Shown: piece by piece, positions 1 to 64,000 of the stretch | Position numbering within the stretch: position 1 is the stretch's first letter | Layout of the letters: every line of letters starts with the position of its first letter | Notes under the pieces: generated by a model | What the model was told of the DNA's origin: nothing | Database searches by the model: none | The model's input: only the letters and a program-made list of their open reading frames with translations | NCBI RefSeq assembly: GCF_965216085.1 | Contig: NZ_OZ244138.1 | Location: 5,121,377-5,185,376 of the forward strand | DNA: 64,000 nucleotides | DNA from: Roseibium sp. | Lineage (GTDB): Bacteria > Pseudomonadota > Alphaproteobacteria > Rhizobiales > Stappiaceae | Direction of reading: 5' to 3' | Program-made: the position numbers and the translations under genes

Positions 1-1
1 G

Positions 2-184
2 TCCCCAGAACAAGCGGGCAGCCTGATGACCTTTCAGACCGCCCTCGGATTTGCGCTCACCTTCCTGACGGTACAGGTCACGCCCATGCTTGCCGGTCTG
101 ATCGGCTGGCCGGGTGTCTTTGTTCTGATGGCCATTGGACCAGCTGCCGGTATCGCCGGCATGCTGCGTTTGAAACAACTTTAG
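2..184 (+). CDS. 3' end of a membrane transporter gene (MFS-like?), truncated by the window edge
   Basis: The frame is open from the window edge to TAG at 182-184. The translation ...TFQTALGFALTFLTVQVTPMLAGLIGWPGVFVLMAIGPAAGIAGMLRLKQL forms two hydrophobic helices typical of a transporter C-terminus. Confidence 0.4.
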   Translation, partial: SPEQAGSLMTFQTALGFALTFLTVQVTPMLAGLIGWPGVFVLMAIGPAAGIAGMLRLKQL

Positions 185-275
185 TTTGACACATTCCAGA
201 CTCGGTTTACGTCCATAACTCCGCACGCAAAAGCTTCAAGTCAAAAAAACCACCACCAAATGGCAGGAGTGCTTC

Positions 276-959
276 ATGTCACAAATTGCTGAAGAGCATT
301 TTGGCGAAAGGGAAGCGGAGTCGTACGACCGCAAACGCTCCAAACTGAGCGTGATGAAAGACGCGATCTATTTTGTCATGAACGCCGCGCAAGACGTACT
401 GCCAGCCAGTTCTAATATTCTATGCGTTGGCGCTGGCACCGGAACAGAAATCATCAAAATGGCGGCGGCACATCCAAATTGGCGATTTGAAGTTGTTGAA
501 CCAGCTTCCGCGATGATGTCACAATGCAAACAGAATATTGATAAGGCAGGTTTTTCTGAGCGCTGTACCTTTCACGAAGGTTACGTTTCCTCTCTACCGG
601 AAGACGCTGTTTTTGATGGTGCGACCAGCATTCTTGTGTCTCATTTCCTGATGGACCGCCAGGAGCGCACCCAATTCTTCCGGGACATTTATCTGCGCCT
701 TGTGCCCGGCGGCCATCTTTTCTCAGTGGACATTGTATCGGATATGTCCGCTCCCGGTTTTGAAACACTTTCTGAGATGTGGTTTTCAGAAACGAAAAAA
801 GCGGGACTGCCCTCCGACCCGGCAGCATTCGGCCGAGATGTTTCGGTACTTCCTGCAGAAGCTGTCAGCGAGCTATTGTCGGAGGCCGGTTTTGACAGAC
901 CAACCGTGGTTCTCCAGCTACTTCTGCTGCACGCCTTTGTCTCTCACAAACCGAGTTAA
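276..959 (+). CDS. class I SAM-dependent methyltransferase
   Basis: 227-aa ORF with an AGGAG RBS just upstream. It has the Rossmann MTase motif I ILCVGAGTGTE followed by an acidic post-I strand (FEVVEPA). Confidence 0.75.
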   Translation: MSQIAEEHFGEREAESYDRKRSKLSVMKDAIYFVMNAAQDVLPASSNILCVGAGTGTEIIKMAAAHPNWRFEVVEPASAMMSQCKQNIDKAGFSERCTFHEGYVSSLPEDAVFDGATSILVSHFLMDRQERTQFFRDIYLRLVPGGHLFSVDIVSDMSAPGFETLSEMWFSETKKAGLPSDPAAFGRDVSVLPAEAVSELLSEAGFDRPTVVLQLLLLHAFVSHKPS

Positions 960-1066
960 CCCGTACCCGGCTGCGACAAGCTTACCGCTGAACCATAACG
1001 CCAAATTGTCACGCCCGAACATCCTACGCGTCTTTTTGTTGGCAACACCAAATCAAGGTGAGATCG

Positions 1067-1705
1067 ATGACGGCAATGGGTGACAAGGGGATCGACGTTT
1101 CCCACTATCAGGGTGTCGTCAACTGGAACAAGGTTGCAGCGGACGGAACCGCGTTTGCGATGATTAAGGCAAGCGAGGGCGAAAGTTACACCGACCCCAT
1201 GTTCACAGCGAATTGGGCGGGCTGCAAAAACAACGGCATCTCTTGCGGCGCCTATCATTACTTCCTGCCAACAGATTGTTTTCTCAAACAGTCTGACTTA
1301 CTCATCAAGCAGTTACAGGCCGTTAGCTTCGATCCTGAAACAGATCTGCCGCCAGCGATCGACTGCGAAGACATGGAACGTGCCTCTGCCTCGGTCTACG
1401 TTTATGCGCTCAAAGAACTGCTGGAAACTCTGCAGCGGCAAATCAAGTGCACACCGATGATCTATGTGTCCCCGGCCTTCTGGCAGGGTCTCGGCAATCC
1501 CGACTTCACCGAGTATCCTCTTTGGATTGCCAACTACACCTCCGCAAGCGAACCGGAAATTCCCGACCCTTGGAAAGGCTATGCCATCTGGCAGTTTTCA
1601 GAAGGTGGCCAGGTCGATGGCATCACAGGCGACGTTGATCTTGACCGGAACAATCCGAGTGTTGACGCCCAAAGCGTCCAAGAGCCGAAACTGAACTGGT
1701 TTTAA
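1067..1705 (+). CDS. glycoside hydrolase family 25 lysozyme (muramidase)
   Basis: GIDVSHYQGVVNWNKVAADGTAFAMIKASEG is the hallmark GH25 N-terminal block. ATG 1067 is preferred over GTG 1058 because an AAGGTGA RBS lies 6 nt upstream. Confidence 0.8.
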   Translation: MTAMGDKGIDVSHYQGVVNWNKVAADGTAFAMIKASEGESYTDPMFTANWAGCKNNGISCGAYHYFLPTDCFLKQSDLLIKQLQAVSFDPETDLPPAIDCEDMERASASVYVYALKELLETLQRQIKCTPMIYVSPAFWQGLGNPDFTEYPLWIANYTSASEPEIPDPWKGYAIWQFSEGGQVDGITGDVDLDRNNPSVDAQSVQEPKLNWF

Positions 1706-1811
1706 GAACCGCTTCCCAAGCTAAGAAAAGAGTCTGTGCGGACCACATTGCCGAATGGTAATCGCCAGTCTGTCCGGCATCCCGGCTTCCTGTTCTGATC
1801 GTTCGACCGGG

Positions 1812-3557
1812 TCAAGCTTGCCGAACTTGTTGAATGAAGACTTCCACTTCTTCATTCAGTTGCTCGGCTTGTCCAGCAAGGATCGAGGCAGATGCCATCA
1901 AGTTGCCCGATATTTCTCCAACTTGCTGATTGGCATCGGTTACGGAGGCGATGTTTTCGTTCACTTTGCGCGTGCCGTCAGCGGCAGAATGCACACTGCT
2001 TGCAATTTCACGCGTCGCGTCTCCTTGTTCAGCCATTACACTGGATATCGCGCTTGAGATTTCATTCACGGTTCTGATCACTTGGCTCAGGTTTTCCAAA
2101 GACCCCGATGCCTCTTTCGTGGCCAATTGAATGTCCTCAATCTGCTGAACAATTTCCTCTGCAGCTCGCGTGGTTTGGCCGGCAAGTTCCTTGACCTCAC
2201 TCGCCACGACAGCAAAGCCTCGACCAGCCTCACCAGCTCGAGCCGATTCGATCGTCGCGTTCAGAGCCAGGAGGTTGGTCTGTTCCGCAATCCCAGAAAT
2301 CATACCGATGACTTCGCCAATCTTATTCGCGGTATCGGCCAGGACCCCCATTTGCGAGTTTGAGTTCTCCACTTCAGCCACAGCTTTTTCGGACGCCTCT
2401 GTCGCATTTGCAACCTGCTGCGTAATTTCATCGATTGTTTTCGACATCTCCTCCGTTGCCGCGGCGACAGTCTGCACATTGTTCAGCGCGTCATCAGAAG
2501 CTTCTGAAACGAAAGCCGCTTTTTGAGAGGATTGTTCTGACATTGCCGACATGGAGCGGGCAGTTTCATCTTGCTCCTGAGACGACGACACAAAGGATCT
2601 CACGACATCGCGAACCTTACCGGTAAAGGCGCTGATCACTTCGTCCATTTTGCGGCGCTCGGTTTCCTGTTGCGCGTGTTTCGCATCCTTCTCTGCTTCC
2701 AGGTCTTTGGCTTGCTGCAAACCATCTCTGAACACGGTCAAGGCACTCGCCATTTGTCCGATCTCGTCAGAGCGCCCGCTTCCGGGGATGTCGGCGGTCA
2801 AATCCCCGTCGGCCATTTTCTTCATGCTTTGGGTGATATCGGAGATCGGCAGAGACATTTTTCTGGCGCTGAACAACACGACAGCCAGGATCAAACCACC
2901 ACCGACTACAAGCCCAACAATGATGCTCATTGTGACCGATTGCGCTTCAGCGAGAGCTTCACCGATATCCGTATCAACCTCTAAGATTCCCCGGACATCG
3001 CCGAGTTTCCAATCATTCTTCGGCGTGTCAGGGTGGGCATTGTGGCACCCAACACATCCTTTGGCGCTCATTGTGTCAGCGATTGCAACCCGCATAACCG
3101 TTGCGCCATTGCGGACCTCTTCCCGGGCGAATGTCGAATCTGGATTTTTGACCAGATAATCCCAGGCTTCTTTTTGAAATTCGTCGAGCTTCCGGCTCTT
3201 CCTATTTGGAAACGGATAGGCGCTGTAAAGAGCAATACTAGTGCTGTTGTTTTCAAGCAGCTTGCTCAGATCGTGAATCATGGTCGCCGGAAGTGGAATT
3301 GTATCATCCGAAGCCTTGTGATTGATCGATGGCTTTAAGGCTCCGCTGGCTTTGGCTTTCCGGATGATATTGCTGGTATAATATCCGCGGATTGTCTTGA
3401 ACTGGTTGGCGGCCTGCACGCCGTTCCGCGTTGCACTTTGGCGCGCATTTTCGATGACAGCGCTTGGTATCAACCACCAAGCAATTGCCAATCCAGCAAG
3501 AACGATTATTGGAATAGGGATTACCAGCTTCCAAACCAATGAATTTGACGTTGACAT
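1812..3557 (-). CDS. methyl-accepting chemotaxis protein with a periplasmic c-type-haem (DUF3365/Tll0287-like) sensor domain
   Basis: The order is TM1, a roughly 170-aa periplasmic domain containing CVGCH (CxxCH), TM2, HAMP, then the conserved MCP signalling hairpin ([35 protein letters not shown]). Confidence 0.85.
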
Positions 3558-3681
3558 CTCATAGCCCCCTGGGCGAAAATTTCCTCAACGTCATTATTTA
3601 AGATAAATCTGAAATTTATTATAACGAACTACTTAGTTACTAAACTCATTAGCAATTATATCAATTAAAACTATTTACAAT

Positions 3682-4821
3682 TTACTTCACCACCATCTGC
3701 AATTCAAACTCGCAATACCCAAAATCTTGTCCGTTAATGCGCAGACTGATCGCTTGGGTGCCACCGTAATAGACCCGAGTGGTGATGGGCTTGATGGCAT
3801 GGGCTCTCTCAAGAGTGAGCGACTCACCAGCCTTAAGGTTCGTTTTTGTCCATTTGAACACTTTAGGAGCAAGAGTGCCGTTGGCCTTTTTGAAATGCAC
3901 CACATAGTCGATCACCAAGTCCTGTGGTTTCTTGCTCGTTGACTTAAGATCAACCGAGAAAGAAACAGTCTCCCCGTATTGGACATTGCGATTGTCTATG
4001 GTTGGACCATCCAACTCAATTTCCGGCGCCCCCAAACCAAACGCATCCAACGTCGCCCTATGCCCCTGTTTGATCAGCGACCGGCAGGCGTGACGCACAA
4101 GTTTTTGGCGGTTTTTATCACCGTTTTCGAGCCATCTGGCTGCAATGTCGGCAACAAGATCCGGGTGATCTTTGGCAATGTCATTCAAATGATTGGCAAC
4201 AGACCGGCGAACATACTCTTCCGGATCATCTTTCAGAGCCTCCAGTAATGGAAGCGCCGGTGCCGGGTCTTCGACGAGACGCTGCAACCGCATGCCCCAA
4301 GGAAGACGGGGACGGGTGCCTTCCGACACCAAACGGCGCACATGGACATTTGGATCAGAAGTCCAAGGTGCCATGATGTTAAGCGCTCGCTCCTGATCAG
4401 CTGCAAGAAACGGCCGGACGTCAAACTCGGCCGTCGCGCGTTTTGTCATGTCCTTGAGGAGGTCAAATGATTTTTCAAAATCGTCCATACCACAATCTGA
4501 CACAATCATCGAAAGCGGCATCACACCCCATCCGCAGATGCCTTTGTCATCACTCGACCAATCAAACGATTCTCCGGTGTCGGGATGGAGAACGGCGCGC
4601 AGAATTGCGAAACGGGCATCTAAGTCCTCAGGCAAATGGCGAGCGGTCACATCGGCAATCAGGCGTGCTCTTTGCTTCAATTCAAGCGGCTCCAATTCCG
4701 CGAGAATTTCAGCTTCATAAGCTTCTTTCGAGAAATCCGTAATCTGCCGGTTTAGATGAAAAGCAAAACACCGGACCAGCTCAGGGGAAAATTTGTTTTT
4801 AAACGGTTCCAATACCAACAC
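3682..4821 (-). CDS. DNA alkylation repair enzyme-like HEAT-repeat protein (AlkD-like family)
   Basis: The blocks HVRRLVSEGTRPRLPWG and EYVRRSVANHLNDIAKDHPDL match the family remembered as 'DNA alkylation repair enzyme'. The start is GTG. Confidence 0.6.
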   Translation of the reverse strand: MLVLEPFKNKFSPELVRCFAFHLNRQITDFSKEAYEAEILAELEPLELKQRARLIADVTARHLPEDLDARFAILRAVLHPDTGESFDWSSDDKGICGWGVMPLSMIVSDCGMDDFEKSFDLLKDMTKRATAEFDVRPFLAADQERALNIMAPWTSDPNVHVRRLVSEGTRPRLPWGMRLQRLVEDPAPALPLLEALKDDPEEYVRRSVANHLNDIAKDHPDLVADIAARWLENGDKNRQKLVRHACRSLIKQGHRATLDAFGLGAPEIELDGPTIDNRNVQYGETVSFSVDLKSTSKKPQDLVIDYVVHFKKANGTLAPKVFKWTKTNLKAGESLTLERAHAIKPITTRVYYGGTQAISLRINGQDFGYCEFELQMVVK

Positions 4822-4989
4822 CTTACTTTCAACAATAACTTGTCAGAATTGCCAGAGAATATGCAAACTTGGCAATGGCTTACGGCAAGCATCCTGACAC
4901 CATTTGTCAGGAGATTTCAGATATCCGGGGCACGGCCCTACCTCTTATTCGAGGCAGGGCCAGATGTGAGGATTGAGTTGACCGGCAAG

Positions 4990-5313
4990 TTAACGCTTGT
5001 AAGTCGCAAGTGACTGATACAGCGGCATTTCTGCCTCCATATCAACACCGGTCAGATCCATAAGCGAGAAAAACTCCAGACAATCTGGAGAGGTCCGTTC
5101 TGCCTCCATGACAGCCTGTGCGTCTTCCGCACTTTTGAACTGGACAATATCGAGGTATTCACCTTCGGACTTACGAATGAGCTCACGGCGCAAGACACCT
5201 GGCTGATGGCTGACAAAGTTCTTCTCAAACAAATCTGAAGCCTTGAGCAAGTCTTCTTCGGTTTTCCCAGGTGCCAGTTTAATCGGCGCTAGAACAGTGA
5301 TCGGCGCAGACAT
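4990..5313 (-). CDS. small ABM/Dabb-fold (antibiotic-biosynthesis-monooxygenase-like) protein
   Basis: About 107 aa with the beta-alpha-beta pattern ITVLAPIKL...YLDIVQFKSAEDAQAVMEA. The second ATG (5313) has a GGAG RBS. The gene is divergent from a WYL regulator. Confidence 0.4.
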   Translation of the reverse strand: MSAPITVLAPIKLAPGKTEEDLLKASDLFEKNFVSHQPGVLRRELIRKSEGEYLDIVQFKSAEDAQAVMEAERTSPDCLEFFSLMDLTGVDMEAEMPLYQSLATYKR

Positions 5314-5384
5314 TTTTTTCTCCATGTATTGAGTGATGCTGGCACCATATGGATAAATACGCCATTTTGTGTCCTATTTAACAA

Positions 5385-6122
5385 ATGACCAAAACATCGA
5401 CCATTGAACGCATGAAGCGGCTGGATTGGATAAGTGCGCGGCTCAAGGCCGACGACGCCTTGACCGTATCAAGTCTGTCCGAAGAACTCGGTATCAGCAG
5501 CCGGACATTATCCCGGGATATTCAGCTTCTTCGCGACCAGGGCCTTCCTATTGAAGCCGACCGGGGCCGTGGCGGCGGAATCAGACTGCATCGAACCTGG
5601 GGCGTGGGACGAGTCAAGTTCAGCTATTCAGAAGCGATCGACCTGCTGGTGAGCCTGGCGATTGCTGAACAAATGAAATCTCCGTTTTTTATGGCCGAAC
5701 TCGCCCCCATTCGGCGCAAGCTACTTGCCTCCTTATCGCCTCGCTTAAAGAACGAAATTTCCGATCTGAAATCGAGAATACTGATAGGCGAAACCGCATC
5801 CCACTTTGTCTTGTCCGGGTTTAACCCGCCACGGCAGCCGGTGATTGATACGCTGCACCAAGCGTTCGTTTCACGGCAAACTCTGGAGATTTCTTATGAA
5901 GCGATATCTGGTGACAGAACAGCGCGGGAGATAGAACCCCACTACCTGCTGCTGCATAGCCCGGTTTGGTACGTGCTCGCGTTCGATCGACTGCGGGACG
6001 ATATTCGCACTTTTCGGTGTGACCGCATCGCGAACGCAAACATCACCGACGACACATTCAAGTTGCTTGCCAATGAGCGTTTCGATCAAGCGCTTCAGGA
6101 CCTTGATATTATCGCGCCGTGA
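5385..6122 (+). CDS. YafY-family transcriptional regulator (HTH + WYL domain)
   Basis: The N-terminus has a DeoR-type HTH (LTVSSLSEELGISSRTLSRDIQLLRDQGLPIEADRGRGGGIRL). The C-terminus has a WYL-like block (EPHYLLLHSPVWYVLAFD). Confidence 0.8.
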   Translation: MTKTSTIERMKRLDWISARLKADDALTVSSLSEELGISSRTLSRDIQLLRDQGLPIEADRGRGGGIRLHRTWGVGRVKFSYSEAIDLLVSLAIAEQMKSPFFMAELAPIRRKLLASLSPRLKNEISDLKSRILIGETASHFVLSGFNPPRQPVIDTLHQAFVSRQTLEISYEAISGDRTAREIEPHYLLLHSPVWYVLAFDRLRDDIRTFRCDRIANANITDDTFKLLANERFDQALQDLDIIAP

Positions 6123-6544
6123 AAAGGTTATTCTGGTTTTTAGGGTTGGACATGCTGAACAGAAGCTACTGTGTTTTAAATCCAATTCACTCGGCTCATA
6201 AACTGGCCGTCCAAGCCAGTTTTCGTTGAAGTGTAGCGGCTTTGTTTTTTTGCTAGTGACCCTGACAACCGTCTTCAGCAGAGTTTCCTGATTTGACGCA
6301 GGCGTTCACACAAGCACGGACATACAGATTGCACCCATAATTTTGAGTTAGGTATATTTATCAATAAATCTGTAGATACAACGACCTCTTGAAACAAATA
6401 TATTTCGAGCAATTGCTTATTTACACAATAACAACCTCCACGCCCCTTTAATATATTTAGAACTACGGTAGCTACATTCGAAATTGCGCTACAGTCCGTT
6501 TCATAAACCGAGATTTAGGGACAGGCTTCGCCTTACGAGAAGAT

Positions 6545-7306
6545 ATGCGATCACATGCCCCCAGTTTGGGCTTTAAGGCCCTCCAGTATTTCTTCATGGC
6601 GCTTCAGTGCCTCGGACTGGTGTTGCTGATCTCTGGAACCTCAGCGGCCGAGCCCATAAAAATCTACACCACGGAACTGGATGGGCACCACCAGCCGGAC
6701 CTGCGTGGCAAATACGATCAGATTGTTTTGTCAGCGGCCTCCGGCAAGAAGCTCAATGTCGATTTCCAGTTTCTACCTCCCGCGCGTGCGATCCTTCAGT
6801 TCTCGCGCTGCGAAGACTGTTGCGTTAGCCCCTGCAACAGCGCCCCTGATATTACGCACTGCCCTGGAGCGACTTTATCTGATGTCTGGGATCGAGTGGA
6901 GCTGCATGCTTTTAATGTCACCCCAGGGGAACTCGATGTGTCGATTGAAAACTTCAAGAACCTCCGGGTGGGGGCCATCCAGGGCATGCCTTTGGGAGCA
7001 CAGGTTGAAAAGAACCTGACAGAAATCCGACGCCTTGAGACCCCACGCGCCGCTGCCAATATGCTCAATCTTGGCAGACTCGATGTGTTTCTGGGCTGGA
7101 TTCCGGAAACCCTTGTCTATTTTAGGGCCAACAACATTCCGGTGCCGAAGTACAACGCAAAGGCCCCCGTCAAGAGTGTGCCGATCGGCATTGCCTGCAA
7201 GGGACCAAAGTCCTTGCAGCTGATTGACGCCGTCAATGCATATTTGCGGCAGGCTCCAATCACATCGGACGTAAAACCTACCGCCAAACCAAATTCTGAC
7301 GGTTGA
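6545..7306 (+). CDS. secreted protein resembling a family-3 solute-binding (PBPb) domain
   Basis: It has a signal-peptide-like N-terminus (LQCLGLVLLISGTSAAEP). The overall pattern is that of transporter substrate-binding domain proteins. The start may be the internal Met at 6596. Confidence 0.45.
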   Translation: MRSHAPSLGFKALQYFFMALQCLGLVLLISGTSAAEPIKIYTTELDGHHQPDLRGKYDQIVLSAASGKKLNVDFQFLPPARAILQFSRCEDCCVSPCNSAPDITHCPGATLSDVWDRVELHAFNVTPGELDVSIENFKNLRVGAIQGMPLGAQVEKNLTEIRRLETPRAAANMLNLGRLDVFLGWIPETLVYFRANNIPVPKYNAKAPVKSVPIGIACKGPKSLQLIDAVNAYLRQAPITSDVKPTAKPNSDG

Positions 7307-7407
7307 ATGATTTGGTCAATATGTTCGTGATCATAAGGGCTTAAATCAGGTTGGGCGGATCGCGGCCAACCCGGCCTAGTGGCTTTCTTTCTAAAGCTAT
7401 TTTGGAA

Positions 7408-7437
7408 CAAAAAAACCACCCCGGCTCGCCGGGGTGG
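7408..7437 (-). terminator. rho-independent terminator downstream of ugpC
   Basis: 9-bp GC stem ccaccccgg/ccggggtgg with a 4-nt loop. On the minus strand it is followed by a T-run (the A-run at 7408-7415 on plus). Confidence 0.6.
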
Positions 7438-7496
7438 TTGAAGCGAAACAGGCAGCCCCTCGTTACTGCCACCTGCCTCGAAAGTTCAAATCAGCA

Positions 7497-8573
7497 TCAG
7501 TCGATGCGTTTGCCCGTATCAGCATCAAAGAAATGCACATCTTGCGGCAGCGCTTTGAGGTACATTTTTTCGCCCGGCTCATGATGAGCATGACTGGAAA
7601 CCCGGATGACAATCTCAGGGCCGCCTTCTTCAAAGCTGGCATAGACATAGCTTTCCGCACCAACTGGCTCGAGGACGGTGACGGTCACCTCGAGCGCTAG
7701 CCCGTCACCGGAGGCTGGGCTATCGACCACTTCCAGGTGCTCCGGGCGGATCCCAACTTTATATGCATCCTTGCCTTTGGTGTTGGCCCCAGACAGGCCT
7801 TTGCCCTTGGCAAGGGCCAAACCGTCCCCAGTCGACTTCAGATCCAGAAGGTTCATTGCCGGTGACCCGATGAAACTAGCCACAAACGTGGACGCCGGCT
7901 TGTCATAAACATCGATCGGCGCGCCAATCTGTTCGATGCTGCCGCCGTTCAAAACCACCAGGCGATCTGCCAGGGTCATGGCTTCCAGCTGATCGTGGGT
8001 CACATAAACGCTGGTGGTGCCAAGTGACTGCTGCAGACGCTTGATTTCAACGCGCATCTGAACCCGAAGCTTGGCATCCAGATTGGATAGCGGTTCATCG
8101 AACAGGAAGGCCGCAGGCTCTCGGACAATCGCCCGGCCCATGGCCACGCGCTGGCGCTGACCGCCGGAAAGTGCCCGTGGTTTGCGGTCGAGATATTCAC
8201 CGATCTCCAGAATGCGGGCCGCTTCCTTCACCCGGCGGTCGATCTCGGCCTTGTCCATGCCCCGGTTTTTCAGGCCATAGGCAAGGTTGTTGTAAACCGA
8301 CATATGCGGGTAAAGCGCGTAGTTCTGGAACACCATCGCGATATCACGGTCTGCCGGGTCGACCTTGTTGACCAGCCGGTCGCCAATTTTGATTTCCCCA
8401 GTGGTGATATCTTCAAGGCCCGCAATCATGCGCAGCAAAGTGGATTTGCCGCAGCCGGACGGACCAACCAGGACAATGAACTCCCCTTCGTCAATATCGA
8501 TGGAAACGCCCTTAACTGCTTCCACCGCACCGCCGTATACCTTGCGGACAGTGTCGAGAGTAATTGTTGACAT
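7497..8573 (-). CDS. ugpC: sn-glycerol-3-phosphate ABC transporter ATP-binding protein
   Basis: Walker [10 protein letters not shown], signature LSGGQRQR, Walker B FLFDEPLS and a MalK/UgpC-type C-terminal regulatory domain. It is the last gene of an SBP-permease-permease-ATPase operon. Confidence 0.9.
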
Positions 8574-8581
8574 TTAAAACC

Positions 8582-9424
8582 TCACTTATCGCTCTCGACG
8601 AGCCCTTTGACGAACCAGCTTTGGAAGACCACAACGATCAGGACCGGCGGTACGATGGCCAGAATGGCGAGCGCCATAGCCTCATTCAGTGCCGGGATCT
8701 GCGCCCCCACCCAGACCTGCATGATCTGCTTGATCCCGCGGACCAAGGTAAACAGGGATTCTTCGGTGGTGATCAGGGTCGGCCAGAGATACTGGTTCCA
8801 GCCATAGACGAACATGATGATGAAGATAGCCGCGATCATGGTTTGCGACAGCGGCACGAGGATATCTTTGAAGAATTTCCAGGGGCCGGCTCCATCGATC
8901 CGCGCAGCTTCCAGAAGTTCATCTGGAACTGACATGAAGAACTGGCGGAAGAAGAAAGTTCCTGTTGCAGATGCAATCAGGGGAACGATCAGGCCGGAAT
9001 AGGTGTTCACCATCCCGAGCGACTGGACGATCTCATATGACGGCAGGATGCGGACTTCCAGCGGCAGCAACAGCGTTGCAAAGATCACCCAGAAACACAG
9101 GGTTGCCATGGGAAAACGGAAGTAAACGATCGCATAAGCCGCCAGCATAGAGATGATGATCTTGCCGATCGCAAATCCGAACCCGAGGATCATCGAGTTC
9201 TTCAGCATGACAAAGCCATCAACTTCCTTGGTGAAGCCACCAGCCCGGAAGAGCACAGTTTCATAGTTTTCCAGGAACTTGCTGCCCGGAACAAACTGGA
9301 TGCCTTCTTTATAGATCGTAATGGCATCATGCGTGCTGGTCAGGAAGGCCAACGCGACCGGTGTGACCATGAAGAACACACCCAAGAGCAAGACAACGTG
9401 GTCCAGAATTTGAAGTTTTCTCAT
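8582..9424 (-). CDS. ugpE: sn-glycerol-3-phosphate ABC transporter permease
   Basis: Multi-TM protein with the EAA loop (ELLEAARIDGAGPWKFFKDILVP) of binding-protein-dependent permeases. Its position in the ugp operon supports the call. Confidence 0.85.
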   Translation of the reverse strand: MRKLQILDHVVLLLGVFFMVTPVALAFLTSTHDAITIYKEGIQFVPGSKFLENYETVLFRAGGFTKEVDGFVMLKNSMILGFGFAIGKIIISMLAAYAIVYFRFPMATLCFWVIFATLLLPLEVRILPSYEIVQSLGMVNTYSGLIVPLIASATGTFFFRQFFMSVPDELLEAARIDGAGPWKFFKDILVPLSQTMIAAIFIIMFVYGWNQYLWPTLITTEESLFTLVRGIKQIMQVWVGAQIPALNEAMALAILAIVPPVLIVVVFQSWFVKGLVESDK

Positions 9425-9434
9425 CTCACGCTCC

Positions 9435-10316
9435 TTATGTGTAATGCACGCGCCGCTCGATCAGCCGGAACTGAACAACGGTTAGGATGAACACCAGAGC
9501 CATCAAGATGACCGACTGTGCAGACGACCCACCAAGGTCATTGCCACGGAACCCATCAAGGAAGACCTTGTAGACGAGTGTCACCGGGTTGTTGCCCGGC
9601 TCCTGCTTCACAAGAACATCGACGATACCGAACGTGTCGAAGAACGCGTAAGTGATGTTGATGATCAGCAAGAAAAAGCCTGTCGGGGCCAGGAGCGGGA
9701 ACGTCACAGTCCAGAACCGGCGGAAACCTGAGCGGCAGTCAATGCTGGCCGCTTCCTGGACCGATTTGGAAATTCCCTGAAGGCCAGACAGAAAGAAGAT
9801 GAAGTTGACCGGGATTTGCTTCCAGACCGCCGTGGTGGTCATGGCAAAGGCCGTGTCGAAGTAACTCACGCCGATCTGCAGGTTCCAGCCGAACAAGGCA
9901 AAGAAATCAACGATCGGGCCAACGTGCTGATCGAACAGCATAACGCCGATCAGGCCGGCAACCGGAGGTGCGACCGCATAAACCCACATAAGCAGTGTTT
10001 TATAGGACGACGATCCGCGCAAAACCTTGTCCGCCTTGACCGCCAAAAGAAGGGCAATGCCAAGGGACAGGAAGGTCACGAAGAAGGTAAAGACAGCCGT
10101 GAAGCGGGCGACGCGGCCATAGTCTGTGGAGGTCACTGTGTCGACGAAGTTGTCCATCCCGACAAATGTCGAACCGAACCCGAACGGGTCCTCGAGATAG
10201 AAAGACGACTGAACGGCTTCAGCTGCCGGCCACAAGAAGAAGATCGTCACGATGGCAAGCTGCGGCAAAAGCAGCATGTAGGGCACCCACCGGGACTGGA
10301 ATTGAACTTTTTTCAT
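9435..10316 (-). CDS. ugpA: sn-glycerol-3-phosphate ABC transporter permease
   Basis: MKKVQFQSRWVPYMLLLPQLAI parallels the remembered E. coli UgpA N-terminus (..FRSRWLPYLLVAPQL). It has an EAA loop (EAASIDCRSGFRRFWTVTFPLL). The internal ATG 10316 is preferred to the longest ORF. Confidence 0.85.
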   Translation of the reverse strand: MKKVQFQSRWVPYMLLLPQLAIVTIFFLWPAAEAVQSSFYLEDPFGFGSTFVGMDNFVDTVTSTDYGRVARFTAVFTFFVTFLSLGIALLLAVKADKVLRGSSSYKTLLMWVYAVAPPVAGLIGVMLFDQHVGPIVDFFALFGWNLQIGVSYFDTAFAMTTTAVWKQIPVNFIFFLSGLQGISKSVQEAASIDCRSGFRRFWTVTFPLLAPTGFFLLIINITYAFFDTFGIVDVLVKQEPGNNPVTLVYKVFLDGFRGNDLGGSSAQSVILMALVFILTVVQFRLIERRVHYT

Positions 10317-10411
10317 CACGTCACCGCAACGGGGAAAGCGGGCCACAAACGGACCCGCCTTCTAGTCAAAGATATGGAAGCGCACCATGGCGCTCCCAAA
10401 TGGTCAACTTA

Positions 10412-11722
10412 TTAGTTGCCGGTGGTCTTGGAGAACCGCTCCAGAAGCTTGTTGCCATCGGCTTCGATGGTTTTGAAAGCGTCTTCAACAGAGGTCTCGC
10501 CGGACAGGATCTTACCGTATTCGCGGTTCATGATGTCGCGGATCTGGACGTAGAAGCCCATGCGGTAACCCTTGGTCCACTCGCCGCCCGGCAGCGTCAG
10601 CTGCTTGATGCCGATTTCGGCAGCCGGAGCGCGGTCATAGTGGCCGTCTTTCTTAGCCAGCTCATAAGCAGCATTTGTGATCGGCACATAACCGGTCTCT
10701 TTGTGCCACATGTACTGGACTTCCGGAGAGGTCAGGTACTCAAAGAAAGAAGCAACACACTTGTTTTCGCCATCCGGCTTACCAGCCATGGAGAACAGAG
10801 CCGCACCGCCGATGAAGGTGCCCGTGCCGGCGCCGTCAACAGCATCCCAGTAAGGTAGGTATGTTGCAGAGAATGGGAACTCAACGGTCTTGGAGATGCC
10901 ACCGAAGGAACCCGAAGAACCGAGCCACATGGCGACCTTGCCTTCGTTGAACGGGGTCTGGTTGTCGCCCCAGCCGGTGCCATAATAACCGAACAGGCCA
11001 TCGTCCAGCCAGCCTTTGACGGCGGTGAAGTGGTTCTTGATCGGCTCACCGAAAATCAGTTTGGTGTCCTTCGCACCGTCGTAACCGTTGTTGTTGGTTG
11101 CGAACTGCTGGTTATGACGGGACTTGAAGTTCTCTGTGAAGATCCACGGCAGGTGAGACTGAGCGAGTGGCACATAACCAGCTTCTTTCAGCTTCGGCGC
11201 GATGGTCTGGAATTCTTCCCAGGTCTTCGGAGCATCAACACCTGCTTTTTTCAGCGCGTCTTCATTGTAGTAGAGAATCGGCGTGGACGAGTTGAACGGC
11301 ATGCCGATCATCTTGCCTTCGCTGTCCGCATAGAAGTTACGAACACCTTCGATGTAATCATTGATGTCGAAAGCGACGCCAGCGTTTTCAAGAATTTCTT
11401 GTGCTGGGATCGTTGCGCCTTTTGCGCCGATGATTGTTGCGGCACCCGCATCAAACACCTGCAGGATGTTCGGCTGTTCGCCAGCGCGGAAAGCTGCGAT
11501 ACCAGCGGTCAATGTTTCTTCATAGGTGCCTTTGTAGACCGGCGTGATCTGACAAGCATCTTGAGATTCATTGTAACCGTTTGCGATGTCGACAACGACT
11601 TCACCAAGACGGCCACCCATTGCGTGCCACCAGGAAATGTCGGTCGCCGCGTAGGACGCGGAAGATGTACCCAAAAGGGCCGCTGCAGCTACAAAGCTGG
11701 CGACGGTCTTACGGTAAGCCAT
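10412..11722 (-). CDS. ugpB: sn-glycerol-3-phosphate ABC transporter substrate-binding protein
   Basis: Signal peptide followed by the blocks WWHAMGG.LGE, YKGTYEETLTAGIAAFRAG, ILQVFD and PFNSSTPILYYN, which closely parallel E. coli UgpB as remembered. A GGGAG RBS precedes ATG 11722. Confidence 0.85.
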   Translation of the reverse strand: MAYRKTVASFVAAAALLGTSSASYAATDISWWHAMGGRLGEVVVDIANGYNESQDACQITPVYKGTYEETLTAGIAAFRAGEQPNILQVFDAGAATIIGAKGATIPAQEILENAGVAFDINDYIEGVRNFYADSEGKMIGMPFNSSTPILYYNEDALKKAGVDAPKTWEEFQTIAPKLKEAGYVPLAQSHLPWIFTENFKSRHNQQFATNNNGYDGAKDTKLIFGEPIKNHFTAVKGWLDDGLFGYYGTGWGDNQTPFNEGKVAMWLGSSGSFGGISKTVEFPFSATYLPYWDAVDGAGTGTFIGGAALFSMAGKPDGENKCVASFFEYLTSPEVQYMWHKETGYVPITNAAYELAKKDGHYDRAPAAEIGIKQLTLPGGEWTKGYRMGFYVQIRDIMNREYGKILSGETSVEDAFKTIEADGNKLLERFSKTTGN

Positions 11723-11833
11723 AGTGTTTGCTCCCATCTAGAAGGGCGGTTGCCCCGATCAGCAGTTGGTTCATCATGACGCTGACGGCTTCTTCAACGC
11801 CTGAAACGATAACGCCTGCGTTTCGTATTGTTT

Positions 11834-11866
11834 TCATATGAACGTTATATGACGCTCATATGAACA
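11834..11866 (-). promoter_or_regulatory. candidate Pho box (three tandem 11-bp repeats) upstream of ugpB
   Basis: The plus strand reads TCATATGAACG / TTATATGACGC / TCATATGAACA. In the direction of ugpB this is (T/C)GT(T)CATAT(G/A)A with an 11-bp period, about 110-145 nt upstream of the start. The E. coli Pho box is CTGTCAT-A(A/T)A(T/A) as 11-bp direct repeats. Confidence 0.45.
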
Positions 11867-12225
11867 TTAAACGACGCCTTTCCCGCGGCTGCAAGAGAGA
11901 AGTTTTCAAAAATGACTTTTGTTTAGCTAACTGAGTATCTGGTTGCATTTTTTCAGATCTCTACTTTTAGGAATACGAACTCAGTAACCAGATACACTTG
12001 TCTTTGCCGTAGCGTAGAAAACTGAGCAATTCAGTCTTGAAAATAAGGAGTTACCAGACCCGTGCAGCGCGGCAGCTAAAGCCAGAAAACCAAAAAGTCG
12101 GCCGCAAACAGTCTGCCAATCCACAAGACCATCACCAAACCTCGAAGCACAAAAGTATCTTCTGCGCTCCAGCTTACAAAAACTGCGAAGACATCTGCCA
12201 CCGGCCTGGCATCACAATGACATGA

Positions 12226-12702
12226 TCACACCATTTGTAGCGCCAGAAGCGCCACCACGATATATCGGACTGTCTTTGCCAGCCCGACCAGCATCAAGAA
12301 CCGCCACCACGGTTCTTTAAAGACACCGGCCACAAGCGTTACCGGATCGCCGATCAGCGGCATCCAGCTTGCCAGCAAACTCCAGTAACCGTAACGCTCG
12401 TACCAGCCCTGAGCCGTTTGATACCATTTGGAAACCTGCCCTGAATTGCCGGCCGGACGGGCAAAGCGGATGGCGCCCAGCCCAATAGCCCAGTTCACCA
12501 CTGAACCAAGCGTATTCCCGAGGCTGGCAACAGCGATCAGTACGAAGATGTCTTGCGGGTTGGCAGCCACCAGATAAGCAAGGCCCAATTCCGATTGGGC
12601 CGGCAGCAACGTCGCAGCAAGAAAGGCGGCAGTGAACAAAGCGATCATGGCGCGCTGCGATATCACAAGGCGCTGGCCGCTGTCATTCTGAAACAGCCGC
12701 AT
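12226..12702 (-). CDS. YqaA-family (DedA/SNARE-associated-like) inner membrane protein
   Basis: 158 aa with 4-5 TM helices. The blocks SELGLAYLV, GNTLGSVVNW and IGDPVTLVAG are characteristic of YqaA-type proteins. Confidence 0.65.
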   Translation of the reverse strand: MRLFQNDSGQRLVISQRAMIALFTAAFLAATLLPAQSELGLAYLVAANPQDIFVLIAVASLGNTLGSVVNWAIGLGAIRFARPAGNSGQVSKWYQTAQGWYERYGYWSLLASWMPLIGDPVTLVAGVFKEPWWRFLMLVGLAKTVRYIVVALLALQMV

Positions 12703-12798
12703 TTAAGAGACCCTGGCCCGCTTCATCAACACCTGCAATGCGTTGGACAGGGTGCCGGAATTGGCGTTTACTCGGATGTCATTGATGAAGAGGCCATC

Positions 12799-13764
12799 AT
12801 GAAACGCTTTCTGCTCCCGTTCTTCTGCTTGACTGTTTGCATTTCTGGTATGGGCACCGCCAATGCTGCTCAGCAGCTTATCTCCGCAGCCAACGGCAGT
12901 TGTCTAGCCAATCCTAAAGGCAGCATGGAACCAGCGACACGTCTTGTTGTTGTGCCATGTAATGGGAATCCCAATCAGCTTTGGGAGTTTTATCCCGATG
13001 GCCGGATCGTGAATGCCAAGTCCGGCCTCTGCCTGAGCGTTCCTGCAAAGAAGTTGAAGCAGAGGGCAGGTGTTTATCAGGCAGATTGCAACAACAAAAA
13101 ACACCGGCTGTGGCAACCAGAGTATGTTGGCGATGCCGTCGTCAAAGTGCGCTCAGGAGGTGGTTTATGCCTGGACATCCAGAACAAAGGCAAAAAAGCT
13201 CGGTCCAAAGCCGTCCAAGCCACATGCGCCGAGAGCGCCAGCCAAGTCTGGCAGGTCGCCAACGCACCGGCATCGAAGGCGGCTGCCTCGGCACCTTCGG
13301 CAGCATTTGATCCCGAAGACCCTGTCAGAGAAATCATCTCCATAGCCGCAAGCAATTTTTCCGTTCCGTTCCCAGGCGTAATGCTCGATTATTTTGCCGA
13401 AGGGCGGTTGGAACGTATCTACAGCAAGGACCTGATCGGTTTTTATAAGCGGGCCATCAAAACCGAGGCGGCTCAGCAAATGGGCGGACGCGCGCCTGAT
13501 TTTGATATTTTCACGGGCACCCAAGATGCCTGCCCTTTGGAAAACATCTCACTCAAAACGGAAAAGCCGTTTGAGTCGTCCTGGGATATCTCCGTCACCT
13601 ATCAATATCAGGCGTGTTGGGGGAACCCCGTCTTGTCCAAGACCGACTTCATTATCATTGAAGAAGGCGGACAGCCGGTGATTGACGACATTTTCACATA
13701 TGATGAAGCGGAAGCCGTCAGCTCACTCAAGGTCGCACTGGATCAGTATGTGCTTGGGCGGTGA
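12799..13764 (+). CDS. secreted ricin-B-type (beta-trefoil) lectin domain protein with an unknown C-terminal domain
   Basis: Signal peptide MKRFLLPFFCLTVCISGMGTANA. It has repeated (Q)xW trefoil motifs (NQLWEF, HRLWQP, SQVWQV) with CL..P/CLD. The longest-ORF start at 12553 overlaps yqaA and was rejected. Confidence 0.7.
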   Translation: MKRFLLPFFCLTVCISGMGTANAAQQLISAANGSCLANPKGSMEPATRLVVVPCNGNPNQLWEFYPDGRIVNAKSGLCLSVPAKKLKQRAGVYQADCNNKKHRLWQPEYVGDAVVKVRSGGGLCLDIQNKGKKARSKAVQATCAESASQVWQVANAPASKAAASAPSAAFDPEDPVREIISIAASNFSVPFPGVMLDYFAEGRLERIYSKDLIGFYKRAIKTEAAQQMGGRAPDFDIFTGTQDACPLENISLKTEKPFESSWDISVTYQYQACWGNPVLSKTDFIIIEEGGQPVIDDIFTYDEAEAVSSLKVALDQYVLGR

Positions 13765-13803
13765 TCTAGTTTCGATAATGACAAACACAGCACTGTATCA
13801 ATA

Positions 13804-14184
13804 TTAATAATCAATCATCGACAAAAAGTACGCCATTGCCAGAAACGGGATTGCAGCTTCACCAATTCTTTTTAGTTCAAATGAGGCCTTTTTCTCTGTC
13901 TTAACAACCAGATAGGTTGAGTAAAAAATCAAAACATAAAAGCCAAAAAACAATATCCATTCAGCAACTTCAGTAACCATATACCCAGAAAAACTCACTT
14001 CAAAATAGGCATAAAAGCAAAAAATAATTATAGAAACCAAATATAGAGAATAATTACTCCCAAATATCAAAAAGTTTCCCAAAAATGACACTATTACATT
14101 CAAGGCAAAACCCAAAAATATAATAACCCATTTTTTTATTCTGAAGCCAGTCACTGCAAATATTACCGCAAAAAAAGAATACAA
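13804..14184 (-). CDS. hypothetical multi-pass membrane protein in a very AT-rich orphan gene
   Basis: 126-aa ORF with 4 predicted hydrophobic helices and F/I/Y/N/K-rich composition. It is much more AT-rich than its neighbours and has no recognisable motif. Confidence 0.4.
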   Translation of the reverse strand: MYSFFAVIFAVTGFRIKKWVIIFLGFALNVIVSFLGNFLIFGSNYSLYLVSIIIFCFYAYFEVSFSGYMVTEVAEWILFFGFYVLIFYSTYLVVKTEKKASFELKRIGEAAIPFLAMAYFLSMIDY

Positions 14185-14240
14185 GATTTTTGAGGCTTAA
14201 CGGAAATAGCCAGATTCAATATGATATCGAAGGAAGAAAA

Positions 14241-14270
14241 TGGTGGACCTAAGGGGAGAAGAATTGAACC
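14241..14270. repeat. degenerate copy of the 3' end of tRNA-Ala (possible att remnant and left island border)
   Basis: tggtggaCCTAaGGGGAgaagAAtTGAACC compared with the tRNA gene end at 46200: tggtggaGCCTAGGGGAATCGAACC. The blocks TGGTGGA, CCTA, GGGGA and GAACC are shared in the same order and orientation, with 3 small indels. Confidence 0.3.
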
Positions 14271-14342
14271 GCTTCTTCCAGGTTTTGGAAGAATGGGAAT
14301 CCCATCTCGCACAACATGATCTTAATGATCTGAGGTGCGGTG

Positions 14343-14771
14343 ATGAGAAGTATAGATAACGATTACAATAAGATATCCAAAAACAAGAAGACAAAGAAGG
14401 ACCCACCGTTCTCCCTGCGGCTGACGTTTGAAGAGCGCGCAAGGCTTGAAGAGCTGGCAGGCGATGAACCACTCGGTTCATATATCAAGCGAAAAGTGTT
14501 CGACGGAAAAGGTACGGGAACGAAAAGGGCGCGTTCACGCACTAGAAGGCCTATCAAAGACGAGAAAAAGCTGGCCTACGTCCTCGGTATGCTTGGTCAG
14601 TCCCGTCTTGCAAACAATCTCAATCAGCTCGCAAAAGCCTCTCACATGGGCACTCTACCCGTGTTGCCTGACACCGAACGGGATATCCGCCGTGCCTGCG
14701 CGGATATTGCGTTCATGCGGCGCGAATTGATGCGCGCTCTCGGTTATAGAACAGATACGGAGCCGTCATGA
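14343..14771 (+). CDS. mobC: MobC-like relaxosome accessory protein (ribbon-helix-helix)
   Basis: FSLRLTFEERARLEELA is an RHH beta-strand plus helix, and the NNLNQLAKASH motif is typical of MobC-family proteins. The gene overlaps the relaxase start (ATGA). Confidence 0.7.
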   Translation: MRSIDNDYNKISKNKKTKKDPPFSLRLTFEERARLEELAGDEPLGSYIKRKVFDGKGTGTKRARSRTRRPIKDEKKLAYVLGMLGQSRLANNLNQLAKASHMGTLPVLPDTERDIRRACADIAFMRRELMRALGYRTDTEPS

Positions 14772-16180
14772 TTTTAAAGGGCTCCCAGCGCGGTGGCGCA
14801 AAACAGCTTGGTCTTCATCTTCTCAAAACCCAGGAAAATGAACATGTCGAAGTTCACGACATCCGAGGCTTCATGTCTGAAGACATCGTCGGCGCGCTTC
14901 GTGAAGCCGAGGCGATTTCCAAAGGCACCAAATGTCGTCAGTACCTGTTCTCTGTGTCATTGAACCCACCTGAAAGTGAAACGGTACGGATTGAGACCTT
15001 TGAAAAGGCACTTGAGGCGATAGAAGAAATGCACGGGCTCGTTGACCAGCCACGAGTAATCGTCTTCCATGAAAAAGAAGGACGGCGGCATTGTCACGCA
15101 GTCTGGAGTCGGGTTGATGCCGAAACCATGACGGCAAAGCCTCTTCCCTTTTTCAAAAACAAGCTACAGGAAGTCTCAAAACAGCTCTATCTCGAGAACG
15201 GCTGGCAAATGCCACGCGGCTTGGTTGACAAGCAGAACCGTGATCCTCGGAATTTTACCCTCGCTGAATGGCAACAGGCAAAAAGGGTCGGGCGGCATGC
15301 TGGCGAGATAAAAGGGTTGATCCAGGAAGCCTGGGCAATCTCCGACACGCGCCAGACCTTCTCGCACGCGCTGGAGGAGCGGGGTTTTTACCTTGCCCGT
15401 GGCAATCGTCGCGGTCACGTCGCCGTAACCTTCGAAGGTGAAGTGATTGCGATTCCCCGTGCCGTCGGCAAGAAAACAAAAGACGTCAAAGAGCGTCTCG
15501 GCAAATCTGAGGAATTGTGTAGCGTTGAGGAAACCCGACAACGGATCGCCCAAGAAATCCTGCCACGCGTGAAATCACACCTTGATGAGGCTCGGGGCAA
15601 AGCCAGGGTGGAAACTGGCGCTCTGAATGCTCGGCGTTCTTTGATGCTCAATAAGCACGTTGAAGAACGGGCAAGGCTTGATGCGGGTCAGAAACAACGG
15701 TTCGAGGATGAGGCACGCCAACGAGCGGATCGCTTGCGCAAAGGCGTTTTAGGACTGTGGGACAAACTGACGGGCAAACACGCCAAGATCCAAAAGCAAA
15801 ATGAAATAGAAACTATGTGGGCACTCCAACGCGATCGGGAACAACGGCACGCGATCCTTGCGTCCCAGATGCAGGAGAGGCGAGACTTGCAAGCCGAAAT
15901 CAAGGTCACTCGCAGCAAGCATGCACAGGCTCTGCTCGATCTTCATTCTGACACTGCCAATTACCGTTTGATGAAACGCGGTGAAGAGCCAAGGCCGAAA
16001 GCAAAATCCTCCTTCGATCGTTTGGACGACTTGCGCGAAAAAGCCAAGCAGCCAAAGACTCGGCAGACAGCAATCAGACACTCCGAATTTGAACGACAAC
16101 CCAGATCTCCAGGTGAGCGGCTTAAACGAGCGCGTGAGCGCAAGCAGCGGCAAGATCGCGGACCTGAGCTTGAACCATAG
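14768..16180 (+). CDS. relaxase/mobilisation nuclease (MobA/VirD2 superfamily)
   Basis: The N-terminus MILKGSQRGGAKQLGLHLLK...NEHVEV and the histidine-triad region HEKEGRRHCHAVWSRVD match conjugative relaxases. The C-terminal half is a basic coiled coil. Confidence 0.85.
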   Translation: MILKGSQRGGAKQLGLHLLKTQENEHVEVHDIRGFMSEDIVGALREAEAISKGTKCRQYLFSVSLNPPESETVRIETFEKALEAIEEMHGLVDQPRVIVFHEKEGRRHCHAVWSRVDAETMTAKPLPFFKNKLQEVSKQLYLENGWQMPRGLVDKQNRDPRNFTLAEWQQAKRVGRHAGEIKGLIQEAWAISDTRQTFSHALEERGFYLARGNRRGHVAVTFEGEVIAIPRAVGKKTKDVKERLGKSEELCSVEETRQRIAQEILPRVKSHLDEARGKARVETGALNARRSLMLNKHVEERARLDAGQKQRFEDEARQRADRLRKGVLGLWDKLTGKHAKIQKQNEIETMWALQRDREQRHAILASQMQERRDLQAEIKVTRSKHAQALLDLHSDTANYRLMKRGEEPRPKAKSSFDRLDDLREKAKQPKTRQTAIRHSEFERQPRSPGERLKRARERKQRQDRGPELEP

Positions 16181-16323
16181 CGCCAATCTGGATTGCTTTT
16201 TCCTCTCTCCAGTTTTCAGTAATTCCCTCCAAACCATCAGGCCTTCTCTGAGCTGACGATGATGTGGACGCGGGCCGAAAGGCCCTGAACGGTTCGGGGT
16301 CTCCTTGAAAACAGGAGGAAACG

Positions 16324-16503
16324 ATGAAACTCATCACCCGTTTTGAAGCTGCGTCTCGCAGCACACGCGAACTTCATGCATTGCATAGCGAGGCTGTTGT
16401 CGCCTTTGCGCATGCAGCACGCGGATCGGAAGCTCGCCGCAATGCTTTGAGCTCGCTTCACAATATCGAAGCTGAATTAGCCATGCGCCCGCACGGGTTT
16501 TAA
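16324..16503 (+). CDS. small hypothetical protein (59 aa, below the ORF-track cutoff)
   Basis: ATG 16324 to TAA 16501-16503 gives MKLITRFEAASRSTRELHALHSEAVVAFAHAARGSEARRNALSSLHNIEAELAMRPHGF. A terminator hairpin follows immediately. The call rests on the open frame and context only. Confidence 0.35.
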   Translation: MKLITRFEAASRSTRELHALHSEAVVAFAHAARGSEARRNALSSLHNIEAELAMRPHGF

Positions 16504-16513
16504 GTTCGTAAAG

Positions 16514-16540
16514 CGGCCGATTTTTCAGTCGGCCGTTTTT
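16514..16540 (+). terminator. rho-independent terminator
   Basis: 7-bp stem cggccga/tcggccg with an 8-nt loop and TTTTT at 16536-16540. It lies between convergent genes. Confidence 0.6.
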
Positions 16541-16576
16541 CTTGGGCATGCAGGACTGATCTTGAAAACGCTCGGA

Positions 16577-16780
16577 TTATTCCTCATCGCGATACTCGCG
16601 CAACTCGGCTGCGCAGATGCGGTTAGAACCGCATTTGTTGCAGGTATAATGGTCTCGTTGATAGTCGTAATCGAACATCTCAAGGTGACCGCGCGGGTCA
16701 TCAATCCCTGTTTCTTCCCACATGCCGCATTTCATACATTCAACGGATAGGGCTTCGTAAATTCTCACATAATCGACCAT
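16577..16780 (-). CDS. small zinc-ribbon protein, co-transcribed downstream of ardA
   Basis: 67 aa with CxxC...CxxC (CMKCG ... CNKCG). It starts 39 nt downstream of the ardA stop on the same strand. Confidence 0.5.
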   Translation of the reverse strand: MVDYVRIYEALSVECMKCGMWEETGIDDPRGHLEMFDYDYQRDHYTCNKCGSNRICAAELREYRDEE

Positions 16781-16818
16781 GTCTTTTCCTTTCTTGTTGT
16801 TGGTTGGTCAGGTCGCAA

Positions 16819-17325
16819 TCACGCGCAATGAAAAATGAAATGCACACCCGCTATGGTGGCTTCGGAATAATCGACCGACAGATCGCGGGCGATAGCGTCA
16901 TAATCGATGTAAAATTGCAGGCTTTCGGGGATGTCGCCGTAAAGCCCTTCCTCAACAAATTGCTCTGCCAGCTCCCGCATGGATGATAGCTCATAAAGCG
17001 TTAGATCGATGCTGCTCGGATCATCTGCAACTTGTTCATGGGAATACCCGCACTCGCCGACTGCGATAATGTAGCGGTGTTTCTCGTCTTCATCCCAATC
17101 TTCAACGGCGTCGAAATAGGCTCTGAAATTCGCTTGATTGATGCCCCAGGCTCGCGCCAATGCGCAGTCAATGTCTTCCCCGTCGATGAATTGGATTTCG
17201 TATTCCTCGACGATCTGACCGCAATCATTTTCGTTGTATTTTGCTTTCGCCTCATAGTCCTCGGCACTCTCAAAACAAAAGTCGCAGGCTGAGATATCGT
17301 AGGGTTGTGCATGAAGAAGGATCAT
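16819..17325 (-). CDS. ardA: antirestriction protein ArdA
   Basis: Highly acidic 168-aa protein. The C-terminal block ELAEQFVEEGLYGDIPESLQFYIDYDAIARDL parallels Tn916 Orf18/ArdA (..YYIEETGALGEVPASLQNYIDYQAYGRDL) as remembered. Confidence 0.85.
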   Translation of the reverse strand: MILLHAQPYDISACDFCFESAEDYEAKAKYNENDCGQIVEEYEIQFIDGEDIDCALARAWGINQANFRAYFDAVEDWDEDEKHRYIIAVGECGYSHEQVADDPSSIDLTLYELSSMRELAEQFVEEGLYGDIPESLQFYIDYDAIARDLSVDYSEATIAGVHFIFHCA

Positions 17326-17784
17326 AGCTGCCTCACTGGTTAGGGTTGGAGCAGCGCGAGAAACCTTTCACCCCGCGCTTGAACCCTTGCCCAGCGGCGA
17401 GCGTCCGAATTGAACTAAGAAGAAAAGCCGCCGATCCGTATGCGGGCGGCGACACATAAAAGGACGGGAGTACCGTCAACAAAGCGCCCCAAAGTCCTGT
17501 CGCTTGCGACGCCAAAGGCGGTTCCGACAACACGGGAGATGCGGCTCAGCCGTATCGAAGGGAGCGGGCAGTCGGGATCAGGGCTATTGGATCAGGCGGG
17601 ATGAGACGGTTTAAGCTGAAAACAGGGTTCCAAGAGCGTGTGCAACACGCCCAACAAAGACGGTGCAAAACACCGACCTACCCAAAATCGCGCAAGGGAT
17701 GAAAGCCGACAGGCCGAGACACCAGGCTCGGTTCACGACAGCCCGGTCCTGTAAGGGATGCGCCATAACAGTTGAATGCAATGA

Positions 17785-18444
17785 ATGAATCCTGATCTAC
17801 TGAAACTCGGTTTACGAAAGGAAGAAGCACTCAAGATGCCAAACAGCTCCAACGAAAAACCAACAGTCGGTATTTTGGCTTATGGTTCATTGATTTCCGA
17901 TCCGCGCGCTGAGATTGAGAAACACCGCACCGACACTATCAGAGATGTGATAACGCCTTTCCATATTGAGTTCGCGCGCCAAAGCAGAGGGCGCGGCGGA
18001 GCACCGACGCTGGTCCCCGTTACAAACGGCGGCGTTCACGTCACAGGCCAGGTATTCGTGATGGATTTGCCCGAAGCAGAAGCAGCCGACGTGCTCTACC
18101 GCAGAGAAATCGATGATGTCGGAGGGCACAAAACCTACAAGCGCCCGGCGACGGTCACAAAAAACAGTGTGCTTGTTGAACGCTTAACTAATTTCGCCGG
18201 ACTGAACGTTGTTCTCTACACAAAGATAGCGGCCACCATTGAGCCTCTCACGACGGAGAAGCTGGCTGAGCTAGCCATCGCGAGCGTGTCCAAAGCCGAT
18301 CCCACACGCGATGGCATTAGTTACCTGATGGCAGCAAAAGAGAACGGCATTGTGACATCCCTCTCACCAGCTTACGTAGCGGAAATTCTCCGAAAGATCG
18401 GATGCGAGACACTTGAAAAAGCGCTCGCCGAGCTCAAAGACTAG
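17785..18444 (+). CDS. gamma-glutamylcyclotransferase/ChaC-like fold protein (tentative)
   Basis: VGILAYGSLISDP is a YGSL-type N-terminal strand, and a later L..RE motif (VLYRREIDDVGG) resembles ChaC/GGCT catalytic elements. The start may instead be Met18 (17836). Confidence 0.45.
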   Translation: MNPDLLKLGLRKEEALKMPNSSNEKPTVGILAYGSLISDPRAEIEKHRTDTIRDVITPFHIEFARQSRGRGGAPTLVPVTNGGVHVTGQVFVMDLPEAEAADVLYRREIDDVGGHKTYKRPATVTKNSVLVERLTNFAGLNVVLYTKIAATIEPLTTEKLAELAIASVSKADPTRDGISYLMAAKENGIVTSLSPAYVAEILRKIGCETLEKALAELKD

Positions 18445-19595
18445 TCGCCATCGCGCCCGCGATAAACAACACCATGCTTAGTATAGGCATCCAACAACAG
18501 TTGCACATACTCTCGCGAACTGCCGGTGACATGCCCCAGCGCCGGCCAGGCGAACGGAAAGGTCATGCAGGTTACTGCCAGTTCCAGTTCCACGCCAAGC
18601 TTGTCTGCGACTGCAATAGCCTCCTCGGGCTCCTTATCTTCAGGCCATAGGTCTTCATCCAGGGTTATCCAGGCGTCGTTCTCGTCATCGACGTTTATCT
18701 CTGCCAACAGCGCACCAAACCTTTCTCCGGGATTAGTCGCATCTTCGAGCAACGCTGTTCGTAACAGCAAAGAAATGCTTTCCTCATCCAGCTTTAGCGT
18801 TGGCCGAGAATCTACGACTTCGACCTTGGGCTCCGGCCGCTGCTTTACAGCCGAACAATCAACGAGGTGCGGTTCTTCACTACTGCCTTCCAGCCACCAC
18901 GGTGAAGCGAAGATGTCTGTCGGCGAAGCGCCGCATCCCGGACAGTGCCAAAGATTGCCGGCAACTTGGGCCCCGGTGATTTCGCCATCACAATGAAGGC
19001 AAAACCAAACCTTAGATCGATCGCCTGTCAGGGGGTGCTCCACGGTTCCTTCAGCATCGGGCATGGTTGATCGTCTTGGCCAATCAGATGCGATGCCGGC
19101 CCGAACTTTTGCGACCTCTTCATCTGCAATCGCCAGCGCAGCGTCTATGAACTCGCGGCCATTGGCCGGATTATCTTTGCTGTGCGTTGCCTCGATTTCG
19201 ACAATGGGCTGCGAAAGATCAGCTTCTCCCATCAGAATGCTCCATCCGGTGCCTTCCAACCGAATGTCGCCTAGTGACTCAAAGACATGGTATTCGTGAT
19301 CTCCGATCTTGCCATGCCTGATCGGCTCATCGGCGGGACGAGTCATCATTTTTTCAATGAACATTTCCTCCTGATCTAGGCTTGGATGAGACCGCCGGAC
19401 AAAGGCCTTAGCGGTAGCAAGGTCGTCGTTACTAGGTGTCCAACCGTTTTTGGCCTTGGTCGCCAAAGACGTCCAGCTCGGGAATTCCAATTGGGCAGCA
19501 ACGGCGTTGAGCGCTTCGTATTTGGGGAGTCGGCAGGCGTGCGCGTAACGCTTTGCCAGCAGTTTAAGTTGTTTGATTTGAGTATCTTTTGTCAT
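18441..19595 (-). CDS. hypothetical protein with a central zinc ribbon and an acidic C-terminal half
   Basis: 384-aa ORF containing CLHCDG...HCPGCG (a 4-Cys ribbon). No other motif is recognisable. Its 3' end overlaps the convergent GGCT-like gene by 4 nt. Confidence 0.5.
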   Translation of the reverse strand: MTKDTQIKQLKLLAKRYAHACRLPKYEALNAVAAQLEFPSWTSLATKAKNGWTPSNDDLATAKAFVRRSHPSLDQEEMFIEKMMTRPADEPIRHGKIGDHEYHVFESLGDIRLEGTGWSILMGEADLSQPIVEIEATHSKDNPANGREFIDAALAIADEEVAKVRAGIASDWPRRSTMPDAEGTVEHPLTGDRSKVWFCLHCDGEITGAQVAGNLWHCPGCGASPTDIFASPWWLEGSSEEPHLVDCSAVKQRPEPKVEVVDSRPTLKLDEESISLLLRTALLEDATNPGERFGALLAEINVDDENDAWITLDEDLWPEDKEPEEAIAVADKLGVELELAVTCMTFPFAWPALGHVTGSSREYVQLLLDAYTKHGVVYRGRDGD

Positions 19596-20004
19596 GATCC
19601 ACTCCGAAATGGGATCCGACTAGGTGCCCGCTACTAACCAGATCCCGAAATTGGACTGGAGTTTTAAAGTATCGATAAAAGTGCTGCGTAGCTTCGCGTG
19701 GCGGACACACAGGCATGCACCAAAGGCCAATTCGACCGTGCCGGATTCATCAAAGCCCGTCAAGTTGTACTCAAAGATGCCGGGGATCGTGGCCGTTGCA
19801 TCGAGTTCGCCAAGCTGAAATGGGAATGGGTTTTAGCTTTGCTGAAGCCCTGCCCTTTGGCAAGAGTGGAAATGGACGGCAAATAAGGTAAATCAATACC
19901 GATTAATTTATTGAAAAGACTAGGAGAAAGTTCTTTCCAAATGAGCCAGTAAGAAAATTTAGCGATTTTTTTATATTCATATTTCTGAAGCTTCGCTAAA
20001 AGAG

Positions 20005-22470
20005 CTAGCTTCCTACCTTTTTCTTTATCAAGTCATAGCGGAGATCGCCGCAGACGCAGTTCAACGATTGAGGTGCTGGGCCTGCATAAGTTAATCGCAG
20101 TAAGCTCCCACATGTCTTACACCTGACTTGAGCAAGGACTTCGTCAAACGCATCCACAATTGTCTTAAACTCCTTCGGCTCGAAATTTTCCCAGGCATTG
20201 AAATGGACCGCTGGATTGACGCCCCACGCTTCGACATTGCATTGCGCGTGCGCCTTCTCGAATTCAGAAAGCGTCTGCCCAATTGCCTCTTCCAATTCGG
20301 CTTTCCCCCAACTGTTTGCTGCAGCTTTTGCCTCCTTCAGCCTTTTTCGAATAGCAGACAAGGCAGGAGGGAGCGTGTCGTTCAAGGTGAACTGACCATC
20401 TGCCCGAAAGGGAACCGATGCTCTGAGATTATCGCACAACAGATAGCCGACATGCTCAAGATAGTGACGCAGCCTGCCTGCTGCAGTTTGCACATCCCCT
20501 TGTTCCAAAGCTTCACGCACACGCGCCATCATGTCAGCGTCATTGTAAATTAAAGGGCCAGTATCGACGGTCCATCCGCCGAAGGTTACTGCGTTTACGA
20601 TCAAATTCTCAGACCGCATGAAATTGAGCCAAACGCGGTCATGCGTCGTCATAACAAACTGCGTGTTTGGGAATTCCTTTTGTAGCAGATGACAAACCTG
20701 CCGACGGTGGCCTGTATCCACCGACATCAACACATCATCAAGGACGCAAAAACGAAAATCGTCACCCAAAATCTGCCGCATAAGTGCGAGATATAGGCAC
20801 AAACCCATTCCGTCTTGGTGACCCTCGGAATGGAATGCCCCGGGGGGGAACTTTCCTCTACCGTAAAAGTCGACATCAAGGTTGAGCTTGGCAGGCCCGG
20901 GCGTCAACGCACCTTCGAAATTCTCTTCGTCGCCTTTGTTGAGCTGTTTGTAGTAAGAGGCGAAATTGTTTTGCACAGACTCGTAAATACCATTCAGCTC
21001 TTTCAAGCTGACTTCATCGAATGTCGCTTTTGCAGCTCCGGCAATGTCGGCGTGGCTTGCGGCATTCCGAGCATCTGTGACGGCTTGAACCCAAAGTTCA
21101 TAGCGTTCTTGGGCCAGAATAAGTAATTCTTCAGCTTTGTCTGCTTCGGATATGTCAGGCAGTTTTTCGATTGCCTGAACCAAGGTCTCACACGCAGAAA
21201 TCGCTTCCTCGGAATCCTCTATCCAGCAGTTCTGCAGCACCTCGATTGCAGATATCATTTCCTCATCGGAATTCGTCGCTGTTCCCAGAGTTGTGTTTAT
21301 CTGTTCTAGACGCTCCACCTCATTGCGAAGCGCATTCTGTATGTCTGTACATTTGAGCTGGCCGGCACGGTCTGCGGCAACGCTCAAAGCTGCGATTTGA
21401 CTCTGTATTTGCTGGCGGACGATCAGGACTGCTTGCGAAATATTTTTGATTGCTTCGTTTGCGGCTTCAGCCGACTTTAGTTTTGCCTCTAGATGATCGC
21501 GCAGCTCTTGTTGGTCCCAATGTTTATCGCACAAGGGGCAACCGTCATCATCAATTAGGGGTAAACCAGTCCTTACCAGAACATCTTGACGAACCGCGCG
21601 CCATGCTTCTGCATCCGATTGCAGGTCTTTAAGGGATGTCGCCGCATTGGTGCGAGCCTCTAAGAGAGCACCCAGTTCAGAACGCATCGCGTCGAGCAAG
21701 AGCTGCGATTCCTTCAAAGCTAGATCTTTGGGAATAGCGTGCGTTTTAGCCGAGCCTTCCTTCATCCCTTCCTTGAAATTGGTATCACCTTTCAACTCCG
21801 CGATTTCTTTCAATTCGAGCGTTTTACGGTGCTTATTCACGGCTGCGAGGATCGTTTTGGCTTTCGTATTTTCAATGCCAAGTCCGCTAGCAAAATGATT
21901 GCGGGCATTCTGGGCCTTCGTAGCCGTTGCGTCTTTTTCAGAGTTTGCGCGATTACTAACTGTCGTCAGGGATTTTCGAATTGCATCGAGGCGATCAAGG
22001 CGCAGAAGGGTCTTCACGTCTTCATCGCGTTTACCAGCAGGTGTTATGATGTATTTGACAATGTCGCGCCGGGAGAGGGCAAATTCCGGATGCCGCTCAA
22101 GTTCCTGAACGGCGGCGCGGGTTTCATCGTTTGCAGGTTCGATTTTCGGTTGGCGCGGCTTTGCAACGCTTCTTTGGATGGTCAGCTTTTGTCCGCTTGC
22201 CGTCAGTATACCTTTGATTGTAACGCAGGCTTTGTCCGAGTTCGCACCGGCATCTACGTGGGGACCGTGCTTGCCAACAGTCAGCTCATCGGATCCAGCC
22301 CCGGTGAGGCGACTGATGGATCCGGTTAGTGCAAATTCAATGGCATCGACAACGCCGCTCTTACCGGTCCCGTTTGGACCGAATATGCCAAAACGCTTGC
22401 CCGCAGGCATAAGCTCTAGCTGTTTGATGCCTCGAAATTGTTCGATATTGATACTTTCGATCTGAATCAT
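20005..22470 (-). CDS. Rad50/SbcC/SMC-like ABC ATPase with a CxxC zinc hook and a C-terminal zinc-ribbon domain
   Basis: N-terminal IEQFRGIKQLEL...FGPNGTGKSGVVDAIEFALTG (Walker A). A long coiled coil carries CPLC at aa 311-314 (nt 21529-21540). Then come the signature-like SEGHQDGMG, Walker B FCVLDDVLMSVD and H-loop TTHD. A further ~200-aa domain ends in CKTCG...CVCG. Confidence 0.8.
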   Translation of the reverse strand: MIQIESINIEQFRGIKQLELMPAGKRFGIFGPNGTGKSGVVDAIEFALTGSISRLTGAGSDELTVGKHGPHVDAGANSDKACVTIKGILTASGQKLTIQRSVAKPRQPKIEPANDETRAAVQELERHPEFALSRRDIVKYIITPAGKRDEDVKTLLRLDRLDAIRKSLTTVSNRANSEKDATATKAQNARNHFASGLGIENTKAKTILAAVNKHRKTLELKEIAELKGDTNFKEGMKEGSAKTHAIPKDLALKESQLLLDAMRSELGALLEARTNAATSLKDLQSDAEAWRAVRQDVLVRTGLPLIDDDGCPLCDKHWDQQELRDHLEAKLKSAEAANEAIKNISQAVLIVRQQIQSQIAALSVAADRAGQLKCTDIQNALRNEVERLEQINTTLGTATNSDEEMISAIEVLQNCWIEDSEEAISACETLVQAIEKLPDISEADKAEELLILAQERYELWVQAVTDARNAASHADIAGAAKATFDEVSLKELNGIYESVQNNFASYYKQLNKGDEENFEGALTPGPAKLNLDVDFYGRGKFPPGAFHSEGHQDGMGLCLYLALMRQILGDDFRFCVLDDVLMSVDTGHRRQVCHLLQKEFPNTQFVMTTHDRVWLNFMRSENLIVNAVTFGGWTVDTGPLIYNDADMMARVREALEQGDVQTAAGRLRHYLEHVGYLLCDNLRASVPFRADGQFTLNDTLPPALSAIRKRLKEAKAAANSWGKAELEEAIGQTLSEFEKAHAQCNVEAWGVNPAVHFNAWENFEPKEFKTIVDAFDEVLAQVRCKTCGSLLRLTYAGPAPQSLNCVCGDLRYDLIKKKVGS

Positions 22471-22664
22471 AGCTCAGTTTCCTCTTGGGGCGGAGGAAAC
22501 AACGCGTCGTCAATTCGTTTGGCAGTAGGCGCCGCATCGTCAAGCATGACTGCCATAAGGCGGTCTCTTAGCTCCTCGCTTCCGACGTCTTTTTGAGCAA
22601 GCGCATCGGTATACGCGCTTATTACCTGCTCTACGACGGGAGATTGCGACTTTGCTTTTGCCAT
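22467..22664 (-). CDS. small hypothetical protein (65 aa), translationally coupled to the SMC-like ATPase
   Basis: Its stop overlaps the ATPase start (ATGA, 22467-22470). The sequence is acidic and helical, with no recognisable motif. Confidence 0.5.
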   Translation of the reverse strand: MAKAKSQSPVVEQVISAYTDALAQKDVGSEELRDRLMAVMLDDAAPTAKRIDDALFPPPQEETEL

Positions 22665-22762
22665 CTGTGTCTCTGGGTTGTTTTATTTGTATTTACGATT
22701 GCGTATGCAGCTAATAATTGCAAATATAACGATACGAACAAATTTTGATGATCGAGCAACGT

Positions 22763-25042
22763 TTAAGTTCGTAGTAAATTTGAGAACAGGCTTATCAAAT
22801 CGTCGTCATCAAACTTTTCGTTGCCTTGCCGCCTCGATGGTGAAAATCCGGTGCTGCGTTCCTCGTGATCGGACTCCTCAATTTCCGATATTCGGTCAAA
22901 CACCACTGATTTCGCCTCTTCAGGATCGCGACCGGTGAGTTTTGCGAGTGAATCCAGATAGTCTAGATGCTCGGTAAGACTGTCTTCGGTATCCAGATGG
23001 GATATGGCTTCTCCAGTGTTTGAAAATTCATACTCTATGGCATTTCCAAGGGCGTGTCCGGCAGGCGTAAAAGGCGTAAGAAATGTATCGGACATATACT
23101 CCTGAACACTCTCAGTAACGCTGACAAGCTCATCGGGCGGAAGTCCGTCTTCAATCACGTTTGTCAAACGTGCTTCAATAGCTTCCAAAAGCGTCTGTTT
23201 TTGTGAAACGTCGTCATCGACAAAATTACTCACCCACCAGTGAAGTTGTGGAAGGTCTCGCCCATCCCGCCACGAATTCAAACGCAATTTACTGGTGGCG
23301 AGCATAGATAAAGCCTTTTCGATATACTGCTCTTCACCGCAAGCTTCCCACCATTGAAGCAGCATTTCCGCCCGATCTGCTAGCGAAAGGTCGTCAGCCG
23401 AATAGCTTGCATATCCGTACCGCATGGATTTTTTCATTGATGGCGTGGCATCAATCATCTGGGAATATGAGCCAAACGCGCTGGCGAATTTCTTTTGGAT
23501 TTCAGGGTGAGACTTAAAAACTTCGCAGACGTGCCGCCATAGGTGTTTTGCCCAATCTGCTCTCCTGGCGGTTGCGGGCAAAAGCTCCAGAAATTCTTTC
23601 TCGATAAGGTACGACTTCAGGAAATCCCGGACGGAGGGATTAACAAAGCTAACAGTTTGGCCGGAAATAGAGACAAAACCGGATTCCAAAGATTTTAATG
23701 CGTCTTCAAAATCCCCTGGCTTTGTCGGCTGTCCATAGTGACCGCAAACAATCCGATGCAGTTTCGAAAAATTTTCACTCAATTCATCGACTTCTTGTCC
23801 ATATTCCGAGCCAAAGAACAGTGCGACCAGAAGGTTTTGCGACTTCATATCCAATGCGCGATATGGCTTACTCCAAACAAGTTCGGGATTTTCAAGGGCA
23901 TGATAGATGTAGCCAGGATAATCCGAAGGCTTCATTACATCGATGCTGTCACTCGACACGGACGCGATAATTCGGGGATTGTAGTTTTTATGGTCCACGA
24001 TCTTTTTCAGCCAATCGCCAACCAACAAAGCCTCAAAATGCTCCTGTTTTAGTTCGGATGCCGATAAGTGATTGAACAAGATTTGCGATCTGATTTTTCT
24101 GGTGTAAGCGCCGACATCTAGAATATATTTGGCGAGCTGTAATTTCTTGTCGTCAACGTGATCTGATAATCTTCTGGCTTCTTCGAAAATATGCGCCCTC
24201 GTGGTGAGGACGAACCGTGAATTCTTCGAACGTCGAATTCTGTTTACGAATGTCGCAAGTGCGGTATCGCGTTGAAGAAGCGATTGGCGGTCTAATTCAA
24301 TCCGCCCCAAAAAATCATCGAAGAAGAATACCGTTGGTTTTCCGTCATCGACCTTGGCAAATCCTTCTTCTAGCGAAGTAATGGCATAGAATTTCCACCC
24401 TTCTTCAAGATATTGATAGGATATCATTTTTGCTAGGGTCGTTTTGCCGACACCAGGAGGCCCTGAAACGATCAGGATTTTCTGGTCTTCGAGTCGTTTT
24501 GTGGCTTCTTCGAAGCTCGGATTTCGGACATACACACGAAGGTCGTCCAGAATCTCTTCTTTCGTTGCCTGCGTGAAAGCCTCAAGACCGGAATTGAGAA
24601 TGCGCTCCAAGACAGCAGTGCTGGATAGCCAGAGCTTGATGTGGGATTTTTCGATTTCCGGATATCGTGTGAGGGCTCCTTCAATATCTTCTCGCCCCCA
24701 GATATCCTCCGGCTGCTGGAGAATGCCGCTGGCGATCTCCGCAAGAGTATTGCTCTTTTTTTGCGTCAGCGACTGTGATGTAAAAAACAGATAACGTTTC
24801 GGCTTGAGATCGGAGACCTTCAGAACTTCCTTTTTGAGAGACGATTTCAGCGCCGTAAAAGTCGAGCCAATGTAATGCTTGCATTGCAGGATGGTCGCGT
24901 CCGCACCCCTTGAATGACGACCGTCTATTCCACCGTCCGGCCCTGGACCGAACGCTGAAAATCTTTTGCCGGTGTCCGCTTTGGCGATGTCGCGGCAAAG
25001 TTCCTCGAAATCGATGTGCGATAAGTTCTCAAGTCTCGACAT
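22763..25042 (-). CDS. Mrr-like restriction-endonuclease domain fused to a STAND-type P-loop NTPase
   Basis: The N-terminus FEELCRDI...GPDGGIDG...ILQCKHY is an Mrr_cat-type PD-(D/E)xK core. Walker A is SGPPGVGKTT (aa 193-202) and Walker B is VFFFDDFLG. A roughly 450-aa helical C-terminal region follows. Confidence 0.75.
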   Translation of the reverse strand: MSRLENLSHIDFEELCRDIAKADTGKRFSAFGPGPDGGIDGRHSRGADATILQCKHYIGSTFTALKSSLKKEVLKVSDLKPKRYLFFTSQSLTQKKSNTLAEIASGILQQPEDIWGREDIEGALTRYPEIEKSHIKLWLSSTAVLERILNSGLEAFTQATKEEILDDLRVYVRNPSFEEATKRLEDQKILIVSGPPGVGKTTLAKMISYQYLEEGWKFYAITSLEEGFAKVDDGKPTVFFFDDFLGRIELDRQSLLQRDTALATFVNRIRRSKNSRFVLTTRAHIFEEARRLSDHVDDKKLQLAKYILDVGAYTRKIRSQILFNHLSASELKQEHFEALLVGDWLKKIVDHKNYNPRIIASVSSDSIDVMKPSDYPGYIYHALENPELVWSKPYRALDMKSQNLLVALFFGSEYGQEVDELSENFSKLHRIVCGHYGQPTKPGDFEDALKSLESGFVSISGQTVSFVNPSVRDFLKSYLIEKEFLELLPATARRADWAKHLWRHVCEVFKSHPEIQKKFASAFGSYSQMIDATPSMKKSMRYGYASYSADDLSLADRAEMLLQWWEACGEEQYIEKALSMLATSKLRLNSWRDGRDLPQLHWWVSNFVDDDVSQKQTLLEAIEARLTNVIEDGLPPDELVSVTESVQEYMSDTFLTPFTPAGHALGNAIEYEFSNTGEAISHLDTEDSLTEHLDYLDSLAKLTGRDPEEAKSVVFDRISEIEESDHEERSTGFSPSRRQGNEKFDDDDLISLFSNLLRT

Positions 25043-25159
25043 GGCTTTTGCGTTAATGATTCCAGGAACATATTAAGGATGCGTCACGTTCGTTCCAAGT
25101 AATTTCGTACTATCAGGAATTGTGAGGTTGTTCCATTCCTCCAATTACAGCGGTTCGGC

Positions 25160-25625
25160 ACATGTGCAGAGTCACATTTCAAAGCCCTGCGAGTGGTTTC
25201 AAGGGGCGCGATAGCCCTTTGATCGGGTTCAGCGTCGATACGCTGACGGCATCCAATCTGCGCAAGGTTGGTCTGGGTTCCAAGGGGCACGAAGGCTCTT
25301 GGTCGATGGGATGGTTCCAAGGAAGGGAGGCGCGAAAGCTCCCTTCTTGGTCAGGATTGCACAAGGGCAGGAACGCCCTTTGCTCTCGATGAAATCGTCT
25401 CCATGAAATGGTCTGGGGTCATGGGGGCAGGAACGCCGCCCAAGTCGATGGGTGCAGGGAGAGTGAAATCTCCCGCGAGTGGCTCAATCCGGCAATACGG
25501 GTTGGATGGCTCTGAAACGGGCTCAATGCCCTGAAAGAGCCAAGGCTAGAGGGTCCACGGGAGAGCGTAGCGTCTCCCTGGCAAGATCAGCGGGGGTACT
25601 ACCCCGCACATCTTGCGGGTGAGAG
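25160..25625 (+). ncRNA. candidate structured RNA or protein-binding hairpin array (unclassified)
   Basis: ORF-poor, GC-richer segment with at least 10 consecutive stem-loops, several closed by GNRA-like or GGA-containing loops. It also has degenerate repeated words. G-T pairs in the stems occur only when read on the plus strand. No known RNA family was recognised. Confidence 0.3.
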
Positions 25626-26193
25626 AATTCAAAATTAGCAGATGCTAGAAATAGGAGTTTTAAATAGCGTGTCCGCTTGCACGTTCACTTCAGACGTTTT
25701 CCGGTTCACGCAACAACTCTGCAAACAAGCTCTGTGGTTGTTGCTTCTCAACACTCCACCCAGCCTTGGCGAACGCGATGAACTATTCCCTGTGTTCCGC
25801 GAGGTACGGGAACCTAGTTCTTGGCATGAAAAACACTCTCAATCACTAACCAAAAAGTGCCCATCAAATCGGGGCCCTTTAGTTTTTGACTTGTTCCAAG
25901 AAACTTGAATTTGCCAATAGTGGTTGGCTTGAGATCTCTTCTCGTCACTTGAAACGTTACGGTAGCTTTGGGACTAGCACCATCGATTGGCTAGATTTCC
26001 GAGTGCTCATTCGTTGAGGCGAAGCAACACAATTATTCAAGTTTGCTACCGTTGGAACAAACAAAGCAAGGAAGTGAAACTGCTAGGTTCAATAGTTGAC
26101 GTAACAGTTTCCTTGCACCACACTACTATCGCGTGTTTTGAGCGGTAGCAATCTACCAGAAGGACTAATTGAGCACGGAAAGCTGGAGGTATC

Positions 26194-27720
26194 ATGTCAG
26201 ACAACCCCAAATCGAATGAAACTGAAATCACCCGCGCGGCGAATGAAGACCTATCAAGGGAAGCGGAGATTGTGACAGGGAACGTCAATGCAGCCCTGGC
26301 TCAAATCAACGAGGACCTGGGGAAAGAGGGGGCGGTCGGTGCGTTGGCCCGCGGCAAAATCTTCGAACTCACAAAGCATAGCGAGTGGGCAGCCAGATCT
26401 TACGAACTTGCTTACAGCCTCGATTCTACGAACCTTGAACCGTTGGCGCGCTTGATTGTCGCTCTCATTCACTGCGGAAAATTTCAAGATGCTCTCAACC
26501 ACTCATACCAGCTTACCGCAAAGGACCCGGCTTTTGCGGTCGTTTCATTGTGCCAGGGAGAACTGTACAGTTCGCATACACTTCTTGCGGAGTCACTGCT
26601 GTTAAACGATATGATCGATGAAGCTCGGGCTTCGTTTAACGAAGCACTGAAAATAAATCCTGAGGATTCCCTATCTGCTGGCAGAATGGCCCAGATTAGC
26701 CTCTCGGATGGGGAGATTGAGTCCGCCATCGAACTCGCAGCCAAAACTGGTGATTCTCCTCGGTTTAAGCAGTTGCGAGCAATGGCAACATTGGCTTCGC
26801 GAAACAGCTCAACCGTACCGTTCCTAAAGATTGAGACGATCCAAGAACTTGCTGGAACTGCTTCATCCGCCGTTGGTAGGCCCTTGTCGGTGGATGGCTC
26901 TCGCGTGAGAGCCACGGTGAATACTGAAACGGATTGGGGTGCATCATCAACTCCCGCTTCAAGTCATGCTTTGCCGCGAGACGTCGCCGAGCACTGGGAC
27001 GCTATTGCAATGGAGGAGCATTCATCAATCGCCTCGTTTGCACGGCTACTCCTCGAATTCATGCACTTCGGTGTACCAGCCAGCCTGGTGGACGAAACAA
27101 TTGCCGCAATGGCCGACGAAACCGACCATGCTCGCGATGCGTTAAAGATTTCCAGCCGCCTAAAAGGAGAAAACACAGGAGCGGGCACTCTTGATGTTTC
27201 CAATGTGTTGACGCGAAAGCCAGCTCTGCGGACGTCTGTTAGGGAAGCGCTCTTTGAAGGCTGCATTAGCGAAACGATTGGGGCTCTCGCCGCTCGAAAG
27301 GCAGCGGAAACATGCAAAGACCCGGAAATAAAGAAGACGATGCAAAAGATTTCAAGCGACGAATTGCGGCATGCGGAAGTAGCTTGGCATTTTATTGAGT
27401 GGGGCCTCGAGCTCGAGCCGACGCTAGTCGATGAGTTGACTCGGTTTTTGGAACTTTCGCTGGACGAATTAACGGAAGCGAGCATGTCGAACTGGCCGGC
27501 CAGCGCTAAAGAACCAACGCCTGACTATGGCGCGCTTAATCGTGAACAAATGGCAGAAGTGTCACGCGAAACCTTTTCTGAGTTCTTTTTACCGCGAATA
27601 AAGAAAATAATCTCCGCTGTTGAGCAAAAGAAACAACACTCACCAAATCTCGCATTAGAGCCGAAAAACAATGCCGCTGAACTTATCTCAATTTCTCCTC
27701 AAACGACACTTATCGATTGA
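26194..27720 (+). CDS. TPR-repeat protein fused to a ferritin-like (diiron, ExxH) domain
   Basis: GGAGG RBS upstream. The N-terminal ~230 aa are TPR-like. The C-terminal half has EEHSSIASFARLLLEF, DETDHA, EGCISET and DELRHAEVAWHF, which are paired E/ExxH ligand motifs as in 'ferritin-like domain-containing' proteins. Confidence 0.7.
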   Translation: MSDNPKSNETEITRAANEDLSREAEIVTGNVNAALAQINEDLGKEGAVGALARGKIFELTKHSEWAARSYELAYSLDSTNLEPLARLIVALIHCGKFQDALNHSYQLTAKDPAFAVVSLCQGELYSSHTLLAESLLLNDMIDEARASFNEALKINPEDSLSAGRMAQISLSDGEIESAIELAAKTGDSPRFKQLRAMATLASRNSSTVPFLKIETIQELAGTASSAVGRPLSVDGSRVRATVNTETDWGASSTPASSHALPRDVAEHWDAIAMEEHSSIASFARLLLEFMHFGVPASLVDETIAAMADETDHARDALKISSRLKGENTGAGTLDVSNVLTRKPALRTSVREALFEGCISETIGALAARKAAETCKDPEIKKTMQKISSDELRHAEVAWHFIEWGLELEPTLVDELTRFLELSLDELTEASMSNWPASAKEPTPDYGALNREQMAEVSRETFSEFFLPRIKKIISAVEQKKQHSPNLALEPKNNAAELISISPQTTLID

Positions 27721-28777
27721 TGCGATAACGGAGGGGCTTTGTGCTGCTTTGGGCTTTGAATATGGTGATATCCTGATTGCTGTTGGATCGCTCGCAGAAG
27801 AACTGGGAAACGAGCGATCCGACTTCGACATCATGCTCGTCACCTCACGCACGAACTTCACATTTACCTATCCAAACGTCATCGTGGCCACAATCGCGGA
27901 CATCACAGTTGATATCGCTGTTGTTCAAAATAGTTGGGCAACGCAGACGATAAACAAAATAAAGAGCTTTGGAGATAACTACACTGACCCTCGAAACGCA
28001 GGTGAATTCTCAAGGCAAGAAATACAGTTCCTTCACCGCGTGTGTAACTGTATGGTACTTGCCGGGCACGATTCCGCGAGCCAGTTGAGGGCTCAAATCG
28101 CCTTCTCCCATCTAATTAGACAGCGGTTCTCAAACGCGTTTCACGAACTCAAGTGCTTGGTGGTTGATCTCGTCGGGTTCGAAGAGGAACGGGATTGGCA
28201 GAGTTGCATAATGGTCGCTCAGTTAATCTTAGATTACTCCATTGAATGCTTACTTGCATCATTTCAGTTAACTAATCCAAGCGCTAAGTGGCGAGCGAGA
28301 CTGCTGGGAAAGATCCCGCAAAACTGGGAAGATCGTTTACCTGGAGCGTTCTCAAAAAGGAGCGCTATCACAGTCTATTATGACCTACTGCGTTCACCCA
28401 CAACCATCGATACAGAGAGTGCACAAATTTATTGTAATAAGATCTGCTCGTTTATGCGGAAAGTTTTAGCTTTAGGCAGTTGGCGCACTTCAAACGATAA
28501 AAATGATACTGATCTTCGTTGGTATCGTGGCGAAACAGGTGCATTAGAAACGTTTCCTGTTCTTGATAGTTCGATTTTCTTTTATTATCAGGAAGAAACC
28601 TTCATCGGCTTCAATCTAAGACACAAAGAGCCGTATCTCCACAAGCTCTCTCCCAAGGACGTCGGCTTATTGTGCTACTATGACGGTGGGACGCACGCCG
28701 TCCGTTCAACACCCGCTGTAGCTGAAATGGCCAAGAAATTGGGGATTTTGCAGCCATTGCGAGACGGTCCATCATGA
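27671..28777 (+). CDS. nucleotidyltransferase-fold (Pol-beta superfamily) protein
   Basis: GSLAEELGNERSDFDIMLV is the GS...D.D minimal NTase motif, followed by a helical C-terminal domain. The start is uncertain. ATG 27671 overlaps the upstream gene by 50 nt, and TTG at about 27749 has a GGAGGGG RBS. Confidence 0.6.
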   Translation: MPLNLSQFLLKRHLSIDAITEGLCAALGFEYGDILIAVGSLAEELGNERSDFDIMLVTSRTNFTFTYPNVIVATIADITVDIAVVQNSWATQTINKIKSFGDNYTDPRNAGEFSRQEIQFLHRVCNCMVLAGHDSASQLRAQIAFSHLIRQRFSNAFHELKCLVVDLVGFEEERDWQSCIMVAQLILDYSIECLLASFQLTNPSAKWRARLLGKIPQNWEDRLPGAFSKRSAITVYYDLLRSPTTIDTESAQIYCNKICSFMRKVLALGSWRTSNDKNDTDLRWYRGETGALETFPVLDSSIFFYYQEETFIGFNLRHKEPYLHKLSPKDVGLLCYYDGGTHAVRSTPAVAEMAKKLGILQPLRDGPS

Positions 28778-28789
28778 GAGTGAGGTGAC

Positions 28790-29752
28790 ATGGATAACGT
28801 AGTGGAGGCATTGCTTATTGAAATTGGGGGAACAAACATACGAGCCAAGCTGCAAGGCAAAGACCTAAAGTCTGAGATGGTTATAGCGAAGACCAATTCT
28901 TTCAAATCCCTTTGGCAAGTGATTAACAGATTCAAAAACTTGTTTCGTCTACCAAATAGTCTCAGTAGCGAAATCAATATCAAAGTGGCTGCAGCCGGCT
29001 GCCTTCATAATGGGCGTTTCCTTTCTGACGACATTAAGTGGTTGAATCGAAGCCACGAGGAGTTAGCGGACGAAACTCAGAAACTTGGTTTTCGCTTGCT
29101 ATTCATAATGAACGATATGATTGCTACTTCTAATGGATGGTTAGCTAGGGAAGTAGCTCGAGTTGGTTGTTCAGAAGTATCATGTCCAATAGGTATCGTA
29201 GGCATTGGTACCGGATTTGGTGTCTCATCAATTCATCGCATTTCAGAAACCCAGTTTCTTATCCTAAGCTCAGAGTTGGGTTTTCTCCCAGTCAGTCCTA
29301 GCAAAACGACTCGCATACGAGACGTAGTTTCTGGACGCGCAATAAATGCGGCATCAGTACTCACTAAATCGAGCATAAATGAGCAAACATGCATTGATGG
29401 CAGCATTACAACCGTCGACGACTATTGGCAGGAAAGAAACACTGATCCCGATTTTTTGGATCATTTTCGTTGGTCGGTACTCGCACCTATACTCAGCCAA
29501 AATCTCCAGAAAATAGTAATTGTGGGCGGTGCTGCGTCGATTCTTCGATCTCAAGGAATAATTTCGCCTGAGGACTTAAAGCAGAACTTCTCAAACCGCA
29601 ACATTGGCAGCATACAACCCATGATTAATGACGTAGACGTTTCCTTTGACAGCTCAGAGGACCTTGCTCTGTTTGGTATGACAGAGAGCATTGGCAGAGT
29701 TTCACAGGACTTCTTAGCTACTAAAAATCACTCGCTAGTAGTTGGCTACTGA
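28790..29752 (+). CDS. glucokinase-family (ASKHA) sugar kinase
   Basis: IEIGGTNIRA matches the Glk block DVGGTNARLA, MNDMIAT matches INDFTAV, and GIGTGFGVS matches GAGTGLGVA. A GAGGTG RBS lies upstream. Confidence 0.7.
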   Translation: MDNVVEALLIEIGGTNIRAKLQGKDLKSEMVIAKTNSFKSLWQVINRFKNLFRLPNSLSSEINIKVAAAGCLHNGRFLSDDIKWLNRSHEELADETQKLGFRLLFIMNDMIATSNGWLAREVARVGCSEVSCPIGIVGIGTGFGVSSIHRISETQFLILSSELGFLPVSPSKTTRIRDVVSGRAINAASVLTKSSINEQTCIDGSITTVDDYWQERNTDPDFLDHFRWSVLAPILSQNLQKIVIVGGAASILRSQGIISPEDLKQNFSNRNIGSIQPMINDVDVSFDSSEDLALFGMTESIGRVSQDFLATKNHSLVVGY

Positions 29753-29758
29753 TACGAG

Positions 29759-31240
29759 ATGGGTAGCGCAGCAGTAATGACTGTAAATGCCGGCGGTTCG
29801 TCGGTTAAAGTCCATCTCTTCGGTCGTGGAAAGCTTCCCGAAGCGAGTGCCTCAATTGCACAGATGGACATTTTGAGTCGAAGAGTAACTATTCGATCTG
29901 GAAGCGAAACAATCCGCGAGGAAACGGTTTATGGCACAGAAAGCTGGTCCTGCCACGATCTCGTTTCCGCAGTATGTTCCATCGTCAATTCTCGCCCGGA
30001 TATTAGGCCAGAAGTTATCGCGCACCGGGTGAAGTTTGCGAGAGAAAGGTCTCCGGTATGCGAATTCGATCGGAGAATCTACAACTCAGTTCTCTTAAAT
30101 TCAAATTTGGCTCGATTGCACAACCCGATCACGCTGGAATTGTACAACATTACGGAGAGGGCTTTTCCAGATGCGACGCAGCTCGCAATCTTGGACAGCG
30201 GTATATTCTTTAATGATGGATTGAGCGATAGTTGCCCCCTCCTACCCCAACGAATAAGAAATAGGTATGAACTGCGTTCAACTGGTCATCATGGACTGGC
30301 ATTGGAAGACGTAATCAACTCACTCGACCCACCGGTCGGGCTAAAATCTATATGCGTCCATATTGGTTCTGGCGCAAGCGTTTCTGGGTTCGTTGGGAAA
30401 GAACCGCAATTCAGCAGTATGGTCCACGCTTCTATCGACGGACCAATAATGAACAGTCGATCCGGATCATACTCAGCTGGCGCCGTGCTTAAAATGATGT
30501 CGAAGGGCGCCTCATTACGCACTGTCTCCGATCTTTTACATTCCCATTCAGGTATTTTCGCGCTTGCGAACCAAGAACTAGAAGACAGAACCATGGTGAA
30601 AGATACAATAGCGGACATCTATGATTCGCCATTTAATGTATATATAGCTTCCTTTATTCGTGAGATTGTATCAGCATATTCAGAATTAAGCGGTTGTGAC
30701 GTTATAGTTTTTTCTGGAGGTGTAGCGCGTTCGGGACCAAAAATCGTAAGGATGATTGTAGACTTTCTGAAACACATGGGACTTCGGGTTCCAAACACCG
30801 ATCCAATTCTTCTTCCCTGCAGACTCGACACCAGAAGTGGATGCGTTATCGCAGTTTGTAAGGAGGCGGAAGAGCGAGTGATAGCTGCCAAAGCCAGAAG
30901 CTTCGTTTTTCAAGAGGAAGCAGATTGGTATGAGTGTGATCTAGTTGTGCCCGGGCTGGCACGCGGTCCACTACTAAACTTGAAGACTACTGACAAAAAG
31001 CAGGTTAATGCGATTATCCTCACGGAAAAGTTGACTACTGCGGCAGCTCTTTCTGCCCAGCGTTTTGGAGGATTGATTGCCTTAACGGGTGACGCTCTTG
31101 GACATGGCGCAGCGATTTGCCGAGAGATTGGCCTACCAACGGTAATTTGCAGTAATGAAAGCGTGTTAGAACACTTAGGAAAAGAAGTGTTTCTTGATGC
31201 GACAGAAGGGAGAATAAGACTGTGCTCTCAAAACGAGTAA
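29759..31240 (+). CDS. acetate/butyrate-kinase-like domain fused to a PEP-utilising-enzyme mobile (phosphohistidine swivel) domain
   Basis: AckA-like blocks are present: VNAGGSSVKV, RLHNPITL, ILDSGIFF, GHHGLA, HIGSGASV and VIVFSGGVARSG. The C-terminal ~100 aa read NAIILTEKLTTAAAL...GGLIALTGDALGHGAAICREIGLPTVI, which matches the swivel-domain pattern around the phospho-His. Confidence 0.75.
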   Translation: MGSAAVMTVNAGGSSVKVHLFGRGKLPEASASIAQMDILSRRVTIRSGSETIREETVYGTESWSCHDLVSAVCSIVNSRPDIRPEVIAHRVKFARERSPVCEFDRRIYNSVLLNSNLARLHNPITLELYNITERAFPDATQLAILDSGIFFNDGLSDSCPLLPQRIRNRYELRSTGHHGLALEDVINSLDPPVGLKSICVHIGSGASVSGFVGKEPQFSSMVHASIDGPIMNSRSGSYSAGAVLKMMSKGASLRTVSDLLHSHSGIFALANQELEDRTMVKDTIADIYDSPFNVYIASFIREIVSAYSELSGCDVIVFSGGVARSGPKIVRMIVDFLKHMGLRVPNTDPILLPCRLDTRSGCVIAVCKEAEERVIAAKARSFVFQEEADWYECDLVVPGLARGPLLNLKTTDKKQVNAIILTEKLTTAAALSAQRFGGLIALTGDALGHGAAICREIGLPTVICSNESVLEHLGKEVFLDATEGRIRLCSQNE

Positions 31241-32091
31241 AAGAGCAAATTCTTTATTGCAACCGTCCGCAATACACTCTTTCAGTTTTGCAATCTGACC
31301 TCACCCGGCGATCATTCGACAACGCAGGCGAACAAATTCTTGGGCGGAAAGCGTTTATTCACACAGATGAAACCGGTCTCGTATGGCTACCCAAAGATCT
31401 TCTCGCCCCACAGCTGGTCGATTTCTTCATTAAGAATCCATCAAAGTTCTACAGTGCTGTCGAGTCCAGGATGATTGAGTATTGCCGGACGAGTGAATTG
31501 GTGCGAGCGGCCGAAATTTCTCGCAATACAAGTGTCACAGCACAAATGAAAGCGCTAAGAGGTCTTGCATACGCATATATTGGTTTGCTCAAGTATGTGA
31601 TTATTGGAAATCTACTGATCGAAGAAGTGATCGGTCGCTTTCAGCAACTATTAGCGGAGTTCGTTCCGAACGAGCTGGCGGTTCAACACCTTGACTCCCT
31701 GTTACGCTGTGACGCGGTAGCAAGAGCTATAGATTTGCAATTTTTTGAAGACATTCGAGGAACAAAGCGTATAGAGGATGTTACCTCTGCTCCAGTTCAT
31801 ATTTTTGGCGATACTCGTATTGTTCACTCTGTTCCTACCGACGACAACGTCAACAGCTTTCTATTGCAAGCTAAAGGCTGTATTTCACGCTACGCACCAC
31901 TTCGATTTATCGTCCCTGTTGTCTACCAGATGGCAGAGGAATGGAGATACGCGGATTATTCTTTAAGAACGCATTTACGCTATTATCTCGATTCGCTTCA
32001 GGCTCAACTTGGAATTCAAAAAAACCTCTACGCCATGACGTTTAGTGAATTAGAGGCGGAGTTCATTACGTATGAATGCAGAGCCAACTAG
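31222..32091 (+). CDS. hypothetical helical protein (possibly related to the linker or substrate region of PEP-synthase/rifampin-phosphotransferase-type enzymes)
   Basis: 289-aa ORF with a GTG start overlapping the upstream gene by 19 nt. Only weak resemblance was noted (the C-terminal ..NLYAMTFSELEAEF is like the D.F.LT..EL block). Confidence 0.45.
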   Translation: MLSKRVKEQILYCNRPQYTLSVLQSDLTRRSFDNAGEQILGRKAFIHTDETGLVWLPKDLLAPQLVDFFIKNPSKFYSAVESRMIEYCRTSELVRAAEISRNTSVTAQMKALRGLAYAYIGLLKYVIIGNLLIEEVIGRFQQLLAEFVPNELAVQHLDSLLRCDAVARAIDLQFFEDIRGTKRIEDVTSAPVHIFGDTRIVHSVPTDDNVNSFLLQAKGCISRYAPLRFIVPVVYQMAEEWRYADYSLRTHLRYYLDSLQAQLGIQKNLYAMTFSELEAEFITYECRAN

Positions 32092-32184
32092 TGGCGCGAG
32101 ATGTGGCCAACCACCAGTTTTTCGGAGTGCTCTGAGCCGGAAGTTTCATCGGAGCGGGTCAGCTCCTTTTAGACAAAACTAGTC

Positions 32185-33429
32185 TTACCAGTTTTCAGCT
32201 CGCAAAACGTGAGGTTCAAGCCAACGATCATTTGTGCTGTTCAAATAATAGTCGAGGTCGATATGGTGCGCCTGTAACATGTTGTGTAAAAACATCGTAG
32301 GTACCGTAACAGGAAATCTACCATATTTTGAATGCATATATGTTGCAATTCCTTTGACCACTTCAGTCTGTGCTTCACTTAGACCGAAGCCGGACGTAGT
32401 GATATTATCGTAGTCTTTTCGGAGATGTCCTTCACGCTGAAGGTGAGCTTCAATGAACGCTTTCTTGTTATTTAAAAGGCTGTCAAACGCACAATCCATT
32501 TCCTCGTAGTATGGAGGGCAGTATCCTTCGAGTATGCCATCTAATCCAACAATGTTTGGAGTCGAGTTTCCGGAATGTTTCATCGAACGAAACCCGAGCC
32601 CATTCTTTCGACCACGCCGACTTCCGCAAAGCACTCCGGCACTGTCAAAACCGGAGAACATCCAACCGCCAAGCCCCATTGCTTGTAAAACCAACATACC
32701 ATTGTGGCAGGCGATTGCCATCTCTGAAGCCGCAAGCGTTAGTGCGTTCCTCTCAATCGCGCTAACTGGCATTGCGCGCTGTAGATCCAACTTAACCTCG
32801 AGGTCGTGTATGTTTGGCAGCCGCTGCTGTGCAATATCGTCGACGACTGTCCCTCCATTCACAACGAGGAGGGCGATCATTTCTAAAACAATTTGCGACA
32901 TGTCACAAACTGGAAGTATCAACAAGCTACCTTCCACGTTTGCATATTTCAAATTGTGCGCTGAAATATACTCGGGCGCTATTCGGAGACGATTGCTCGT
33001 TAACTTGGTTGTAAATCCAGCGAGATCAATATTTGGCCCATTTACTTCTTCCACAGTATCTGGAAGTGGAGCTTCAACTGACCTCGATAGCACGTGTACC
33101 CCGGTGTCGTCGGTGAAGAAGAATGTGGTCGGATACCACCCACCTGCTGAAGGGTAGGTACGACCCATTAAATCTGAAGGTATGTGCTCAGCTTTTAAAG
33201 GATAGTCGGGATTCATTTCAACGAAATGAATCCACGAGGTCGATCCAGCAACGCAAGACAAAACGATTTTTGTCTCAAACGCGGTCAAGGCATCGTCGTT
33301 CGTTCCTCTTTGATCACCAGACCGTCCTGAGTTGGCCTGAATTCCCCGCGAAACTCTACGAGACCTTCGCCCTGATAAAGCGAGCATCAAAGGGTAACTT
33401 AAAAAACTCGAGAACCCTTTCTTCAACAC
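32185..33429 (-). CDS. nitroreductase-superfamily (SagB/ThcOx-like) protein
   Basis: LSGRRSRRV near the N-terminus, YPSAGGWYPTTFFF (the PSAGxxYP motif) and LQAMGLGGW are all typical of the nitroreductase/SagB fold. An AGAGGAG RBS precedes the GTG start. Confidence 0.55.
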   Translation of the reverse strand: MLKKGFSSFLSYPLMLALSGRRSRRVSRGIQANSGRSGDQRGTNDDALTAFETKIVLSCVAGSTSWIHFVEMNPDYPLKAEHIPSDLMGRTYPSAGGWYPTTFFFTDDTGVHVLSRSVEAPLPDTVEEVNGPNIDLAGFTTKLTSNRLRIAPEYISAHNLKYANVEGSLLILPVCDMSQIVLEMIALLVVNGGTVVDDIAQQRLPNIHDLEVKLDLQRAMPVSAIERNALTLAASEMAIACHNGMLVLQAMGLGGWMFSGFDSAGVLCGSRRGRKNGLGFRSMKHSGNSTPNIVGLDGILEGYCPPYYEEMDCAFDSLLNNKKAFIEAHLQREGHLRKDYDNITTSGFGLSEAQTEVVKGIATYMHSKYGRFPVTVPTMFLHNMLQAHHIDLDYYLNSTNDRWLEPHVLRAENW

Positions 33430-33502
33430 TTAGCTCCTCTTTTTGTACAGATCGTTTATGCATTCACTAAGGCAATTTCGCAGACCTCTTTGATCGCCAA
33501 AA

Positions 33503-34636
33503 CTAAACAATGAAAGGGTCTGCTCGCGACTTCGCTAGAAACTCAGTCCGCGACGCGTCGTCAATTCGATCAATCGGTAAAGCAACTCGTTCATCAATCT
33601 CAATACCACTATCTAAAACTGACTTTGTCTTACTCGGACTCATTGAATACCACTTTCTAATTTCTTTAACCCCGAGCCAATGAAGGACGTCTATTGCTAA
33701 ACTGTGTTCTCTGCAATCCGAACAATCTGAAATAGCGCCCGTCCATTCAAAATATCGATCTTCGCTGTCTTTGAGACCAGATGACATGCGTAAGTTGTAT
33801 ACTAAGTACTTTATTACTTCACCGAGAGCCCGCCCCTCGTTTCTGAAATACGCAATGATTCCAATGCCGCCGGACTGAGAAAATTTTATACACTCCTCGA
33901 CAGAAAACAGAAGATAAGGACGACAAGAACAAAAATCGGACCCAAATACGTCCGAAGAAGTGCACTCATCATGAATACGACAAGCAACTCCGCGATCTAT
34001 TTTCGATTTAGATTCAATATTTCCGAAAATATATAGACTAATATTACCAACTGGCGGAAGAAAAACATTAACTTCCGGATTATCTTTGAGCGCGGGGGAA
34101 AATAATGAAAGTTCTTCTCTGAGCTCCTGCACTTCGAGGCCCAACCGGGCTGCCACTCCAGGTAAGTACCAAACCTGCTCAATCGCTATTTTAGTCACCT
34201 TCGCATGACCCGTTTTGCTAAGTATCAATTCGTCTGCACTGAGTAAACCTCGCTCTATCGCTATGCGAACTTCTGGAAACCAAACTACGCCCCGAGTAAT
34301 AGCAATTGTTGGTCTATGGTAATGGTCTGACGGATAGGTTCTTCCAAATTTGTCTATTGACAAATGGCCCCAGGGATCGAAAGACACGATAGTGTTATTG
34401 CGGCACCATTGCGGAAACGGACCAATTTGAACTCGAGGTTCCGTCCCTTGGAAATCTGGACGAAAGCCTAGTTTCTTTGTTTGGCCCCGACGAGCAATTG
34501 TCTGAAAAACCGCATGAGGCCCGCCGTATTGCCCAATTGCGTTGTAATCCGTATTAGGGAACAGTATTATCGGTCCCCTTTCAACTGCTGTGGGCGCGTT
34601 CCAATTAAGTTCACCCGGGGTTCGACCCTGCCTCAA
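33503..34636 (-). CDS. GTP cyclohydrolase II-like enzyme with a ~200-aa N-terminal extension
   Basis: VACRIHDECTSSDVFGSDFCSCRPYL parallels the RibA zinc/GTP block VRVHSECLTGDvFGS.RCDCG.QL. GIGIIAYFRNEGRALGEVIKY parallels GvllYLRQEGRGIGL.NK. The TTG start overlaps the Rieske stop (TTGA). Confidence 0.75.
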   Translation of the reverse strand: MRQGRTPGELNWNAPTAVERGPIILFPNTDYNAIGQYGGPHAVFQTIARRGQTKKLGFRPDFQGTEPRVQIGPFPQWCRNNTIVSFDPWGHLSIDKFGRTYPSDHYHRPTIAITRGVVWFPEVRIAIERGLLSADELILSKTGHAKVTKIAIEQVWYLPGVAARLGLEVQELREELSLFSPALKDNPEVNVFLPPVGNISLYIFGNIESKSKIDRGVACRIHDECTSSDVFGSDFCSCRPYLLFSVEECIKFSQSGGIGIIAYFRNEGRALGEVIKYLVYNLRMSSGLKDSEDRYFEWTGAISDCSDCREHSLAIDVLHWLGVKEIRKWYSMSPSKTKSVLDSGIEIDERVALPIDRIDDASRTEFLAKSRADPFIV

Positions 34637-34932
34637 TTTTCAACCTCATTCGATTGATCCTCAGCTTTGTTATCGCAGATAGGCTGCGGAATTAGACGAA
34701 GCGTCGTCGGACGGGCGATTAATTGTTCAACATGAAAAATCTTATGATGCATAGGGCATTCAATCCTATCACCGGTTAAATACAACCCGTGCTTAAGCGA
34801 CCCCGAACGATGGGGGCAAGCATTTTCAACCAAAAATAAATCTCCGTTATAGCACAAAATCACGTATTCAATATCTCCTTGGACTATCCGCGGTAATGAG
34901 TTTCCTAACCAATTCGACGAGAGGGTATTCAC
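34633..34932 (-). CDS. small Rieske [2Fe-2S] protein (NirD-like size)
   Basis: CPHRSG...(x17)...CPMHH is the Rieske CxH...CxxH motif. GTG 34932 overlaps the upstream stop (GTGA) and is preferred. The longest ORF starts at 34974. Confidence 0.75.
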   Translation of the reverse strand: MNTLSSNWLGNSLPRIVQGDIEYVILCYNGDLFLVENACPHRSGSLKHGLYLTGDRIECPMHHKIFHVEQLIARPTTLRLIPQPICDNKAEDQSNEVEN

Positions 34933-36152
34933 TGTCTCGTTTCCCGTCCTAAAGTGCCCGGAGGAAACTGACAAAAGTCCGACGGATCTCGGAGAGCTCC
35001 AATTCCACCAACTTGCAAACTACAAGCGTTACAAGACTGAATAGTCTGTGCCATCATGCTTGGCGTAAAACAATTTTCACTTGCAGAAATACTTTCATCC
35101 AATCCGTAGCTCACTGCTCCACTATCCGCTAATATATTAAAAACCTTACTCACATTGAGCAACTGATTACCAAACTCTTTAAACGTCTGTTGAGTGGCTG
35201 ATATTCCCGCCATAATGTCTATCTCTGCCTGCCTTCCAAATTTTTCAGCCAGTGGGATTGCCACCTCATCCAAAACCATCGACGAATGATGAATATCGAT
35301 GTGCGCATGTTCTGCGAAGTAAGTCGAATCAACTTCTGGATGGTGTCTCTTCAAATACAAATAATTCTGTTTCGTAGACTTCTGATAGGAACTTTCTGCA
35401 TAAATTAAGAAGCCAAGCTGAAGAAAAAAGTTTCGCGGGTTCTGGAATAAGTGGTGAATAAAATTATGCAATTTAAAGGTGTTAATATCGAATAAATACC
35501 AATAATGATTGTAATTCGTACTCAAGTGGAATCCCTCGAGCGTTGAACGGAAGAGCGAGCTGTGTTTCTTTTCAAAGGAGCCGTACCCGAATTCGTCGAT
35601 TAACACGCGAAAAAGAACTGATTGGGCTGGGCCATAGTCGCCCACAACTCCCAAGGCCGAAGCCGATGCTTCAGCAAGCAGATCGCTTGATGATTGGAGC
35701 AGAAAATTACGATAGTAATCCTTGCGTCTTTCATTATTTTCAAGAAATGTAATGAATTCATTCTCTGCGTTCATATCGAGTTCCGAACTCACATCCGACA
35801 AGAACTCCAAAAAACTCAACCGCTCAACGAGCTCGTAAGCAGTTCCGATTTCAGGTGTTATCAGTTTCTTCTCTATTGATGACTGCAAGTTAGAAAAGCC
35901 GCATCGTTCCCTCAGATCGTGATAGGCGTTAAATTCTTCCATACTTGTTTCCTGCACCTTTGGAAGTAAGACGTAGCGTCCTTGGTAACATCGAAAAAGT
36001 ACTTGATGCAGAACAAGGTGATAAAGCTCTATATTGTCGGATTGCTCTGACGGAATTGAATCAATTCGTAAGTCATATTCAGGCAAAACGGTTTGACCGG
36101 AGTGTCGAGAAATCAGTTTACTGATCGTGTCAATTTCTTTTTTGAACTTCAT
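34929..36152 (-). CDS. haem-oxygenase-like fold 'iron-containing redox enzyme' family protein (HDO-like)
   Basis: 407-aa all-helical protein. The block TYFAEHAHIDIHHSSMVLDE, together with upstream E/H-rich helices, is typical of the PF14518-type / CADD/PqqC-like diiron family. The assignment is by eye only. Confidence 0.55.
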   Translation of the reverse strand: MKFKKEIDTISKLISRHSGQTVLPEYDLRIDSIPSEQSDNIELYHLVLHQVLFRCYQGRYVLLPKVQETSMEEFNAYHDLRERCGFSNLQSSIEKKLITPEIGTAYELVERLSFLEFLSDVSSELDMNAENEFITFLENNERRKDYYRNFLLQSSSDLLAEASASALGVVGDYGPAQSVLFRVLIDEFGYGSFEKKHSSLFRSTLEGFHLSTNYNHYWYLFDINTFKLHNFIHHLFQNPRNFFLQLGFLIYAESSYQKSTKQNYLYLKRHHPEVDSTYFAEHAHIDIHHSSMVLDEVAIPLAEKFGRQAEIDIMAGISATQQTFKEFGNQLLNVSKVFNILADSGAVSYGLDESISASENCFTPSMMAQTIQSCNACSLQVGGIGALRDPSDFCQFPPGTLGRETRQ

Positions 36153-36845
36153 TTAGGATGACCGCTCATAAACAGTAATAGGCACGCCAGAAACCTGGTA
36201 GAGTTCGGTAAGGGTCCACTTAGATACTCCGCAGTCCTCCGAATATACATTCGGGCCAAAATACGTTGGTGCATCAGTGTTTCCGCAGACAACTGGAATA
36301 TGTTTTATTATTACCCTTCTCAATAGTTTAGAAGAGAATACTGTGTTCAAAACTCTGGATCCTCCCTCAACAAGAATCTTGAAAACATCGAATCTCCGTA
36401 ATTGCTCAGCTAACTCGCCAAAATTGACTGTATCGCCTCCGGCAACAAGGACTGTAACCGCCGGGTTCGATTGAAGAACTTCGATCTGGTTCGCTGATGC
36501 TTTCCGAGAAGTTGCAACTATTGTCGGAAGTCCGTCGGTCAGGACATTGCACTGTCTCGGCAAATTGCCGTCAGAAGATAGGATTACTCTAACTGGGCTC
36601 TTGCCCTCAAAGTGACGGGTGGTCAGAAGCGGGTTATCAGACCTTATCGTTCCAGCGCCAACCAAGATTGCATCATGTTCCGCTCTCACTTTGTGGAACC
36701 AAGACTTTAGATCCGATCCATAGAATTCGAAGAGCTGTTTGCTGTTGAACCCTGGACCGAGCGATATACGTCCATCAATGGTCAACTCGGTCAGTGTTGT
36801 CACTTCTGTTGAACGCATTTCTTTTTTCAATCGAACTCGACGCAT
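36153..36845 (-). CDS. RibD C-terminal-domain (DHFR-like) pyrimidine reductase family protein
   Basis: ELTIDGRISLGPG, DAILVGAGTIRSDNPLLT and ILVEGGSRVLNTVFSSKLL match the RibD_C reductase pattern. Its stop abuts the next start (TAAATG). Confidence 0.7.
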   Translation of the reverse strand: MRRVRLKKEMRSTEVTTLTELTIDGRISLGPGFNSKQLFEFYGSDLKSWFHKVRAEHDAILVGAGTIRSDNPLLTTRHFEGKSPVRVILSSDGNLPRQCNVLTDGLPTIVATSRKASANQIEVLQSNPAVTVLVAGGDTVNFGELAEQLRRFDVFKILVEGGSRVLNTVFSSKLLRRVIIKHIPVVCGNTDAPTYFGPNVYSEDCGVSKWTLTELYQVSGVPITVYERSS

Positions 36846-37538
36846 TAAACTAGGCTTCTCAGCTATTGAGCGGCCTGCTGCGGCGTCGAGCTCCCTCGCT
36901 TCCCAGCAATGTAAAGTTGAACCTTCTGCGCACTAATTCAGAACGTGTGTCAGGGACTTGTCAAGCATTTCTTATGTGGTTGGGTCAGGCTGAGGCTTTG
37001 ACAAACTTCAACTGTAGCGCAAGTGCGAACGATTTTTTCGCATACTAGAGGCATCTGTCACTTTGGTTTCGGCGGGTGACCAATCGTAAATAGCTTTGCG
37101 AGTTTGCTAAGGCTTCGTGCAGTCGCTGCAATCAGGAAGTAATCGTTTGCTCAATTTGGCCCTCGTATCTGAATTTATTCGATTGGGCAGACAGGTAGGT
37201 ACTAAAAGGCTTTTTGAGCTTTCAGCATCACAGTCGTCGAATACCTATCCGCATCGAATAGGCAACAGATCGAAAGTATGAATCACTATTGTTTGCAGGT
37301 TGAAAGATAATCCTATCCGTGAACAAAAAGAAGCCCATCATGATTGCAGCAACCTTTAGCTTTCCGGATATGATAATGGCTGTTCTTAGGATCCAGCCCG
37401 TTCTGGAACGGATCGATGCTGAAGCATAGTAACCCTATGTGGTCTTAGCACTGGTTGTGATCGGGTCGGGGTTGATAGTCTACGCTGAACCGCCGCGGGT
37501 TTGCCGGAGGCTCCAACTTCTGAGAAAGTGGAGCCGAT

Positions 37539-37793
37539 ATGAACAAGACAACAAACAAGTTTTCAGCTGAAATCCGTGAACGTGCCATCCGCATGGTGAT
37601 CGACCATGAAGGCGAATATCCGTCCCGGTGGGCCGCAGTATCTTCTATCGCAGCCAAGATCGGCTGCGCACCAGCGACGTTGCATGAGTGGGTCAAGAAA
37701 GCAGAGGTCGACAGCGGCAAACGAGCCGGCCTGCCGAGCGATGTGACCGAGAAGATGAAGGCCTTGGAGCGGGAGAACCGTGAGCTTCGTTAG
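37539..37793 (+). pseudogene. IS3 transposase orfA (HTH), terminated early by an in-frame TAG
   Basis: ...[37 protein letters not shown]. The conserved leucine-zipper segment continues in frame after the stop, and relatives read RELRQANEIL at this point. Confidence 0.6.
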
Positions 37794-37861
37794 GCTAACG
37801 AGATCCTGCGCAAGGCGTCTGCATATTTTGCGCAGGCGGAGCTCAACCGCCCACTGAAGCG

Positions 37862-38767
37862 ATGATTCCTTTCATCGATGAGCTTCGTCCGGTGTTCGGG
37901 GTCGAGCCGATTTGCAGAGTTTTGCCTATTGCCCCGTCGACTTTTTACGAGAGTATTGCCAAACGGGTGGGCATGGATCGCCTGTCGGTCCGCGCTCGCC
38001 GCGATATCGCCCTGAAGATCGAGATACGTCGTGTGTTCGAGGAGAACTTCCGGGTCTATGGCATGTGCAAGATCTGGCGGCAATTGCAGCGAGAGGGTTT
38101 TGATGTTGCTCGTTGCACCGTGTCCCGGCTCATGAGGTCCATAGGGCTTCAGGGGTTCATCCGTGGCAAGCCGGTGAAGACGACGTTTCCGGACAAGTCG
38201 GCACCCAGTCCAATCGACCGTGTGAACCGCCAGTTCAGGGCACCAGCGCCGAACACGCTCTGGGTTTCGGATTTCACCTATGTCGCCACCTGGCAGGGTT
38301 TCGTCTATGTCGCCTTCGTGATCGACGCGTTTGTGCGGCGCATTGTCGGATGGCGCGTCAGCCGGACGGCGCATGCGGCCGTTGTCCTCGACGCCCCGGA
38401 ACAGGCGCTTCATGATCGGCGGCCCGCTCGGGGTGGCGGCCTGGTGCATCACTCCGACAGGGGTGTTCAATACGTGTCGATCAGGTATTCGGAGCGACTG
38501 GCCGAGGCGGGAATTGAACCCTCAGTCGGGAGTGTCGGAGACAGCTACGACAATGCTCTCGCAGAAACGATCAACGGTCTTTACAAGATCGAGGTCATTC
38601 ATCGGCGTGGGCCGTGGCGCAGCTTCGAAGCCATTGAGTTTGCTACCCTGGAATGGGTCGACTGGTTCAACCACCGCCGTCTTCTGGAGCCAATAGGAAA
38701 CATCCCTCCGGCTGAAGCAGAGGGACAATACTACGCCACGCTGGATCAAACGGCCGTGGCTGCATAA
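37862..38767 (+). CDS. IS3 transposase orfB (DDE/rve integrase core), in the -1 frame relative to orfA
   Basis: LWVSDFTYV, HHSDRGVQYVS and DNALAETINGLYKIE are the D, D and E regions of the rve domain. It is normally expressed only as an OrfAB frameshift fusion. Confidence 0.85.
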   Translation: MIPFIDELRPVFGVEPICRVLPIAPSTFYESIAKRVGMDRLSVRARRDIALKIEIRRVFEENFRVYGMCKIWRQLQREGFDVARCTVSRLMRSIGLQGFIRGKPVKTTFPDKSAPSPIDRVNRQFRAPAPNTLWVSDFTYVATWQGFVYVAFVIDAFVRRIVGWRVSRTAHAAVVLDAPEQALHDRRPARGGGLVHHSDRGVQYVSIRYSERLAEAGIEPSVGSVGDSYDNALAETINGLYKIEVIHRRGPWRSFEAIEFATLEWVDWFNHRRLLEPIGNIPPAEAEGQYYATLDQTAVAA

Positions 38768-39121
38768 CTTAAACCAAATGGCCTCCGGCAAACCTGCTGC
38801 GGTTCAACGCAGCTTTTTGGTCATATTGCGGGAGTTGAATATGGGTGTTTTGAGAGCTTTACGAAACGATAGATAAGGGAAACGCTTACTGTCGAATTTT
38901 GTTTCGGAGGCAAAGTTCAAATTATGACTATTTTCAACCATTGCCTGAGGCGGATCCTTAAATATTTTAAGTATAACACTATGAAATACATTTTATATTT
39001 TGTAAATATCAATATCGTAAATTTAAATAGAATATCAATTATAGGAATAAAAGCATAAAAGTAAAACAATTCATACCTAGATCTTACTTCGGTGTTTGAC
39101 GGTGGCCTAGATCGCGCTGCA

Positions 39122-39304
39122 ATGGCGCGAGCCATGTGGGCTGCGATGAAAGAAAAGAAACTCTAATTCAGAAAAGTAGCGACGGCCGCGGGGGTCGATC
39201 AAAGCGACATTCAACGGATCACAAATCAAAAAGCAAATTTAGATAGCCCATTGAAAATATTGTGTAAACTTGGCTGTAAAGCACACCTTGAAGTTAACCT
39301 TTAA
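39122..39304 (+). pseudogene. short XRE-type HTH regulator interrupted by an in-frame TAA
   Basis: MARAMWAAMKEKKL-TAA(39164-39166)-FRKVATAAGVDQSDIQRITNQKANLDSPLKILCKLGCKAHLEVNL. The part after the stop has the helix-turn-helix pattern of Cro/C1-type proteins. Confidence 0.4.
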
Positions 39305-39707
39305 GGGCTGTCACAAAAAATATGTTTGACAAACGTGAGACTTTTCTCTCACGCTTATAGTTAATGGGATCATCCAACTAGCTCTCCCAAGAGCAAGATT
39401 CCAATACTTGGCATTCGTCATAGAAAGCTAAGTAAAAGCCATAAGGACAGGTATGCTGTCCATTCTTGGAGGTGAAAGACCTCTGCACCGCACGCGCGGT
39501 GCGATGCGCTGAATGGCGGCGCGGGCAAAAATCAACAGAGCCGGGGCATGAGCCAGGGTTCACCGAGTGTTTGAACGACCAACGTTCAAACACCCGGAGG
39601 CTAAAGCTGTTTTCAATTTGGTTTCCCGATGTTGGGAAGAACACGGTCAGGGAAGAAGGAATTTCAGCGGAAGGGTCAAGGAGCGAAAAGGAAAGGGAGC
39701 AACAGAA

Positions 39708-41495
39708 ATGATCCTGTTGGTTGTCTCGGAAGTTTGTCAGTTCGCGGTGACACTCATCGTCTTCAACTTCGTTGCGAGGACGCTCACCTTCTCGACCCTA
39801 AAATTCTTCGGGGCGTATGACCCTCGGTGGGATCTCAAATGGCCCCGTTTCCCGTGGCGCTGGGTCTGGCTCAATGTCTGGATCAGGTTCGGGGAATGGA
39901 TCGAGGAGAATTTCAAAAGCGGCAAAGCCACGGGTGGACTGACGGGGTCTGTCACGCAAATAGCGCTTACGTTTGAACCAAACCAAAGCCTCATCGGGCA
40001 AGCGCGGCTTCCTCTCGGTATCAGGCACTACAGTCTGGTAGGTGAGAAGTCCGAGCGCCACAAAGTCTTTGTTGCAAGCGCTCGTTCTGGGAAAAGCCTT
40101 CAGCTGCAAACCGAACTTGCTTTGATGCCTGACGATGCCAGGGCACTGGTCATCGACCCAAAAGGCGACCACACGCGCGACATCCTTTTTAAAGCTGAAG
40201 AAAACGGTCACGAGCTCTGTGTGCTCGATCCCCTTCGGATTACGGAACGCAGGAACAAGATCTGCCTGTTGATGCAGATCCAGCTCGTCAATAAACGTCT
40301 GGGCGAGGATCGCACAACGATGATGTGCGATCGGATCGCCAGCCTGTTTTTCCCGCACAATCCGCAAGCCAAGAACCCATACTTTGACGACACCGGGCGT
40401 GAGGGCTGGGCGCGCATGATGTGCTTTGTCTTGCACAAATACCCCACTGGAACGTTGCTGGATGTGCGCCGTCTGTTCGCCCGCGGTTATAATGAGGATG
40501 CCCCTGATGATCCCGAATTGGCCTTTGGGATGCTTTGGGAGGAAATGCTCGATTGCAATATCTACGATGGCTATGTGTCTTCGTTTGCGGCTGACCTCCT
40601 CAGTATGGATGAGCGCACACGCGCCAACGTTCTTTCAACTATCCGAAGCAAAACCGCTTTTCTTGACCACCAGCAGGTCAAAGACGTTTCTTGTGGCAAT
40701 GACGTCAATCTTTGCGATCTGAAGAACCCGGATAGCAACCTCATTATCTCCATCCCCGTGACGGTCGGCGACATGAAGACGACCTTACGCCCCTGGGTGA
40801 GTGCCATTGTCTCGCTGTCCTTGGCAATCATGGAGTGGATACCCGGAGACCTGAAGACCAAAACCCGGTTCGTCATCGAAGAAGCTCAGGCAATTGGTCA
40901 AACAGCGCTGCCTGGAATGGGTGACAAGGCTGCTCTTATGGCGGGGATGGGCGTGTCCCTTATCGTCGTCACCCAGGATTGTGCTGGTTTCAAAAAGAGC
41001 TTCCCACAAGACTGGCTTTCCATCATTGGCAATGCCCAGCACGTCATCTTTATGGCCTGCAATGATCATGAGACCTACGAGTATGTTTCTGACAAATCGC
41101 TCGGAATGAAGACGGTCAAACGAAAGAAATGGCACATCCCTTTTCTTTGGACGGTCTCAAGTTTTGAAAAGCCCGTCATGACACCTGACCAGGTGCGCCG
41201 TTTCCTTGAGGCCAAGAAGGGCTCAGCGATAGTGATGCGCAATGGCAAGCGCTCGATGTTCGTGAAGATCGCCAAGAGTTATCAGGTGCTGCCTGTTTGG
41301 CTGATCAACCCATCCAAAGACCACGGCGAGACAAGAGCCCGCGCGTGGTTCCGCTCTGTTTGGGAAGACTGGACATCCCGAAGGAACGAACAGGGCAAAC
41401 TGGTTGCCACCTCTACTCCCCGACTGCTGCCGAGTGATGAAAGCAAGCTGGACGCACTGCATTTGTCCACCCGGCCATCATCCTCCAAACACTGA
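39708..41495 (+). CDS. type IV coupling protein-like ATPase (VirD4/TraG family)
   Basis: N-terminal TM helices are followed by Walker A-like ASARSGKS, then VIDPKGD and Walker B-like RFVIEEAQAIG, then SLIVVTQDCAGFKKSFP. A GGGAG RBS precedes ATG 39708. The longest-ORF start at 39567 was rejected. Confidence 0.75.
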   Translation: MILLVVSEVCQFAVTLIVFNFVARTLTFSTLKFFGAYDPRWDLKWPRFPWRWVWLNVWIRFGEWIEENFKSGKATGGLTGSVTQIALTFEPNQSLIGQARLPLGIRHYSLVGEKSERHKVFVASARSGKSLQLQTELALMPDDARALVIDPKGDHTRDILFKAEENGHELCVLDPLRITERRNKICLLMQIQLVNKRLGEDRTTMMCDRIASLFFPHNPQAKNPYFDDTGREGWARMMCFVLHKYPTGTLLDVRRLFARGYNEDAPDDPELAFGMLWEEMLDCNIYDGYVSSFAADLLSMDERTRANVLSTIRSKTAFLDHQQVKDVSCGNDVNLCDLKNPDSNLIISIPVTVGDMKTTLRPWVSAIVSLSLAIMEWIPGDLKTKTRFVIEEAQAIGQTALPGMGDKAALMAGMGVSLIVVTQDCAGFKKSFPQDWLSIIGNAQHVIFMACNDHETYEYVSDKSLGMKTVKRKKWHIPFLWTVSSFEKPVMTPDQVRRFLEAKKGSAIVMRNGKRSMFVKIAKSYQVLPVWLINPSKDHGETRARAWFRSVWEDWTSRRNEQGKLVATSTPRLLPSDESKLDALHLSTRPSSSKH

Positions 41496-41513
41496 AACCA
41501 AGGAGATCAGTCT

Positions 41514-42506
41514 ATGAAGGTCCAATCTAGTCGCTACATCCCTCCGGAGTTCATTCGAGAGGTGACATGTCACCTGATGTTGAACAGGGCGAAGGCTGAG
41601 AATCCAGCCATTCGATCCCTTACTATGCTGATCGTCCAAGGTCCTGCTGGTTCAGGAAAAACGACATCCATTCGTCATATCTGCAATGTGATTTCTGCGC
41701 CGTTGTATGAAGTCCATGGCAAGGAACTTGTCTCTGAATGGGAAGGACAGGCAACAGCACCACTAGAAAAACAGGTTTTGGACGCCGCCAATGATCCAAG
41801 CCCATTCCAGCCCGTCGTTCTGGTTGATGACATCGAAATGAGCGGCTTCTCCGTCGATGCCAATTTTACGGGAACGGTCAACAGTAAGGCGTGTTCCGCA
41901 TGGCTGATGAGCTACGCTGACAATCCTCACAAGCTGAACATAAGGCCGGAAAAAGCACCACCGCGAACGCTTCACCTCAAGCGCCCGCCTGCTTTGATCC
42001 TTACGGTCAACAACATCTCTGCCCTACACAGCCCTATGGTGCGGGAAGGTCGCGCTTCTATTTGCACCCTCGATCCAAGAGGTATCGATCTACAAAGAGT
42101 GCTCGCTGGGATGTATCCCAAATTGTCTGTTCGCCAAGCCGGACAGCTGATCAAAAGACACCCGGGCAGATCAGTCGCCTTATTCTCCGATATCGGTGCC
42201 TACATCACCAAAAAATCCGCCCTTAGGTTCGCACAACGAGCCGGTTTGAACTTCAAGTCCATGGACTGGGCTGCCATGGCAGCGAGCATCGAAACGTCGT
42301 CAAACGGCGCGACCTATCACCAATTGGCAGACGCCGCTGAAGTCTTGGCCGCGCAATCAAGAAGCTCAAACTTTGTAGCAGCTCCAGACGATCCGGCTCC
42401 GCAACAACACCAACCTCATAATCCAATGGAACACAGCCAGAAAAATGGAGCCTGGTTTCCGCGTTTCCTGCCCGGATCACAAGATATCCCGGCATCAAAG
42501 CCCTAA
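41514..42506 (+). CDS. classic-clade AAA+ ATPase resembling the Rubisco-activase core
   Basis: Walker A GPAGSGKT and Walker B VVLVDDIE are present. The blocks KELVSEWEGQATAPLEKQV, FTGTVNSKACSAWLMSYADNP and LILTVNNISALHSPMVREGR parallel plant Rca blocks GELESGNAGEPAKLIRQRY, YTVNNQMVNATLMNIADNP and [20 protein letters not shown] as recalled from memory. Confidence 0.7.
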   Translation: MKVQSSRYIPPEFIREVTCHLMLNRAKAENPAIRSLTMLIVQGPAGSGKTTSIRHICNVISAPLYEVHGKELVSEWEGQATAPLEKQVLDAANDPSPFQPVVLVDDIEMSGFSVDANFTGTVNSKACSAWLMSYADNPHKLNIRPEKAPPRTLHLKRPPALILTVNNISALHSPMVREGRASICTLDPRGIDLQRVLAGMYPKLSVRQAGQLIKRHPGRSVALFSDIGAYITKKSALRFAQRAGLNFKSMDWAAMAASIETSSNGATYHQLADAAEVLAAQSRSSNFVAAPDDPAPQQHQPHNPMEHSQKNGAWFPRFLPGSQDIPASKP

Positions 42507-42521
42507 CAAAGGAGGTTAGAC

Positions 42522-43145
42522 ATGGCGACAGCAAAAACGAAGCTCAAGACCAGCGTCGGTGTTGGTGCAATGACGCGAGTGGAATTGATGCAGGACTCGG
42601 CTGAGAGATTTATTCAGCTCGCAGACCGCAATCCATTCGGAATGCGCTACCAGCTTGAGAAGCTGGATGTCCTGTTTGGAATGAAGCTTATCAGAGAAGT
42701 TTGGCTCTCAGTTTATGCGGATGACGAACGAATAGCCGGACTTCGGATGAAGTTTGATTGGAACACCAATCGAGCCATGCTGGAAAAGCATGGTGAGGAC
42801 GTTTCGGAAGATAAGATCGACCAATACGGCACCTTGGAATCGACCACCGACACAATGGTCGTCTTGCGGAAGTACATTGACGAGTTGTTCGACCGATGTG
42901 GGGCAAGCCACATCTCATGCAATTGCTTTGTGCGTCCAGAAAGAGTGAAGGAGTTGGGTGAGGATCGATACTACGAGATCATGGGCTACAAAAAGCCCGG
43001 CGAACCCGCCCGTAAACCCACACAGGCAGAAATCGAAAAACACCGCAAAGATCGTGCGGCTGAGGAAGCTGCACGTAAAGCGAAAGGCACCAAGCGGGTC
43101 ATGATCTTGCCTGAGTTGCCGGAAGTATCGATTGAGGCATGGTGA
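42522..43145 (+). CDS. hypothetical protein
   Basis: 207-aa ORF with a GGAGG RBS, 15 nt after the AAA+ gene. It has a basic C-terminal tail and no recognisable motif. Confidence 0.5.
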   Translation: MATAKTKLKTSVGVGAMTRVELMQDSAERFIQLADRNPFGMRYQLEKLDVLFGMKLIREVWLSVYADDERIAGLRMKFDWNTNRAMLEKHGEDVSEDKIDQYGTLESTTDTMVVLRKYIDELFDRCGASHISCNCFVRPERVKELGEDRYYEIMGYKKPGEPARKPTQAEIEKHRKDRAAEEAARKAKGTKRVMILPELPEVSIEAW

Positions 43146-43156
43146 GGAGAACAATC

Positions 43157-43684
43157 ATGAAAGACGTTCTATATGCCGTTTTTGACCGGCTCAGCGAAGA
43201 TCTGAGCAAAGTTGAAAACAAGCACAATGTTGGTGAAGCCAGCGCTGACGCAATCCCTGAACATGAGATCGTGGCAGATCTGGATTACGACGAAAAAGTC
43301 AAAAGAAACGATCAAACAGGCGATGTATCCGGCAAGATCGCAAGCCTGAATGACCGTTTCCATCAGAACCAAACAACCGCTGATGACGAAATCAAAGGTC
43401 GATGGATCTTAGGGGATGATATAGAGGAACTTCCTGGCCCGACCAAGGCAGCGATCAAGAAAAAGGTCCAGGCTTATTCGGGATTTGAAGAGTTCCCACT
43501 CCATGATCACGGCGCTTTCCATTACCGGAGCAAGGACAGGATCCTCCCTGTTATTTGGAAGATCGGCGTCTACCAGGACGACAGTCTCACCAAAGAGGCC
43601 GATCACCCTGAAGATCCTGCGCAAAGCTATCGGCTTTTGCTGCTCGACCTTTCCGACACCCCTGTTAAGGAGAACGCATCATGA
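43157..43684 (+). CDS. hypothetical acidic protein
   Basis: ATG 43157 is preceded by a GGTGAGGAGA RBS. An alternative ATG at 43139 overlaps the upstream stop. No motif was recognised. Confidence 0.5.
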   Translation: MKDVLYAVFDRLSEDLSKVENKHNVGEASADAIPEHEIVADLDYDEKVKRNDQTGDVSGKIASLNDRFHQNQTTADDEIKGRWILGDDIEELPGPTKAAIKKKVQAYSGFEEFPLHDHGAFHYRSKDRILPVIWKIGVYQDDSLTKEADHPEDPAQSYRLLLLDLSDTPVKENAS

Positions 43685-44016
43685 CCAATGATCCTATCGC
43701 AAGGTTCCACGAGTATCCCGCAGAGATCTCACTCTTTGAGCAAGAGGGTGAAAACGGCTCCTGGCTGAATGCAAAGGTCAGCAAGATCTACAAGGATGGG
43801 GAAGACTACAAGCGGACCAACAACTTCAGCCGCAATGATCTTGTCAAACTCAACAGCCTTGTCCCACAGGCGATCGAGCGGATGCAATCCTGGGAGCAAG
43901 AGCAAAGGCAAGCTCCCCAGCAATCTGAAAGCGAGCAACCGGACAAGTACAAAGAGCGGGCGCAAACGCGGCGCGCGCGGCGTGCTCAGTCACAAGATCG
44001 GGGGATGGCACCGTGA
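43681..44016 (+). CDS. hypothetical protein (weak PC4/YdbC-like ssDNA-binding resemblance)
   Basis: ATGA overlap with the upstream gene. ISLFEQEGENGSWLNAKVSKIYKDGEDYKRTNNFSRNDLVKLNSL loosely resembles the PC4-fold pattern (DIRE.Y.KDGE..PTKKGISL....W..L). The tail is basic and Q/R-rich. Confidence 0.45.
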   Translation: MTNDPIARFHEYPAEISLFEQEGENGSWLNAKVSKIYKDGEDYKRTNNFSRNDLVKLNSLVPQAIERMQSWEQEQRQAPQQSESEQPDKYKERAQTRRARRAQSQDRGMAP

Positions 44017-44302
44017 AGACAAGTGTATTCACCGATCCCAACTCAACCTTGTAGCCTTTAGTAAAGAAACTGGAGTTGATCGGGAATTTGCGTTCCCGAT
44101 CAAATTCCAGGTACAATATACTTATGGTTGCTATTATTTTGGATACCAACCAGATCTTCGAGACATCTTTATGTCCAAGGTCAGGCCATAACCAGAAAAT
44201 TAGATCAAACGCTCGGGGCGGGTGACCGTCATGACGCAGGTGGAGTCTGTCCAAAGCAGACCAAGAGAAACTTTTTGATCTCGTCGCAAAGGAGAAAGGT
44301 CA

Positions 44303-44608
44303 ATGAACGATATGAGCCGCTCAGGTTTTCCAGATGTCTCTGCTGCGTTTGAGAAAGAGCGCCAGGCTCCGCGGTCCAGCTCCGTTGGCATCGATTATGA
44401 CCGCTATCAAGAAATCCTGGATGATCCAAATATATCATCGGATCAGCAGCAGCAAATCATTATGGCCCTCTGGTCAATCCTGACCGCCTTTGTTCACCTA
44501 GGGTATGAAGTTCATCCAATTCAGCAGGCATGTGGACAATCGGACTCTAAACTTGATTTAGAAAGAAAAACAGATTCGACTGAGGTAGAATTACAACTAG
44601 ATAACTAG
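44303..44608 (+). CDS. hypothetical protein immediately upstream of the serine recombinase
   Basis: 101-aa ORF with an AAAGGAGAAAGG RBS. No motif was recognised. Confidence 0.45.
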   Translation: MNDMSRSGFPDVSAAFEKERQAPRSSSVGIDYDRYQEILDDPNISSDQQQQIIMALWSILTAFVHLGYEVHPIQQACGQSDSKLDLERKTDSTEVELQLDN

Positions 44609-44662
44609 ATCAGAAGGCGAAATTTGCCTTCAGCTTAACGATACTCACAAGGAATTTGATAA

Positions 44663-46264
44663 ATGAACACAAACACAAAGAAGGAAAGCGAGGTTCAATC
44701 GGCGTTAATTTACTGCCGCGTATCTTCAACAAAGCAGAAAACAAGCGGCTCAGGCCTGGAAAGCCAGGAACACCGCTGCCGTCAATATGCGCAAGAAAAG
44801 AACTATCATGTCGAAATGGTGTTTCCAGACGACGTAAGCGGTGGTGGAGACTTTATGCAACGCCCGGGAATGCGGGCAATGCTGGCCTATCTCGATGCGC
44901 AAAAAGACAAGTCCTATGTCGTCATCTTCGATGATCTAAAGAGGTTTGCCCGCGATACGGAGTTCCACATAAGGCTTCGACGGGAGTTTGATGCACGCGG
45001 GGCGTCTATTGAGTGTTTGAACTTCAATTTTGAAGACACACCCGAGGGTCGCTTTATCGAGACCGTTATCGCGGCACAAGGGCAGTTGGAACGCGAACAA
45101 AACCGCCGCCAGGTTATTCAAAAAATGAAAGCACGCCTTGAGAAGGGCTACTACGTCTTTTGTCCGCCAGTTGGCTACAAGTACGGCAAAGACCGGCTTC
45201 ACGGTAAAATTCTGATCCGCGACGAGCCGGCTGCAACTTACGTGACTGAAGTCCTGGAAGGGTACGCCAACGGCCTCTTTAGTTCTCAGACTGAGATTGG
45301 CCGTTATCTGGAATCAAAGCCGGACTTTCCGACTGGAACCGCTAACGGCAAGATGCGGATCACAAAAGTCACTGAGATGCTGGAGTGGCCCACTTACGCA
45401 GGCTATGTCGAGGCTGCCAAGTGGGAAGTCTCGCTTCGAAAGGGCCACCATGAGCCGTTGATCAGCTTCGATACCCATGAACGCATTCAAAAGCGACTTA
45501 AAGGCGTGACAACCGCACCTGCGTGAAAGGACATTAATCAGGACTTTCCACTGCGCGGCTTTGTGCTGTGTGATGATTGCGGCGAGCCACTGACGTCCTG
45601 TTGGAGTAAGGGACGCAACAAGCGCTATCCCTATTATCTGTGCGACACGCCTAACTGCCCTTCAAAACGCAAATCGGTTCCACGTGCCAAGATCGAGCAA
45701 GGGGCTGAAGATATTCTGAAAGGCCTTCAACCAGGCAAAAAGCTGTTTGAGCTGGCGAGAACCATGTTTATCGACATATGGGAAATGCGCCATGTCGAGG
45801 CTGAAAACGCTCAGAAGGCCCTGAAAAAACAAGCAAATGACGCCCAGAAGGAAATCGACAAGCTGCTTGGGCGCATTTTGGACGCTACAAGCTCCACATT
45901 AATCAACACGTATGAAGCCAAGATCGAAAAGCTGGAACGAGACAAGATTCGCCTCACAGAACAAGCCGATCGCTGTATCCCTCCCAGAGGACACCTGTAG
46001 GAATTTATCGAACACGCTCTAATGTTCCTGGCAAGTCCTTGGGATTTATACAAAAAAGGCAGTTTTGCACTCAAGATAACGGTGTTGAAATTGGCCTTTG
46101 CAGAGCCTCTAAGATATAGCCGGGAAAACGGTTATCGAACCGCTAAAACAGCCTTTCCATTCAAGGTGTTAGCGGATTTTAACTTGCTAAAGTGCGGTAT
46201 GGTGGAGCCTAGGGGAATCGAACCCCTGACCTCTTCGCTGCCAGCGAAGCGCTCTCCCAGCTGA
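44663..46264 (+). pseudogene. large serine recombinase with two in-frame stop codons
   Basis: Resolvase domain with the catalytic Ser (LIYCRVSSTKQ). After TGA 45524-45526 the same frame continues KDINQDFPLRGFVLCDDCGEPLTSCWSKG...YPYYLC (recombinase zinc ribbon). After TAG 45998-46000 it continues EFIEHALMFLASPWDLYKKGSFALKITVLKLAFAEPLRYSRENGYRT (conserved tail). All three pieces share one reading frame. Confidence 0.8.
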
Positions 46265-46275
46265 GCTAAGGCCCC
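46200..46275 (-). tRNA. tRNA-Ala (anticodon GGC)
   Basis: The reverse complement is GGGGCCTTAGCTCAGCTGGGAGAGCGCTTCGCTGGCAGCGAAGAGGTCAGGGGTTCGATTCCCCTAGGCTCCACCA. It folds as a cloverleaf with the G3:U70 Ala identity pair, anticodon loop CT-GGC-AG, a GTTCGATTC T-loop and an encoded CCA. Confidence 0.9.
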
Positions 46276-46423
46276 ATTTAATTTCCAACGGCTGGGTCAC
46301 CGTCGGCTGATGGAGGCGGAACATAGTCACACCTCCGAACAAGATCAAGCAGAAATTTACAGGAATTTCTGCAAGCCTTGTGGAAAAGGAGAAACAGGTA
46401 AAAACACCTGTTTCTCCAACGCC

Positions 46424-46819
46424 TTACTGATCGCCGTCGTCGTCGACCGCGACCCGGATGCCCGGAACGGCATCGTCGTCTTCGTCGTCTTCATCGATAA
46501 AGACGTCATCATCGGAACTGTCATCGTCGATCTCAACGTCATCACCGTCGAGGTCCGGCACATCATCGCCGCCTTCAGCTTCCGCATCCGCTTCTTCCAG
46601 CGTTACGATTTCCGGCGCCGCTGCGTCGTCCTCTTCGTCATCGTCTTCCGGTTTTTCTGCCGCCTTAGCCGCTTTCGCCGCGCGGGAGGTCATCACCGCT
46701 TCAAAGATGGTACCGCATTTCGGGCAGGTAATCGGGTCGCGGTTGAGATCGTAATATTTGGCGCCGCAGCCCGGGCACAGCCGCTTTGTGCCAAGTTCAG
46801 GTTTTGCCACTGTGCTCAC
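46424..46819 (-). CDS. FYDLN_acid (TIGR02300) family zinc-ribbon protein with an acidic tail
   Basis: LGTKRLCPGCGAKYYDLNRDPITCPKCGTIFE followed by a D/E-rich tail. This family lies next to aroA-cmk-rpsA in many alphaproteobacteria. Confidence 0.8.
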   Translation of the reverse strand: MSTVAKPELGTKRLCPGCGAKYYDLNRDPITCPKCGTIFEAVMTSRAAKAAKAAEKPEDDDEEDDAAAPEIVTLEEADAEAEGGDDVPDLDGDDVEIDDDSSDDDVFIDEDDEDDDAVPGIRVAVDDDGDQ

Positions 46820-47344
46820 CCTTCATAGCTTGCATGGTCGATTTGAAAATTTGAGTTCGCCGCCCTTAGCCCTAAGAGCGGTGCGCTGTCAAAGGCAAAT
46901 CACCGTTTTTTCTGTGTCGCCCCACTTTTCTGCACGATGTGTCGCAAATTTCAAGCAGGCTCAAGGTCTTCATTCACATAAAGCATGTTTGAGACACCTA
47001 TCCCTTAATGGATGACGCCGCCGCCCTTGCATGATAGGACGTGTCACCTTTTGACAATCAAGGGTCGGGATCTATTAAATTTGATGAACTGGCGGAACAA
47101 CGGCAATGAGCTGTAAGGAAAGGCGCGAAAAGCGGGCTGATTGCCCGGTCGGGCGGTTTGACGCAGCAGATTGTAGCCGTTTTTGCGCCCCTTTGGGATA
47201 GGGTGCATTTGCTCGGCAACATCGTTGCAAATCTTTGAAAACCTGACGGTTTCCCGCAGATTTGCGCCTCGTATCCGAACAAGTTCATCCCTACCATTTC
47301 ATCAAATCTAATAGATCCTGACCCTAACAAGCTTGCGGACATAA

Positions 47345-49320
<1,976 letters not shown>

Positions 49321-49591
49321 GCATCAGATGACCCGGGGCTCACTCCAGAGTGCGCCCCTTTTCGTGCATCTGACAGGGAACCCGCCCTCAGGGCCTTTTG
49401 TTCAGAAATGGACATTATTTTTTCGGCAGGACACGTTTTGTGGCCTGTGACGAGACCGGATTTTCTGTTTCTCGCCCCGCCGGCCCGCTTTTAAGCGGCA
49501 GAACCAGACGAAACGTCGGTTCCGGGAGGTAGGACATCCGGAGTGCAACACCAACCCGCCGGCGGCGCGCCAAAAGGCGCTAGGAGTATCT

Positions 49592-51289
49592 ATGACTGAT
49601 TTTAATCCCTCCATGGAAGACTTTGCGGCTCTTCTTGAAGAGTCCTTCGTCCAAAACGACCTCTACGAAGGTGCTGTTGTCAAAGGCACCGTCGTCGCCA
49701 TCGAAAAAGACCTGGCTGTTATCGACGTTGGTCTGAAAGTTGAAGGTCGCGTGCCGCTGAAGGAATTCGGCGCAAAAGGCCGCGACGGCGAAATGGGTGT
49801 CGGCGACGAAGTCGAAGTTTACCTGGAGCGTGTCGAAAACGCCCTCGGCGAAGCCGTTCTGTCGCGCGAAAAAGCACGCCGCGAAGAGAGCTGGGTTCGT
49901 CTGGAAGTGGCTTTCGAAGCCAACGAAAAAGTCAACGGCCAGATCTTCAACCAGGTCAAGGGCGGCTTCACCGTCGATCTGGATGGCGCTGTTGCCTTCC
50001 TGCCGCGCTCTCAAGTGGACATCCGTCCGGTGCGCGACGTCACTCCGCTGATGCACACACCGCAGCCGTTCCAGATCCTGAAAATGGACAAGCGCCGCGG
50101 CAACATCGTTGTGTCCCGCCGTGTTGTTCTGGAAGAAACCCGTGCCGAGCAGCGTTCGGAACTGGTCCAGAGCCTGGAAGAGGGTCACACTGTCGAGGGT
50201 GTCGTCAAGAACATCACCGACTACGGTGCATTCGTCGATCTCGGCGGCATCGATGGCCTGCTGCACGTCACCGACATCGCGTGGCGCCGCATCAACCATC
50301 CGTCCGAAGTTCTCACGATCGGTCAGACCGTCAAGGTTCAGATCATCCGCGTCAACCAGGACACACATCGCATCAGCCTTGGCATGAAGCAGCTTGAAGC
50401 TGATCCGTGGGATGGCATCGAAGCCAAGTACCCGATCGAAGCCAAGTTCAACGGCCGCGTGACCAACATCACCGACTACGGTGCTTTCGTCGAACTGGAG
50501 CCGGGCATCGAAGGCCTGATCCACGTTTCCGAAATGTCCTGGACCAAGAAGAACGTCCATCCGGGCAAGATCGTTTCCACTTCTCAGGAAGTCGAAGTGA
50601 TGATCCTGGAAGTCGACCCGGTCAAGCGCCGCATTTCTCTGGGCCTCAAGCAGACCCTGCAGAACCCGTGGGATGCGTTTGCTGAGCAGTTCCCGATCAA
50701 CACCGAAGTTGAAGGTGAAGTGAAGAACAAGACCGAATTCGGTCTCTTCATCGGCCTCGACGGCGACGTTGACGGCATGGTTCACCTGTCTGACCTCGAC
50801 TGGAACCGTCCGGGCGAGCAGGTCATCGAAGAGTATCAGAAGGGCAACATGGTCAAGGCCATCGTCCTGGATGTTGACGTTGAGAAAGAGCGCATCTCTC
50901 TCGGCATCAAGCAGCTCTCCGGCGATCCGATGGAAACCGGTGCTGCTGGCGAGATCCGCAAGAACTCTGTTGTGACCTGTGAAGTCATCGAAATCAAAGA
51001 CGGTGGTCTGGACGTCAAGATCGCAGACAGCGATCTGACTGCCTTCATCCGCCGCGCTGACCTGTCCCGTGACCGGGATGAGCAGCGTCCGGAGAAGTTC
51101 TCCGTCGGCGACAAGTTCGATGCCCGCATCACTCAGTTCGACAAGAAGACCCGCCGCGTTTCTGCCTCCATCAAGGCGCTGGAAATCGCAGAAGAGAAGG
51201 AAGCTGTCGCACAGTACGGTTCTTCCGACTCCGGCGCGTCCCTCGGCGACATCCTGGGTGCTGCGCTGAAGCAGCAGAACGACGACTAA
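49592..51289 (+). CDS. rpsA: 30S ribosomal protein S1
   Basis: Six S1 repeats, for example G.V.GVVKNITDYGAFVDLGGIDGLLHVTD. An AGGAG RBS lies upstream. Confidence 0.95.
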   Translation: MTDFNPSMEDFAALLEESFVQNDLYEGAVVKGTVVAIEKDLAVIDVGLKVEGRVPLKEFGAKGRDGEMGVGDEVEVYLERVENALGEAVLSREKARREESWVRLEVAFEANEKVNGQIFNQVKGGFTVDLDGAVAFLPRSQVDIRPVRDVTPLMHTPQPFQILKMDKRRGNIVVSRRVVLEETRAEQRSELVQSLEEGHTVEGVVKNITDYGAFVDLGGIDGLLHVTDIAWRRINHPSEVLTIGQTVKVQIIRVNQDTHRISLGMKQLEADPWDGIEAKYPIEAKFNGRVTNITDYGAFVELEPGIEGLIHVSEMSWTKKNVHPGKIVSTSQEVEVMILEVDPVKRRISLGLKQTLQNPWDAFAEQFPINTEVEGEVKNKTEFGLFIGLDGDVDGMVHLSDLDWNRPGEQVIEEYQKGNMVKAIVLDVDVEKERISLGIKQLSGDPMETGAAGEIRKNSVVTCEVIEIKDGGLDVKIADSDLTAFIRRADLSRDRDEQRPEKFSVGDKFDARITQFDKKTRRVSASIKALEIAEEKEAVAQYGSSDSGASLGDILGAALKQQNDD

Positions 51290-51321
51290 GTTTCAGCTTC
51301 TTATTCGAAGCTATGAGACGC

Positions 51322-51350
51322 GAAAGCCCGGCAGCAATGCCGGGCTTTTT
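51322..51350 (+). terminator. rho-independent terminator after rpsA (potentially bidirectional)
   Basis: Stem agcccggc/gccgggct with a short loop followed by TTTTT. It lies between the convergent rpsA and 5'-nucleotidase genes. Confidence 0.6.
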
Positions 51351-51395
51351 GTTTAGGCCGTGTGGCCAGACGTTTTAACACCTGACCAGCTCGGA

Positions 51396-53414
51396 CTACT
51401 GAACGATCGTCAGACGGCCATCTTTTTTGGCACCTGTTTCCGGACCAACGGTTCCGGTCGCACGAATATGGGAAATCACTTCGTTGCGGTAAACGAGGCC
51501 GGTGTGCTCAAACGGCAACTGGCGCACGTCATAGCTGGCAATGTTACCTGGGACGTCCGCACCGATCGGCTTGCCGTTCCAGGTTTCCCCGAACGCTCCC
51601 AGCGCGATGTAGGTGTTGAAGGCAACGCGGAAGGTTTTGTCCAGTTGCTCGTCAAGCGGCTTTCCCTTGAGCATGATTTCAATCGCTTTGGCGTCCGAAG
51701 CTGCGGCACCCAATGCGATTTTGTAACGCAGCTCCTTGGAAAAATGAAGGAAACCGCGTGAGACAAAACCTTTCATGTCAACGCTTTCCGCTTCTTCTGG
51801 GCGCAGAAGACGCTTGGCGTTGTTGTCGAGCATTTCCTTCAGCTCAGCCCCGGTCATGGTCGCAACATGAACCGCATCGGCATAAGGCATGACGTCATAC
51901 CAGCCGCGGAAAGTCAGATCACCTTTCGCAATGCCGGCTGACAAACCGGTCGCATTGAAGATCGCGAGATCCACCGGACCACCGGGGAAGGCCTTAGACG
52001 CCTCAACCAGCGCATCATTCATGTAGTTTGCAAGCGCGACTTCACCGACATAGCGATCGGCAAAGGTCTCTTCCGAGGTTAGCCCCTTATCGCCGGAAAC
52101 CTGCCCTATCACTTCTGCGAGCTTGGTATCGAGCGCCTTGATCATCGGCGCGATATGCGCTTCCTCGAAAGCTTGATCGTAGTCTTCCGGCTGTTCGAGA
52201 GAGGCGAACTTTGGATCGTCGGAGGCTACGCGTTTGTCGCGTTTTTTGGTGGCATGCAGACCAACGGACGTGAACCAGCCTTTGCGGCCCTTGTCGGCGG
52301 CAATCGACATGGCAACATCACCCAGGAACTTGCCGTGGGCATTCGCCTGAGTGATCAGCACACCGCTGACAACGTTGTCCATGTTGATGCCGTTTTCGTT
52401 CAGCGTCGTGTGGGAATGGCCGCCGATCAGAACCACCGGTTTGTCGGTCAACGGGCCAACGGCATCCGCGATTGCAAAGTCACCTTCGCCGATGGTGCGG
52501 GACGTTGCCGCCTTGCCACTCTTGTGCTGGTCGCCGCCATAACCACAGTGTGACAGGACAACAATGACATCACAGACTTCGGACAGTGCCGGGGTCAGGT
52601 TGCGGGCGGCTTCAACAGGGCTGGCAACAGCAAGAGACGGATCGTCCGACTGACCAACGCGGGTATCAACAGCGGTCGTCAGACCAATGAAACCGATCCG
52701 GAGACCCTTCACTTCGGCAATAGCCGCTGCGACATAGTCTTCATTGCGCGCCAGGTGTTTTGACCCATGAACGTTGGCGGACAGGACTGGGAAGTCAGCG
52801 TCCCTGTCGATGCCCATTTTCAGGAGTTCCGCGCCCCGATCAAATTCGTGGTTGCCAAGAACGGCAATGTCAACACCAGCTGCGGAGTTCGCCCGGTAGC
52901 CTGCGTCAGCCACAAACTCTTCCGGCGCCCAGCCCATCAATTCATCAAAGATGGAACCGGTGTGATCGTCGCCGGCAGATACGAAAAGAACGATCTCGTC
53001 GTCCTTTGCAGCACCGCGGATGTCTTTGACCATTTTCACGATTTGTGAGAACCGGTGCGTGTCGCCCCGTTTGCCATGCATTTCTGTCAAGTGGTTGTGC
53101 ATGTCATTGAAATGCAGAACCCGAAGCACGCGACGCTCACCATCGTCAAGCGTTGGCATCGGAACAGGGTTGCCTTCTTCGGTTACGATCGTCTGGATCG
53201 GACCGGAGAGCGGATCACCCTTTAGTAGGAAAAGCCGTCCAAAGACACCATTTGCATTCGGCTGCGCCGGAACCATTGCCAGCTCGCCAAGGCCAGCTGT
53301 TGCGTGGGCTCGGAAAGAAATAATTGATGGTACAATTGTGGCTCCAGCAACGAGTGCACCTGTTTTCAAAAACGAACGGCGCGAAAGCCCAGTATTAGCT
53401 GGGTTCGACATCAT
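51396..53414 (-). CDS. periplasmic bifunctional metallophosphatase/5'-nucleotidase (UshA-like), Tat-exported
   Basis: Twin-arginine signal (LSRRSFLKTGALVAGA) plus the metallophosphoesterase motifs HFNDMHNH, SAGDDHTGS and GNHEFD. ATG 53414 has an AAGGAGG RBS. The longest-ORF start at 53651 was rejected. Confidence 0.8.
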   Translation of the reverse strand: MMSNPANTGLSRRSFLKTGALVAGATIVPSIISFRAHATAGLGELAMVPAQPNANGVFGRLFLLKGDPLSGPIQTIVTEEGNPVPMPTLDDGERRVLRVLHFNDMHNHLTEMHGKRGDTHRFSQIVKMVKDIRGAAKDDEIVLFVSAGDDHTGSIFDELMGWAPEEFVADAGYRANSAAGVDIAVLGNHEFDRGAELLKMGIDRDADFPVLSANVHGSKHLARNEDYVAAAIAEVKGLRIGFIGLTTAVDTRVGQSDDPSLAVASPVEAARNLTPALSEVCDVIVVLSHCGYGGDQHKSGKAATSRTIGEGDFAIADAVGPLTDKPVVLIGGHSHTTLNENGINMDNVVSGVLITQANAHGKFLGDVAMSIAADKGRKGWFTSVGLHATKKRDKRVASDDPKFASLEQPEDYDQAFEEAHIAPMIKALDTKLAEVIGQVSGDKGLTSEETFADRYVGEVALANYMNDALVEASKAFPGGPVDLAIFNATGLSAGIAKGDLTFRGWYDVMPYADAVHVATMTGAELKEMLDNNAKRLLRPEEAESVDMKGFVSRGFLHFSKELRYKIALGAAASDAKAIEIMLKGKPLDEQLDKTFRVAFNTYIALGAFGETWNGKPIGADVPGNIASYDVRQLPFEHTGLVYRNEVISHIRATGTVGPETGAKKDGRLTIVQ

Positions 53415-53656
53415 AACCTCCTTGGCGCTCGGCCGACTGACAGGAAAAGAACGGATGTCGTCTTTCACGGACGGGTGACAGCAAAATGAATAGCCTGATA
53501 AACAACGCGTTTCAGGAGATCTCTCTGGTCTTCGACATAGGTAGAGATGCCGGGTTTCGCTTTCCGGCACCGTCCTATAAGCTTCTAACACATTTGAATG
53601 CCTGCAGATTTCTGCAGCCGCGCACCGCTCCTCCAGACAGAATTGCGACAACCATT

Positions 53657-54085
53657 ATGACCGAAGCCAAGCAGGGTGACACGGTACGCCTCCATTACAA
53701 AGGTACGCTGGATGACGGGTCTGTCTTTGACAGTTCCGAAGGCCGGGACCCTCTGGAATTTACCGTTGGCTCGGGTCAGATCATCGTCGGCCTCGATCGC
53801 GCCATTCCGGGCATGAAGGTCGGAGACGAGAAAACCGTTAAAATTGCTGCCGAGGACGCCTACGGACCGCATGATCCGGATGCGCAGCAGACTGTTCCGC
53901 GAACTCAAATCCCTGACAGTGTTCCGCTGGAAGTTGGCATGCAGTTGCAGGGCCAGACCGCCGACGGTCAGGTGATGAGTGTGGTTGTGGTGTCTTTCAG
54001 CGACGAAGACGTTGTTCTGGACGCAAATCATCCGCTTGCCGGAAAAGACCTCACCTTCGAGATTCAAATCACCGGCATCAACTGA
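53657..54085 (+). CDS. FKBP-type peptidyl-prolyl cis-trans isomerase (SlyD/FkpB-like)
   Basis: GDTVRLHYKGTLDDGSVFDSS...PLEFTVGSGQIIVGLDRAIPGMKVGD and HPLAGKDLTFEI are present. The internal Met 53657 was chosen as the start. Confidence 0.8.
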   Translation: MTEAKQGDTVRLHYKGTLDDGSVFDSSEGRDPLEFTVGSGQIIVGLDRAIPGMKVGDEKTVKIAAEDAYGPHDPDAQQTVPRTQIPDSVPLEVGMQLQGQTADGQVMSVVVVSFSDEDVVLDANHPLAGKDLTFEIQITGIN

Positions 54086-54179
54086 TCTCTTTGGCAAAGG
54101 GGCTTGGTTTTAAAACCGCCCTATTCCATCTGTAGATTCCAAACCAGGATTTGCAATTTTCAATTGCCAAGCCTAATCA

Positions 54180-55199
54180 ATGGCAGATGGCAAACTTGGA
54201 GTTTCATACGCGATGGCGATGGATGTTGACGCAATGATTGACCGCCGGCGGTTGCGGCGGAAACTCACCTTTTGGCGGGTTGCAACGTTTATCGTGATCG
54301 CGGCGGCGCTCATTGGCGGGATCGCTTATTTCGCCGGAGCGTCCAACCTATCAAAACGTAAGGCCCATATTGCAAGGATCCCTATTGAGGGCATGATCCT
54401 TGAGAATCGCAAAACTCTGGAAATGCTCGAAAAGATTGGCAAATCCGATGCCGTTAAGGGTGTGATCGTATCAATCAACTCCCCTGGCGGCAGCACAACC
54501 GGCGGAGAAGCCATCTACGGCGCCCTGCGCAAACTTTCCGAAAAGAAACCTTTGGTCACCGAGATGCGGACAATCGGCACATCCGCCGGTTATCTGATCG
54601 CCATGTCAGCGGATCATATTGTCGCACGCTACAATACGATCACCGGTTCGATTGGGGTACTCTTCCAATTCGGCAACATCGAAAGGCTGCTCGACACTGT
54701 TGGTGTCTCTATGGAGGCCGTCAAAAGTGCTCCGCTAAAGGCTGAGCCCGATTTTTATTCACCGACCACGCCAGAAGCCCGGGCCATGCTGCAGGCGATG
54801 GTGACGGACTCTTATGACTGGTTCGTCGAAATCCTTGCAGACCGCCGGAATCTGGCGCCAAACAAGGCCCGCGAGCTCGCAGATGGGCGGGTACTTTTGG
54901 GAAATCGGGCGCTTCAGGAGAAACTGGTGGACGCGATCGGCGGTGAAGAAAAAGCCGTGGAATGGCTGGAAACCGAAAAAGGCGTTGCCAAGGATCTTCC
55001 CGTTGTGACGTGGACCTCAAAAGAGAGCATTGAGGAACTGCCATTCGCTGCCCGTGTCTCCCGAGAAGTCGGAAAAGGGCTCGGTACAGCTATAGTAGAA
55101 CCACTAAATGACGCTAAAGGGCTGATTTCTCGAGGTCTTATGCTTGACGGGCTCGTGTCGGTTTGGCAGGCTCCTGTGGCGGCAGATAACAAACCGTAA
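54180..55199 (+). CDS. sppA: signal peptide peptidase SppA (36K type)
   Basis: An N-terminal TM helix is followed by [33 protein letters not shown] and ITGSIGV (catalytic Ser region). Confidence 0.8.
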
Positions 55200-55215
55200 G
55201 TCGAGGGGGCTCTTC

Positions 55216-55515
55216 ATGATCAAATCAGAGCTTGTTCAGCATATTGCCGAACAAAATCCACATCTCTATCAGCGGGATGTCGAAAATATCGTCAATGCAA
55301 TTCTTGATGAGATCACTGAAGCGCTCATGCGCGGCGACCGGGTCGAACTCCGAGGCTTTGGAGCCTTTTCGGTTAAGAACCGCCCAGCCCGGATCGGCCG
55401 CAATCCACGCACTGGACAAAAAGTGGAAGTGGACGAAAAACATGTCCCGTTCTTTAAAACGGGTAAGGAAATGCGTATACGGTTGAACGATGGTGTTGAC
55501 CACGGGGATGATTGA
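55216..55515 (+). CDS. ihfB: integration host factor subunit beta
   Basis: [33 protein letters not shown]...[44 protein letters not shown] is a canonical IHF-beta sequence. Confidence 0.92.
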
Positions 55516-55579
55516 TTCCCATAAGGTCTGTCCGATCAACTGACTTTGCATTTTTGCAGATAACTCCTGGGAGACTGCC

Positions 55580-55945
55580 GTGACCCGCTTTATCAAGAAC
55601 TTGATCTTGCTTGCCATCGCGGTTGTCCTCGTACCATTGTCGGTCGCGAACCGGCATACGGTGTCGTTGTCGCTCAATCCGTTCGACCCGCAGGATCCAC
55701 GCCTGACAGTCCCCGATATTCCGCTTTTCTGGATCATTTTCGCCAGCCTCGGCTGCGGTATTATTGTCGGTGGCATCGGCGCCTGGGCCAAACAGGGGCG
55801 CTGGCGCAAGGAAGCCCGGTCCAAACGCCGGGAAGCCGACAAATGGCACAAGGAAGCAGACCAGCTTCGGGAAATGAATACAGCTGGACAATCCGCCTCG
55901 ACCGCCAAGGGATTACCTGGACCGAGCAACCGCAACGCTGCGTGA
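55580..55945 (+). CDS. LapA-domain (DUF1049) inner membrane protein
   Basis: Two TM helices and a basic coiled tail. It sits in the conserved position downstream of ihfB. The start is GTG. Confidence 0.55.
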   Translation: MTRFIKNLILLAIAVVLVPLSVANRHTVSLSLNPFDPQDPRLTVPDIPLFWIIFASLGCGIIVGGIGAWAKQGRWRKEARSKRREADKWHKEADQLREMNTAGQSASTAKGLPGPSNRNAA

Positions 55946-55962
55946 TCTAAGGTCACGGCTTT

Positions 55963-56871
55963 ATGCGGATAATTTCCAGCGGTGACATAGATACCAGCCT
56001 GACCGACCGGGACGCGGTCGAAATCCTGCGGCAGGCCTATCGGTCACCGGTGAAGGCTCCAGACCCCATAAACTTAAACATTCCCCGGCCGCAGAACCTA
56101 GCGGGCCGGTTTCTCGTGCAGCCGGCTTGGTCCGATTTTGCCGGTCAAGGACACACCGACCGCGGGTATATCGGTTGTTCCCTGTCGCTTGCCCTTCCCG
56201 AACAAGAAGGCGGCTCGTCAAATCTCTATGTTCTGTTTTCCGGCAAGGGCGGACAGCCGATTGCGCTGCTGGACGGCGTCCGGCTCGCCGCTTGGCGCGA
56301 TGCCGGCCTTCATGCGCTTGCGGCTGCCTATCTGTCGCGGGAGGATGCGCAGCGCCTTTTGATTGTTGGCAGCGATCCCCGCCTCCCCCGGCTTCTGGCC
56401 GCCTACTCTGCCGTCCGCAATATCACGTCGGTCCTGTTTGCCGGGACAGACAAAGAAATTCGCCGGCGGATTGCTGGCATGCCGGACCTTGCGCAGATCA
56501 CGGCCCGCACAACAGACGATGTTGACAGTGCTCTTGAAGGAGCGGACATCGTTTGCCTTGCGGGAAAAAATGCAGGTACGAACGAATGGGCGGACCTTTC
56601 GAGATTTGATCCACCAGCGGGCTGTCATATCGACACCCTTTTCGCTGACCCTCCGCTGCCCGAGATGATTTGGCAGGATGCACGGCTGTTTACGACCAAC
56701 CTGGGGAGTGTTCCCCGTGAAGACTGCGAATGGACGGCAGGGTTAACCGAGCTTGCAATGGGGGAGCGGGCGGGACGCCGTTATTACGGTCAAAGAACGC
56801 TCTATGTTCCAGGCAATGAGACCGGACTCGCCGACTTCGCGCTTGCTGCACACGTTTTCTTGAAAAGCTGA
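55963..56871 (+). CDS. ornithine cyclodeaminase/mu-crystallin family protein (tentative)
   Basis: The N-terminal pattern is MRIISSGDIDTSL...AVEILRQAY. A Rossmann-like LLIVGSDPRLPRLLAAYSAVRNI lies at the expected distance. Confidence 0.45.
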   Translation: MRIISSGDIDTSLTDRDAVEILRQAYRSPVKAPDPINLNIPRPQNLAGRFLVQPAWSDFAGQGHTDRGYIGCSLSLALPEQEGGSSNLYVLFSGKGGQPIALLDGVRLAAWRDAGLHALAAAYLSREDAQRLLIVGSDPRLPRLLAAYSAVRNITSVLFAGTDKEIRRRIAGMPDLAQITARTTDDVDSALEGADIVCLAGKNAGTNEWADLSRFDPPAGCHIDTLFADPPLPEMIWQDARLFTTNLGSVPREDCEWTAGLTELAMGERAGRRYYGQRTLYVPGNETGLADFALAAHVFLKS

Positions 56872-57108
56872 CATCTGGACTTCGAAGAGCCGATTACCCA
56901 CCTAAAGTCGTACCCGGGAGCGTTTTAATAAAACCGCCGCCCAGGTGCTTACACATGCGCATTTGGGCTGATGCTGCAGCAAATTGTCGTTTCGCAAAGG
57001 AGCAGGACATGCTGACGACACTTGCCTATTCAGCAAGCCTTCCAGCGATCGCAATCAGCTTGATTGTTTTCGTGTCTTTGACATACGGGCTTGTTTTTTA
57101 AGTGTTTC

Positions 57109-57140
57109 AAAAGCCGGTTCTTAAGGAACCGGCTTTTTCG
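57109..57140. terminator. bidirectional rho-independent terminator
   Basis: aaagccggttc-ttaag-gaaccggcttt forms a stem flanked by A- and T-runs, between convergent genes. Confidence 0.5.
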
Positions 57141-57158
57141 TTACCCAGAACCAATTTC

Positions 57159-57547
57159 TTAAGCTGGTGTCATCCAGCCCTGTGCAGCGCCGCTGGAATC
57201 CTTTAACAAGGCGATCCGGCCAATACCTGGGACATCAAACGGCGGACGGACAATTTCGGCGCCATTTTCCTTTGCCAGAGCAAGACGGCCGTCAATGTTG
57301 TCGACGGCAATATAAGAAAACCAATGGTCGGGAAGACCTTCGTAATCCGGCCCATTCATCTCAAAAATCCACACGCCGGTTTTTCACCTGGTTTGGCGAT
57401 AAAATATGTCCCGCCGCTGTCCATCGGCATTTCGGCAAAAGTCCAACCGAGCGACTTGCCATAAAATTCCTTGGCCTTTTCGACGTCCCGGGTCATCAAT
57501 TCATTCCACCAAAAATACCCATGTTTCCACATAACATTCCCTTCCAC
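57159..57547 (-). pseudogene. VOC (glyoxalase/bleomycin-resistance fold) family gene with a 1-nt frameshift
   Basis: The N-terminal part ...TYFIAKPGEKPACGFLR* and the C-terminal part WIFEMNGPDYEGLPDHWFSYIAVDNIDG...VPGIGRIALLKD lie in adjacent frames. They join near 57365-57375 and together give a full-length VOC protein. Confidence 0.6.
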
Positions 57548-57619
57548 AAACGCTTATGCTTTAAACACCACAACCTTAGCATCTTTTGAGTGTGTTTACA
57601 TGTGCAGCACACGCAGTTA

Positions 57620-58228
57620 CTAAGCTTTGCCCTGCCCATAACCGGGCAACGTCCAGCCATAATGGATCGCACCACCTCTCAGGATAAATGCTATGCCTCC
57701 GGCGAGGACTGCGGCCGCCCAGGGCGCAATTCCAAACTGCGTAAAAAGGACATAACTCCCGGCGCCAGCAAACGCTGCGCTGACATAAATCTCCGATTTG
57801 ACGATCGAAGACGGCTCTCTGGCGATAGTATCCCGCAACACGCCGCCAAATGTGGCTGTCGCCACGCCCATTAAGACCGCAACCAGCACCGCATCACCCA
57901 CACTGATCGCCTTGGCCGCCCCCATTACAGAATAGGCTGAAATCCCGACTGCATCTGCCCAGCGCAGTGGTTTGCTGAGTTTTTCGATCTTGTTGGCGAA
58001 GAACCAGACCAGCACGCTGACGATCAGACAGACAACGAGGTATGTTTCGTTGACCACCCAAAAAACTGGCACGCCCAGAAGCAAATCACGAAGGGTGCCC
58101 CCGCCAATCCCGGTCAACGTTGCAAAAAACAAAAAAGCAATAATATCCAGCTGCTTGCGGGATGCCATGATTCCGCCGGTCACCGCAAAAACAGCAACAC
58201 CGAGATAGTCCAGCAGCTGCAGCAACAT
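57620..58228 (-). CDS. trimeric intracellular cation channel (TRIC/UPF0126, YadS-like) family membrane protein
   Basis: Two UPF0126 repeats with GVAVFAVTGG...TGIGGGTLRDLLLG and ...ATFGGVLRD. The start is uncertain (58228, or 58285 for the longest ORF). Confidence 0.7.
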   Translation of the reverse strand: MLLQLLDYLGVAVFAVTGGIMASRKQLDIIAFLFFATLTGIGGGTLRDLLLGVPVFWVVNETYLVVCLIVSVLVWFFANKIEKLSKPLRWADAVGISAYSVMGAAKAISVGDAVLVAVLMGVATATFGGVLRDTIAREPSSIVKSEIYVSAAFAGAGSYVLFTQFGIAPWAAAVLAGGIAFILRGGAIHYGWTLPGYGQGKA

Positions 58229-58307
58229 GGATAGAGCCTTTTCCAAAACAAAGAACCGCCCCTCATTTCCGGAAGGGCGGCTCAATTCAATCTAGTACAA
58301 GACGCTA

Positions 58308-58967
58308 TTAAGCGCTCTTGTCGACCGTCTGGCCCGCATCTGCCGGAGCATCGGGTTTTGGAGCTTCCTTCGGCCCGCCCTTGGAGACGCCGACCATGGC
58401 CGGACGCAAAACCCGCTCGCCAATGACGTAGCCAGCTTGTACGACCTGAACGACTGTGTTGTTCGGAACCTCAGTGTTCGGCACTTCAAACATGGCCTGG
58501 TGGAAGTTCGGGTCGAACTTGCTGCCTTCCGGGTCCAGCTTGCTGACGCCGTTCTTCTCAAGCTGTTTCAAGAGATCTCGTTCGATCATCTCAACGCCAT
58601 CGATCAATGCGGCAATCCCCGCATCGGCGTTCTTCCGATCGTCTTCCGGAAGGGCTTCCAGAGCCCGGCGGAGATTGTCGGAAACGGTCAGCATGTCCCG
58701 CGCAAAGCTGGAGACAGCATATTGGCGTGCATCTTTGACTTCTTTTTCTGTCCGGCGGCGCAGGTTTTCCATTTCCGCCATGGTACGCAGCGCCCGGTCC
58801 TTCAAGTCTGCGTTTTCGGCCATCAGGGCCTCTACCGGATCAGCCGCATTTTCTTCTGGAGCCGCGCCAGCGTCATTGGCGCCTTCCGGTTCCGCGGTCT
58901 GTGCTTCCGGCTGTTCTTCCGGGGATTTGTTTTCGTCGCTCATAGGTGTTCCGTCTGACTGAGACAC
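58308..58967 (-). CDS. grpE: nucleotide exchange factor GrpE
   Basis: An acidic N-terminus is followed by [38 protein letters not shown] and [23 protein letters not shown]. Confidence 0.9.
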
Positions 58968-59094
58968 TTCTTGCGGATGCTTATACGTGCGCGCCCGGCG
59001 AATTCAAAGAGGAACCGGCGGATCGCATCACGCAAATCCGCCGGTTCCGCATTTTCTTCACCTACTGCGCTCAGCGGCAATCGCGTCTTCGGCC

Positions 59095-59415
59095 TTAAAG
59101 GGCGCTTTTGATCCAATCAGAGAGCTTGCCTTTCGGCGCGGCACCAACCTGGGTTGCCATCGGCTCGCCACCTTTAAAGAGGATCAGCATCGGAATGGAC
59201 CGAACGCCATATTTCATGGCCATGTCCTGGTTCTCATCAATGTTCAACTTGGTGATTTTCACCTGGCCGTTCATCTCTTCGGAGATTTCTTCCAGAGCCG
59301 GGGCGATCATTTTACATGGACCGCACCACTCAGCCCAGAAGTCGACAACAACAGGCTCATCGGAGTTCAGAACATCAGCTTCGAAGGAAGCATCGGTGAC
59401 TTGGGTGGTAGCCAT
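59095..59415 (-). CDS. trxA: thioredoxin
   Basis: [18 protein letters not shown] contains the WCGPC active site. The protein is 106 aa. Confidence 0.92.
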
Positions 59416-59500
59416 TACAACATCTCGTGGTTGGTTGCTTCACACATACCCAATGAAGGTATGCCAGTTGGGAGGAACGTAGGTAGCCGGAGCGCCTGCG

Positions 59501-62500
59501 TCAAGCGGATCGGCCATCAGGTGACAAACCTGCGAATGTTTCCTCAAGCAAATTTTCCGGAATCTCCATCAAGCTCGGAGCTGAGGTCCAAAGCAGATAC
59601 GCGCTGATGCGCTTTTCAGGATAAATCTGTTTCAGCAACTGCCTGTAAACACAGAGCTGCGCCCGGTACTCCAAAGGGATTTCAGCTGCAGTCTCCGGCG
59701 GACGGAGGTTGGTCTTGTAATCCACAATCACAACTTCGTTTTCATCCACAATCAGCCGGTCGATTTGTCCAGAAACTTCGACTTCTGTGCCGTCATGCGC
59801 GCGAATCGTTCCCGTCAATGACACTTCGGCGCGCGCGTTTTGTGAAAACACAGACACGAAGGACGGATTTTCCAGAACCTCCTTCAGCTCCGTCAGCAAC
59901 GGCTCCTTGAAGGAGATAAATTCTGGTTTGAGGGACTGATCGAGGAACTGTCTGGCGGCTGTCATGCGCTCACCATCCGGCAGATTTGGCAACAGCTCCA
60001 AGAGACGGTGCACCAAACGGCCACGCTCCAGCGGCCAGGAGTCTGGCTGACGGCCTGCGGAAAGCCGAGCAAGTGCAGATACAGGTTCAACACCTTCTTT
60101 GTCTTCCATCGTCTCAAAGGCGCGGGACGGCTGGAGACGGGTCTTCTTTGGCACAGGTTTGACCGGTTGATGCGCCCAATCCGGCAAGTTCAGATCCTCG
60201 TCTGAACCGTCATTATTTTCAGTGCCGTGTGCTCCGCGCCCTTGGGGTGCACCGGCGCTGTCAGGATCCTTTTGCCAGCGCCATCCGGTGACTTCGCCTG
60301 CTGCATTCGTCAATTCACGGGCCTGCGGTTTCAAAGCACTGGAAACAAGAGAATACCAGCAGTCGTCATGGGCCCCGCGTTTCGGTTCCCAGCCGCAGAC
60401 GACCAGCCGGTCCTCAGCCCGAGTCAGGGCGACATAAAGGAGGCGCCGGTATTCTTCTTCCTGCCCTTGCCGGAGCGTATCGACCGCTTCATCGTGCCAG
60501 GCGATCCGCCCGGTTTTTGGCGGCAGCCAGACAAGCGCTGGCGGCAGCAGATCATTTTGAAGACGCGCTCGCGGTAAAAACGCTGGATCGTGGATTGCAC
60601 TGACTGGCGCTGCCCCAGGGTCCACCAATATAACAATCCGCGCCTCCAGGCCTTTTGACCCATGCACGGTCATGATCCGGACCATGCCCTTGGTGTTGGT
60701 CAGCTCGCGCTTGATCTCCGTTGGCGCTGCCGCCATCCAGGCTAGGAACCCTTCCAGTCCTGGTGTCCCGGCTTGTTCGTAGGCAATGGTCAGCGCAAGA
60801 AATTCATCCAGCACGTCGTCGACTTCGACGCCAAGTCTGCGCCGAAACGCCTGGCGTCCATCATCTGCGCCCAGTAGCCGGGCATAAAACTCATAAGGCG
60901 GCACAAAGTCGGCCCGGGCGCGCCAGTCTTCCAACTGACCGCGCACGGTTTGCCACTTCAGTGACGTCTCGGACCGTTTGACCAGCATCTGCCACAGCGT
61001 GCCCAGCCGGATTTTCTCGTCTGTCTCGCGGGCAACTTCCAGAAGATCGGTATCGTTGAGGTCAAACAGAGGGCTTTTCAGAACCGCAGCAAGGGACAGA
61101 TCGTCCTCCGGCAGCAATAAAAACCGGCCGAGTGCGGCAAGATCCTGAACTGCGATGTGATCGGTCAAGATGAGACGGTCAGAGCCTGCCGCCGGAATGT
61201 TGAGGTTTTTCAGCTCCCGGTTCAGCGCTTCGACAAAAGGGCCCCGCTTGCGCACCAGGATCATTACATCGCCGGGATCTGCGGTTCCCTCCCGCATCCA
61301 TCCGGCGATGGTTGACGCGATCCGCTTGGCAACCTTCAACATCGGACTGCCGGAGCCGACATGATCCACCGGTAACCGCCAATCGTCCGGCTCGGTTATC
61401 TCGGCTTCAGCTTCCAGTGGCCAAATGTCGACAATGCCAGGATCCCGGCGGATAGCCTCGTGCACCGGCGCCACGCCCTCCTGAGACAGCCCTTGATAGG
61501 CGTTCGCGTCTTTGAAGACCTCATCAACCGCGCCAAGAACATCCGGCGTGGAGCGAAAAGAAAGCTGCAGGTTGACCGAATGGAATTCCTGTTCCGCCCG
61601 TTCTGCCTGCCCGGAAAACGCCCGCCGCATGGCATCGAAATAGGCCGGAACTGCGCCCTGGAATGAATAGATCGACTGTTTTTCGTCGCCGACGGCAAAG
61701 AGAGTGCGCACTTTCTCCCGTCCGCTGTCGCCGACGAAGAACTCGGAGGCCAGCGCGTTGACCACCTCCCATTGGCGTGGGCTGGTGTCCTGCGCCTCAT
61801 CAACAAGAATATGATCAAGCCCCTGATCAAGCTTGTACTGCACCCATTGCGCGGCATCGGACTTGGCCAGCAGTGTTGCCGTCTTGACCACCAAGTCTTC
61901 AAAATCAAGATAACCCTTGGCTGTCTTTGCTCGCTCGTAATCGGTGATGACGGCGTCGGCGAGCCTTAGTAGCGAAGCCGTTCCTTCATAAGTCAGCACC
62001 TTGCGGCGGCCGTCCAGAAGATCGAGCAGACGGCCCTGTTCGGCAATCAACGCCTCCACCATCTCAGGGAAGGCTTCAGCCACTTTCTTGGTCGCCAGCG
62101 ATTTGCGCGGCTCCAATTTTCCGGTCAGGAACACCGGTAGCCAGGCCTCCCGGAAAACATCTGGATCAGTTTGCCGGTTTGCGGCCACCAACGCATCCGC
62201 TCTGCCCTGATCGGTCTTGGTGCCGGTGTTCAACGCTTCGGCGTAACTCAGGCAGATGTTCAGATCGAACGGGCATTCGGCCCGGAACCGGTGATCAAAA
62301 TCAGAGAGCTGCAGTTTGGGATCAACGTTGAGATCCTCCGCGAGCTCGGCAAGGGCTGGCTCCAAACCTCCGGCATCCACCGTCCAGCGGCGGAACGCAT
62401 CCCGGTTTTGAATGAGTTCATCAAGAGCCTTCTGCGCCCCGCCATCACTCATCAGATCAATGACAGCAGCAAGCGCCGCGCCGAAGAGGCTATCCGGCTC

Positions 62501-63016
62501 CATTTCGGCCTTATGCAAGACGCTGGCGCGCGCTTCGGCCATTAGCTCGGCAGCAATGCGGTCATCGAGCACATTGAAGTGGCCGGCGACATTAGCCTCC
62601 AGCGGAAACTGATGCAGCAGCGCTTCACAAAAACCGTGGATGGTCTGGATTTTAAGGCCGCCAGGTGTTTCGAGCGCCCGGGCAAACAGGCGCCGGGTCA
62701 TTGCGATCCGGGCGGTGTCCGGTTGCCGGCCTTCGATCTCGAAAAGCTCCTTGGCAAGATCCACGTCGTCCATGGTCACCCAGGTACCGAGGATCTTGAA
62801 GACACGGGTCGCCATTTCAGCGGCCGCCGCCTTGGTGAAGGTCAGGGCCAGAATGCGCGAGGGATCTGTGCCATCCAGCAACAATCGCACTACCCGGCGC
62901 GACAGAACGAAGGTTTTGCCGGAACCCGCATTTGCGCTCACCCAGGCCGAGGCGCGCGGGCGGGAGGCGAGGTCTTGCCGCTGGCGCGTCAAATCCGGGA
63001 TCTGAAATCCGCTCAT
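59501..63016 (-). CDS. addA: double-strand break repair helicase AddA
   Basis: UvrD-type helicase motifs (ANAGSGKTFVL, VDEAQDTSP) with a C-terminal PD-(D/E)xK nuclease (VDYKT). ATG 63016 overlaps the addB stop (ATGA). It sits in the alphaproteobacterial addB-addA-trxA arrangement. Confidence 0.9.
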   Translation of the reverse strand: MSGFQIPDLTRQRQDLASRPRASAWVSANAGSGKTFVLSRRVVRLLLDGTDPSRILALTFTKAAAAEMATRVFKILGTWVTMDDVDLAKELFEIEGRQPDTARIAMTRRLFARALETPGGLKIQTIHGFCEALLHQFPLEANVAGHFNVLDDRIAAELMAEARASVLHKAEMEPDSLFGAALAAVIDLMSDGGAQKALDELIQNRDAFRRWTVDAGGLEPALAELAEDLNVDPKLQLSDFDHRFRAECPFDLNICLSYAEALNTGTKTDQGRADALVAANRQTDPDVFREAWLPVFLTGKLEPRKSLATKKVAEAFPEMVEALIAEQGRLLDLLDGRRKVLTYEGTASLLRLADAVITDYERAKTAKGYLDFEDLVVKTATLLAKSDAAQWVQYKLDQGLDHILVDEAQDTSPRQWEVVNALASEFFVGDSGREKVRTLFAVGDEKQSIYSFQGAVPAYFDAMRRAFSGQAERAEQEFHSVNLQLSFRSTPDVLGAVDEVFKDANAYQGLSQEGVAPVHEAIRRDPGIVDIWPLEAEAEITEPDDWRLPVDHVGSGSPMLKVAKRIASTIAGWMREGTADPGDVMILVRKRGPFVEALNRELKNLNIPAAGSDRLILTDHIAVQDLAALGRFLLLPEDDLSLAAVLKSPLFDLNDTDLLEVARETDEKIRLGTLWQMLVKRSETSLKWQTVRGQLEDWRARADFVPPYEFYARLLGADDGRQAFRRRLGVEVDDVLDEFLALTIAYEQAGTPGLEGFLAWMAAAPTEIKRELTNTKGMVRIMTVHGSKGLEARIVILVDPGAAPVSAIHDPAFLPRARLQNDLLPPALVWLPPKTGRIAWHDEAVDTLRQGQEEEYRRLLYVALTRAEDRLVVCGWEPKRGAHDDCWYSLVSSALKPQARELTNAAGEVTGWRWQKDPDSAGAPQGRGAHGTENNDGSDEDLNLPDWAHQPVKPVPKKTRLQPSRAFETMEDKEGVEPVSALARLSAGRQPDSWPLERGRLVHRLLELLPNLPDGERMTAARQFLDQSLKPEFISFKEPLLTELKEVLENPSFVSVFSQNARAEVSLTGTIRAHDGTEVEVSGQIDRLIVDENEVVIVDYKTNLRPPETAAEIPLEYRAQLCVYRQLLKQIYPEKRISAYLLWTSAPSLMEIPENLLEETFAGLSPDGRSA

Positions 63017-64000
63017 GCCGGATCCTCCCCGCCAAGCGCCCATTCCTGGGCACGTGCTAAGTGATCATAGGGCCCGTCCATTTGCCGGCCCTGCATCACC
63101 CGGGCGCGGGAGAGATACCCAGTTTCTTCCTTGGCATAATGGGCGATGAGCTGCTCCAGACGCTGCCAGGCATCCTCTATGAGATCTTCGAGGGAGGTAT
63201 CCTTCGGGTTCCGGCCGACTTCCAGAAGCGGCTCCGTTCCACCTTTGAGCTGCAGATAGAGAAGATCGCCTATTGGCTCTCCAGCAGGAACATCCTTGAA
63301 ACCTCCGCGCTGGATCATGGCAGCTTCCAGCGGCAGCTGGGGCGATAGCAGAGCATCCACTTGCTTCTGCGACGGCACCTGCCCGGTCTTGTAGTCAATC
63401 ACGGCCAAAGACCCGGAGGTCATCAGATCGATCCGGTCAGCCCGCCCGCGCAGACGGAAATCAAGCCCCGGAAGCTTCAATTCGACCCCTCCGCCGATTT
63501 CCAGAAAGCGCTTGTCGATCTGTGGCGCCCTGTTTGCCTCATAGGCGACAAACCCAGCTGCAATCCGCTGGAAACGCGGCCACCAAAGAGCCCTAATCGC
63601 AGGAAAAGCGTCCAGCGGCTTAAACAGTTCCTCGCCAATTTCCAACAGAGCCTGCACCGCCGTATCGTCAAACGGCCCTGTCCAAGTGGACAAGAACTCG
63701 GCCAGCGCATCATGAATGAGATTGCCCTTATCGGCCGCGCCCGGCTCACCTCCAACCGGGTCGACTGGCTGAAGTTCAAGCGAATGGCGGGCAAAAATGG
63801 CGTAGGGATCGCGCACAAGGCGTTCGATTTCCGTAATAGAAAGCGACTTTGGCCGCGCTGCTAACGGTGGTTTGGGAGAAGGCCGTACTGCCGGGCGGAC
63901 CTCCCCTGCTTGCCGGTCCAAAAGGGCCGCAAGTTTTGTGTACCGGTTGCCCCGCCCTTCCATGTCAGATGTTGTTTCCGGGCCTGCCAGTGTCGTCAGC
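63013..64000 (-). CDS. addB: double-strand break repair protein AddB, C-terminal part (gene continues beyond the window)
   Basis: The frame is open to the window edge. It has a C-terminal PD-(D/E)xK nuclease block (RGRADRIDL...VIDYKTG). It lies immediately upstream of addA and is translationally coupled to it. Confidence 0.85.
   Translation of the reverse strand, partial: LTTLAGPETTSDMEGRGNRYTKLAALLDRQAGEVRPAVRPSPKPPLAARPKSLSITEIERLVRDPYAIFARHSLELQPVDPVGGEPGAADKGNLIHDALAEFLSTWTGPFDDTAVQALLEIGEELFKPLDAFPAIRALWWPRFQRIAAGFVAYEANRAPQIDKRFLEIGGGVELKLPGLDFRLRGRADRIDLMTSGSLAVIDYKTGQVPSQKQVDALLSPQLPLEAAMIQRGGFKDVPAGEPIGDLLYLQLKGGTEPLLEVGRNPKDTSLEDLIEDAWQRLEQLIAHYAKEETGYLSRARVMQGRQMDGPYDHLARAQEWALGGEDPA

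Follow-up and report, generated by a model that had tools for sequence, protein, structure and literature searches.

Adjacent cassettes in a Roseibium mobile island: an Mrr–nSTAND3 nuclease gene and a two-gene zinc-hook ATPase module

The 64,000-nucleotide stretch of Roseibium sp. DNA analysed here (the window) carries three co-oriented minus-strand genes whose layout recalls that of Lamassu defence systems. The locus raises the question of whether these genes make up a single system, in which a STAND nuclease takes the place of the LmuA effector, or two separate cassettes that lie side by side.

Three co-oriented genes within a mobile island

Gene A (22763–25042, minus strand) encodes a 759-residue protein that combines an Mrr nuclease, an nSTAND3 NTPase and a putative helical C-terminal region, and that matches the PDC-S73 family. 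It is separated by a 98-nt spacer (22665–22762, minus strand) from gene S (22467–22664, minus strand), whose product is a 65-residue acidic protein with a pI of 4.3, the translationally coupled partner of gene B. Gene B (20005–22470, minus strand) encodes an 821-residue ABC ATPase of the Rad50/LmuB kind, in which the coiled coil bears a zinc hook and the C terminus a private domain. The stop codon of S and the start codon of B overlap as ATGA at 22467–22470. A preliminary description of this DNA had reported the three co-oriented reading frames, the gap and the overlap, and all were reproduced at these coordinates. The block is more than a run of chance reading frames, because A and B belong to big conserved families and S is kept in 74 of 80 fetched B-family loci.

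The surroundings are those of a mobile element, as previously proposed: the window contains a relaxase (14768–16180), a T4 coupling protein (39567–41495) and a serine recombinase (44663–45526) that adjoins a tRNA-Ala gene (46200–46275). The anti-restriction gene ArdA mentioned in the same description is real (16819–17325, minus strand; Pfam PF07275, 35.4 bits against a cut-off of 27); it lies outside both cassettes, 2.7 kb from the block with two ORFs intervening. The difference in composition between the block and its flanks proved marginal only (GC 0.47–0.50 in the block versus 0.49–0.55 in the immediate flanks), and GC content is heterogeneous across the whole 12–46 kb island. In the reading that we favour, with a probability of about 0.7, an integrative mobilisable element carries the block as a small defence island, made of two independent cassettes that became joined in this Roseibium genome.

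Gene A and the S-B pair as separate cassettes

The N terminus of the gene A product matches the Mrr_cat PD-(D/E)xK nuclease domain (24767–25030, minus strand; residues 5–92; Pfam PF04471, E-value 1.1e-5, 25.9 bits against a cut-off of 21), with D36, D40, Q53 and K55 invariant in the family alignment. It is followed by an nSTAND3 P-loop NTPase (24062–24532, minus strand; residues 171–327; Pfam PF20720, E-value 1.7e-48), in which the Walker A motif reads GPPGVGKTT and the Walker B motif FFFDD, and the positions from G194 to K200, as well as D242–D243, are invariant. Both Pfam matches bear out the initial assignment of A as an Mrr_cat plus P-loop STAND protein. The C-terminal region, of about 430 residues, is conserved over its full length in the sequence alignment, and full-length homologues share 55–87% identity with A. 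Against the PADLOC PDC-S73 model, gene A scores 434.6 bits (E-value 2.4e-130), residues 5–668 covering model positions 7–670 of 752. Judged by this alignment, gene A is a near full-length PDC-S73 member and a single-gene cassette. PADLOC PDC families are phage defence candidates predicted by guilt-by-embedding, and a literature search returned no mention of PDC-S73.

The most direct evidence on the organization of the block comes from nucleotide alignments. Blastn resolves the region into two blocks, 25065–22778 (A) and 22723–20000 (S-B), with a break within the 98-nt spacer, which thus contains the cassette junction together with a conserved S-B 5′ region of about 59 nt. The A block matches locus L081, which is devoid of S-B; the nearest A homologue with known context (87% identity) lies among HTH, HipBA and MmeI genes and has no S-B beside it. 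Conversely, the nearest B homologue on a long contig (85% identity, L085) has S-B beside a divergent Metallophos and AAA_27 pair and no A; the region upstream of S-B in the window aligns with that of L085 despite the different neighbouring gene there. No relative of A was found within 8 kb of B in any of the 80 B-family loci, by BLAST or by profile HMM. This count supports the other possibility raised at the outset, a mini defence island composed of neighbouring but separate defence genes, as do the spacer breakpoint and the fact that the closest relatives of either cassette lack the other one. A and S-B are genetically independent cassettes that lie side by side, apparently by chance.

The S-B pair shows no fixed companion of any kind. 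No third gene is conserved beside it, the largest cluster of neighbours being present in 8 of the 80 loci at variable positions, and by Pfam no neighbouring family exceeds 4 of 136. Only 12 of 68 loci have an ORF of the same orientation less than about 60 nt upstream of S-B, and these ORFs are heterogeneous. A hidden, variable LmuA in this position was considered and rejected, the tight neighbours being unrelated (HsdM, AAA_27, a helicase–REase, Schlafen and DUF2130).

The A family nonetheless shows a bias in its own neighbourhoods, which bears on the alternative that A and S-B cooperate, Mrr–nSTAND3 proteins being add-on partners of ABC/SMC-type ATPase sensors, with S-B in that role here. Of 48 independent contexts of A-family genes, 18 have an ABC/SMC-type ATPase gene next door; where both sides could be evaluated, the figure is 12 of 30. 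ABC-type genes account for 20 of 123 adjacent versus 7 of 229 non-adjacent neighbours (odds ratio 6.2, p 2.4e-5, with relatedness of the loci only partly corrected), and the same adjacency test on B loci, used as a control, gives 1 of 67. These ATPases belong to at least four families: OLD, RloC-like, Lamassu-like and B. OLD-family nucleases (PDB match 6p74/GajA) are found in 14 of 57 groups and RloC-like ATPases with a CPFCQQ zinc hook in five groups, some of them overlapping the A-like start by 4–25 nt. Lamassu-like operons abut A-like genes at L110, L113 and L141, and operon-like overlaps between A-family genes and ATPases occur at L109 and L139. On a soil contig (L158), B is followed 40 nt on by an A-like gene; this second, independent adjacency has the opposite order to that in the window. 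The co-orientation of the three genes in the window and their short gap without a terminator also fit cooperation. The scan of the A/S spacer was otherwise uninformative: it found no sigma-70 consensus there, and promoter-like sites were 0 in the whole region.

Several observations oppose cooperation between A and S-B. The link is absent when viewed from the B side (0 of 80), S-B retains its own conserved 5′ region, and about 60% of A contexts, that of the 87% homologue among them, have no ABC neighbour. Orientation is variable, with convergent pairs at L088, L090, L110, L130 and L141; at the first of these, an A homologue with 88% identity abuts a different, RloC-like ATPase. Nor does A fill a missing-effector slot at such loci, because the OLD-family partners match OLD/GajA proteins that bear a nuclease and the Lamassu-like operons each keep their own predicted Sir2-type LmuA gene. 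The enrichment of ABC neighbours around A could also stem from shared insertion niches; a crude BLAST with 4 queries for RM/BREX embedding as its cause matched 3 A loci. Taken together, we consider cooperation unlikely. It corresponds to a looser form of the earlier single-system idea.

Architecture, distribution and possible function of S-B

Consistent with the preliminary description of B as a zinc-hook Rad50/SMC-like ATPase, the protein matches Pfam SMC_N (E-value 1.2e-16) and AAA_23, and its AlphaFold2 model (pLDDT 80) finds Rad50 (E-value 1.9e-9) and SMC as best Foldseek matches; the predicted fold of B is Rad50/SMC-like. The Walker A motif, G31-PNGTGK-S38 (22357–22380, minus strand), has G31, N33, G34, G36, K37 and S38 invariant. 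The zinc hook, C311-P-L-C314 (21529–21540, minus strand), is placed by the model at the apex of the coiled coil between long helices, and C311, P312 and C314 are invariant across 61 sequences. The C-lobe of the ATPase (20638–20832, minus strand) contributes a signature-like HSEGHQD motif (547–553), a Walker B VLDD (576–579) and an H-loop THD (609–611), all of them in invariant columns.

B ends in a C-terminal domain (20008–20553, minus strand; residues 640–821), modelled with a pLDDT of 87.8 as a helical bundle combined with a C784-x2-C787/C805-x-C807 zinc ribbon. Residues R668, E672, W749, N752, H756, W760 and N762 are invariant. The domain has no Pfam or PADLOC match and no Foldseek match in the PDB at E ≤ 0.001, the best reaching 0.22. 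A profile of this domain retrieves 874 clusters at 50% identity, and among the 150 matches listed it is situated at the C-terminal end, or close to it, in proteins that are mostly of about 820 residues, the others being shorter. Neither Pfam nor PADLOC v2 nor NCBIfam has a name for the gene B family.

The small gene S accompanies B with great regularity: in 64 of the 74 loci that possess it, the 4-nt overlap is identical. In its alignment the hydrophobic pattern is conserved, along with an RL motif and, at the C terminus, an ALF motif; the alignment pattern suggests that S is helical. A profile search with S gave 204 clusters, every one of 57–91 residues, and two distant S homologues are each followed by B remnants. 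S-B is a real conserved pair and a self-contained two-gene module, of which no description was found in the literature. Gene S has no family match in Pfam, PADLOC (LmuC included) or the PDB. The 65-residue protein had been proposed as a kleisin-like bridge or a regulator: its dedication to an ATPase partner is upheld, and identity with a kleisin or with LmuC is rejected on the lack of a family match, the sole JetA match (E-value 0.034 over 34 residues) being not significant.

Relatives of B occur in 433 of 185,579 species genomes, in bacteria and haloarchaea, with an identity of 38–45% maintained across distant phyla and into haloarchaea. Members of the family reside on 24 plasmids, 7 of them predicted to be conjugative, and a phage search returned no phage-borne homologue. 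The immediate neighbours of S-B include BrxL, PglX, QatA/D, a CBASS cyclase, Hhe, DrmMI and type I/IIG RM genes. A Roseibium plasmid carries S-B flanked by DarT and a RES toxin, and a gene with a TIR domain is found about 5 kb from the pair; on Halorhabdus pHTIA, S-B is enclosed by pglX and pglZ of BREX-5. S-B sits in defence islands and, in one case, within BREX.

This distribution also bears on whether S-B could be a non-immune accessory module for DNA repair or element maintenance, a minimal Rad50-like factor for end tethering or processing. Such a role would suit the closest folds of B, Rad50 and SMC, and the plasmid but not phage carriage; it would suit an automatic PGAP GO term, ‘double-strand break repair', and the proximity of S-B to an SbcCD-like pair at one locus (L085). 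S-B also has no effector domain recognizable by Pfam, PADLOC or Foldseek. On the other hand, the patchy occurrence of a family so well conserved between distant phyla, the variable neighbours rich in defence and toxin genes and the embedding in BREX-5 argue against it, as do IS-disrupted copies, which indicate that S-B is dispensable. We hold such a non-immune role to be improbable, more so than cooperation with A.

For the two-cassette reading, a mechanism can be put forward tentatively, and we infer its every step. By analogy with Avs proteins, A would be a single-protein sensor–effector whose helical C terminus recognizes a cue from the invader; its nSTAND3 domain would then drive oligomerization, upon which the Mrr-type nuclease may cut DNA. 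For S-B the odds lean somewhat against the scheme as a whole. B would probably dimerize through the CxxC zinc hook and, on the analogy of Rad50 and LmuB, probably sense the ends of invading DNA or aberrant intermediates of its replication. Most likely S would bind B and regulate it or serve as an adaptor; its position mirrors that of the SbcD C-terminal domain or of LmuC, each encoded immediately ahead of its ATPase. The output would probably pass through the private helical and zinc-ribbon domain of B or through a recruited host factor. Somewhat more doubtful is the broader proposition that S-B represents an unnamed self-contained immune module, in which a minimal zinc-hook sensor of the Rad50/LmuB type and its dedicated 65-residue subunit are served by a new C-terminal effector or signalling domain with an invariant R/E/H/N/W pocket and a zinc ribbon, and that PDC-S73-type nucleases may preferentially team up with such ATPases. 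The enrichment of ABC/SMC-type ATPases beside these nucleases gives a starting point from which cooperation among defence modules could be tested.

Comparison with known defence and repair systems

Gene A shares with Avs/AVAST proteins a one-protein layout of N-terminal effector, STAND NTPase and putative helical C terminus. The closest parallel is Avs5, a validated system whose NTPase is the same nSTAND3 module (PF20720); the effector of A is an Mrr nuclease, not Sir2. Against the Avs1–5 models, the matches of A remain at the level of the P-loop (Avs4 scores 14.3 bits in PADLOC; in NCBIfam it scores 13.1 bits, where the cut-off is 1500), and, unlike Avs, gene A is listed only as the candidate PDC-S73. 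WonAB and PD-T4-4 are validated pairs of an ABC ATPase and a PD-(D/E)xK nuclease and provide, as a point in favour of cooperation, a precedent for an ABC ATPase controlling an adjacent restriction-fold nuclease, comparable to the neighbours of the A family. However, WonB, a nuclease of 16 kDa, has no STAND NTPase, and WonA is of the OLD type, without coiled coil or zinc hook. MADS, an eight-gene system (mad1–8, with mad6–8 mandatory), was also considered and rejected: the matches are weak and those of generic ATPases (62 bits between B and mad3, 27 bits between A and mad8), and the operon is absent from the window.

RloC resembles B in its length of about 800 residues, its Rad50-like ATPase with CxxC hook and the extra domain that follows at the C terminus. 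RloC is reported to be a single-gene system, and B differs from it by the conserved small partner gene. The R-x3-E ... H pattern in the C-terminal domain of B presumably resembles the PrrC/RloC triad. An anticodon nuclease of the RloC/PrrC type at the C terminus of B was nevertheless rejected: Pfam AAA_13 (PF13166) has no match on B, its matches on homologues (25–33 bits against a cut-off of 36) extend to model position 585 of 713 at most and never reach the nuclease part, and no Pfam, PADLOC or fold match supports such an activity.

With Rad50–Mre11 and SbcCD, B has in common the fold and the zinc hook at the coiled-coil apex, and the small upstream gene S occupies what may be the counterpart of the SbcC-binding C-terminal region of SbcD. 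Among the 80 loci no Metallophos neighbour is conserved that could act as an Mre11/SbcD partner; the sole case, at L085, is divergent and paired with its own AAA_27 protein. B is further set apart from Rad50 and SbcC by a much shorter coiled coil, by the zinc ribbon and the rest of its private C-terminal domain, and by an accessory, horizontally mobile distribution.

The comparison with Lamassu bears on the question raised at the outset. In architecture B agrees with what is described for long LmuB proteins, an ABC ATPase whose coiled coil has one CxxC zinc hook and whose Walker B motif is of the hhhhDD type, and the best PADLOC match of B is LmuB (PDLC03859, E-value 9.8e-27), which aligns from end to end with residues 1–619 at only 92 bits. 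The gene order is also reminiscent, S directly preceding the ATPase as LmuC precedes LmuB. However, S has 65 residues and no match to the LmuC model, Lamassu systems without LmuC being known, and B carries an extra C-terminal domain of 180 residues beyond the LmuB model; solved Lamassu chains are absent from both the sequence and the fold matches of B. No effector-bearing gene is conserved beside S-B in the 80 loci, and the 87% homologue of A has no LmuB. The proposal of a single Lamassu-like system with a STAND nuclease in place of LmuA is not supported: no LmuA-type gene is conserved beside B, A belongs to PDC-S73, and a predicted Sir2-type LmuA is kept where Lamassu-like operons do meet A-like genes. 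A tempting false positive is thereby removed, and a clean, widespread two-gene family is isolated that resembles Lamassu or Rad50 reduced to the sensing half, with no known effector, and that, if it defends, would offer a minimal model of how zinc-hook SMC-like proteins convert DNA sensing to output.

Two cassettes in a putative mobile element

Three minus-strand open reading frames lie exactly where the preliminary description placed them: gene A (22763..25042; 759 aa), which Pfam resolves into Mrr_cat nuclease and nSTAND3 NTPase domains; the small gene S (22467..22664; 65 aa), which has no Pfam match; and B (20005..22470; 821 aa), a Rad50/SMC-like ATPase matching SMC_N/AAA_23. The domain assignments hold, as do the 98-nt gap between A and S and the ATGA common to the S stop and the B start. 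Proteins recorded for Roseibium sp. match A and B at 100% identity. The mobile island claimed around these genes is likewise borne out by ArdA (16819..17325), a relaxase, a T4 coupling protein, an IS transposase and a serine recombinase that adjoins tRNA-Ala (46200-46275); the distinct composition reported for the block shows only marginal contrast with its flanks. The left 12 kb of the window contains ordinary transport and chemotaxis genes. Markers of the island lie at 12553-16180 and 37862-46275 and comprise, besides the serine recombinase, a ricin-type lectin gene, a MobA/VirD2 relaxase, an AAA ATPase, a coupling protein of VirD4/TraG type and an IS (rve) transposase; as a whole the island resembles an integrative mobilisable element with tRNA-Ala as its insertion site. 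Within the island, a low-GC (0.41-0.51) cluster at 26194-36845 encodes TPR plus rubrerythrin-like, nucleotidyltransferase-like and glucokinase-like proteins, an acetate-kinase-like protein with a PEP-utiliser mobile domain, a GTP cyclohydrolase II-like protein, a Haem_oxygenas_2 iron enzyme and a RibD_C reductase, and resembles an unusual small-molecule or nucleotide-derived pathway.

The block had been read either as adjacent, separate defence genes or as a Lamassu-like system in which the STAND nuclease replaces the LmuA effector. B relatives, sought in one genome per species, occur in 433 species of many phyla, and 80 loci were fetched for neighbourhood analysis; none has an A relative within 8 kb, by BLAST or by family profile. 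No S-B accompanies an 87%-identical A homologue, whose neighbours are HTH genes, HipBA and an MmeI-type enzyme, and an 85%-identical B homologue, with its own 65-aa S, adjoins a divergent Metallophos/AAA_27 pair without A. Window DNA matches the former locus over 25065..22778 and the latter over 22723..20000, with the junction between the homology blocks inside the 98-nt spacer; about 59 nt upstream of S are kept in the S-B locus lacking A. Since close relatives carry each cassette alone and the junction falls in the spacer, DNA comparison indicates that the A and S-B cassettes were joined in this lineage. The mundane reading, separate neighbouring defence genes, is thus supported by the breakpoint and the separate relatives; the more exciting one, replacement of LmuA, is not, given the absence of A relatives and of a conserved third gene at the 80 B loci. 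Two points retain interest: S-B, as a family without a name, and the tendency of genes of the A type to adjoin ABC or SMC-type ATPases.

The S-B pair

An ORF of ~58-70 aa abuts B in 74 of the 80 loci, with the same 4-nt overlap as in the window in 64 of these. The S-like proteins align well and are acidic (median pI 4.6); their hydrophobic residues follow a pattern that suggests helices, and they share an RL motif and, at the C-terminus, an ALF motif. Their profile recovers 204 clusters, all of 57-91 aa. Two distant S homologues (L167, 5001-5830; L168, 5001-5632) overlap by 4 nt with B remnants cut to 218 and 152 aa, respectively, by IS elements whose transposases lie alongside, and are decaying copies of the module. 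No third gene is conserved at B loci: the largest neighbour cluster reaches 8/80 loci at variable positions, no Pfam family exceeds 4 of 136 immediate neighbours, and only 12 of 68 loci have an ORF that lies upstream at no more than 60 nt and reads the same way, these ORFs being mutually unrelated. Conservation of S beside B, together with the lack of such a third gene, therefore defines S-B as a self-contained two-gene module.

Immediate neighbours across the 80 loci include BrxL, PglX, QatA/D, a CBASS cyclase, Hhe, DrmMI, HmaB, mad2/mad8 and type I/IIG RM genes. Plasmids carry S-B in 24 records, haloarchaea included, in none of which the annotation goes beyond 'AAA family ATPase | hypothetical protein'; the phages searched carry none, and the pair is named in none of the libraries queried. 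On a Roseibium plasmid S-B is flanked by DarT and a RES toxin, and a TIR-domain gene is ~5 kb away; on Halorhabdus tiamatea pHTIA (L087, 5805-8469) an archaeal pair, with B at 30% identity, is embedded in an annotated BREX-5 system, where it lies in the same orientation between pglX and pglZ. Such surroundings mark S-B as a defence cassette that is accessory and moves horizontally; a role outside immunity, in repair or in maintenance of the element, appears improbable.

A ChaC/GGACT-like gene (17785-18444, plus strand) is convergent to B, and a 51%-identical homologue lies 3 nt after B in L001 (10467-11081); AIG2/GGACT-family genes follow B by 16-45 nt on the opposite strand in L003, L016, L021 and L023, making about three independent lineages with such genes beside B. 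Because the ChaC-like gene directly follows B in L001, the intervening 384-aa ORF of the window (18441-19595, minus strand; CxxC...CxxC motif), which belongs to no family of Pfam or PADLOC and lacks homologues in all fetched loci, may have been inserted.

The best PADLOC match of B is an LmuB model, at only 92 bits and over residues 1-619 only; NCBIfam yields nothing over cut-off. Walker A, the CPLC zinc hook (residues 311-314), a signature-like HSEGHQD, the VLDD Walker B and the H-loop are invariant, and a C-terminal block (R668, E672, W749, N752, H756, W760, N762 and four cysteines) is conserved. A fold search with the full-length AF2 model (pLDDT 80) returns Rad50 first (E 1.9e-9), then SMC heads and JetC, with no Lamassu chain among the best 50 matches; the sequence profile finds only PtuA, SMC and Rad50 heads in the PDB. 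The C-terminal domain is confidently predicted (pLDDT 87.8) as a helical bundle with a zinc ribbon. It has no Pfam or PADLOC match and no PDB fold match at E <= 0.001 (best E 0.22). Its profile recovers 874 clusters at 50% identity; among the 150 matches listed the domain is the last or nearly the last part of the protein, most of these proteins having ~820 aa, and shorter matches are probably fragments. An RloC-like identity for B was rejected, AAA_13 scoring below cut-off on B homologues and never reaching the model's nuclease part.

Gene A and its ATPase neighbours

Profile searches had been proposed for A, and the PADLOC model PDC-S73 matches it near full-length (E 2.4e-130). PDC systems are only candidates for phage defence, predicted by guilt-by-embedding; no paper found in a literature search mentions PDC-S73, which PADLOC labels 'S', for single-gene. 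The family is tightly conserved (~755 aa, 55-87% identity), with nuclease residues D36, D40, Q53 and K55 and the Walker motifs invariant.

In the reverse comparison, 79 A-family loci from metagenomes (L088-L166) contain a true B only once. L158 (2-3611), a soil contig, has the C-terminal portion of a B homologue (40% identity) and, 40 nt after it and read in the same direction, an Mrr-nSTAND3 gene of 769 aa that is 36% identical to A; this is a second A/B adjacency, independent of that in the window and opposite to it in gene order. OLD-family nucleases neighbour A-like genes in 14 of 57 independent groups. In 5 groups the neighbour is an RloC-like ATPase with a CPFCQQ zinc hook, whose gene in some cases overlaps the start of the A-like gene, and in L110, L113 and L141 it is a Lamassu-like operon of three genes, the first predicted to be of Sir2 type. 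With B, the ATPases beside A-like genes come from at least four families; examples of such loci are L091 4083-5912, L102 628-2454, L109 3445-5688, L139 3722-5992, L113 1981-5914 and L110 8297-12209, some pairs overlapping in operon-like fashion. Overall, 18 of 48 evaluable independent contexts have an ABC-type neighbour, and such ATPases make up 20/123 adjacent versus 7/229 non-adjacent genes (odds ratio 6.2, p 2e-5); the same test on B loci gives 1/67.

As judged from these contexts, the adjacency of A and S-B may not be purely accidental. That they cooperate in some form is nevertheless unlikely: the enrichment favours it, as does analogy with WonAB and PD-T4-4, in which an ABC ATPase can control a neighbouring restriction-fold nuclease, but partners of the OLD family and of the Lamassu-like kind already have a predicted effector, in the protein itself or encoded next to it, orientations vary and ~60% of A contexts have no ABC neighbour. 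For these reasons the enrichment does not rescue the replacement of LmuA by a STAND nuclease.

Likeness to Avs, Lamassu and Rad50

A is Avs-like in layout, and its NTPase module, nSTAND3, is that of the experimentally validated Avs5; no Avs model of PADLOC or NCBIfam matches it. By analogy with Avs, the C-terminus would sense an invader cue, the NTPase would then drive oligomerisation and the Mrr nuclease would cut DNA. For S-B, we propose, with a probability of roughly one in three, that B, dimerised through its zinc hook, senses the ends of DNA or aberrant structures of replication, as has been shown for Lamassu and Rad50, and that its output is delivered by the private C-terminal domain of B or by a host factor. 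The VLDD Walker B conforms to the hhhhDD pattern that has been reported in long LmuB. [quoted passage not shown]

Follow-up and report, generated by a model that had tools for sequence, protein, structure and literature searches.

The window analyzed here, a 64,000-nucleotide stretch of a Roseibium sp. genome, carries an integrative mobilizable island of ∼32 kb that extends from ∼14 kb to a tRNA-Ala gene at 46.2 kb. Near its left end, mobC (14340-14771, plus strand) is followed by the gene of a MobA/VirD2-type relaxase (14768-16180, plus strand; Pfam PF03432), which is closest to the relaxase of plasmid pTF4.1 (37% identity over 248 aa, E = 1e-44). Upstream of mobC, at ∼14262-14312, lies an inverted repeat with CATCTCGCA, also found in a related island (L005), that could be a working origin of transfer (oriT) or an operator. 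The right part of the island contains plus-strand genes for a type IV coupling protein (39567-41495), an AAA ATPase (41514-42506), a DUF3768 protein (43139-43684), and a large serine recombinase (44663-46222). The recombinase gene, which adjoins the tRNA-Ala gene (46200-46275, minus strand), is a pseudogene with two in-frame stop codons; together with an IS3 insertion, it marks the island as decaying. No direct repeats of ≥12 nt were found to mark the island's left end, as is expected for a serine recombinase.

Between these backbone genes lies a hairpin-dense, noncoding segment at 25155-25631, with variable cargo on both sides. On the left are defense genes that read leftward, beginning with Mrr+nSTAND3 (start codon at 25042); on the right, cargo starts directly after the segment's last part, described below as the predicted nic region. 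A minus-strand promoter-like region (25046-25125) separates the hairpins from Mrr+nSTAND3. In relatives it has the form CTGTGGATAA-N23-GATGCA-N13-CCTGCTAnnnT-N-GAAAAG, with spacing conserved in about a dozen of them, and the window copy is diverged and degenerate. Of 64 loci, 14 have an extended −10 element (TGnTAnnnT) on the minus strand and none has one on the plus strand, and the region probably serves as a leftward promoter.

The segment contains at least 15 stem-loops. Its G+C content is 0.58-0.59 compared with 0.44-0.50 in the flanks, in line with the GC richness noticed earlier, and its GC skew is +0.16 to +0.20. Only open reading frames of 61 to 88 aa overlap it, also as previously remarked, and none is credible as a gene; the 88-aa frame downstream matches no Pfam family, and relatives do not conserve it. 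Because homologues differ by 1- to 2-nt indels and paired substitutions, we exclude a coding region; the short frames, indels that are not multiples of three, and paired substitutions likewise rule out a decayed protein gene. A phage origin was ruled out, as the segment had no blastn match in a phage collection and its pattern had zero matches among 2.9 million viral contigs. An Rfam 15 scan, which the earlier note had proposed as a check, returned zero matches at gathering thresholds, the best E values being 0.57 to 9.5 and fragmentary. We found no description of this hairpin element in the literature, and metagenome contigs offered no usable hint of transcript-like boundaries. Folded as RNA, the plus strand reaches −212 kcal/mol (z = −4.3) and the minus strand −177 kcal/mol (z = −4.0); DNA parameters give −98.9 (z = −3.9) and −89.4 (z = −4.8), respectively, energies that do not discriminate between the strands.

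The earlier note had listed ten stem-loops here. All ten are present where it placed them, with boundaries that we refined; it had missed hairpins at 25253-25271, 25387-25397, 25401-25411, and 25484-25505 and an outer stem that pairs 25582-25587 with 25610-25615. The repeated words that it reported are found at their exact positions: GGTTCCAAGG at 25276 and 25313, GTCGATGGG at 25302 and 25444, and GGGCAGGAACGCC at 25365 and 25425.

All of the following modules are on the plus strand. The left edge of the array is a degenerate first module (25155-25196), homologous to GGTTCGGTGCAGGTGGAGAGGCAnnTCTCCAAGCCCTGCGAGTGG in relatives; comparison with these relatives indicates that its hairpin is mostly lost in the window copy. 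Next is M1 (25199-25222), with a GCGATA loop and seven pairs that are 83 to 96% paired in 24 distinct homologues (34 G-U and 2 A-C wobbles), and then M2 (25229-25246), with a CGAT loop and seven pairs, three of which show compensatory changes. M3 (25253-25271; CCAATC paired with GGTTGG) is represented by 68 distinct homologues, in which its six pairs are 93 to 100% paired, one with compensatory changes. M4 (25280-25302; CCAAGGGGC-ACGAAG-GCTCTTGG) has seven pairs, one of them compensatory, with 18 G-U versus 1 A-C. The long hairpin M5 (25317-25350), tipped by GCGCGAAAGC, is 91 to 100% paired across 32 homologues. M6 (25359-25383) and M8 (25418-25446) have nine pairs each and share an AGGAAC loop; one pair of M6 is compensatory, and those of M8 are 91 to 100% paired. 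Between them are two minihairpins with GAA triloops (25387-25411; CGAT-GAA-ATCG and CCAT-GAA-ATGG), whose eight pairs include three compensatory ones and show 31 G-U and 0 A-C wobbles. This minihairpin pair is the sole tandem repeat reported by TRF in the segment (14-nt unit, 2.2 copies); near-identical tandem repeats were not detected.

The array leads into a conserved core of 173 positions (25445-25618), which scores 151 bits (E = 1.7e-40) against covariance model R1. The core comprises an enclosing helix (25449-25451 with 25540-25542), the Module A hairpin (25453-25477; stem-loop at 25457-25474), P3 (25484-25505), the nested P4 (25508-25541), P5 (25555-25581; stem-loop at 25559-25578), and P6 (25582-25615; inner stem-loop at 25590-25607). 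GGA occurs in only 2 of ∼15 loops of the segment, both AGGAAC (25369-25374 and 25429-25434); the other loops are GCGATA, CGAT, ACGAAG, GAA, GTGAAA, TCAAT, and similar.

About 190 related loci, almost all in Alphaproteobacteria and marine metagenomes, share the 173-nt 3′ core, and 5′ of it they carry a variable array of 0 to ∼10 hairpin modules. Hosts of intact copies include Frigidibacter mobilis cai42, Tritonibacter mobilis A3R06, and Roseovarius nubinhibens ISM. The earlier note had suggested looking for covariation among homologues, and it proved strong: 23 of the 46 core pairs have changes on both sides. Core cells are paired in 97.4% of cases, versus 88.6% in shuffles and 35 to 51% with slid pairing partners; all measures exceeded those of 500 shuffles. 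Stems vary by compensatory substitutions while loops stay conserved, which is the signature of intramolecular pairing, and stem sequences differ from module to module, with no single recognition sequence repeated. The wobble pairs are highly asymmetric. The core has 114 G-U versus 16 A-C and the 5′ modules have 113 versus 12, so that the plus-strand-only G-T pairs first noticed in the window extend to its homologues. In the family, G-T/G-U pairs exceed A-C pairs ∼8:1, whereas base composition alone would give ∼1.3:1; because of this excess, only the plus strand folds.

The loops are not mainly of the GNRA tetraloop type to which the earlier note had pointed: closed GNRA tetraloops are depleted (174 versus 242 ± 15 in shuffles), and the plus strand is enriched in GNA triloops with a closing C:G or T:A pair (347 versus 150 ± 13 and 192 versus 70 ± 7), counts that are descriptive only, as they come from related sequences and mononucleotide shuffles. 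Minihairpins of the d(C-GNA-G) type are reportedly exceptionally stable in DNA (work attributed to Hirao, 1994, and Yoshizawa, 1997). Short GTAnTAC palindromes are found in the terminal loop and again one or two times just downstream. One relative (L075) breaks within the terminal loop, and three others have insertions there. We considered a serine-recombinase attachment site for this position and set it aside because the island joins the chromosome at tRNA-Ala, ∼20 kb away.

The 3′ end of the element connects it to mobilizable plasmids. The final ∼90 nt are matched by sequences immediately preceding the mobC-relaxase operons of six small mobilizable plasmids: pTF4.1, Frigidibacter pcai42B, and plasmids of Staphylococcus warneri, Desulfosarcina, Nitrosospira, and Methylomagnum. 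With the window as a blastn query, we obtained weak matches to pTF4.1 and the S. warneri plasmid, both just upstream of mobC-relaxase; a family member matched the Desulfosarcina, Nitrosospira, and Methylomagnum plasmids 40 to 75 nt upstream of mobC, facing away from it. A covariance model built from island copies only finds these five plasmids on the same strand (42.6, 39.3, 36.6, 21.2, and 21.2 bits) and scores 58.8 bits on pcai42B. All six match on the expected strand, five of them 40 to 400 nt upstream of mobC, and none of the six regions is annotated as oriT in its record. In pcai42B the order is relaxase and mobC, both reading leftward, a ∼370-nt hairpin array, and the nic region. This layout places the array in the oriT region of a bona fide mobilizable plasmid, a putative oriT region that is unannotated and was recognized in this analysis.

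We thus assign, by homology, the last ∼90 nt of the segment as the predicted nic region of a MobC/MobA-type relaxase system (25551-25631, plus strand; colinear with the sequences preceding mobC in pTF4.1 and the Desulfosarcina, Nitrosospira, Methylomagnum, and Frigidibacter plasmids). It consists of P5, a bulged hairpin arranged as GGGTCCAC-hairpin-CTGGCAAGAT, an inverted repeat (25590-25607) inside the outer stem CAAGAT/ATCTTG, and a nearly invariant CACATCTTGC (25607-25616), the expected nick site; conservation ends at ∼25631. The stem of the inverted repeat covaries but the motif that follows it does not. An alignment over four classes of bacteria reads GGGGATGCAAC-hairpin-CCCTTGCCAAGAT-inverted repeat-CACATCTTGC, and the window and pTF4.1 have in common the variant GGTCCAC/CTGGCAAGA. 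The oriT of pTF1-type plasmids has reportedly been mapped (by Drolet et al. in 1990). A table entry in PMC7755788 supports a mapped oriT for this type. The canonical RSF1010-type nick motif TGCGCCCT was also considered; it is not enriched and is absent near mobC. The terminal stem is palindromic and places CATCTTG after the inverted repeat on the minus strand as well; the nicked strand is therefore taken from plasmid polarity rather than read directly.

Position and homology together suggest, with a probability that we put at about 60%, that 25155-25631 is the oriT region of the ∼32-kb island. The relaxase, mobC, and coupling protein are encoded on the same island as the element, and the inverted repeat precedes the conserved nick motif on the same strand; this oriT would be the expected target of MobC and the relaxase. 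Four relatives (L005, L077, L020, and L034) have the mobC-relaxase pair on the plus strand, 4 to 6 kb left of the element; among the islands generally, the pair is 4 to 10 kb to the left, in the same orientation rather than adjacent and divergent. Of 16 relatives with ≥6 kb of right flank, 15 carry the right-hand backbone genes of the window, tRNA-Ala included, on that side of the element. Throughout the ∼190 loci and in pcai42B, the array and the nic region share a strand, with the array on the 5′ side. The inverted repeat and then the nick motif are carried by the strand that folds, and the array is conserved as a structure on the nicked strand only, with that strand identified through plasmid polarity.

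From plasmid layout and relaxase biology, the relaxase, aided by MobC, would nick the plus strand within CACATCTTGC. The nicked strand would leave 5′ to 3′ rightward, so that the ∼400 nt lying left of the nick would be unwound and transferred last. The array would then form the trailing end of the transferred strand, and its hairpins would form when that end becomes single stranded. We infer two possible roles, one or both of which may apply: the array may display the inverted repeat and nick site so that the relaxase can terminate transfer and recircularize the strand, or it may start complementary-strand synthesis, as a single-strand origin does. It is possible, though less likely than not, that the array is a distinct functional module fused to oriT, acting as either a modular, expandable single-strand origin or a transcribed RNA scaffold.

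An RNA was the preferred interpretation of the earlier note, and part of it stands: the structure is conserved and strand specific, and it matches no known RNA family. A plus-strand noncoding RNA of ∼200 to 550 nt, beside or through oriT, could be a mobilization cofactor or regulator, e.g., a multivalent protein-binding scaffold, with the nic-region homology being a mere overlap of its 3′ end with oriT. The strong one-strand covariation and abundant G-U pairs agree with this, although such G-U frequencies, including an invariant pair, are equally typical of RNA and single-stranded DNA; so do a plus-strand RNA fold 35 kcal/mol more stable than the minus-strand fold, a variable module number as in protein-sponge RNAs, and the precedent of the SGI1 sgm-sRNA (PMC9299015). 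We nevertheless consider an RNA unlikely. Consensus-based scans predicted neither promoter nor terminator in the window, found no intrinsic terminator after the element, and identified just 2 relatives among 64 with a σ70-type plus-strand promoter left of the array, while the promoter-like conservation at the left edge faces leftward, away from the array. GNRA tetraloops are depleted in favor of GNA triloops, no Rfam family matched, and in the Gram-negative plasmids the sole adjacent operon, mobC, is on the other strand. With the 3′ ∼90 nt homologous to the plasmid oriT position and no recurrent promoter or terminator, the structured-RNA preference is not upheld. Its specific forms fail as well: a CsrB/RsmZ-type sponge on the rarity of GGA in the loops and a type III antitoxin RNA on the lack of near-identical tandem repeats (TRF) and of a toxin ORF. 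A long leader of the flanking defense gene, which would be a minus-strand RNA, was rejected because the structure is plus-strand specific and the promoter-like region intervenes.

The earlier note had alternatively raised a DNA-level, oriT-like site array. The oriT part of that proposal is favored by our evidence; the hairpins, in our reading, are structures of the single nicked strand rather than double-stranded sites or iterons. Were they merely palindromes, i.e., operators for MobC, a ribbon-helix-helix protein, or a regulator, or iterons of a replication origin, they would lose symmetry equally on both strands, yet G-T exceeds A-C ∼8:1. Nor would compensatory stems with conserved loops, or stems that differ between modules with no recurring recognition sequence, be expected. 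Repeats bound by accessory proteins are common in oriT regions, GTAnTAC palindromes recur, many relatives have DnaA-box-like TTATCCACA motifs to the left of the array, and several encode a small ribbon-helix-helix protein beside it, all of which speak for double-stranded binding sites; on balance we regard this as improbable. It is very improbable that the inverted repeat with CATCTCGCA upstream of mobC (∼14262-14312) is the working oriT and that the 25.2- to 25.6-kb element is a relic or serves secondarily as a border-like site of nicking or termination. The window and L005 share an inverted repeat with GGGAAnnnCATCTCGCA after it, ∼30 to 110 nt upstream of mobC, and the island is decaying, but the motif is absent from L077 and dissimilar to plasmid oriT regions. 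The 25.6-kb element is what ∼190 loci conserve and what matches the plasmid oriT position, and the strong purifying selection on its structure speaks against its being a relic.

Origins of transfer are poorly cataloged, and most genomic islands lack a recognized oriT, which limits prediction of conjugative mobility. If the oriT reading is right, our family model, which combines sequence and structure, finds oriT regions in ∼190 alphaproteobacterial and marine metagenomic loci and on plasmids of four other classes. The segment is most likely an oriT, its unusual feature being an exceptionally long, modular, covarying hairpin array that folds only on the nicked strand. If the array primes the complementary strand or aids termination, this would explain how relaxase-only islands establish in new hosts; as a single-strand origin, it would let helper-dependent islands convert the transferred strand to duplex, without needing their own primase, in many hosts. 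As an RNA scaffold, it would contribute to assembling the relaxosome, a role proposed for the sgm-sRNA of SGI1. In both cases it would be a cis element for conjugative transfer that is widespread in marine Alphaproteobacteria and has not been described before. The element lies between two cargo hotspots with restriction-modification and other defense genes and thus provides a practical landmark for defense cargo on mobilizable islands.

Among known systems, CsrB/RsmZ sponges and type III antitoxin RNAs also consist of serial hairpins in variable number. Unlike in these, the modules here are heterogeneous, there is no adjacent toxin or csrA gene, and no promoter or terminator is evident. The sgm-sRNA of SGI1 is another noncoding element beside the oriT of an integrative mobilizable island; it is encoded between mpsA and oriT, is needed for mobilization, and has a primary transcript that includes the oriT repeats (PMC9299015). 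SGI1, however, uses the tyrosine-recombinase-like MpsA/B instead of a MobA-type relaxase, and the two elements have no sequence or structural similarity.

Single-strand origins (ssoA, ssoU, ssoT, and sso1 of ICEBs1) and the ssi sites of phages and plasmids resemble the array in being hairpin-rich, noncoding, and structured on one strand, and, like them, it lies on the displaced strand directly 5′ of the nick, where it would be exposed last. A single-strand origin functions in one orientation only, just upstream of the nick, and is the last part to be exposed. Lagging-strand synthesis of transferred DNA needs such a start, as described in general terms in PMC5714925. The array differs from known sso types in having no sequence similarity to them (a CS-6-like TAGCGT appears only in the P5 loop of the window, the family consensus being GCGCAGCG) and in consisting of 5 to 15 short hairpins instead of the one long imperfect palindrome of a typical sso.

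The nic region itself agrees in architecture and sequence with the pTF1/pTF4.1-type oriT of Acidithiobacillus ferrooxidans plasmids (MOBQ/MOBP), in which a bulged hairpin flanked by GATGCAAC/GGTCCAC and CTTGCCAAGAT is followed by an inverted repeat and CA(T)(GG)CTTGC. With pTF4.1 the island also shares the relaxase family (37% identical) and the strand polarity relative to the inverted repeat. Plasmids outside Alphaproteobacteria have one or no hairpin between mobC and the nic region, whereas here the nic region comes after an additional conserved core of ∼100 nt and up to ∼370 nt of hairpin modules. In the islands, unlike in the plasmids, the mobC-relaxase operon is displaced and cargo genes are beside oriT instead. 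Frigidibacter mobilis pcai42B, a 19-kb plasmid, likewise has short hairpins arrayed over ∼370 nt directly before the nic region, but it keeps this array in the classical place, next to mobC-relaxase on the upstream side and in divergent orientation, and differs in module order and in its nic motif (CATGGCTTGC). Its modules are similar to those of the islands, with GCGATAG, ACGAAGG, and GCGAAAG loops and CCAAGG/CCTTGG stems.

The hairpin-dense element at window 25155-25631 comprises a 5' array of hairpin modules, a 173-nt core (25445-25618), and a nic region (25551-25631). Within window 24700-26100, all of the stem-loops and repeated words described in the earlier note were found at the positions it gave, along with features it had missed: hairpins at 25253-25271 and 25484-25505, two mini-hairpins with GAA triloops at 25387-25411, and an outer stem at 25582-25587/25610-25615. 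Its observations that the segment is GC-richer than its surroundings (G+C 0.58-0.59 versus 0.44-0.50) and holds only short overlapping ORFs (61-88 aa) also stand, and the GC skew is positive. Both strands fold more stably than shuffled sequence; predicted RNA folding energies are -212 kcal/mol for the plus strand (z = -4.3) and -177 kcal/mol for the minus strand (z = -4.0). Tandem Repeats Finder reported a 14-nt unit in 2.2 copies and nothing else.

Comparison with mobilizable plasmids identified the 3' end. A first plasmid search gave two weak matches to one hairpin, in Acidithiobacillus ferrooxidans pTF4.1 and a Staphylococcus warneri plasmid, both directly upstream of a mobC-relaxase operon. 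pTF4.1 is colinear with window 25540-25622, with each hairpin matched, and shares the GGTCCAC/CTGGCAAGA nic-region variant with the window; the two relaxases are 37% identical (E = 1e-44). A typical family member also matched sites 40-75 nt from mobC, on its upstream side and oriented away from it, in small plasmids of Desulfosarcina, Nitrosospira, and Methylomagnum. The order GGGGATGCAAC-hairpin-CCCTTGCCAAGAT-inverted repeat-CACATCTTGC is common to plasmids and islands in the alignment, and a covariance model trained on island copies alone, which scores the window at 151 bits, also picks up the plasmid sites, each on the expected strand, with scores of 21-43 bits. Most telling is pcai42B, a 19-kb mobilizable plasmid of the alphaproteobacterium Frigidibacter mobilis, in which leftward relaxase and mobC genes, a ∼370-nt array of similar hairpins, and a nic region (58.8 bits) follow one another. 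In MOBQ and MOBP systems such as RSF1010 and RP4, an oriT classically occupies the intergenic stretch beside mobC and takes the form of an inverted repeat with a conserved motif after it. pTF1 is listed with plasmids of known MOBQ oriT (PMC7755788). Homology to mobC-adjacent plasmid sites thus supports the oriT-like alternative raised in the earlier note; we put the probability that the element is an oriT at roughly 85%, and its nic region adds a new member to an oriT family already known.

Selection acts on the structure of the plus strand. Among 64 distinct aligned cores, the consensus has 46 pairs in nine helices, 23 of them with changes on both sides. Under this structure, kept fixed, pairing is seen in 97.4% of cells, versus 88.6% in column shuffles and 35-51% with slid partners, and none of 500 shuffles matches the observed value on any measure. 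Core wobble pairs number 114 G-U versus 16 A-C (50 versus 16 when a single invariant U-G is set aside), a ratio that would be about 1.3 from base composition alone. Hairpins of the eight 5' modules in the window likewise persist in homologues, with 83-100% pairing, 10 compensatory pairs, and 113 G-U versus 12 A-C. Compensatory changes and one-sided wobble pairs therefore bear out both the folding proposed from the sequence alone and its assignment to a single strand, the plus strand.

These wobble and compensatory patterns argue against a double-stranded array of protein sites or iterons, a reading we disfavour. They bear differently on a plus-strand RNA, the earlier note's preference, for which G-U pairs would be expected. 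Relative to shuffles, GNA triloops with a closing C:G or T:A pair are over-represented two- to threefold and closed GNRA tetraloops are under-represented, statistics that lean toward DNA over RNA; d(C-GNA-G) minihairpins are exceptionally stable. SGI1 does require an sRNA encoded beside its oriT (PMC9299015), but promoter and terminator prediction in the window gave none, an Rfam search of the element matched no family, a sigma-70-like plus-strand promoter lies left of the array in only 2 of 64 relatives, and the conserved promoter-like signals are directed leftward. The RNA reading is thus unsupported, and we consider it unlikely.

A conserved, leftward promoter-like control region with fixed spacing sits between array and cargo and precedes defence genes in some relatives (L001, L022, L039, L040, L042, L049, L050, L065, L079, and others); by eye these number about a dozen, and a strict pattern recovers 9 of 88 loci. 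A diverged copy occupies window 25046-25125. On the plus strand it reads TAGCAGG-N13-TGCAYC-N23-T(T/A)ATCCACAG, and on the minus strand it presents a -35-like box and an extended -10 (TGCTAnnnT). Its TTATCCACA is a perfect DnaA-box consensus, present twice in some copies.

Distant blastn against plasmids found a colinear ∼470-nt counterpart on a Tritonibacter mobilis megaplasmid and a partial copy on a Bradyrhizobium plasmid. A pattern of 20 bases taken from the best-conserved module matches 88 stretches among one-genome-per-species contigs, nearly all from Alphaproteobacteria (Rhodobacterales, Hyphomicrobiales, Sneathiella, Parvularculaceae, Rhodospirillaceae, Caulobacteraceae), and 108 in metagenomes, many of them marine; it is absent from 2.9 million viral contigs. 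Distant genera carry near-identical copies, which indicates a mobile element. All copies share the ∼173-nt 3' core, and the 5' part is pieced together from related hairpin modules, variable in number and order, ranging from no array (L009, L019) to about 370 nt.

In ten loci (L004, L011, L025, L055, L063, L068, L076, L084, L085, L087), from Sneathiella, Dinoroseobacter, Parasphingorhabdus, Parvularculaceae, Thalassospira, and other hosts, the element and its left flank are nearly identical, and similarity stops ∼40 nt past the nic region. This flank carries a small ribbon-helix-helix gene, whose operator is an inverted repeat, and genes for a methyltransferase-like protein of ∼920 aa and a helicase; such copies indicate recent transfer between families. 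Some metagenomic loci (L104/L177, L141/L176, L136/L188/L117) have two tandem core-model matches, scoring, e.g., 66 and 66 or 172 and 51 bits, so duplication of core segments seems to be how the array lengthens; a faint echo (17.6 bits) is seen at window 25190-25349. The terminal hairpin is a rearrangement hotspot: L075 breaks exactly within its GTACTAC loop and L061 earlier, and in L043, L045, and L032 insertions of 30-45 nt separate its left arm and loop. One or two extra copies of the palindrome TTGTAnTACAA, the sequence of the hairpin's tip (GTACTAC, GTAGTAC, or GTATTAC), lie 20-80 nt right of the nic region in L003, L005, L015, L071, L083, and other loci, though not in the window, and look like a repeated putative protein-binding site within the first-transferred DNA.

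Pfam and tblastn placed the parts of the ∼32-kb island. mobC (14340-14771) and a MobA/VirD2-type relaxase gene (14768-16180), both on the plus strand, are followed by cargo genes on the minus strand, which encode an SMC-like ATPase and an Mrr+nSTAND3 protein. Next come the hairpin element, a second block of cargo and an IS3 element, and then the genes for the type IV coupling protein (39567-41495), AAA ATPase, and DUF3768 protein. A plus-strand large serine recombinase gene (44663-46222) abuts tRNA-Ala, its final codons overlapping the complement of the tRNA gene. Two in-frame stops (after ...TTAPA and ...PRGHL) interrupt the recombinase, which otherwise is 43% identical over 513 aa to intact relatives, so this island has probably lost the ability to excise. 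The left junction is probably the ∼430-nt, very A+T-rich segment at 13765-14200 separating a ricin-type lectin ORF from mobC; a search for this junction found no direct repeat of the tRNA-Ala end, as expected with a serine recombinase.

Relatives share this layout: mobC and relaxase genes lie 4-6 kb left of the element on the plus strand, and to its right the coupling protein, a small protein, and the recombinase are on the plus strand in 15 of the 16 loci whose right flank spans 6 kb or more. Minus-strand restriction-modification and other defence genes directly left of the element change between relatives, and sequence conservation stops ∼15 nt beyond the last hairpin; the element is thus conserved sequence flanked by two cargo hotspots. 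The window's right-hand cargo (26194-37000) is an unusual cluster encoding a TPR/rubrerythrin-like protein, a glucokinase-like protein, GTP cyclohydrolase II, an acetate-kinase-like protein fused to a PEP-utilizer mobile domain, a haem-oxygenase-like iron enzyme, a RibD C-terminal domain protein, and several more ORFs without a Pfam family; the IS3 element follows, with an ALIL pseudoknot at 37820-37936.

A further inverted repeat, CTTCTTCCA-ggtt-TTGGAAGAA followed by GGGAAtcCCATCTCGCAC, lies upstream of mobC (∼14262-14312, plus strand); it is kept in L005 (GGGAAcgTCATCTCGCA) and absent from L077. The tail of this motif resembles the oriT's CACATCTTGC. With its CATCTCGCA, this possible second oriT may be an operator, or else a further site of nicking or termination.

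As for the element itself, such long hairpin arrays were present in alphaproteobacterial islands and one plasmid, and the literature searched gave no description of a long, modular, covarying hairpin array on a nicked strand. The element should be useful for finding oriTs and defence-cargo hotspots. In RP4-type systems, the inverted repeat lies on the 5' side of the nick, and the nicked strand exits 5' to 3' in the direction opposite to the relaxase genes. Given that the element points away from mobC-relaxase in the Gram-negative plasmids, the plus strand would be nicked, within CACATCTTGC (25607-25616), and transferred; alignments to ColE1-type and RP4-type motifs give candidate bonds 4 nt apart. 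Relaxases in general use the proximal inverted repeat in single-stranded form for termination. The recipient must convert the transferred strand to duplex DNA (PMC5714925). The array would form the trailing end of that strand, in agreement with selection for structure on the plus strand only. In rolling-circle plasmids, the single-strand origin occupies the same position, immediately 5' of the nick, and is likewise rich in hairpins and dependent on orientation. We therefore propose that the array, as single-stranded DNA, may contribute to termination, to complementary-strand priming, or to both.

Follow-up and report, generated by a model that had tools for sequence, protein, structure and literature searches.

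We analysed a window of 64,000 nucleotides from the chromosome of Roseibium sp. (contig NZ_OZ244138.1), in which ten open reading frames form two operons that run towards each other. The original prediction of this tightly packed, convergent layout was verified: all ten frames lie at the expected coordinates, are intact and encode soluble proteins, with gaps of -50 to +12 nt in the plus-strand set (p1-p5) and of -46 to +73 nt in the minus-strand set (p6-p10). The features are as follows, with the basis of each assignment in brackets.

26194..27720, plus strand: p1 (WP_420412399), TPR protein with a C-terminal putative ferritin-like diiron four-helix domain (Pfam, motifs)
27671..28777, plus strand: p2 (WP_420412400), Pol-beta-type nucleotidyltransferase with a helical C-terminal region (motif)
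28790..29752, plus strand: p3, glucokinase-like ASKHA kinase (Pfam, PDB match)
29759..31240, plus strand: p4 (WP_420412402), acetate-kinase-like ASKHA domain joined to a PEP-utilizer phosphohistidine swivel domain (Pfam, motifs)
31222..32091, plus strand: p5 (WP_420412403), novel all-helical protein (AlphaFold model, synteny)
32092..32184, no strand: convergent intergenic region of 93 nt between the p5 and p6 stop codons (sequence read, gene spacing)
32185..33429, minus strand: p6 (WP_420412404), enlarged nitroreductase-superfamily-like protein (model, weak fold match)
33503..34636, minus strand: p7 (WP_420412405), long-form (URC1/UrcA-type) nucleotide cyclohydrolase (Pfam, PDB match)
34633..34974, minus strand: p8, small Rieske [2Fe-2S] ferredoxin (Pfam Rieske, E 5.5e-8)
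34929..36152, minus strand: p9 (WP_420412407), SznF-type heme-oxygenase-like diiron N-oxygenase (HDO) without a cupin domain (Haem_oxygenas_2, E 2e-22)
36153..36845, minus strand: p10, NADPH reductase of the RibD_C type (ribosylamino to ribitylamino) without a deaminase domain (RibD_C, E 2e-32)

The cluster is cargo of an ICE-like island, where its neighbours include an LmuB-like ATPase and a PDC-S73 Mrr-STAND gene. As had been noted before, it is AT-richer than its surroundings (GC 0.52-0.60): GC content is 0.42-0.47 in p2-p10 (0.51 in p1) and GC3 is 0.39-0.52, against 0.52-0.59 and 0.54-0.71, respectively, in the flanking ICE and host genes, and both values are equally low in the two strands' halves. 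The predicted borders are also found, with a significant structured hairpin array on the left (25180-25620, z = -4.5) and an IS3 with an ALIL frameshift element on the right. Each of the seven proteins checked (p1, p2, p4-p7 and p9) is a singleton, present in one genome. Together, the low GC and GC3, the surrounding ICE, IS and defence genes and the singleton proteins support the proposed horizontal acquisition of the ten genes. A Pfam scan of the ten ORFs revealed no regulator or NRPS/PKS domain, and a crude count gave no hydrophobic 20-residue stretch in any of the cluster proteins, so that no integral-membrane transporter is apparent; the earlier statement that these functions are missing is thereby upheld.

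The genes p10-p9-p8(-p7) represent a variant of a widespread, uncharacterised operon. In its canonical form this operon occurs in at least 60 alphaproteobacterial loci and encodes a RibD_C reductase, an SznF-type HDO, a Rieske protein and a PgsA-like CDP-alcohol phosphatidyltransferase, joined in about half of the cases by a long cyclohydrolase. The order RibD_C-HDO-Rieske is kept in 61 of 61 canonical loci and in the metagenomic locus L068, and the window shares with the canonical loci the order and orientation of these three genes and the cyclohydrolase (42-48% identity). The differences are as follows: the membrane transferase, present in all canonical loci that extend far enough, is missing in both the window and L068 (which has no cyclohydrolase either), the HDOs of these two loci form a deep branch of their own apart from the canonical clade, and in the window the GC content is low and the core is accompanied by p1-p6. 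The cluster was originally described as an orphan, which still applies to the full ten-gene combination but not to its minus-strand core. Rather than one orphan unit, the region is a mosaic whose modules are also found elsewhere. Our search found no literature on the canonical operon or on the p1-p5 gene set.

Within the window the RibD_C, HDO and Rieske genes are translationally coupled. The reductase p10 scores 102 bits against the archaeal-type reductase model TIGR01508, and its nearest PDB entries are diaminoribosylaminopyrimidinone-5'-phosphate reductases (6p8c, 2azn). The family profile of p9 aligns to the HDO domain of SznF, the streptozotocin N-nitrosourea synthase with RohS and HrmI/BelK as kin, at E 7e-50. 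Its invariant residues E161, E187, H197, E253, H282, D286 and H289 match all seven metal ligands of SznF, including the seventh Glu that is typical of N-oxygenating HDOs, while D157 corresponds to D185, the aux-alpha2 Asp that binds the substrate ammonium in SznF (PMC13133933, PMC7848743). Unlike SznF, p9 has no C-terminal cupin domain, so an N-N bond-forming (nitrosating) step is not expected, and the cluster has no methyltransferase or arginine-pathway genes. Instead, a small Rieske ferredoxin and a RibD_C reductase always accompany p9, often along with a nucleotide cyclohydrolase, which suggests a substrate derived from a nucleotide and not arginine.

The Rieske protein p8 carries the motif CxH-x17-CxxH (C53-x-H55...C73-x-x-H76) and its NCBIfam matches are ferredoxin subunits of dioxygenases. 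Except where a contig edge cuts the locus short, the HDO is always followed by a homolog of 83-86 aa, and the true start of p8 probably lies downstream of the listed TTG. With a length of about 85-113 aa it is ferredoxin-sized and has no catalytic domain; p8 is most likely an electron donor and not a third oxygenase, and the earlier count of three iron oxidase types was therefore overstated.

The start of p7 overlaps the stop of p8 by 4 nt. The protein contains GTP_CH_N (E 2e-46) and GTP_cyclohydro2 (E 5e-13) domains, an architecture common to URC1/UrcA UTP cyclohydrolases, and retains the zinc Cys triad (C225/C236/C238). It stays below the NCBIfam cut-offs for RibA, and also below that of NF005536 (378.5 bits against 403). 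Its best structural match is PDB 7EJ3/7EEV (E 1.7e-91); identity to the crystallised 7EJ3 chain amounts to 43% for p7 and to 54-59% for the operon-linked cyclohydrolases, all of which belong to the URC1/UrcA long-form family. The molecule name deposited for 7EJ3 is "GTP cyclohydrolase II", yet we take 7EJ3/7EEV to be a UTP cyclohydrolase, reportedly described by Zhang et al. 2021. This match suggests UTP, instead of GTP, as a possible precursor, and given the family of p7 and its 43% identity to the 7EJ3 chain, the GTP-derived product of the original prediction is now doubtful. UTP cyclohydrolase is the enzyme of the URC pathway (PMC12507026, reference 14), with ribosylurea as the URC1 product (PMC7530994). 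On the other hand, the lack of a cyclohydrolase in about half of the canonical operons and in L068 implies that the precursor may be drawn from primary metabolism; GTP would be favoured if it were, for example, the product of RibA.

The plus-strand module p1-p5 is an extremely rare kinase/nucleotidyltransferase set. All five genes are syntenic in the metagenomic locus L005, at 31-54% identity. The L005 protein is the sole homolog of p1 (54% identity), and keeps the ExxH motifs at 309 and 390 together with glutamates 275 and 360. In Pfam, p1 gives TPR_2/TPR_19 matches and a weak Rubrerythrin/ferritin-like match (23.3 bits, cut-off 22.8), and a PDB search returns TPR proteins and designed diiron bundles only; its diiron assignment is weak. 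For p2 there is no Pfam match, but its Pol-beta nucleotidyltransferase motif (G39-S40-x10-D51-x-D53) is intact and, with D81, invariant in comparison to the L005 homolog; the L070 homolog (27% identity) has a weak match to PF01909 NTP_transf_2. The kinase p3 (31% identity to its L005 homolog) matches Pfam Glucokinase in its N-terminal half only (E 5e-9) and PDB glucokinase 3vpz (E 7e-5), with the phosphate-1 motif EIGGTNIR present.

In p4, Acetate_kinase (E 6e-26) and PEP-utilizers (E 6e-7) matches are accompanied by intact NAGGSSVK, HRV and HIGSGAS motifs and by the swivel motif GHGAAI (His449). This architecture was found in just three other proteins by a word-index search of 5.8e9 proteins, and p4 homologs are present in L005, L006, L007, L069 and L070. 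In all five of these loci a p5 homolog lies directly downstream, making p5 an obligate partner of p4. No Pfam family covers p5, which has just 24 representatives in a set of 1.84e9 proteins; of ten distant homologs scanned, six carry a fused PEP-utilizers swivel domain. Its AlphaFold model (pLDDT 94) has no significant fold match in the PDB, with rifampin phosphotransferase (RPH) among the weak ones. The pair thus resembles PEP synthase, PPDK and RPH in its mobile domain with a catalytic histidine motif and in the fusion of swivel and p5-like domains in distant homologs. It differs in that the acetate-kinase-like ASKHA domain replaces ATP-grasp (PPDK_N), the PEP-utilizers_C TIM barrel is missing and the acceptor domain is a separate, novel helical protein.

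The AlphaFold model of p6 (pLDDT 75, pTM 0.80) finds FMN-nitroreductase-superfamily structures alone, but weakly (E 3e-3, TM 0.5-0.6 relative to the target), and the Pfam Nitroreductase match is below threshold (16.5 against 23.5 bits); the flavin assignment is weak. The family is uncharacterised, with at least 989 homologs in many phyla, none of which has a Pfam domain, and the three relatives whose contexts we inspected (L065-L067) stand alone in varied, unrelated surroundings.

L005 and L068 come from one sample, metagenome SRR23272331. Their contig ends overlap by 11 nt and make up the arms of a single perfect 19-bp hairpin. The junction is supported by this overlap and by the complementarity of the arms, not by a read that spans it, and could be mimicked by a repeated REP-like terminator. 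The 19-mer has no other occurrence in the 70 fetched loci. Given that the two ends form one hairpin, in this sample too the full p1-p5 set is very probably convergent with RibD_C-HDO-Rieske. In L069, which derives from another metagenome, p4-p5 face a p6 homolog (35% identity) in convergent orientation. The genes thus co-occur outside this genome, contrary to one of the refuting outcomes named originally, and on the strength of these two convergences the modules appear functionally linked, even though the linkage of p6 could be opportunistic in view of its solitary relatives.

It might be argued that a degenerate, transferase-less canonical operon and a separate sugar/polyol-activating operon, unrelated to each other, were brought together by chance on the mobile island, with p6 as a stand-alone gene. 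Islands with IS and defence genes are prone to mosaicism, p1-p6 homologs occur within 10 kb of the canonical operon in 0 of 61 loci, the three p6 relatives with inspected contexts are found alone, and in L006, L007 and L070 p4-p5 lie among sugar-phosphate or chorismate enzymes without HDO, RibD_C or Rieske genes. We nevertheless consider this rather unlikely: both known complete p1-p5 sets accompany a transferase-less HDO trio, with contig ends in SRR23272331 that fit the same convergent arrangement, the p4-p5/p6 convergence is seen again in L069, the two linked HDOs group apart in a clade of their own, and both strands are alike in GC and GC3.

An anti-phage or nucleotide-depletion role, also raised originally, is improbable. 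In such a system infection would trigger either the destruction of UTP or GTP by the cyclohydrolase or the synthesis of a modified nucleotide by the nucleotidyltransferase and kinases; the presence of a cyclohydrolase that consumes NTP and of a Pol-beta nucleotidyltransferase next to the LmuB-like and PDC-S73 genes is consistent with this. PADLOC, however, matches none of the eight proteins scanned (p1-p7, p9), neither module was found in viral contigs, and there is no sensor or effector-type domain. The canonical operon has no widely recurring neighbour; at the three loci examined gene by gene the surroundings look ordinary, with no obvious defence genes. Biosynthesis also better explains an N-oxygenase that needs O2 together with a reductase and a lipid transferase.

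Marginally less probable still is nitrogen salvage through a variant URC-type pathway for pyrimidine, or purine, breakdown. The family of p7 argues for it, as does the course of the URC pathway by way of ribosylurea (PMC7530994). The enzyme p7, however, lies in a biosynthetic-looking operon, scores under the NCBIfam equivalog cut-off and lacks URC4, URC6 or urea-amidolyase partners; Pfam detects no URC4/DUF1688, urea amidolyase, uracil phosphoribosyltransferase or transporter domain in the ten ORFs. Nor do the N-oxygenase, nucleotidyltransferase, kinases or canonical-form phosphatidyltransferase have a catabolic role, and the cyclohydrolase is dispensed with in about half of the canonical operons. 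Least probable of all is a divergent flavin, lumazine, toxoflavin or F420-type pathway from GTP: a cyclohydrolase-II-type domain and a ribitylamino-forming RibD_C reductase do recall the first two riboflavin-type steps (RibA, RibD/Rib7; ToxB/ToxE), and the RibA product could feed operons without a cyclohydrolase, but the cyclohydrolase is of the long URC1 type and Pfam and NCBIfam scans of the ten ORFs find no RibD deaminase, RibB, RibH, RibE, ToxA-type methyltransferase or CofC/D/E/G/H, nor any downstream lumazine, riboflavin or toxoflavin enzyme, so that the riboflavin, F420 or toxoflavin operon once named as the refuting outcome is not what we see.

Overall, the cluster does not fit any riboflavin, toxoflavin, F420, URC-catabolic or known defence system. 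We favour, with intermediate confidence, a horizontally acquired composite biosynthetic cluster whose three recurring sub-modules would act on one metabolite. Established are the gene content, the integrity of the catalytic motifs, and the fact that the sub-modules recur and are physically associated in pairs in other organisms; the substrate, product and chemistry of every enzyme we infer as follows. p7 would open the base of a nucleoside triphosphate hydrolytically (UTP by homology to its closest crystallised relative, possibly GTP), releasing pyrophosphate and giving N-(5-phosphoribosyl)urea or a diaminopyrimidinone. p10 would convert the ribosylamine to a ribitylamine with NADPH, and p9, with electrons from its dedicated ferredoxin p8, would N-hydroxylate a ureido- or guanidino-type nitrogen with O2. 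In the canonical operon the PgsA-like transferase would then couple the polyol phosphate to lipid, whereas in the window the soluble module p1-p5 may substitute for it. Here p3 and the p4/p5 pair would phosphorylate the intermediate: the AckA-like domain of p4 may load His449 of the swivel, from which phosphate would pass to a substrate held by p5, comparable to rifampin phosphotransferase or PEP synthase with an ASKHA kinase instead of the ATP-grasp domain. p2 would nucleotidylate the intermediate, and p1 and p6 (as a nitroreductase-like flavoprotein) may contribute further redox tailoring. The oxidatively tailored, phosphorylated or nucleotidylated product proposed at the outset is still the best reading; we expect it to be soluble and to be an N-oxygenated ribityl compound that might act as an antimetabolite.

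All ten open reading frames (ORFs) of the original prediction were recovered at exactly the positions listed, and most of its domain assignments were upheld by Pfam and NCBIfam (p1, p3, p4, p7, p8, p9 and p10). They are arranged in two convergent operons:

26194-27720, plus strand: p1, TPR protein with a marginal Rubrerythrin match (Pfam)
27671-28777, plus strand: p2, no family match, intact Pol-beta nucleotidyltransferase (NTase) motif
28790-29752, plus strand: p3, Glucokinase (Pfam), N-terminal half only
29759-31240, plus strand: p4, Acetate_kinase and PEP-utilizers (Pfam)
31222-32091, plus strand: p5, all-helical model, no significant structural relative
32185-33429, minus strand: p6, Nitroreductase match below threshold
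33503-34636, minus strand: p7, GTP_CH_N and GTP_cyclohydro2 (Pfam)
34633-34974, minus strand: p8, Rieske (Pfam)
34929-36152, minus strand: p9, Haem_oxygenas_2 (Pfam)
36153-36845, minus strand: p10, RibD_C (Pfam), no deaminase domain

Spacing between genes of the same strand ranges from -50 to +73 nt; 93 nt separate the convergent stops of p5 and p6. A hydrophobic stretch of 20 residues is present in none of the ten proteins, and therefore all of them look soluble. The cluster is indeed richer in AT than its surroundings: the GC content amounts to 0.42-0.47 for p2-p10 and 0.51 for p1 (GC3 0.39-0.52), against 0.52-0.59 (GC3 0.54-0.71) for the genes of the host and of the neighbouring integrative conjugative element (ICE). 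An exact-sequence lookup of p1, p2, p4-p7 and p9 returned a 100% match for all seven on records of a single contig (WP_420412399 to WP_420412407); at 90% identity each forms a singleton. Zero matches were obtained for the 11-kb cluster by megablast against E. coli genomes and plasmids, and a promoter/terminator scan gave a site count below that of shuffled controls. Overall, we rate the cluster as a biosynthetic operon in which known superfamilies appear in an undescribed combination, the chemistry being hypothetical.

The minus-strand core is less isolated than the orphan status originally assigned to the cluster implies, as it proves to be a variant of an alphaproteobacterial operon. Context look-ups based on p9, together with a scan of reference genomes, yielded 61 loci (at least 60 of them alphaproteobacterial), nearly all from Caulobacterales, Hyphomicrobiales and Rhodobacterales. 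This canonical operon, carried by Rhizobium, Phenylobacterium, Caulobacter-type and Rhodobacterales genomes, has an invariant order of RibD_C reductase, heme-oxygenase-like diiron protein (HDO), Rieske protein and a CDP-alcohol phosphatidyltransferase of ~190-200 aa (for example L003:9336-13232, one of the canonical loci), with a long UrcA-like cyclohydrolase directly after the transferase in about half of the 61 loci. The transferase shows the canonical motif D-x2-DG-x2-AR...G-x3-D-x3-D; among named families PgsA, ClsA and PIP synthase come nearest, though each match is far under its cut-off. No extra neighbour recurs in more than ~11 of the 61 loci. In the window, RibD_C, HDO and Rieske follow each other in this order on a single strand, and the stop of p8 overlaps the start of p7 by 4 nt at the place where canonical loci have the transferase gene; a tblastn search of the whole 64-kb window with the PF01066 transferase of L003 returned nothing at E <= 10. 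We consider the canonical operon a candidate route to a new phospholipid head group. No account of this operon or of the p1-p5 gene set was found in the searchable literature, and the chalkophomycin paper on SznF mining does not mention cyclohydrolase, Rieske or RibD neighbours.

Since homologs of p1-p6 occur in none of the 61 canonical loci, the two halves of the cluster were at first read as unrelated operons. This reading was set aside once sub-modules were seen to co-occur elsewhere, namely in sample SRR23272331 and in locus L069, so the genes do keep company outside this genome, contrary to the refuting case envisaged earlier. The only complete set of p1-p5 homologs (locus L005; 31-54% identity, gene order kept) derives from SRR23272331, as does L068, the locus with the closest p9 homolog, which carries RibD_C-HDO-Rieske with neither transferase nor cyclohydrolase. 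An overlap of 11 identical nt connects the 3' end of L005 with the beginning of L068 in reverse complement. Joined in this way, the two ends pair as the arms of a perfect 19-bp hairpin, and within the 70 fetched loci its 19-mer is confined to this site. From these contig ends we infer a join that reproduces the convergent arrangement of the window. Both contig regions have a GC content of ~0.467, like the window cluster, and the HDOs of the window and L068 form a deep branch separate from the canonical HDO clade. In L069, from a third sample, a p6 homolog (35% identity over 392 aa) converges on homologs of p4 (41%) and p5 (41%); three other contexts of the p6 family that were inspected are unrelated and stand-alone. 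The core without transferase accompanies p1-p5 in both known cases (the window and SRR23272331), and the canonical form never does. Given the probable L005/L068 join, the HDO branch and the p6 convergence in L069, we favor linked modules. Just upstream of the p1-p5 homologs, L005 also encodes an 834-aa kinase and LanC-like protein (L005:1591-4095), similar to class IV lanthipeptide synthetases and with a further match to the MADS MAD6 kinase model.

The HDO p9 can be compared with an enzyme of known function, the streptozotocin N-nitrosourea synthase SznF. It contains the PF14518 heme-oxygenase-like domain (Pfam, E 2e-22), and its family profile aligns to the SznF chains 6m9r and 6vzy with an E value of 7e-50 over ~277 residues, corresponding to the central HDO domain. 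The seven metal ligands of SznF (E189, E215, H225, E281, H311, D315 and H318; PMC13133933) have their counterparts in p9 E161, E187, H197, E253, H282, D286 and H289, which are invariant across 14 family members. In SznF, Asp185 holds the substrate ammonium, and the rate is ~4000-fold lower in the D185L mutant (PMC7848743); its counterpart is the invariant D157 of p9, located in the motif SDLLAEAS. Whereas in SznF a mono-iron cupin performs the N-nitrosating rearrangement, Pfam detects no C-terminal cupin domain in p9: the alignment to SznF stops at residue ~352, and the ~80-residue C-terminal tail has no invariant His. Because the ligands and D157 are kept and the cupin is absent, p9 is best read as a predicted N-hydroxylating diiron enzyme. 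More than 350 full-length homologs were found, the best non-self match showing 48% identity.

The Rieske protein p8 had been counted as a third type of iron oxidase, an assignment that we revise. It is ferredoxin-sized and its top named NCBIfam matches are ferredoxin subunits of dioxygenases; we infer that p8 would act as electron donor to p9 rather than as a third oxygenase. No native reductant has, to our knowledge, been assigned to SznF-type HDO enzymes, and the Rieske partner is a candidate for this role. The listed p8 ORF starts with TTG, encodes 113 aa and overlaps p9 by 46 nt. Since homologs are shorter (83-86 aa), with alignments that begin near residue 19, the real start is probably further downstream.

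The cyclohydrolase p7 combines an N-terminal GTP_CH_N domain with a GTP_cyclohydro2 catalytic domain in which the zinc Cys triad (C225, C236 and C238) is present. Among known structures p7 comes closest to 7EJ3/7EEV (E 1.7e-91, 43% identity), which we take to be UrcA, the UTP cyclohydrolase described by Zhang et al. (ACS Catal 2021). Cyclohydrolases linked to the operon in other genomes show 54-59% identity to the 7EJ3 chain. The UTP cyclohydrolase of Zhang et al. has been tied to the URC pathway (PMC12507026), and URC1 chemistry leads to ribosylurea and a C3 acid (PMC7530994). Judged by homology to the 7EJ3 chain, p7 possibly acts on UTP, with GTP as another possible substrate. The protein is named hypothetical by NCBI despite both cyclohydrolase domains being clear, because its score against the NF005536 equivalog is just under the cut-off (378.5 against 403 bits). 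As the cyclohydrolase is missing from L068 and from roughly half of the canonical operons, the precursor may come from primary metabolism (e.g. the RibA product). The reductase p10 is a RibD_C protein without deaminase, the closest relatives of which are archaeal and fungal pre-deamination reductases. For p6, a nitroreductase fold had been proposed. The Pfam match is under threshold (PF00881, 16.5 bits against a gathering cut-off of 23.5); an alignment-based AlphaFold model (pLDDT 75, pTM 0.80) finds almost exclusively FMN-nitroreductase-superfamily structures among the 50 Foldseek hits listed for the PDB, though with weak scores (E 3e-3; TM 0.29 normalised to the query, 0.58 to the target).

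On the plus strand, p4 retains the acetate-kinase motifs together with the histidine of the PEP-utilizers swivel domain (PF00391, E 6e-7; catalytic motif G-H449-G-A-A-I). A word-index search of 5.8e9 proteins found this AckA-like plus swivel architecture in three other proteins, and the loci L069 and L070, reached through an exhaustive p5 search, likewise encode a p4 homolog. The p4 homolog is immediately followed by p5 in each of the five other loci (L005, L006, L007, L069 and L070). The p5 family comprises only 24 representatives in 1.84e9 proteins searched. A fused PEP-utilizers swivel domain was seen in six of ten distant p5 homologs scanned, which argues that p5 acts directly with the phosphohistidine domain of p4. 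The AlphaFold model of p5, built with representatives from the exhaustive search, is all-helical (pLDDT 94); a fold search gave no significant match, with rifampin phosphotransferase recurrent among the weak ones, and nothing informative came from searching the PDB with profiles of p5, p2 and the p1 C-terminal domain. Like PPS, PPDK and RPH, p4 has a mobile domain with a catalytic His, but the ATP-grasp PPDK_N and/or PEP-utilizers_C of those enzymes are missing: Pfam found neither the PPDK_N ATP-grasp nor the PEP-utilizers_C barrel in p4 and p5, and an Acetate_kinase domain is present instead. An ASKHA kinase, a swivel domain and p5 together would be a new arrangement for swivel-histidine phosphotransfer.

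In L070:1067-7446 and L006:1783-10670 the NTase, AckA-swivel and p5 genes stand amid enzymes of sugar-phosphate type. Their neighbours include a SIS isomerase, class II aldolase, AP_endonuc_2, Ru5P 3-epimerase and a G1PDH/DHQS-like protein; GlcNAc 2-epimerase and HisD-like genes are seen there as well. These gene sets resemble clusters for the activation of cyclitols or rare sugars, and the pentose-phosphate-type neighbours suggest that NTase, p4 and p5 may serve to activate sugar or polyol phosphates in general.

The surroundings of the cluster on the Roseibium sp. chromosome resemble an ICE with defence cargo:

14768-16180: MobA/VirD2 relaxase, ICE-like backbone
20005-22470, minus strand: LmuB-like SMC ATPase (PADLOC LmuB, 92 bits; further match to MADS mad3)
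22763-25042, minus strand: Mrr_cat and nSTAND3 protein, candidate system PDC-S73 (PADLOC, 435 bits)
37820-38767: IS3, with an ALIL frameshift pseudoknot at 37820-37936
39567-41495: type IV coupling protein, ICE-like backbone
46200-46275: tRNA-Ala(GGC), ICE-like backbone

The GC content climbs to 0.57-0.60 right of ~47 kb, and a search within the window for a repeat of the tRNA-Ala end, as a mark of the island boundary, found none. The structured segment noticed to the left of the cluster is confirmed as approximately nine short GC-rich hairpins (25180-25620, z = -4.5). Located between p1 and the STAND defence gene, they have GNRA-like loops. The array is significantly structured but without a match in Rfam, and L005 does not keep it upstream of its p1-p5 homologs; comparison of the region upstream of p1 with L005 revealed no common element or precursor peptide.

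Several known systems can be weighed against the gene content. URC catabolism shares the UrcA-like enzyme, yet URC4 (DUF1688), uracil phosphoribosyltransferase and urea amidolyase are encoded by none of the ten ORFs, nor do they recur near the canonical loci. A riboflavin operon would account for RibD_C and the cyclohydrolase only: the RibD deaminase domain, RibB, RibH and RibE were not detected by Pfam or NCBIfam. For toxoflavin, the Pfam domains of the ten ORFs include no methyltransferase or other ToxA/ToxC/ToxD-type domain, and the F420 pathway is rejected on gene content as well; the gene content thus fits none of the three pathways named as possible refutations. The suggested defence role fared poorly: p1-p7 and p9 match no PADLOC 2.0 defence model at E <= 0.01, and scans of viral contigs with p9 and p5 gave no match at the sensitivity used. 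The same outcome was obtained in JGI metagenomes with p5 and p1.

For the linked cluster we propose that p7 would open the base of UTP, or possibly GTP, after which p10 would reduce the ribosyl to a ribityl group and p9 would N-hydroxylate, p8 supplying the electrons. Subsequently p3, p4/p5 and p2 would phosphorylate and nucleotidylate a soluble product, where the canonical operon would couple a lipid instead; p1 and p6 may add redox tailoring. Lacking the lipid-anchoring step and having a rare soluble kinase/nucleotidyltransferase module instead, the window cluster would represent a route to the soluble form of the product. That product could be bioactive, since potent antimetabolites are found among N-hydroxy- and N-nitroso-ureas and 5-nitro/nitroso-ribitylaminopyrimidines.

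Taken to its full extent, the joint reading is a new class of nucleotide-derived antimetabolites with a novel phosphotransferase activation, together with corollaries for lipids and Rieske proteins; we give it a small chance of being right in all its parts. The opened base of UTP or GTP would then be N-oxygenated by a cupin-less relative of SznF, and the compound would be a sugar- or ribityl-(N-hydroxy)urea or an N-oxygenated aminopyrimidine. For its activation, the acetate-kinase fold would load the swivel histidine, from which the phosphate would be handed to p5 as helical acceptor. As corollaries, the canonical operon would put the same head group on a phospholipid and the Rieske protein would be the reductant of SznF-type HDOs. 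If this reading is true, a streptozotocin-like sugar-urea pharmacophore would be reached by a different route, and at least 60 Alphaproteobacteria would have a new lipid class.

Follow-up and report, generated by a model that had tools for sequence, protein, structure and literature searches.

Four minus-strand genes of Roseibium sp., encoding a RibD_C-type reductase, a heme-oxygenase-like diiron oxidase (HDO), a small Rieske protein and a long two-domain cyclohydrolase, are joined in this order by the start/stop junctions TAA/ATG, GTGA and TTGA, as read from the minus strand and the open reading frame (ORF) list of a 64,000-nucleotide stretch of DNA, the whole of which is called the window here. 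By gene order and homology, they represent a conserved, translationally coupled and uncharacterised cassette present in many Alphaproteobacteria, which probably makes an N-oxygenated ribityl compound. Our literature search found no paper describing a cassette of RibD_C, HDO, Rieske, CDP-alcohol phosphatidyltransferase and, optionally, long cyclohydrolase. We give about even weight to the complete explanation, in which the window holds a divergent, horizontally acquired copy of this cassette and the encoded enzymes combine ring opening, ribityl reduction and N-oxygenation.

Organization and distribution of the cassette

The TAA stop of the RibD_C gene (36155-36153) directly abuts the ATG of the HDO gene (36152-36150), the HDO stop TGA (34931-34929) overlaps the GTG at which the Rieske gene starts (34932-34930), and the Rieske stop TGA (34635-34633) overlaps the TTG of the cyclohydrolase gene (34636-34634), which has a GAGG 7 nt upstream. 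An upstream TTG at 34974 is also listed as a Rieske start; the Rieske homologues are 83-86 aa long and their N-termini line up with the GTG start. For the cyclohydrolase, no start codon lies between the preceding in-frame stop and TTG 34636, which rules out a longer ORF. Its stop (33503) is followed by a 73-nt spacer (33430..33502, minus strand) that ends in an AGAGGAG ribosome-binding site and leads to a fifth gene starting at GTG 33429 or at TTG 33426, the latter being used in the protein database entry (413 aa). A pattern scan of the spacer detected no terminator-like or promoter-like site, and the fifth gene, on the same strand, is probably co-transcribed with the cassette. The junctions and the gap reported in an initial annotation of this DNA were thus borne out by sequence reading.

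Start/stop overlaps are commonplace in bacterial operons. The view of the four upstream genes as a tightly coupled functional unit gained support from the recurrence of their order and overlaps at some 60 loci of Alphaproteobacteria (58 from GTDB, plus metagenome contigs). In its canonical form the cassette reads RibD_C, SznF-type HDO, small Rieske and CDP-alcohol phosphatidyltransferase, often followed by the long cyclohydrolase, which is present in 30 of 49 loci (about 60%) and missing in 19, and 4-nt overlaps occur at the corresponding junctions in 48/60, 32/54, 39/53 and 18/29 cases. The transferase comes next after the Rieske gene in almost all loci whose sequence extends far enough, a natural transferase-cyclohydrolase fusion exists (P0261), and no further conserved neighbour of the cassette was found. 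The neighbours of the long cyclohydrolase are not independently scattered paralogues. The window locus carries RibD_C, HDO and Rieske in order with 4-nt or abutting junctions, which is the arrangement of the conserved cassette, and its proteins are about 45% identical to those of the other cassettes (40-50% in each of the four that they have in common). No part of the window matched a CDP-alcohol phosphatidyltransferase, even with the threshold relaxed to E 10.

The fifth gene (32185..33429, minus strand, 414 aa) encodes a protein of an uncharacterised family that had been labelled nitroreductase-like. Pfam does not carry this label, as PF00881 was matched at E 0.0097 and 16.5 bits, below the gathering score of 23.5. 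The AF2 model (pLDDT 73, pTM 0.80) has nitroreductases as its top Foldseek matches throughout, though only at E 3e-3 and with target TM-scores of 0.5-0.6. Membership of the FMN nitroreductase superfamily is thus weakly supported by the predicted structure, and at the fold level only. The sequence GRRSRR lies near the N-terminus, with an RRSxR-type motif at residues 20-24. The protein has 989 relatives at E <= 0.001, those listed spanning many phyla; in the three contexts examined they stand alone among unrelated genes with no cassette genes nearby, and a relative is absent from all homologous cassette loci examined. This solitary occurrence places the fifth gene outside the conserved unit. The five-gene operon as first proposed was accordingly not recovered as a unit: the search for homologous cassettes did find a recurring four-to-five-gene cassette, but with the transferase in its canonical form and not the nitroreductase-fold gene.

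The cassette lies in an island of 42-47% GC, compared to 53-58% in the neighbouring IS3 and coupling-protein genes and 55-60% in the window beyond 48 kb. An IS3 element, lying 700 bp upstream, and a type IV coupling protein gene adjoin the island, and it is this adjacency, together with the low GC, that argues for horizontal acquisition. The same island holds a convergent five-gene operon (26194..32091, plus strand, GC 44-51%), assigned by Pfam and NCBIfam, which encodes a TPR/rubrerythrin-like protein, an unknown 368-aa protein, a glucokinase-like protein, an acetate-kinase-like protein fused to a PEP-utiliser mobile domain and an unknown 289-aa protein. A functional link between this operon and the cassette is possible. 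A syntenic five-gene homologue of the operon occurs on locus L067, which, like locus L063 with the closest HDO cassette, comes from sequencing sample SRR23272331; both have about 47% GC.

The encoded proteins

The first cassette gene (36153..36845, minus strand) encodes a 230-aa RibD_C-type NADPH reductase (PF01872, E 2.2e-32, 112.9 bits with a cut-off of 24.1) that shares 41-50% identity with the product of the opening gene in almost every homologous cassette. It scores 102 bits with the archaeal DARPP reductase model TIGR01508 and 75.3 bits with TIGR00326, reaching neither cut-off (186.45 and 156.35, respectively), and its nearest solved structures are 6P8C and 2AZN. It most closely resembles the archaeal reduce-first DARPP reductases, and the TIGR01508 score and nearest structures agree with the reduce-first type assigned to it earlier. 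The low-GC island has ten genes, three of them without a Pfam match, and none of the ten matched the families of RibD deaminase, lumazine synthase or riboflavin synthase, as had been noted, and the suggestion of a non-flavin product likewise found support.

The HDO (34929..36152, minus strand, 407 aa) is a stand-alone protein matching PF14518 (E 2.2e-22, 80.2 bits, cut-off 28.9) and SznF, with E 8.5e-37 for the single sequence and 4e-50 for the profile. Homology covers SznF residues 50-348, the N-hydroxylating domain, where E161, E187, H197, E253, H282, D286 and H289 of the HDO align with conserved SznF residues and are invariant in 26 homologues; we take these three histidines and four carboxylates to be the SznF diiron ligands. 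Weaker PDB matches are RohS and HrmI, presumably also N-oxygenases, and homology to these three proteins suggests N-hydroxylating activity for the HDO. The SznF match stops at residue 348 and Pfam detected no cupin in the HDO, so an N-nitrosation step is not expected; instead its C-terminus is a conserved tail of some 85 aa.

The adjoining gene (34633..34932, minus strand) encodes a small Rieske [2Fe-2S] protein of 99 aa from the GTG start (PF00355, E 5.5e-8, 33.1 bits, cut-off 20.3) with weak matches to dioxygenase ferredoxin subunits. Its ligand motif CPH-17-CPMH, starting at residue 39 of the 99-aa form (bases 34747-34818), is a complete CxH-17-CxxH set, found likewise in 53 of 55 homologues, and the gene always adjoins the HDO gene in homologous loci. 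Both features fit the electron-carrier role proposed for it, and the Rieske protein is presumed to be the electron donor to the HDO. Bacterial multicomponent monooxygenases similarly pair a Rieske ferredoxin with a diiron hydroxylase, e.g. T4moC with T4moH.

The long 'GTP cyclohydrolase II' (33503..34636, minus strand, 377 aa) consists of an N-terminal domain (residues 4-176, 34109..34627), matching GTP_CH_N (PF12471) at E 1.8e-46 over profile positions 13-190 of 193, and a catalytic GCH II-type domain (residues 208-351, 33584..34015; PF00925, E 4.6e-13), in line with the earlier placement of the RibA-like part from about residue 210. The PF12471 match implies that the N-terminal 'extension' of some 200 aa is translated, and with the TTG start standing, a mis-set start does not account for it. 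Neither is the extension a novelty: it is a known Pfam domain, the full-length two-domain form has its own NCBIfam model (NF005536), and full-length relatives have solved structures. PDB 7EJ3 and 7EEV, which would be the published UTP cyclohydrolase, match residues 10-374 at E 1.7e-91, and the N-terminal half of 7EJ3 aligns with the extension.

Aligned to E. coli RibA (2BZ0), the residues C225, C236, C238, R269, Y280 and R309 correspond to RibA C54, C65, C67, R94, Y105 and R128, among which we assume the zinc-binding cysteine triad (C54, C65, C67) and the catalytic arginine and tyrosine. The RibA models are far under their cut-offs (TIGR00505, 52.7 vs 205.85 bits; NF001591, 65.6 vs 148). Family members occur fused to uracil phosphoribosyltransferase (UPRTase) or DUF1688 (URC4), and a 'UTP cyclohydrolase' of the URC pathway is cited in PMC12507026 (its ref. 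14), on which grounds the sequence is placed in the yeast URC1/UTP cyclohydrolase family and not with riboflavin RibA. Cassette-linked and URC-linked cyclohydrolases show 2 differences in about 70 conserved catalytic-domain columns, the former carrying HDEC and C-T-C-R-x-Y where RibA has HSEC and C-D-C-G-x-Q. Family membership suggests UTP as the substrate, and the shared invariant residues make the opening of UTP to ribosyl-urea at least as likely as that of GTP to a 2,5-diaminopyrimidine. With tblastn, neither UPRTase nor DUF1688 was located, whether in the window or at the 61 cassette loci.

The window enzyme is a divergent family member. It retains most long-form-specific residues, including D223, S228, R239, Y241, Q254, E273, R283, Y295 and W320, but about 16 otherwise invariant positions are altered (among them G227S, T237S, A253S, K266N, G289K, G304D and Q311H), its NF005536 score of 378.5 bits is below the 403-bit cut-off, which a Phenylobacterium cassette orthologue passes with 572.5 bits, and it falls outside the cassette-linked clade in a rough NJ tree. 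The low score and the changed residues mean that its substrate may differ or that the gene may be decaying.

A candidate pathway and its alternatives

In the proposed pathway, the cyclohydrolase would split pyrophosphate off a nucleoside triphosphate and open the base by hydrolysis, yielding, with UTP, 5-phosphoribosyl-urea and a three-carbon fragment. The RibD_C reductase would then use NADPH to turn the N-ribosyl into an N-ribityl group, by the chemistry of archaeal riboflavin synthesis, after which the diiron HDO, supplied with electrons by the Rieske protein, would N-hydroxylate the ureido (or amino) nitrogen, comparable to SznF acting on a guanidine. In the canonical cassette we would guess that the membrane transferase couples the polyol phosphate to a CDP-activated alcohol; with the transferase missing, the window pathway may end differently, presumably by release of a soluble product, and the nitroreductase-fold enzyme may process either this product or the three-carbon by-product. 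Spelled out for UTP, a diverted UTP cyclohydrolase would lead through ribityl-urea to an N-hydroxyurea-type metabolite, lipid- or polyol-attached in most Alphaproteobacteria and soluble here, with the Rieske protein as the native HDO reductant, a version that we hold only tentatively. If true, this would be an undescribed pathway in which a UTP cyclohydrolase has moved from uracil catabolism to biosynthesis, and the island's product would be soluble and possibly bioactive.

The substrate may also be GTP, in which case the cyclohydrolase would form 2,5-diamino-6-ribosylamino-4(3H)-pyrimidinone 5'-phosphate, RibD_C would reduce it without deamination, and HDO and Rieske would N-oxygenate the 5- or 2-amino group, giving a non-flavin ribitylaminopyrimidine, e.g. 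a nitroso or hydroxylamino analogue, potentially a lumazine synthase antimetabolite. The descent of RibD_C from reductases of a GTP-derived pyrimidine favours this substrate, a GCH II-type enzyme next to a reduce-first reductase mirrors archaeal riboflavin steps 1 and 2, and the presence of all the RibA zinc cysteines and catalytic Arg and Tyr, the absence of an identified deaminase among the island genes and the many deviations of the window enzyme from the URC-type consensus all agree with it. It sits poorly with the RibA model scores, with the family's connection to uracil metabolism through fusions and the literature, and with the long-form residues by which cassette-linked enzymes differ from RibA, and we consider it conceivable though rather unlikely. 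The cassette might instead serve catabolism by replacing the later URC steps, uracil or uridine nucleotides being the nitrogen source and the reductase and oxygenase degrading phosphoribosyl-urea in place of URC4. The URC1 family of the cyclohydrolase fits this, the lack of a DUF1688 gene near any cassette calls for another ribosyl-urea route, and RutE, a classical nitroreductase-family enzyme, reportedly deals with the corresponding three-carbon by-product of the Rut pathway, which would offer the fifth gene a possible role. Yet a membrane CDP-alcohol phosphatidyltransferase, at times fused to the cyclohydrolase, makes no sense in catabolism, UPRTase, urease and urea amidolyase are not linked to the cassette, ribosyl-to-ribityl reduction and N-hydroxylation are biosynthetic-type steps, and 19 of 49 loci do without the cyclohydrolase, so that we find a catabolic role improbable.

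We attach similarly little credence to the window copy being a decaying remnant that makes nothing, having lost the transferase when the cassette entered a mobile element, while its cyclohydrolase drifts. The missing transferase, the replaced invariant residues and sub-cut-off score of the cyclohydrolase, the nearby IS3 element and a composition foreign to the surrounding DNA are what such a remnant would show, but the five reading frames are intact, the metal ligands and catalytic residues are all present, and the clean TTGA overlap between the Rieske and cyclohydrolase genes, with its GAGG ribosome-binding site, looks evolved and not accidental. Moreover, another low-GC copy, in L063, consists of RibD_C-HDO-Rieske and has nothing after it.

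Comparison with known systems

The window copy shares with the canonical alphaproteobacterial cassette the order of the common genes, the 4-nt start/stop coupling and the level of identity per shared protein. It differs in lacking the transferase, in the direct junction between its Rieske and cyclohydrolase genes, in having the nitroreductase-fold gene and the convergent kinase-rich operon, neither of which occurs in the 61 other loci, and in its low GC, compared to 55-70% in three copies checked (L001, L003 and L062). Its cyclohydrolase resembles the URC1/UrcA UTP cyclohydrolase in full-length two-domain architecture, closeness to the solved structure, zinc cysteines and catalytic Arg and Tyr, and most long-form motifs (HDEC, SD-FGSD, C-x-C-R-P-Y-L and EGRALGEV), but deviates in NF005536 score and family-invariant positions and has a reductase, an HDO of the N-oxygenase type and a Rieske protein as coupled partners instead of lying beside UPRTase or DUF1688.

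With the first two steps of archaeal and fungal riboflavin synthesis (GCH II or III and a DARPP reductase, e.g. MjaRED, Rib7 or 6P8C), the window shares a cyclohydrolase plus RibD_C without a deaminase, the reductase matching the archaeal type best; unlike there, both enzymes receive scores from the riboflavin models that are under the trusted cut-offs, the cyclohydrolase is from a uracil-linked family, and the island has no identified deaminase, lumazine synthase or riboflavin synthase. Compared to SznF, the streptozotocin N-nitrosating enzyme, the HDO has the homologous domain and the seven conserved diiron ligand positions, but a different C-terminal tail in place of the cupin domain, a dedicated Rieske partner and neighbours that point to a nucleotide-derived and not an arginine-derived substrate. 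As in T4moC/T4moH-type pairs, a small soluble Rieske protein, the presumed reductant, has its gene next to that of a carboxylate-bridged diiron oxygenase; the diiron protein of the window, however, has a heme-oxygenase-like fold where theirs is ferritin-like, and genes for a reductase or an effector protein are absent from its vicinity.

A conserved, coupled cassette in Alphaproteobacteria

In Rhizobium, Phenylobacterium, Caulobacter and their relatives, genes for RibD_C, an HDO, a Rieske protein, a CDP-alcohol phosphatidyltransferase and, in part of the loci, a long cyclohydrolase form a real conserved, translationally coupled unit, and the operon at 32185-36845 (minus strand) is an atypical mobile variant of this apparently uncharacterised cassette. 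Hundreds of HDO relatives were found at 40-48% identity, the named ones in Rhizobium, Pararhizobium, Phenylobacterium, Brevundimonas and Notoacmeibacter; the exact HDO of the window was not found in the contig index. Scanning one genome per GTDB species yielded 58 loci, all alphaproteobacterial except for one MAG labelled Gammaproteobacteria. A tblastn matrix, together with gene calls on eight contigs, gave the order RibD_C, HDO, Rieske and a transferase of 190-200 aa, directly followed by the long cyclohydrolase in 30 of the 49 loci that reach far enough. Four-nucleotide overlaps join RibD_C to HDO in 48 of 60 loci, HDO to Rieske in 32 of 54, Rieske to transferase in 39 of 53 and transferase to cyclohydrolase in 18 of 29, and one protein (P0261, 590 aa, also locus L023) is a natural fusion of the transferase and the long cyclohydrolase. 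The initial annotation had allowed for neighbours scattered independently through genomes; what we found is the same order and the same overlaps across the alphaproteobacterial loci. No other neighbour is common to more than about 11 loci, and a search within 10 kb of each cassette brought up neither a UPRTase nor a DUF1688 gene. Several copies have transposase genes or fragments next to them, of the IS240 and IS1595 families (contigs L062 3300-3719, L069 500-1204 and L063 3384-3572), and the cassette may be mobile in general. The literature was searched for HDOs in connection with riboflavin or with Rieske proteins and GCH II, and for SznF together with a CDP-alcohol transferase; none of this gave a publication on the cassette.

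Within the window, ORFs were taken from a mechanical list and the junctions were read from the minus-strand sequence between 37500 and 32100. The TAA of the RibD_C gene (36845-36153) abuts the ATG of the HDO gene (36155-36150), the HDO gene (36152-34929) ends in the TGA of a GTGA (34932-34929) and the Rieske gene in the TGA of a TTGA (34636-34633), with GAGG 7 nt upstream of the TTG. The cyclohydrolase gene (377 aa) runs from this TTG at 34636 to a stop at 33503, and is followed by a 73-nt gap, an AGAGGAG and the GTG of the fifth gene at 33429. The initial annotation had described the junctions correctly throughout. For the Rieske gene the ORF list also gave a TTG further upstream (34974), but the Rieske homologues, of 83-86 aa, have N-termini that line up with the GTG. 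Because overlapping stop and start codons are ordinary in bacterial operons, the overlaps are unremarkable by themselves. A promoter and terminator scan returned sites no commoner than in shuffled sequence, with none in the 73-nt gap, and an Rfam search of the whole window matched only an IS3 frameshift element and one tRNA, with neither riboswitch nor leader ahead of the operon.

Enzymes of the operon

The stretch of about 200 residues preceding the catalytic blocks of the cyclohydrolase, taken at first for a novel extension of GCH II, proved to be a domain already catalogued, in a family with solved structures. PF12471 (GTP_CH_N) covers residues 4-176 (E 1.8e-46) and PF00925 (GTP_cyclohydro2) residues 208-351, and PDB entries 7EJ3 and 7EEV (423-425 aa) are full-length relatives across residues 10-374 (E 1.7e-91). 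Since TTG 34636 is the earliest possible start of the ORF and homology to the known domain begins at residue 4, this part is translated. The full-length form is modelled by NCBIfam NF005536, against which the window protein scores 378.5 bits (cut-off 403). RibA models score far under their cut-offs (TIGR00505, 52.7 bits against 205.85). Searched with HMMER, 1.84 billion representative proteins gave 147 clusters at E <= 1e-30, and the longer matches include a fusion with uracil phosphoribosyltransferase (P0262) and fusions with DUF1688 (P0282, P0290, P0298 and P0329); by these sequence relationships the family is linked to uracil and not to riboflavin. Two further representatives, P0258 and P0259 (810 and 616 aa), are tandem double copies of the cyclohydrolase. 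From their architecture and the period of such PDB codes, 7EJ3 and 7EEV probably come from the publication on UTP cyclohydrolase. Andersen et al. in 2008 reportedly described the yeast URC pathway of uracil catabolism, in which URC1 is GCH II-like, URC6 a UPRTase and URC4 a DUF1688 protein. Uracil is converted by URC1 and URC6 to ribosyl-urea and 3-hydroxypropionate (PMC7530994), and PMC12507026 cites the UTP cyclohydrolase of the URC pathway as its reference 14.

When aligned to E. coli RibA, the window protein retains the zinc cysteines C225, C236 and C238, as well as R269, Y280 and R309, the last being the presumed nucleophile. Of the roughly 70 conserved columns of the catalytic domain, only 2 distinguish the cassette-linked cyclohydrolases from the URC-linked ones. 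About 16 positions that are invariant in both groups are changed in the window protein (e.g. G227S, K266N, G289K, G304D and Q311H), which keeps all zinc and catalytic residues, and these substitutions could reflect altered specificity or relaxed selection. Such divergence within the family explains both the sub-threshold NF005536 score and the long branch in a rough neighbour-joining tree, where the protein falls outside the cassette clade, a placement that we distrust, since the highest bit scores are those of the cassette and UPRT-fusion groups. A single-sequence AlphaFold model of this protein had a pLDDT of 34.5.

The remaining core products were assigned by family models and solved relatives. 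RibD_C matches PF01872 (E 2.2e-32), its best NCBIfam models being TIGR00227 (RibD C-terminal domain, 113.1 bits) and TIGR01508 (equivalog of the archaeal reductase of 2,5-diamino-6-ribosylamino-pyrimidinone 5'-phosphate, DARPP, 102 bits), both under cut-off. The HDO matches PF14518 and has SznF as its best solved relative, with E 8.5e-37 when the sequence is searched alone and 4e-50 when a profile of 26 members is used. Positions E161, E187, H197, E253, H282, D286 and H289 are invariant in the HDO family and align to conserved SznF residues, reportedly its diiron ligands. Weaker structural matches are RohS and HrmI, which are N-oxygenases as well; with these three as closest relatives, a CADD-type pABA synthase was ruled out. 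The Rieske protein (PF00355, motif CPH-17-CPMH) is weakly similar to ferredoxin components of ring-hydroxylating dioxygenases in NCBIfam.

The window copy and its mobile surroundings

No CDP-alcohol phosphatidyltransferase is encoded across the 64 kb window, and the cyclohydrolase gene is coupled straight to the Rieske gene without a transferase between them. The window cassette genes have a GC content of 42-47%, compared to 53-58% for the neighbouring IS3 and coupling-protein genes and 55-70% for the cassettes of L001, L003 and L062. An IS3-family element (37539-38767, plus strand), about 82% identical to plasmid copies of Rhizobium, Sinorhizobium and Agrobacterium, sits 700 bp ahead of the operon and contains an ALIL programmed-frameshift pseudoknot (37820-37936; Rfam, 109 bits); its plasmid relatives suggest a Rhizobiales host. 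Beyond it, genes for a type IV coupling protein (39567-41495), an AAA ATPase (within 39567-46275) and a serine recombinase (44663-45526) precede a tRNA gene (46203-46275, minus strand; Rfam), with a high-GC EPSP synthase gene at 47348-48703 on its far side. An integrative mobile element, inserted next to the tRNA, appears to end in the region 39567-46275; because the contig measures 6.04 Mb, we regard the cassette as cargo of an element integrated in the chromosome. DNA comparison with plasmids gave no match for the island at 28000-37500 or for 39500-46000. Elsewhere in the window, at 20005-25042 (minus strand), lie two large genes typical of defence islands, encoding an SMC_N/AAA_23 ATPase (821 aa) and a 759-aa fusion of an Mrr-type nuclease with an nSTAND3 NTPase.

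The fifth gene had been counted into a five-gene unit, a number that does not hold, since no relative occurs in 61 cassette loci. Its 414-aa product has only a sub-threshold nitroreductase match in Pfam (E 0.0097), and its relatives (989 scored at E <= 0.001) are, among those listed, hypothetical proteins of about 430 aa without a Pfam domain, from Chloroflexota, Nitrospirota, Bacteroidota, Planctomycetota and others. In the three contexts examined these stand alone among unrelated genes, which rules the gene out as a core member. An AlphaFold model built with 30 homologues (pLDDT 73, pTM 0.80) matched only FMN nitroreductases in the PDB, weakly (E 3e-3, target TM-scores 0.5-0.6), and we take the N-terminal GRRSRR to resemble the FMN-phosphate motif of that superfamily. 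As the preceding gap is without a terminator, the gene is probably co-transcribed in the window.

A convergent five-gene operon on the plus strand (26194-32091), of the same low GC as the island, encodes a TPR/rubrerythrin-like protein, an unknown 368-aa protein, a glucokinase-like protein, a kinase fusion and an unknown 289-aa protein. The fusion, of an acetate-kinase-like domain with the mobile (swivelling His) domain of a PEP-utiliser (29759-32091), has no more than three relatives among 5.8 billion proteins and is always followed by an overlapping gene for an unknown protein of about 285 aa (also in L067 8368-10664 and L068 4243-6556, the latter pair inside a sugar-modification cluster); together they look like an undescribed phosphotransfer kinase system. 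Contig L067 carries a syntenic five-gene operon at 4758-10664, its proteins 54, 42, 31, 42 and 48% identical to those of the window, with a protein-kinase/LanC-like gene upstream. The closest HDO cassette, L063 (48% identical), was sequenced in the run that also gave L067 (SRR23272331), and both contigs have a GC content of about 47%; cassette and plus-strand operon may therefore travel together, which is a lead and not a result, no overlap having been found between the ends of the two contigs.

A candidate pathway and its alternatives

Family memberships, metal and catalytic residues, conserved order and coupling, the transferase-cyclohydrolase fusion and the lack of URC or riboflavin genes nearby form the basis of the following scheme. 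The cyclohydrolase would act on a nucleoside triphosphate, UTP judging by its family, and open the base to give 5-phosphoribosyl-urea, RibD_C would reduce the N-ribosyl to a ribityl group, and the HDO, supplied with electrons by the Rieske protein, would N-hydroxylate the ureido nitrogen. PgsA, PIP synthase and DIPP synthase take polyol phosphates as acceptors; in the canonical cassette the membrane transferase may similarly join the polyol phosphate to a CDP-activated alcohol, and in the window copy the pathway would end at a soluble product.

Ring opening, reduction and Rieske-supported oxidation were already part of the outline in the initial annotation, which in that respect was partly right; its substrate, GTP, is probably wrong, the family being UTP-linked. 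The best argument for a GTP route is the descent of RibD_C from DARPP reductases, and we consider this route unlikely, with a modest chance of being correct. A set of riboflavin paralogues was ruled out by model scores far under the cut-offs and by the lack of any identified deaminase, lumazine synthase or riboflavin synthase. Less likely still are a catabolic role of the cassette, in the way of the URC pathway to which its cyclohydrolase is related, since a membrane CDP-alcohol transferase does not fit such a route, and a reading of the window copy as a decaying remnant, since its reading frames, metal ligands and catalytic residues are intact.

The cassette is of interest for the combination of its members: one conserved coupled unit joins an SznF-type N-oxygenase with its dedicated Rieske protein to a reductase of riboflavin type and a cyclohydrolase of the uracil pathway, and the recognition of this unit is the useful outcome of the analysis. 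Once characterised, it would give a biosynthetic role to UTP (or GTP) cyclohydrolase chemistry, and it may lead to an N-oxygenated ribityl compound that is new, either a metabolite or the head group of a lipid. The window copy, on its mobile island and without the transferase, is a natural variant that could help to separate the soluble from the membrane step.

To our knowledge, few heme-oxygenase-like diiron oxidases have an established physiological electron donor, and the cassette points to one such donor, the Rieske protein. In toluene monooxygenases, Rieske ferredoxins reduce diiron hydroxylases and, given this precedent and the ferredoxin similarity, it is reasonable to regard the Rieske protein as electron donor to the HDO, as first proposed. 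For the oxidation itself a parallel would be the action of SznF on a guanidine group: the HDO match spans SznF residues 50-348, its heme-oxygenase-like N-hydroxylase domain, and not the SznF cupin domain, in place of which the HDO has a conserved tail of about 85 aa.
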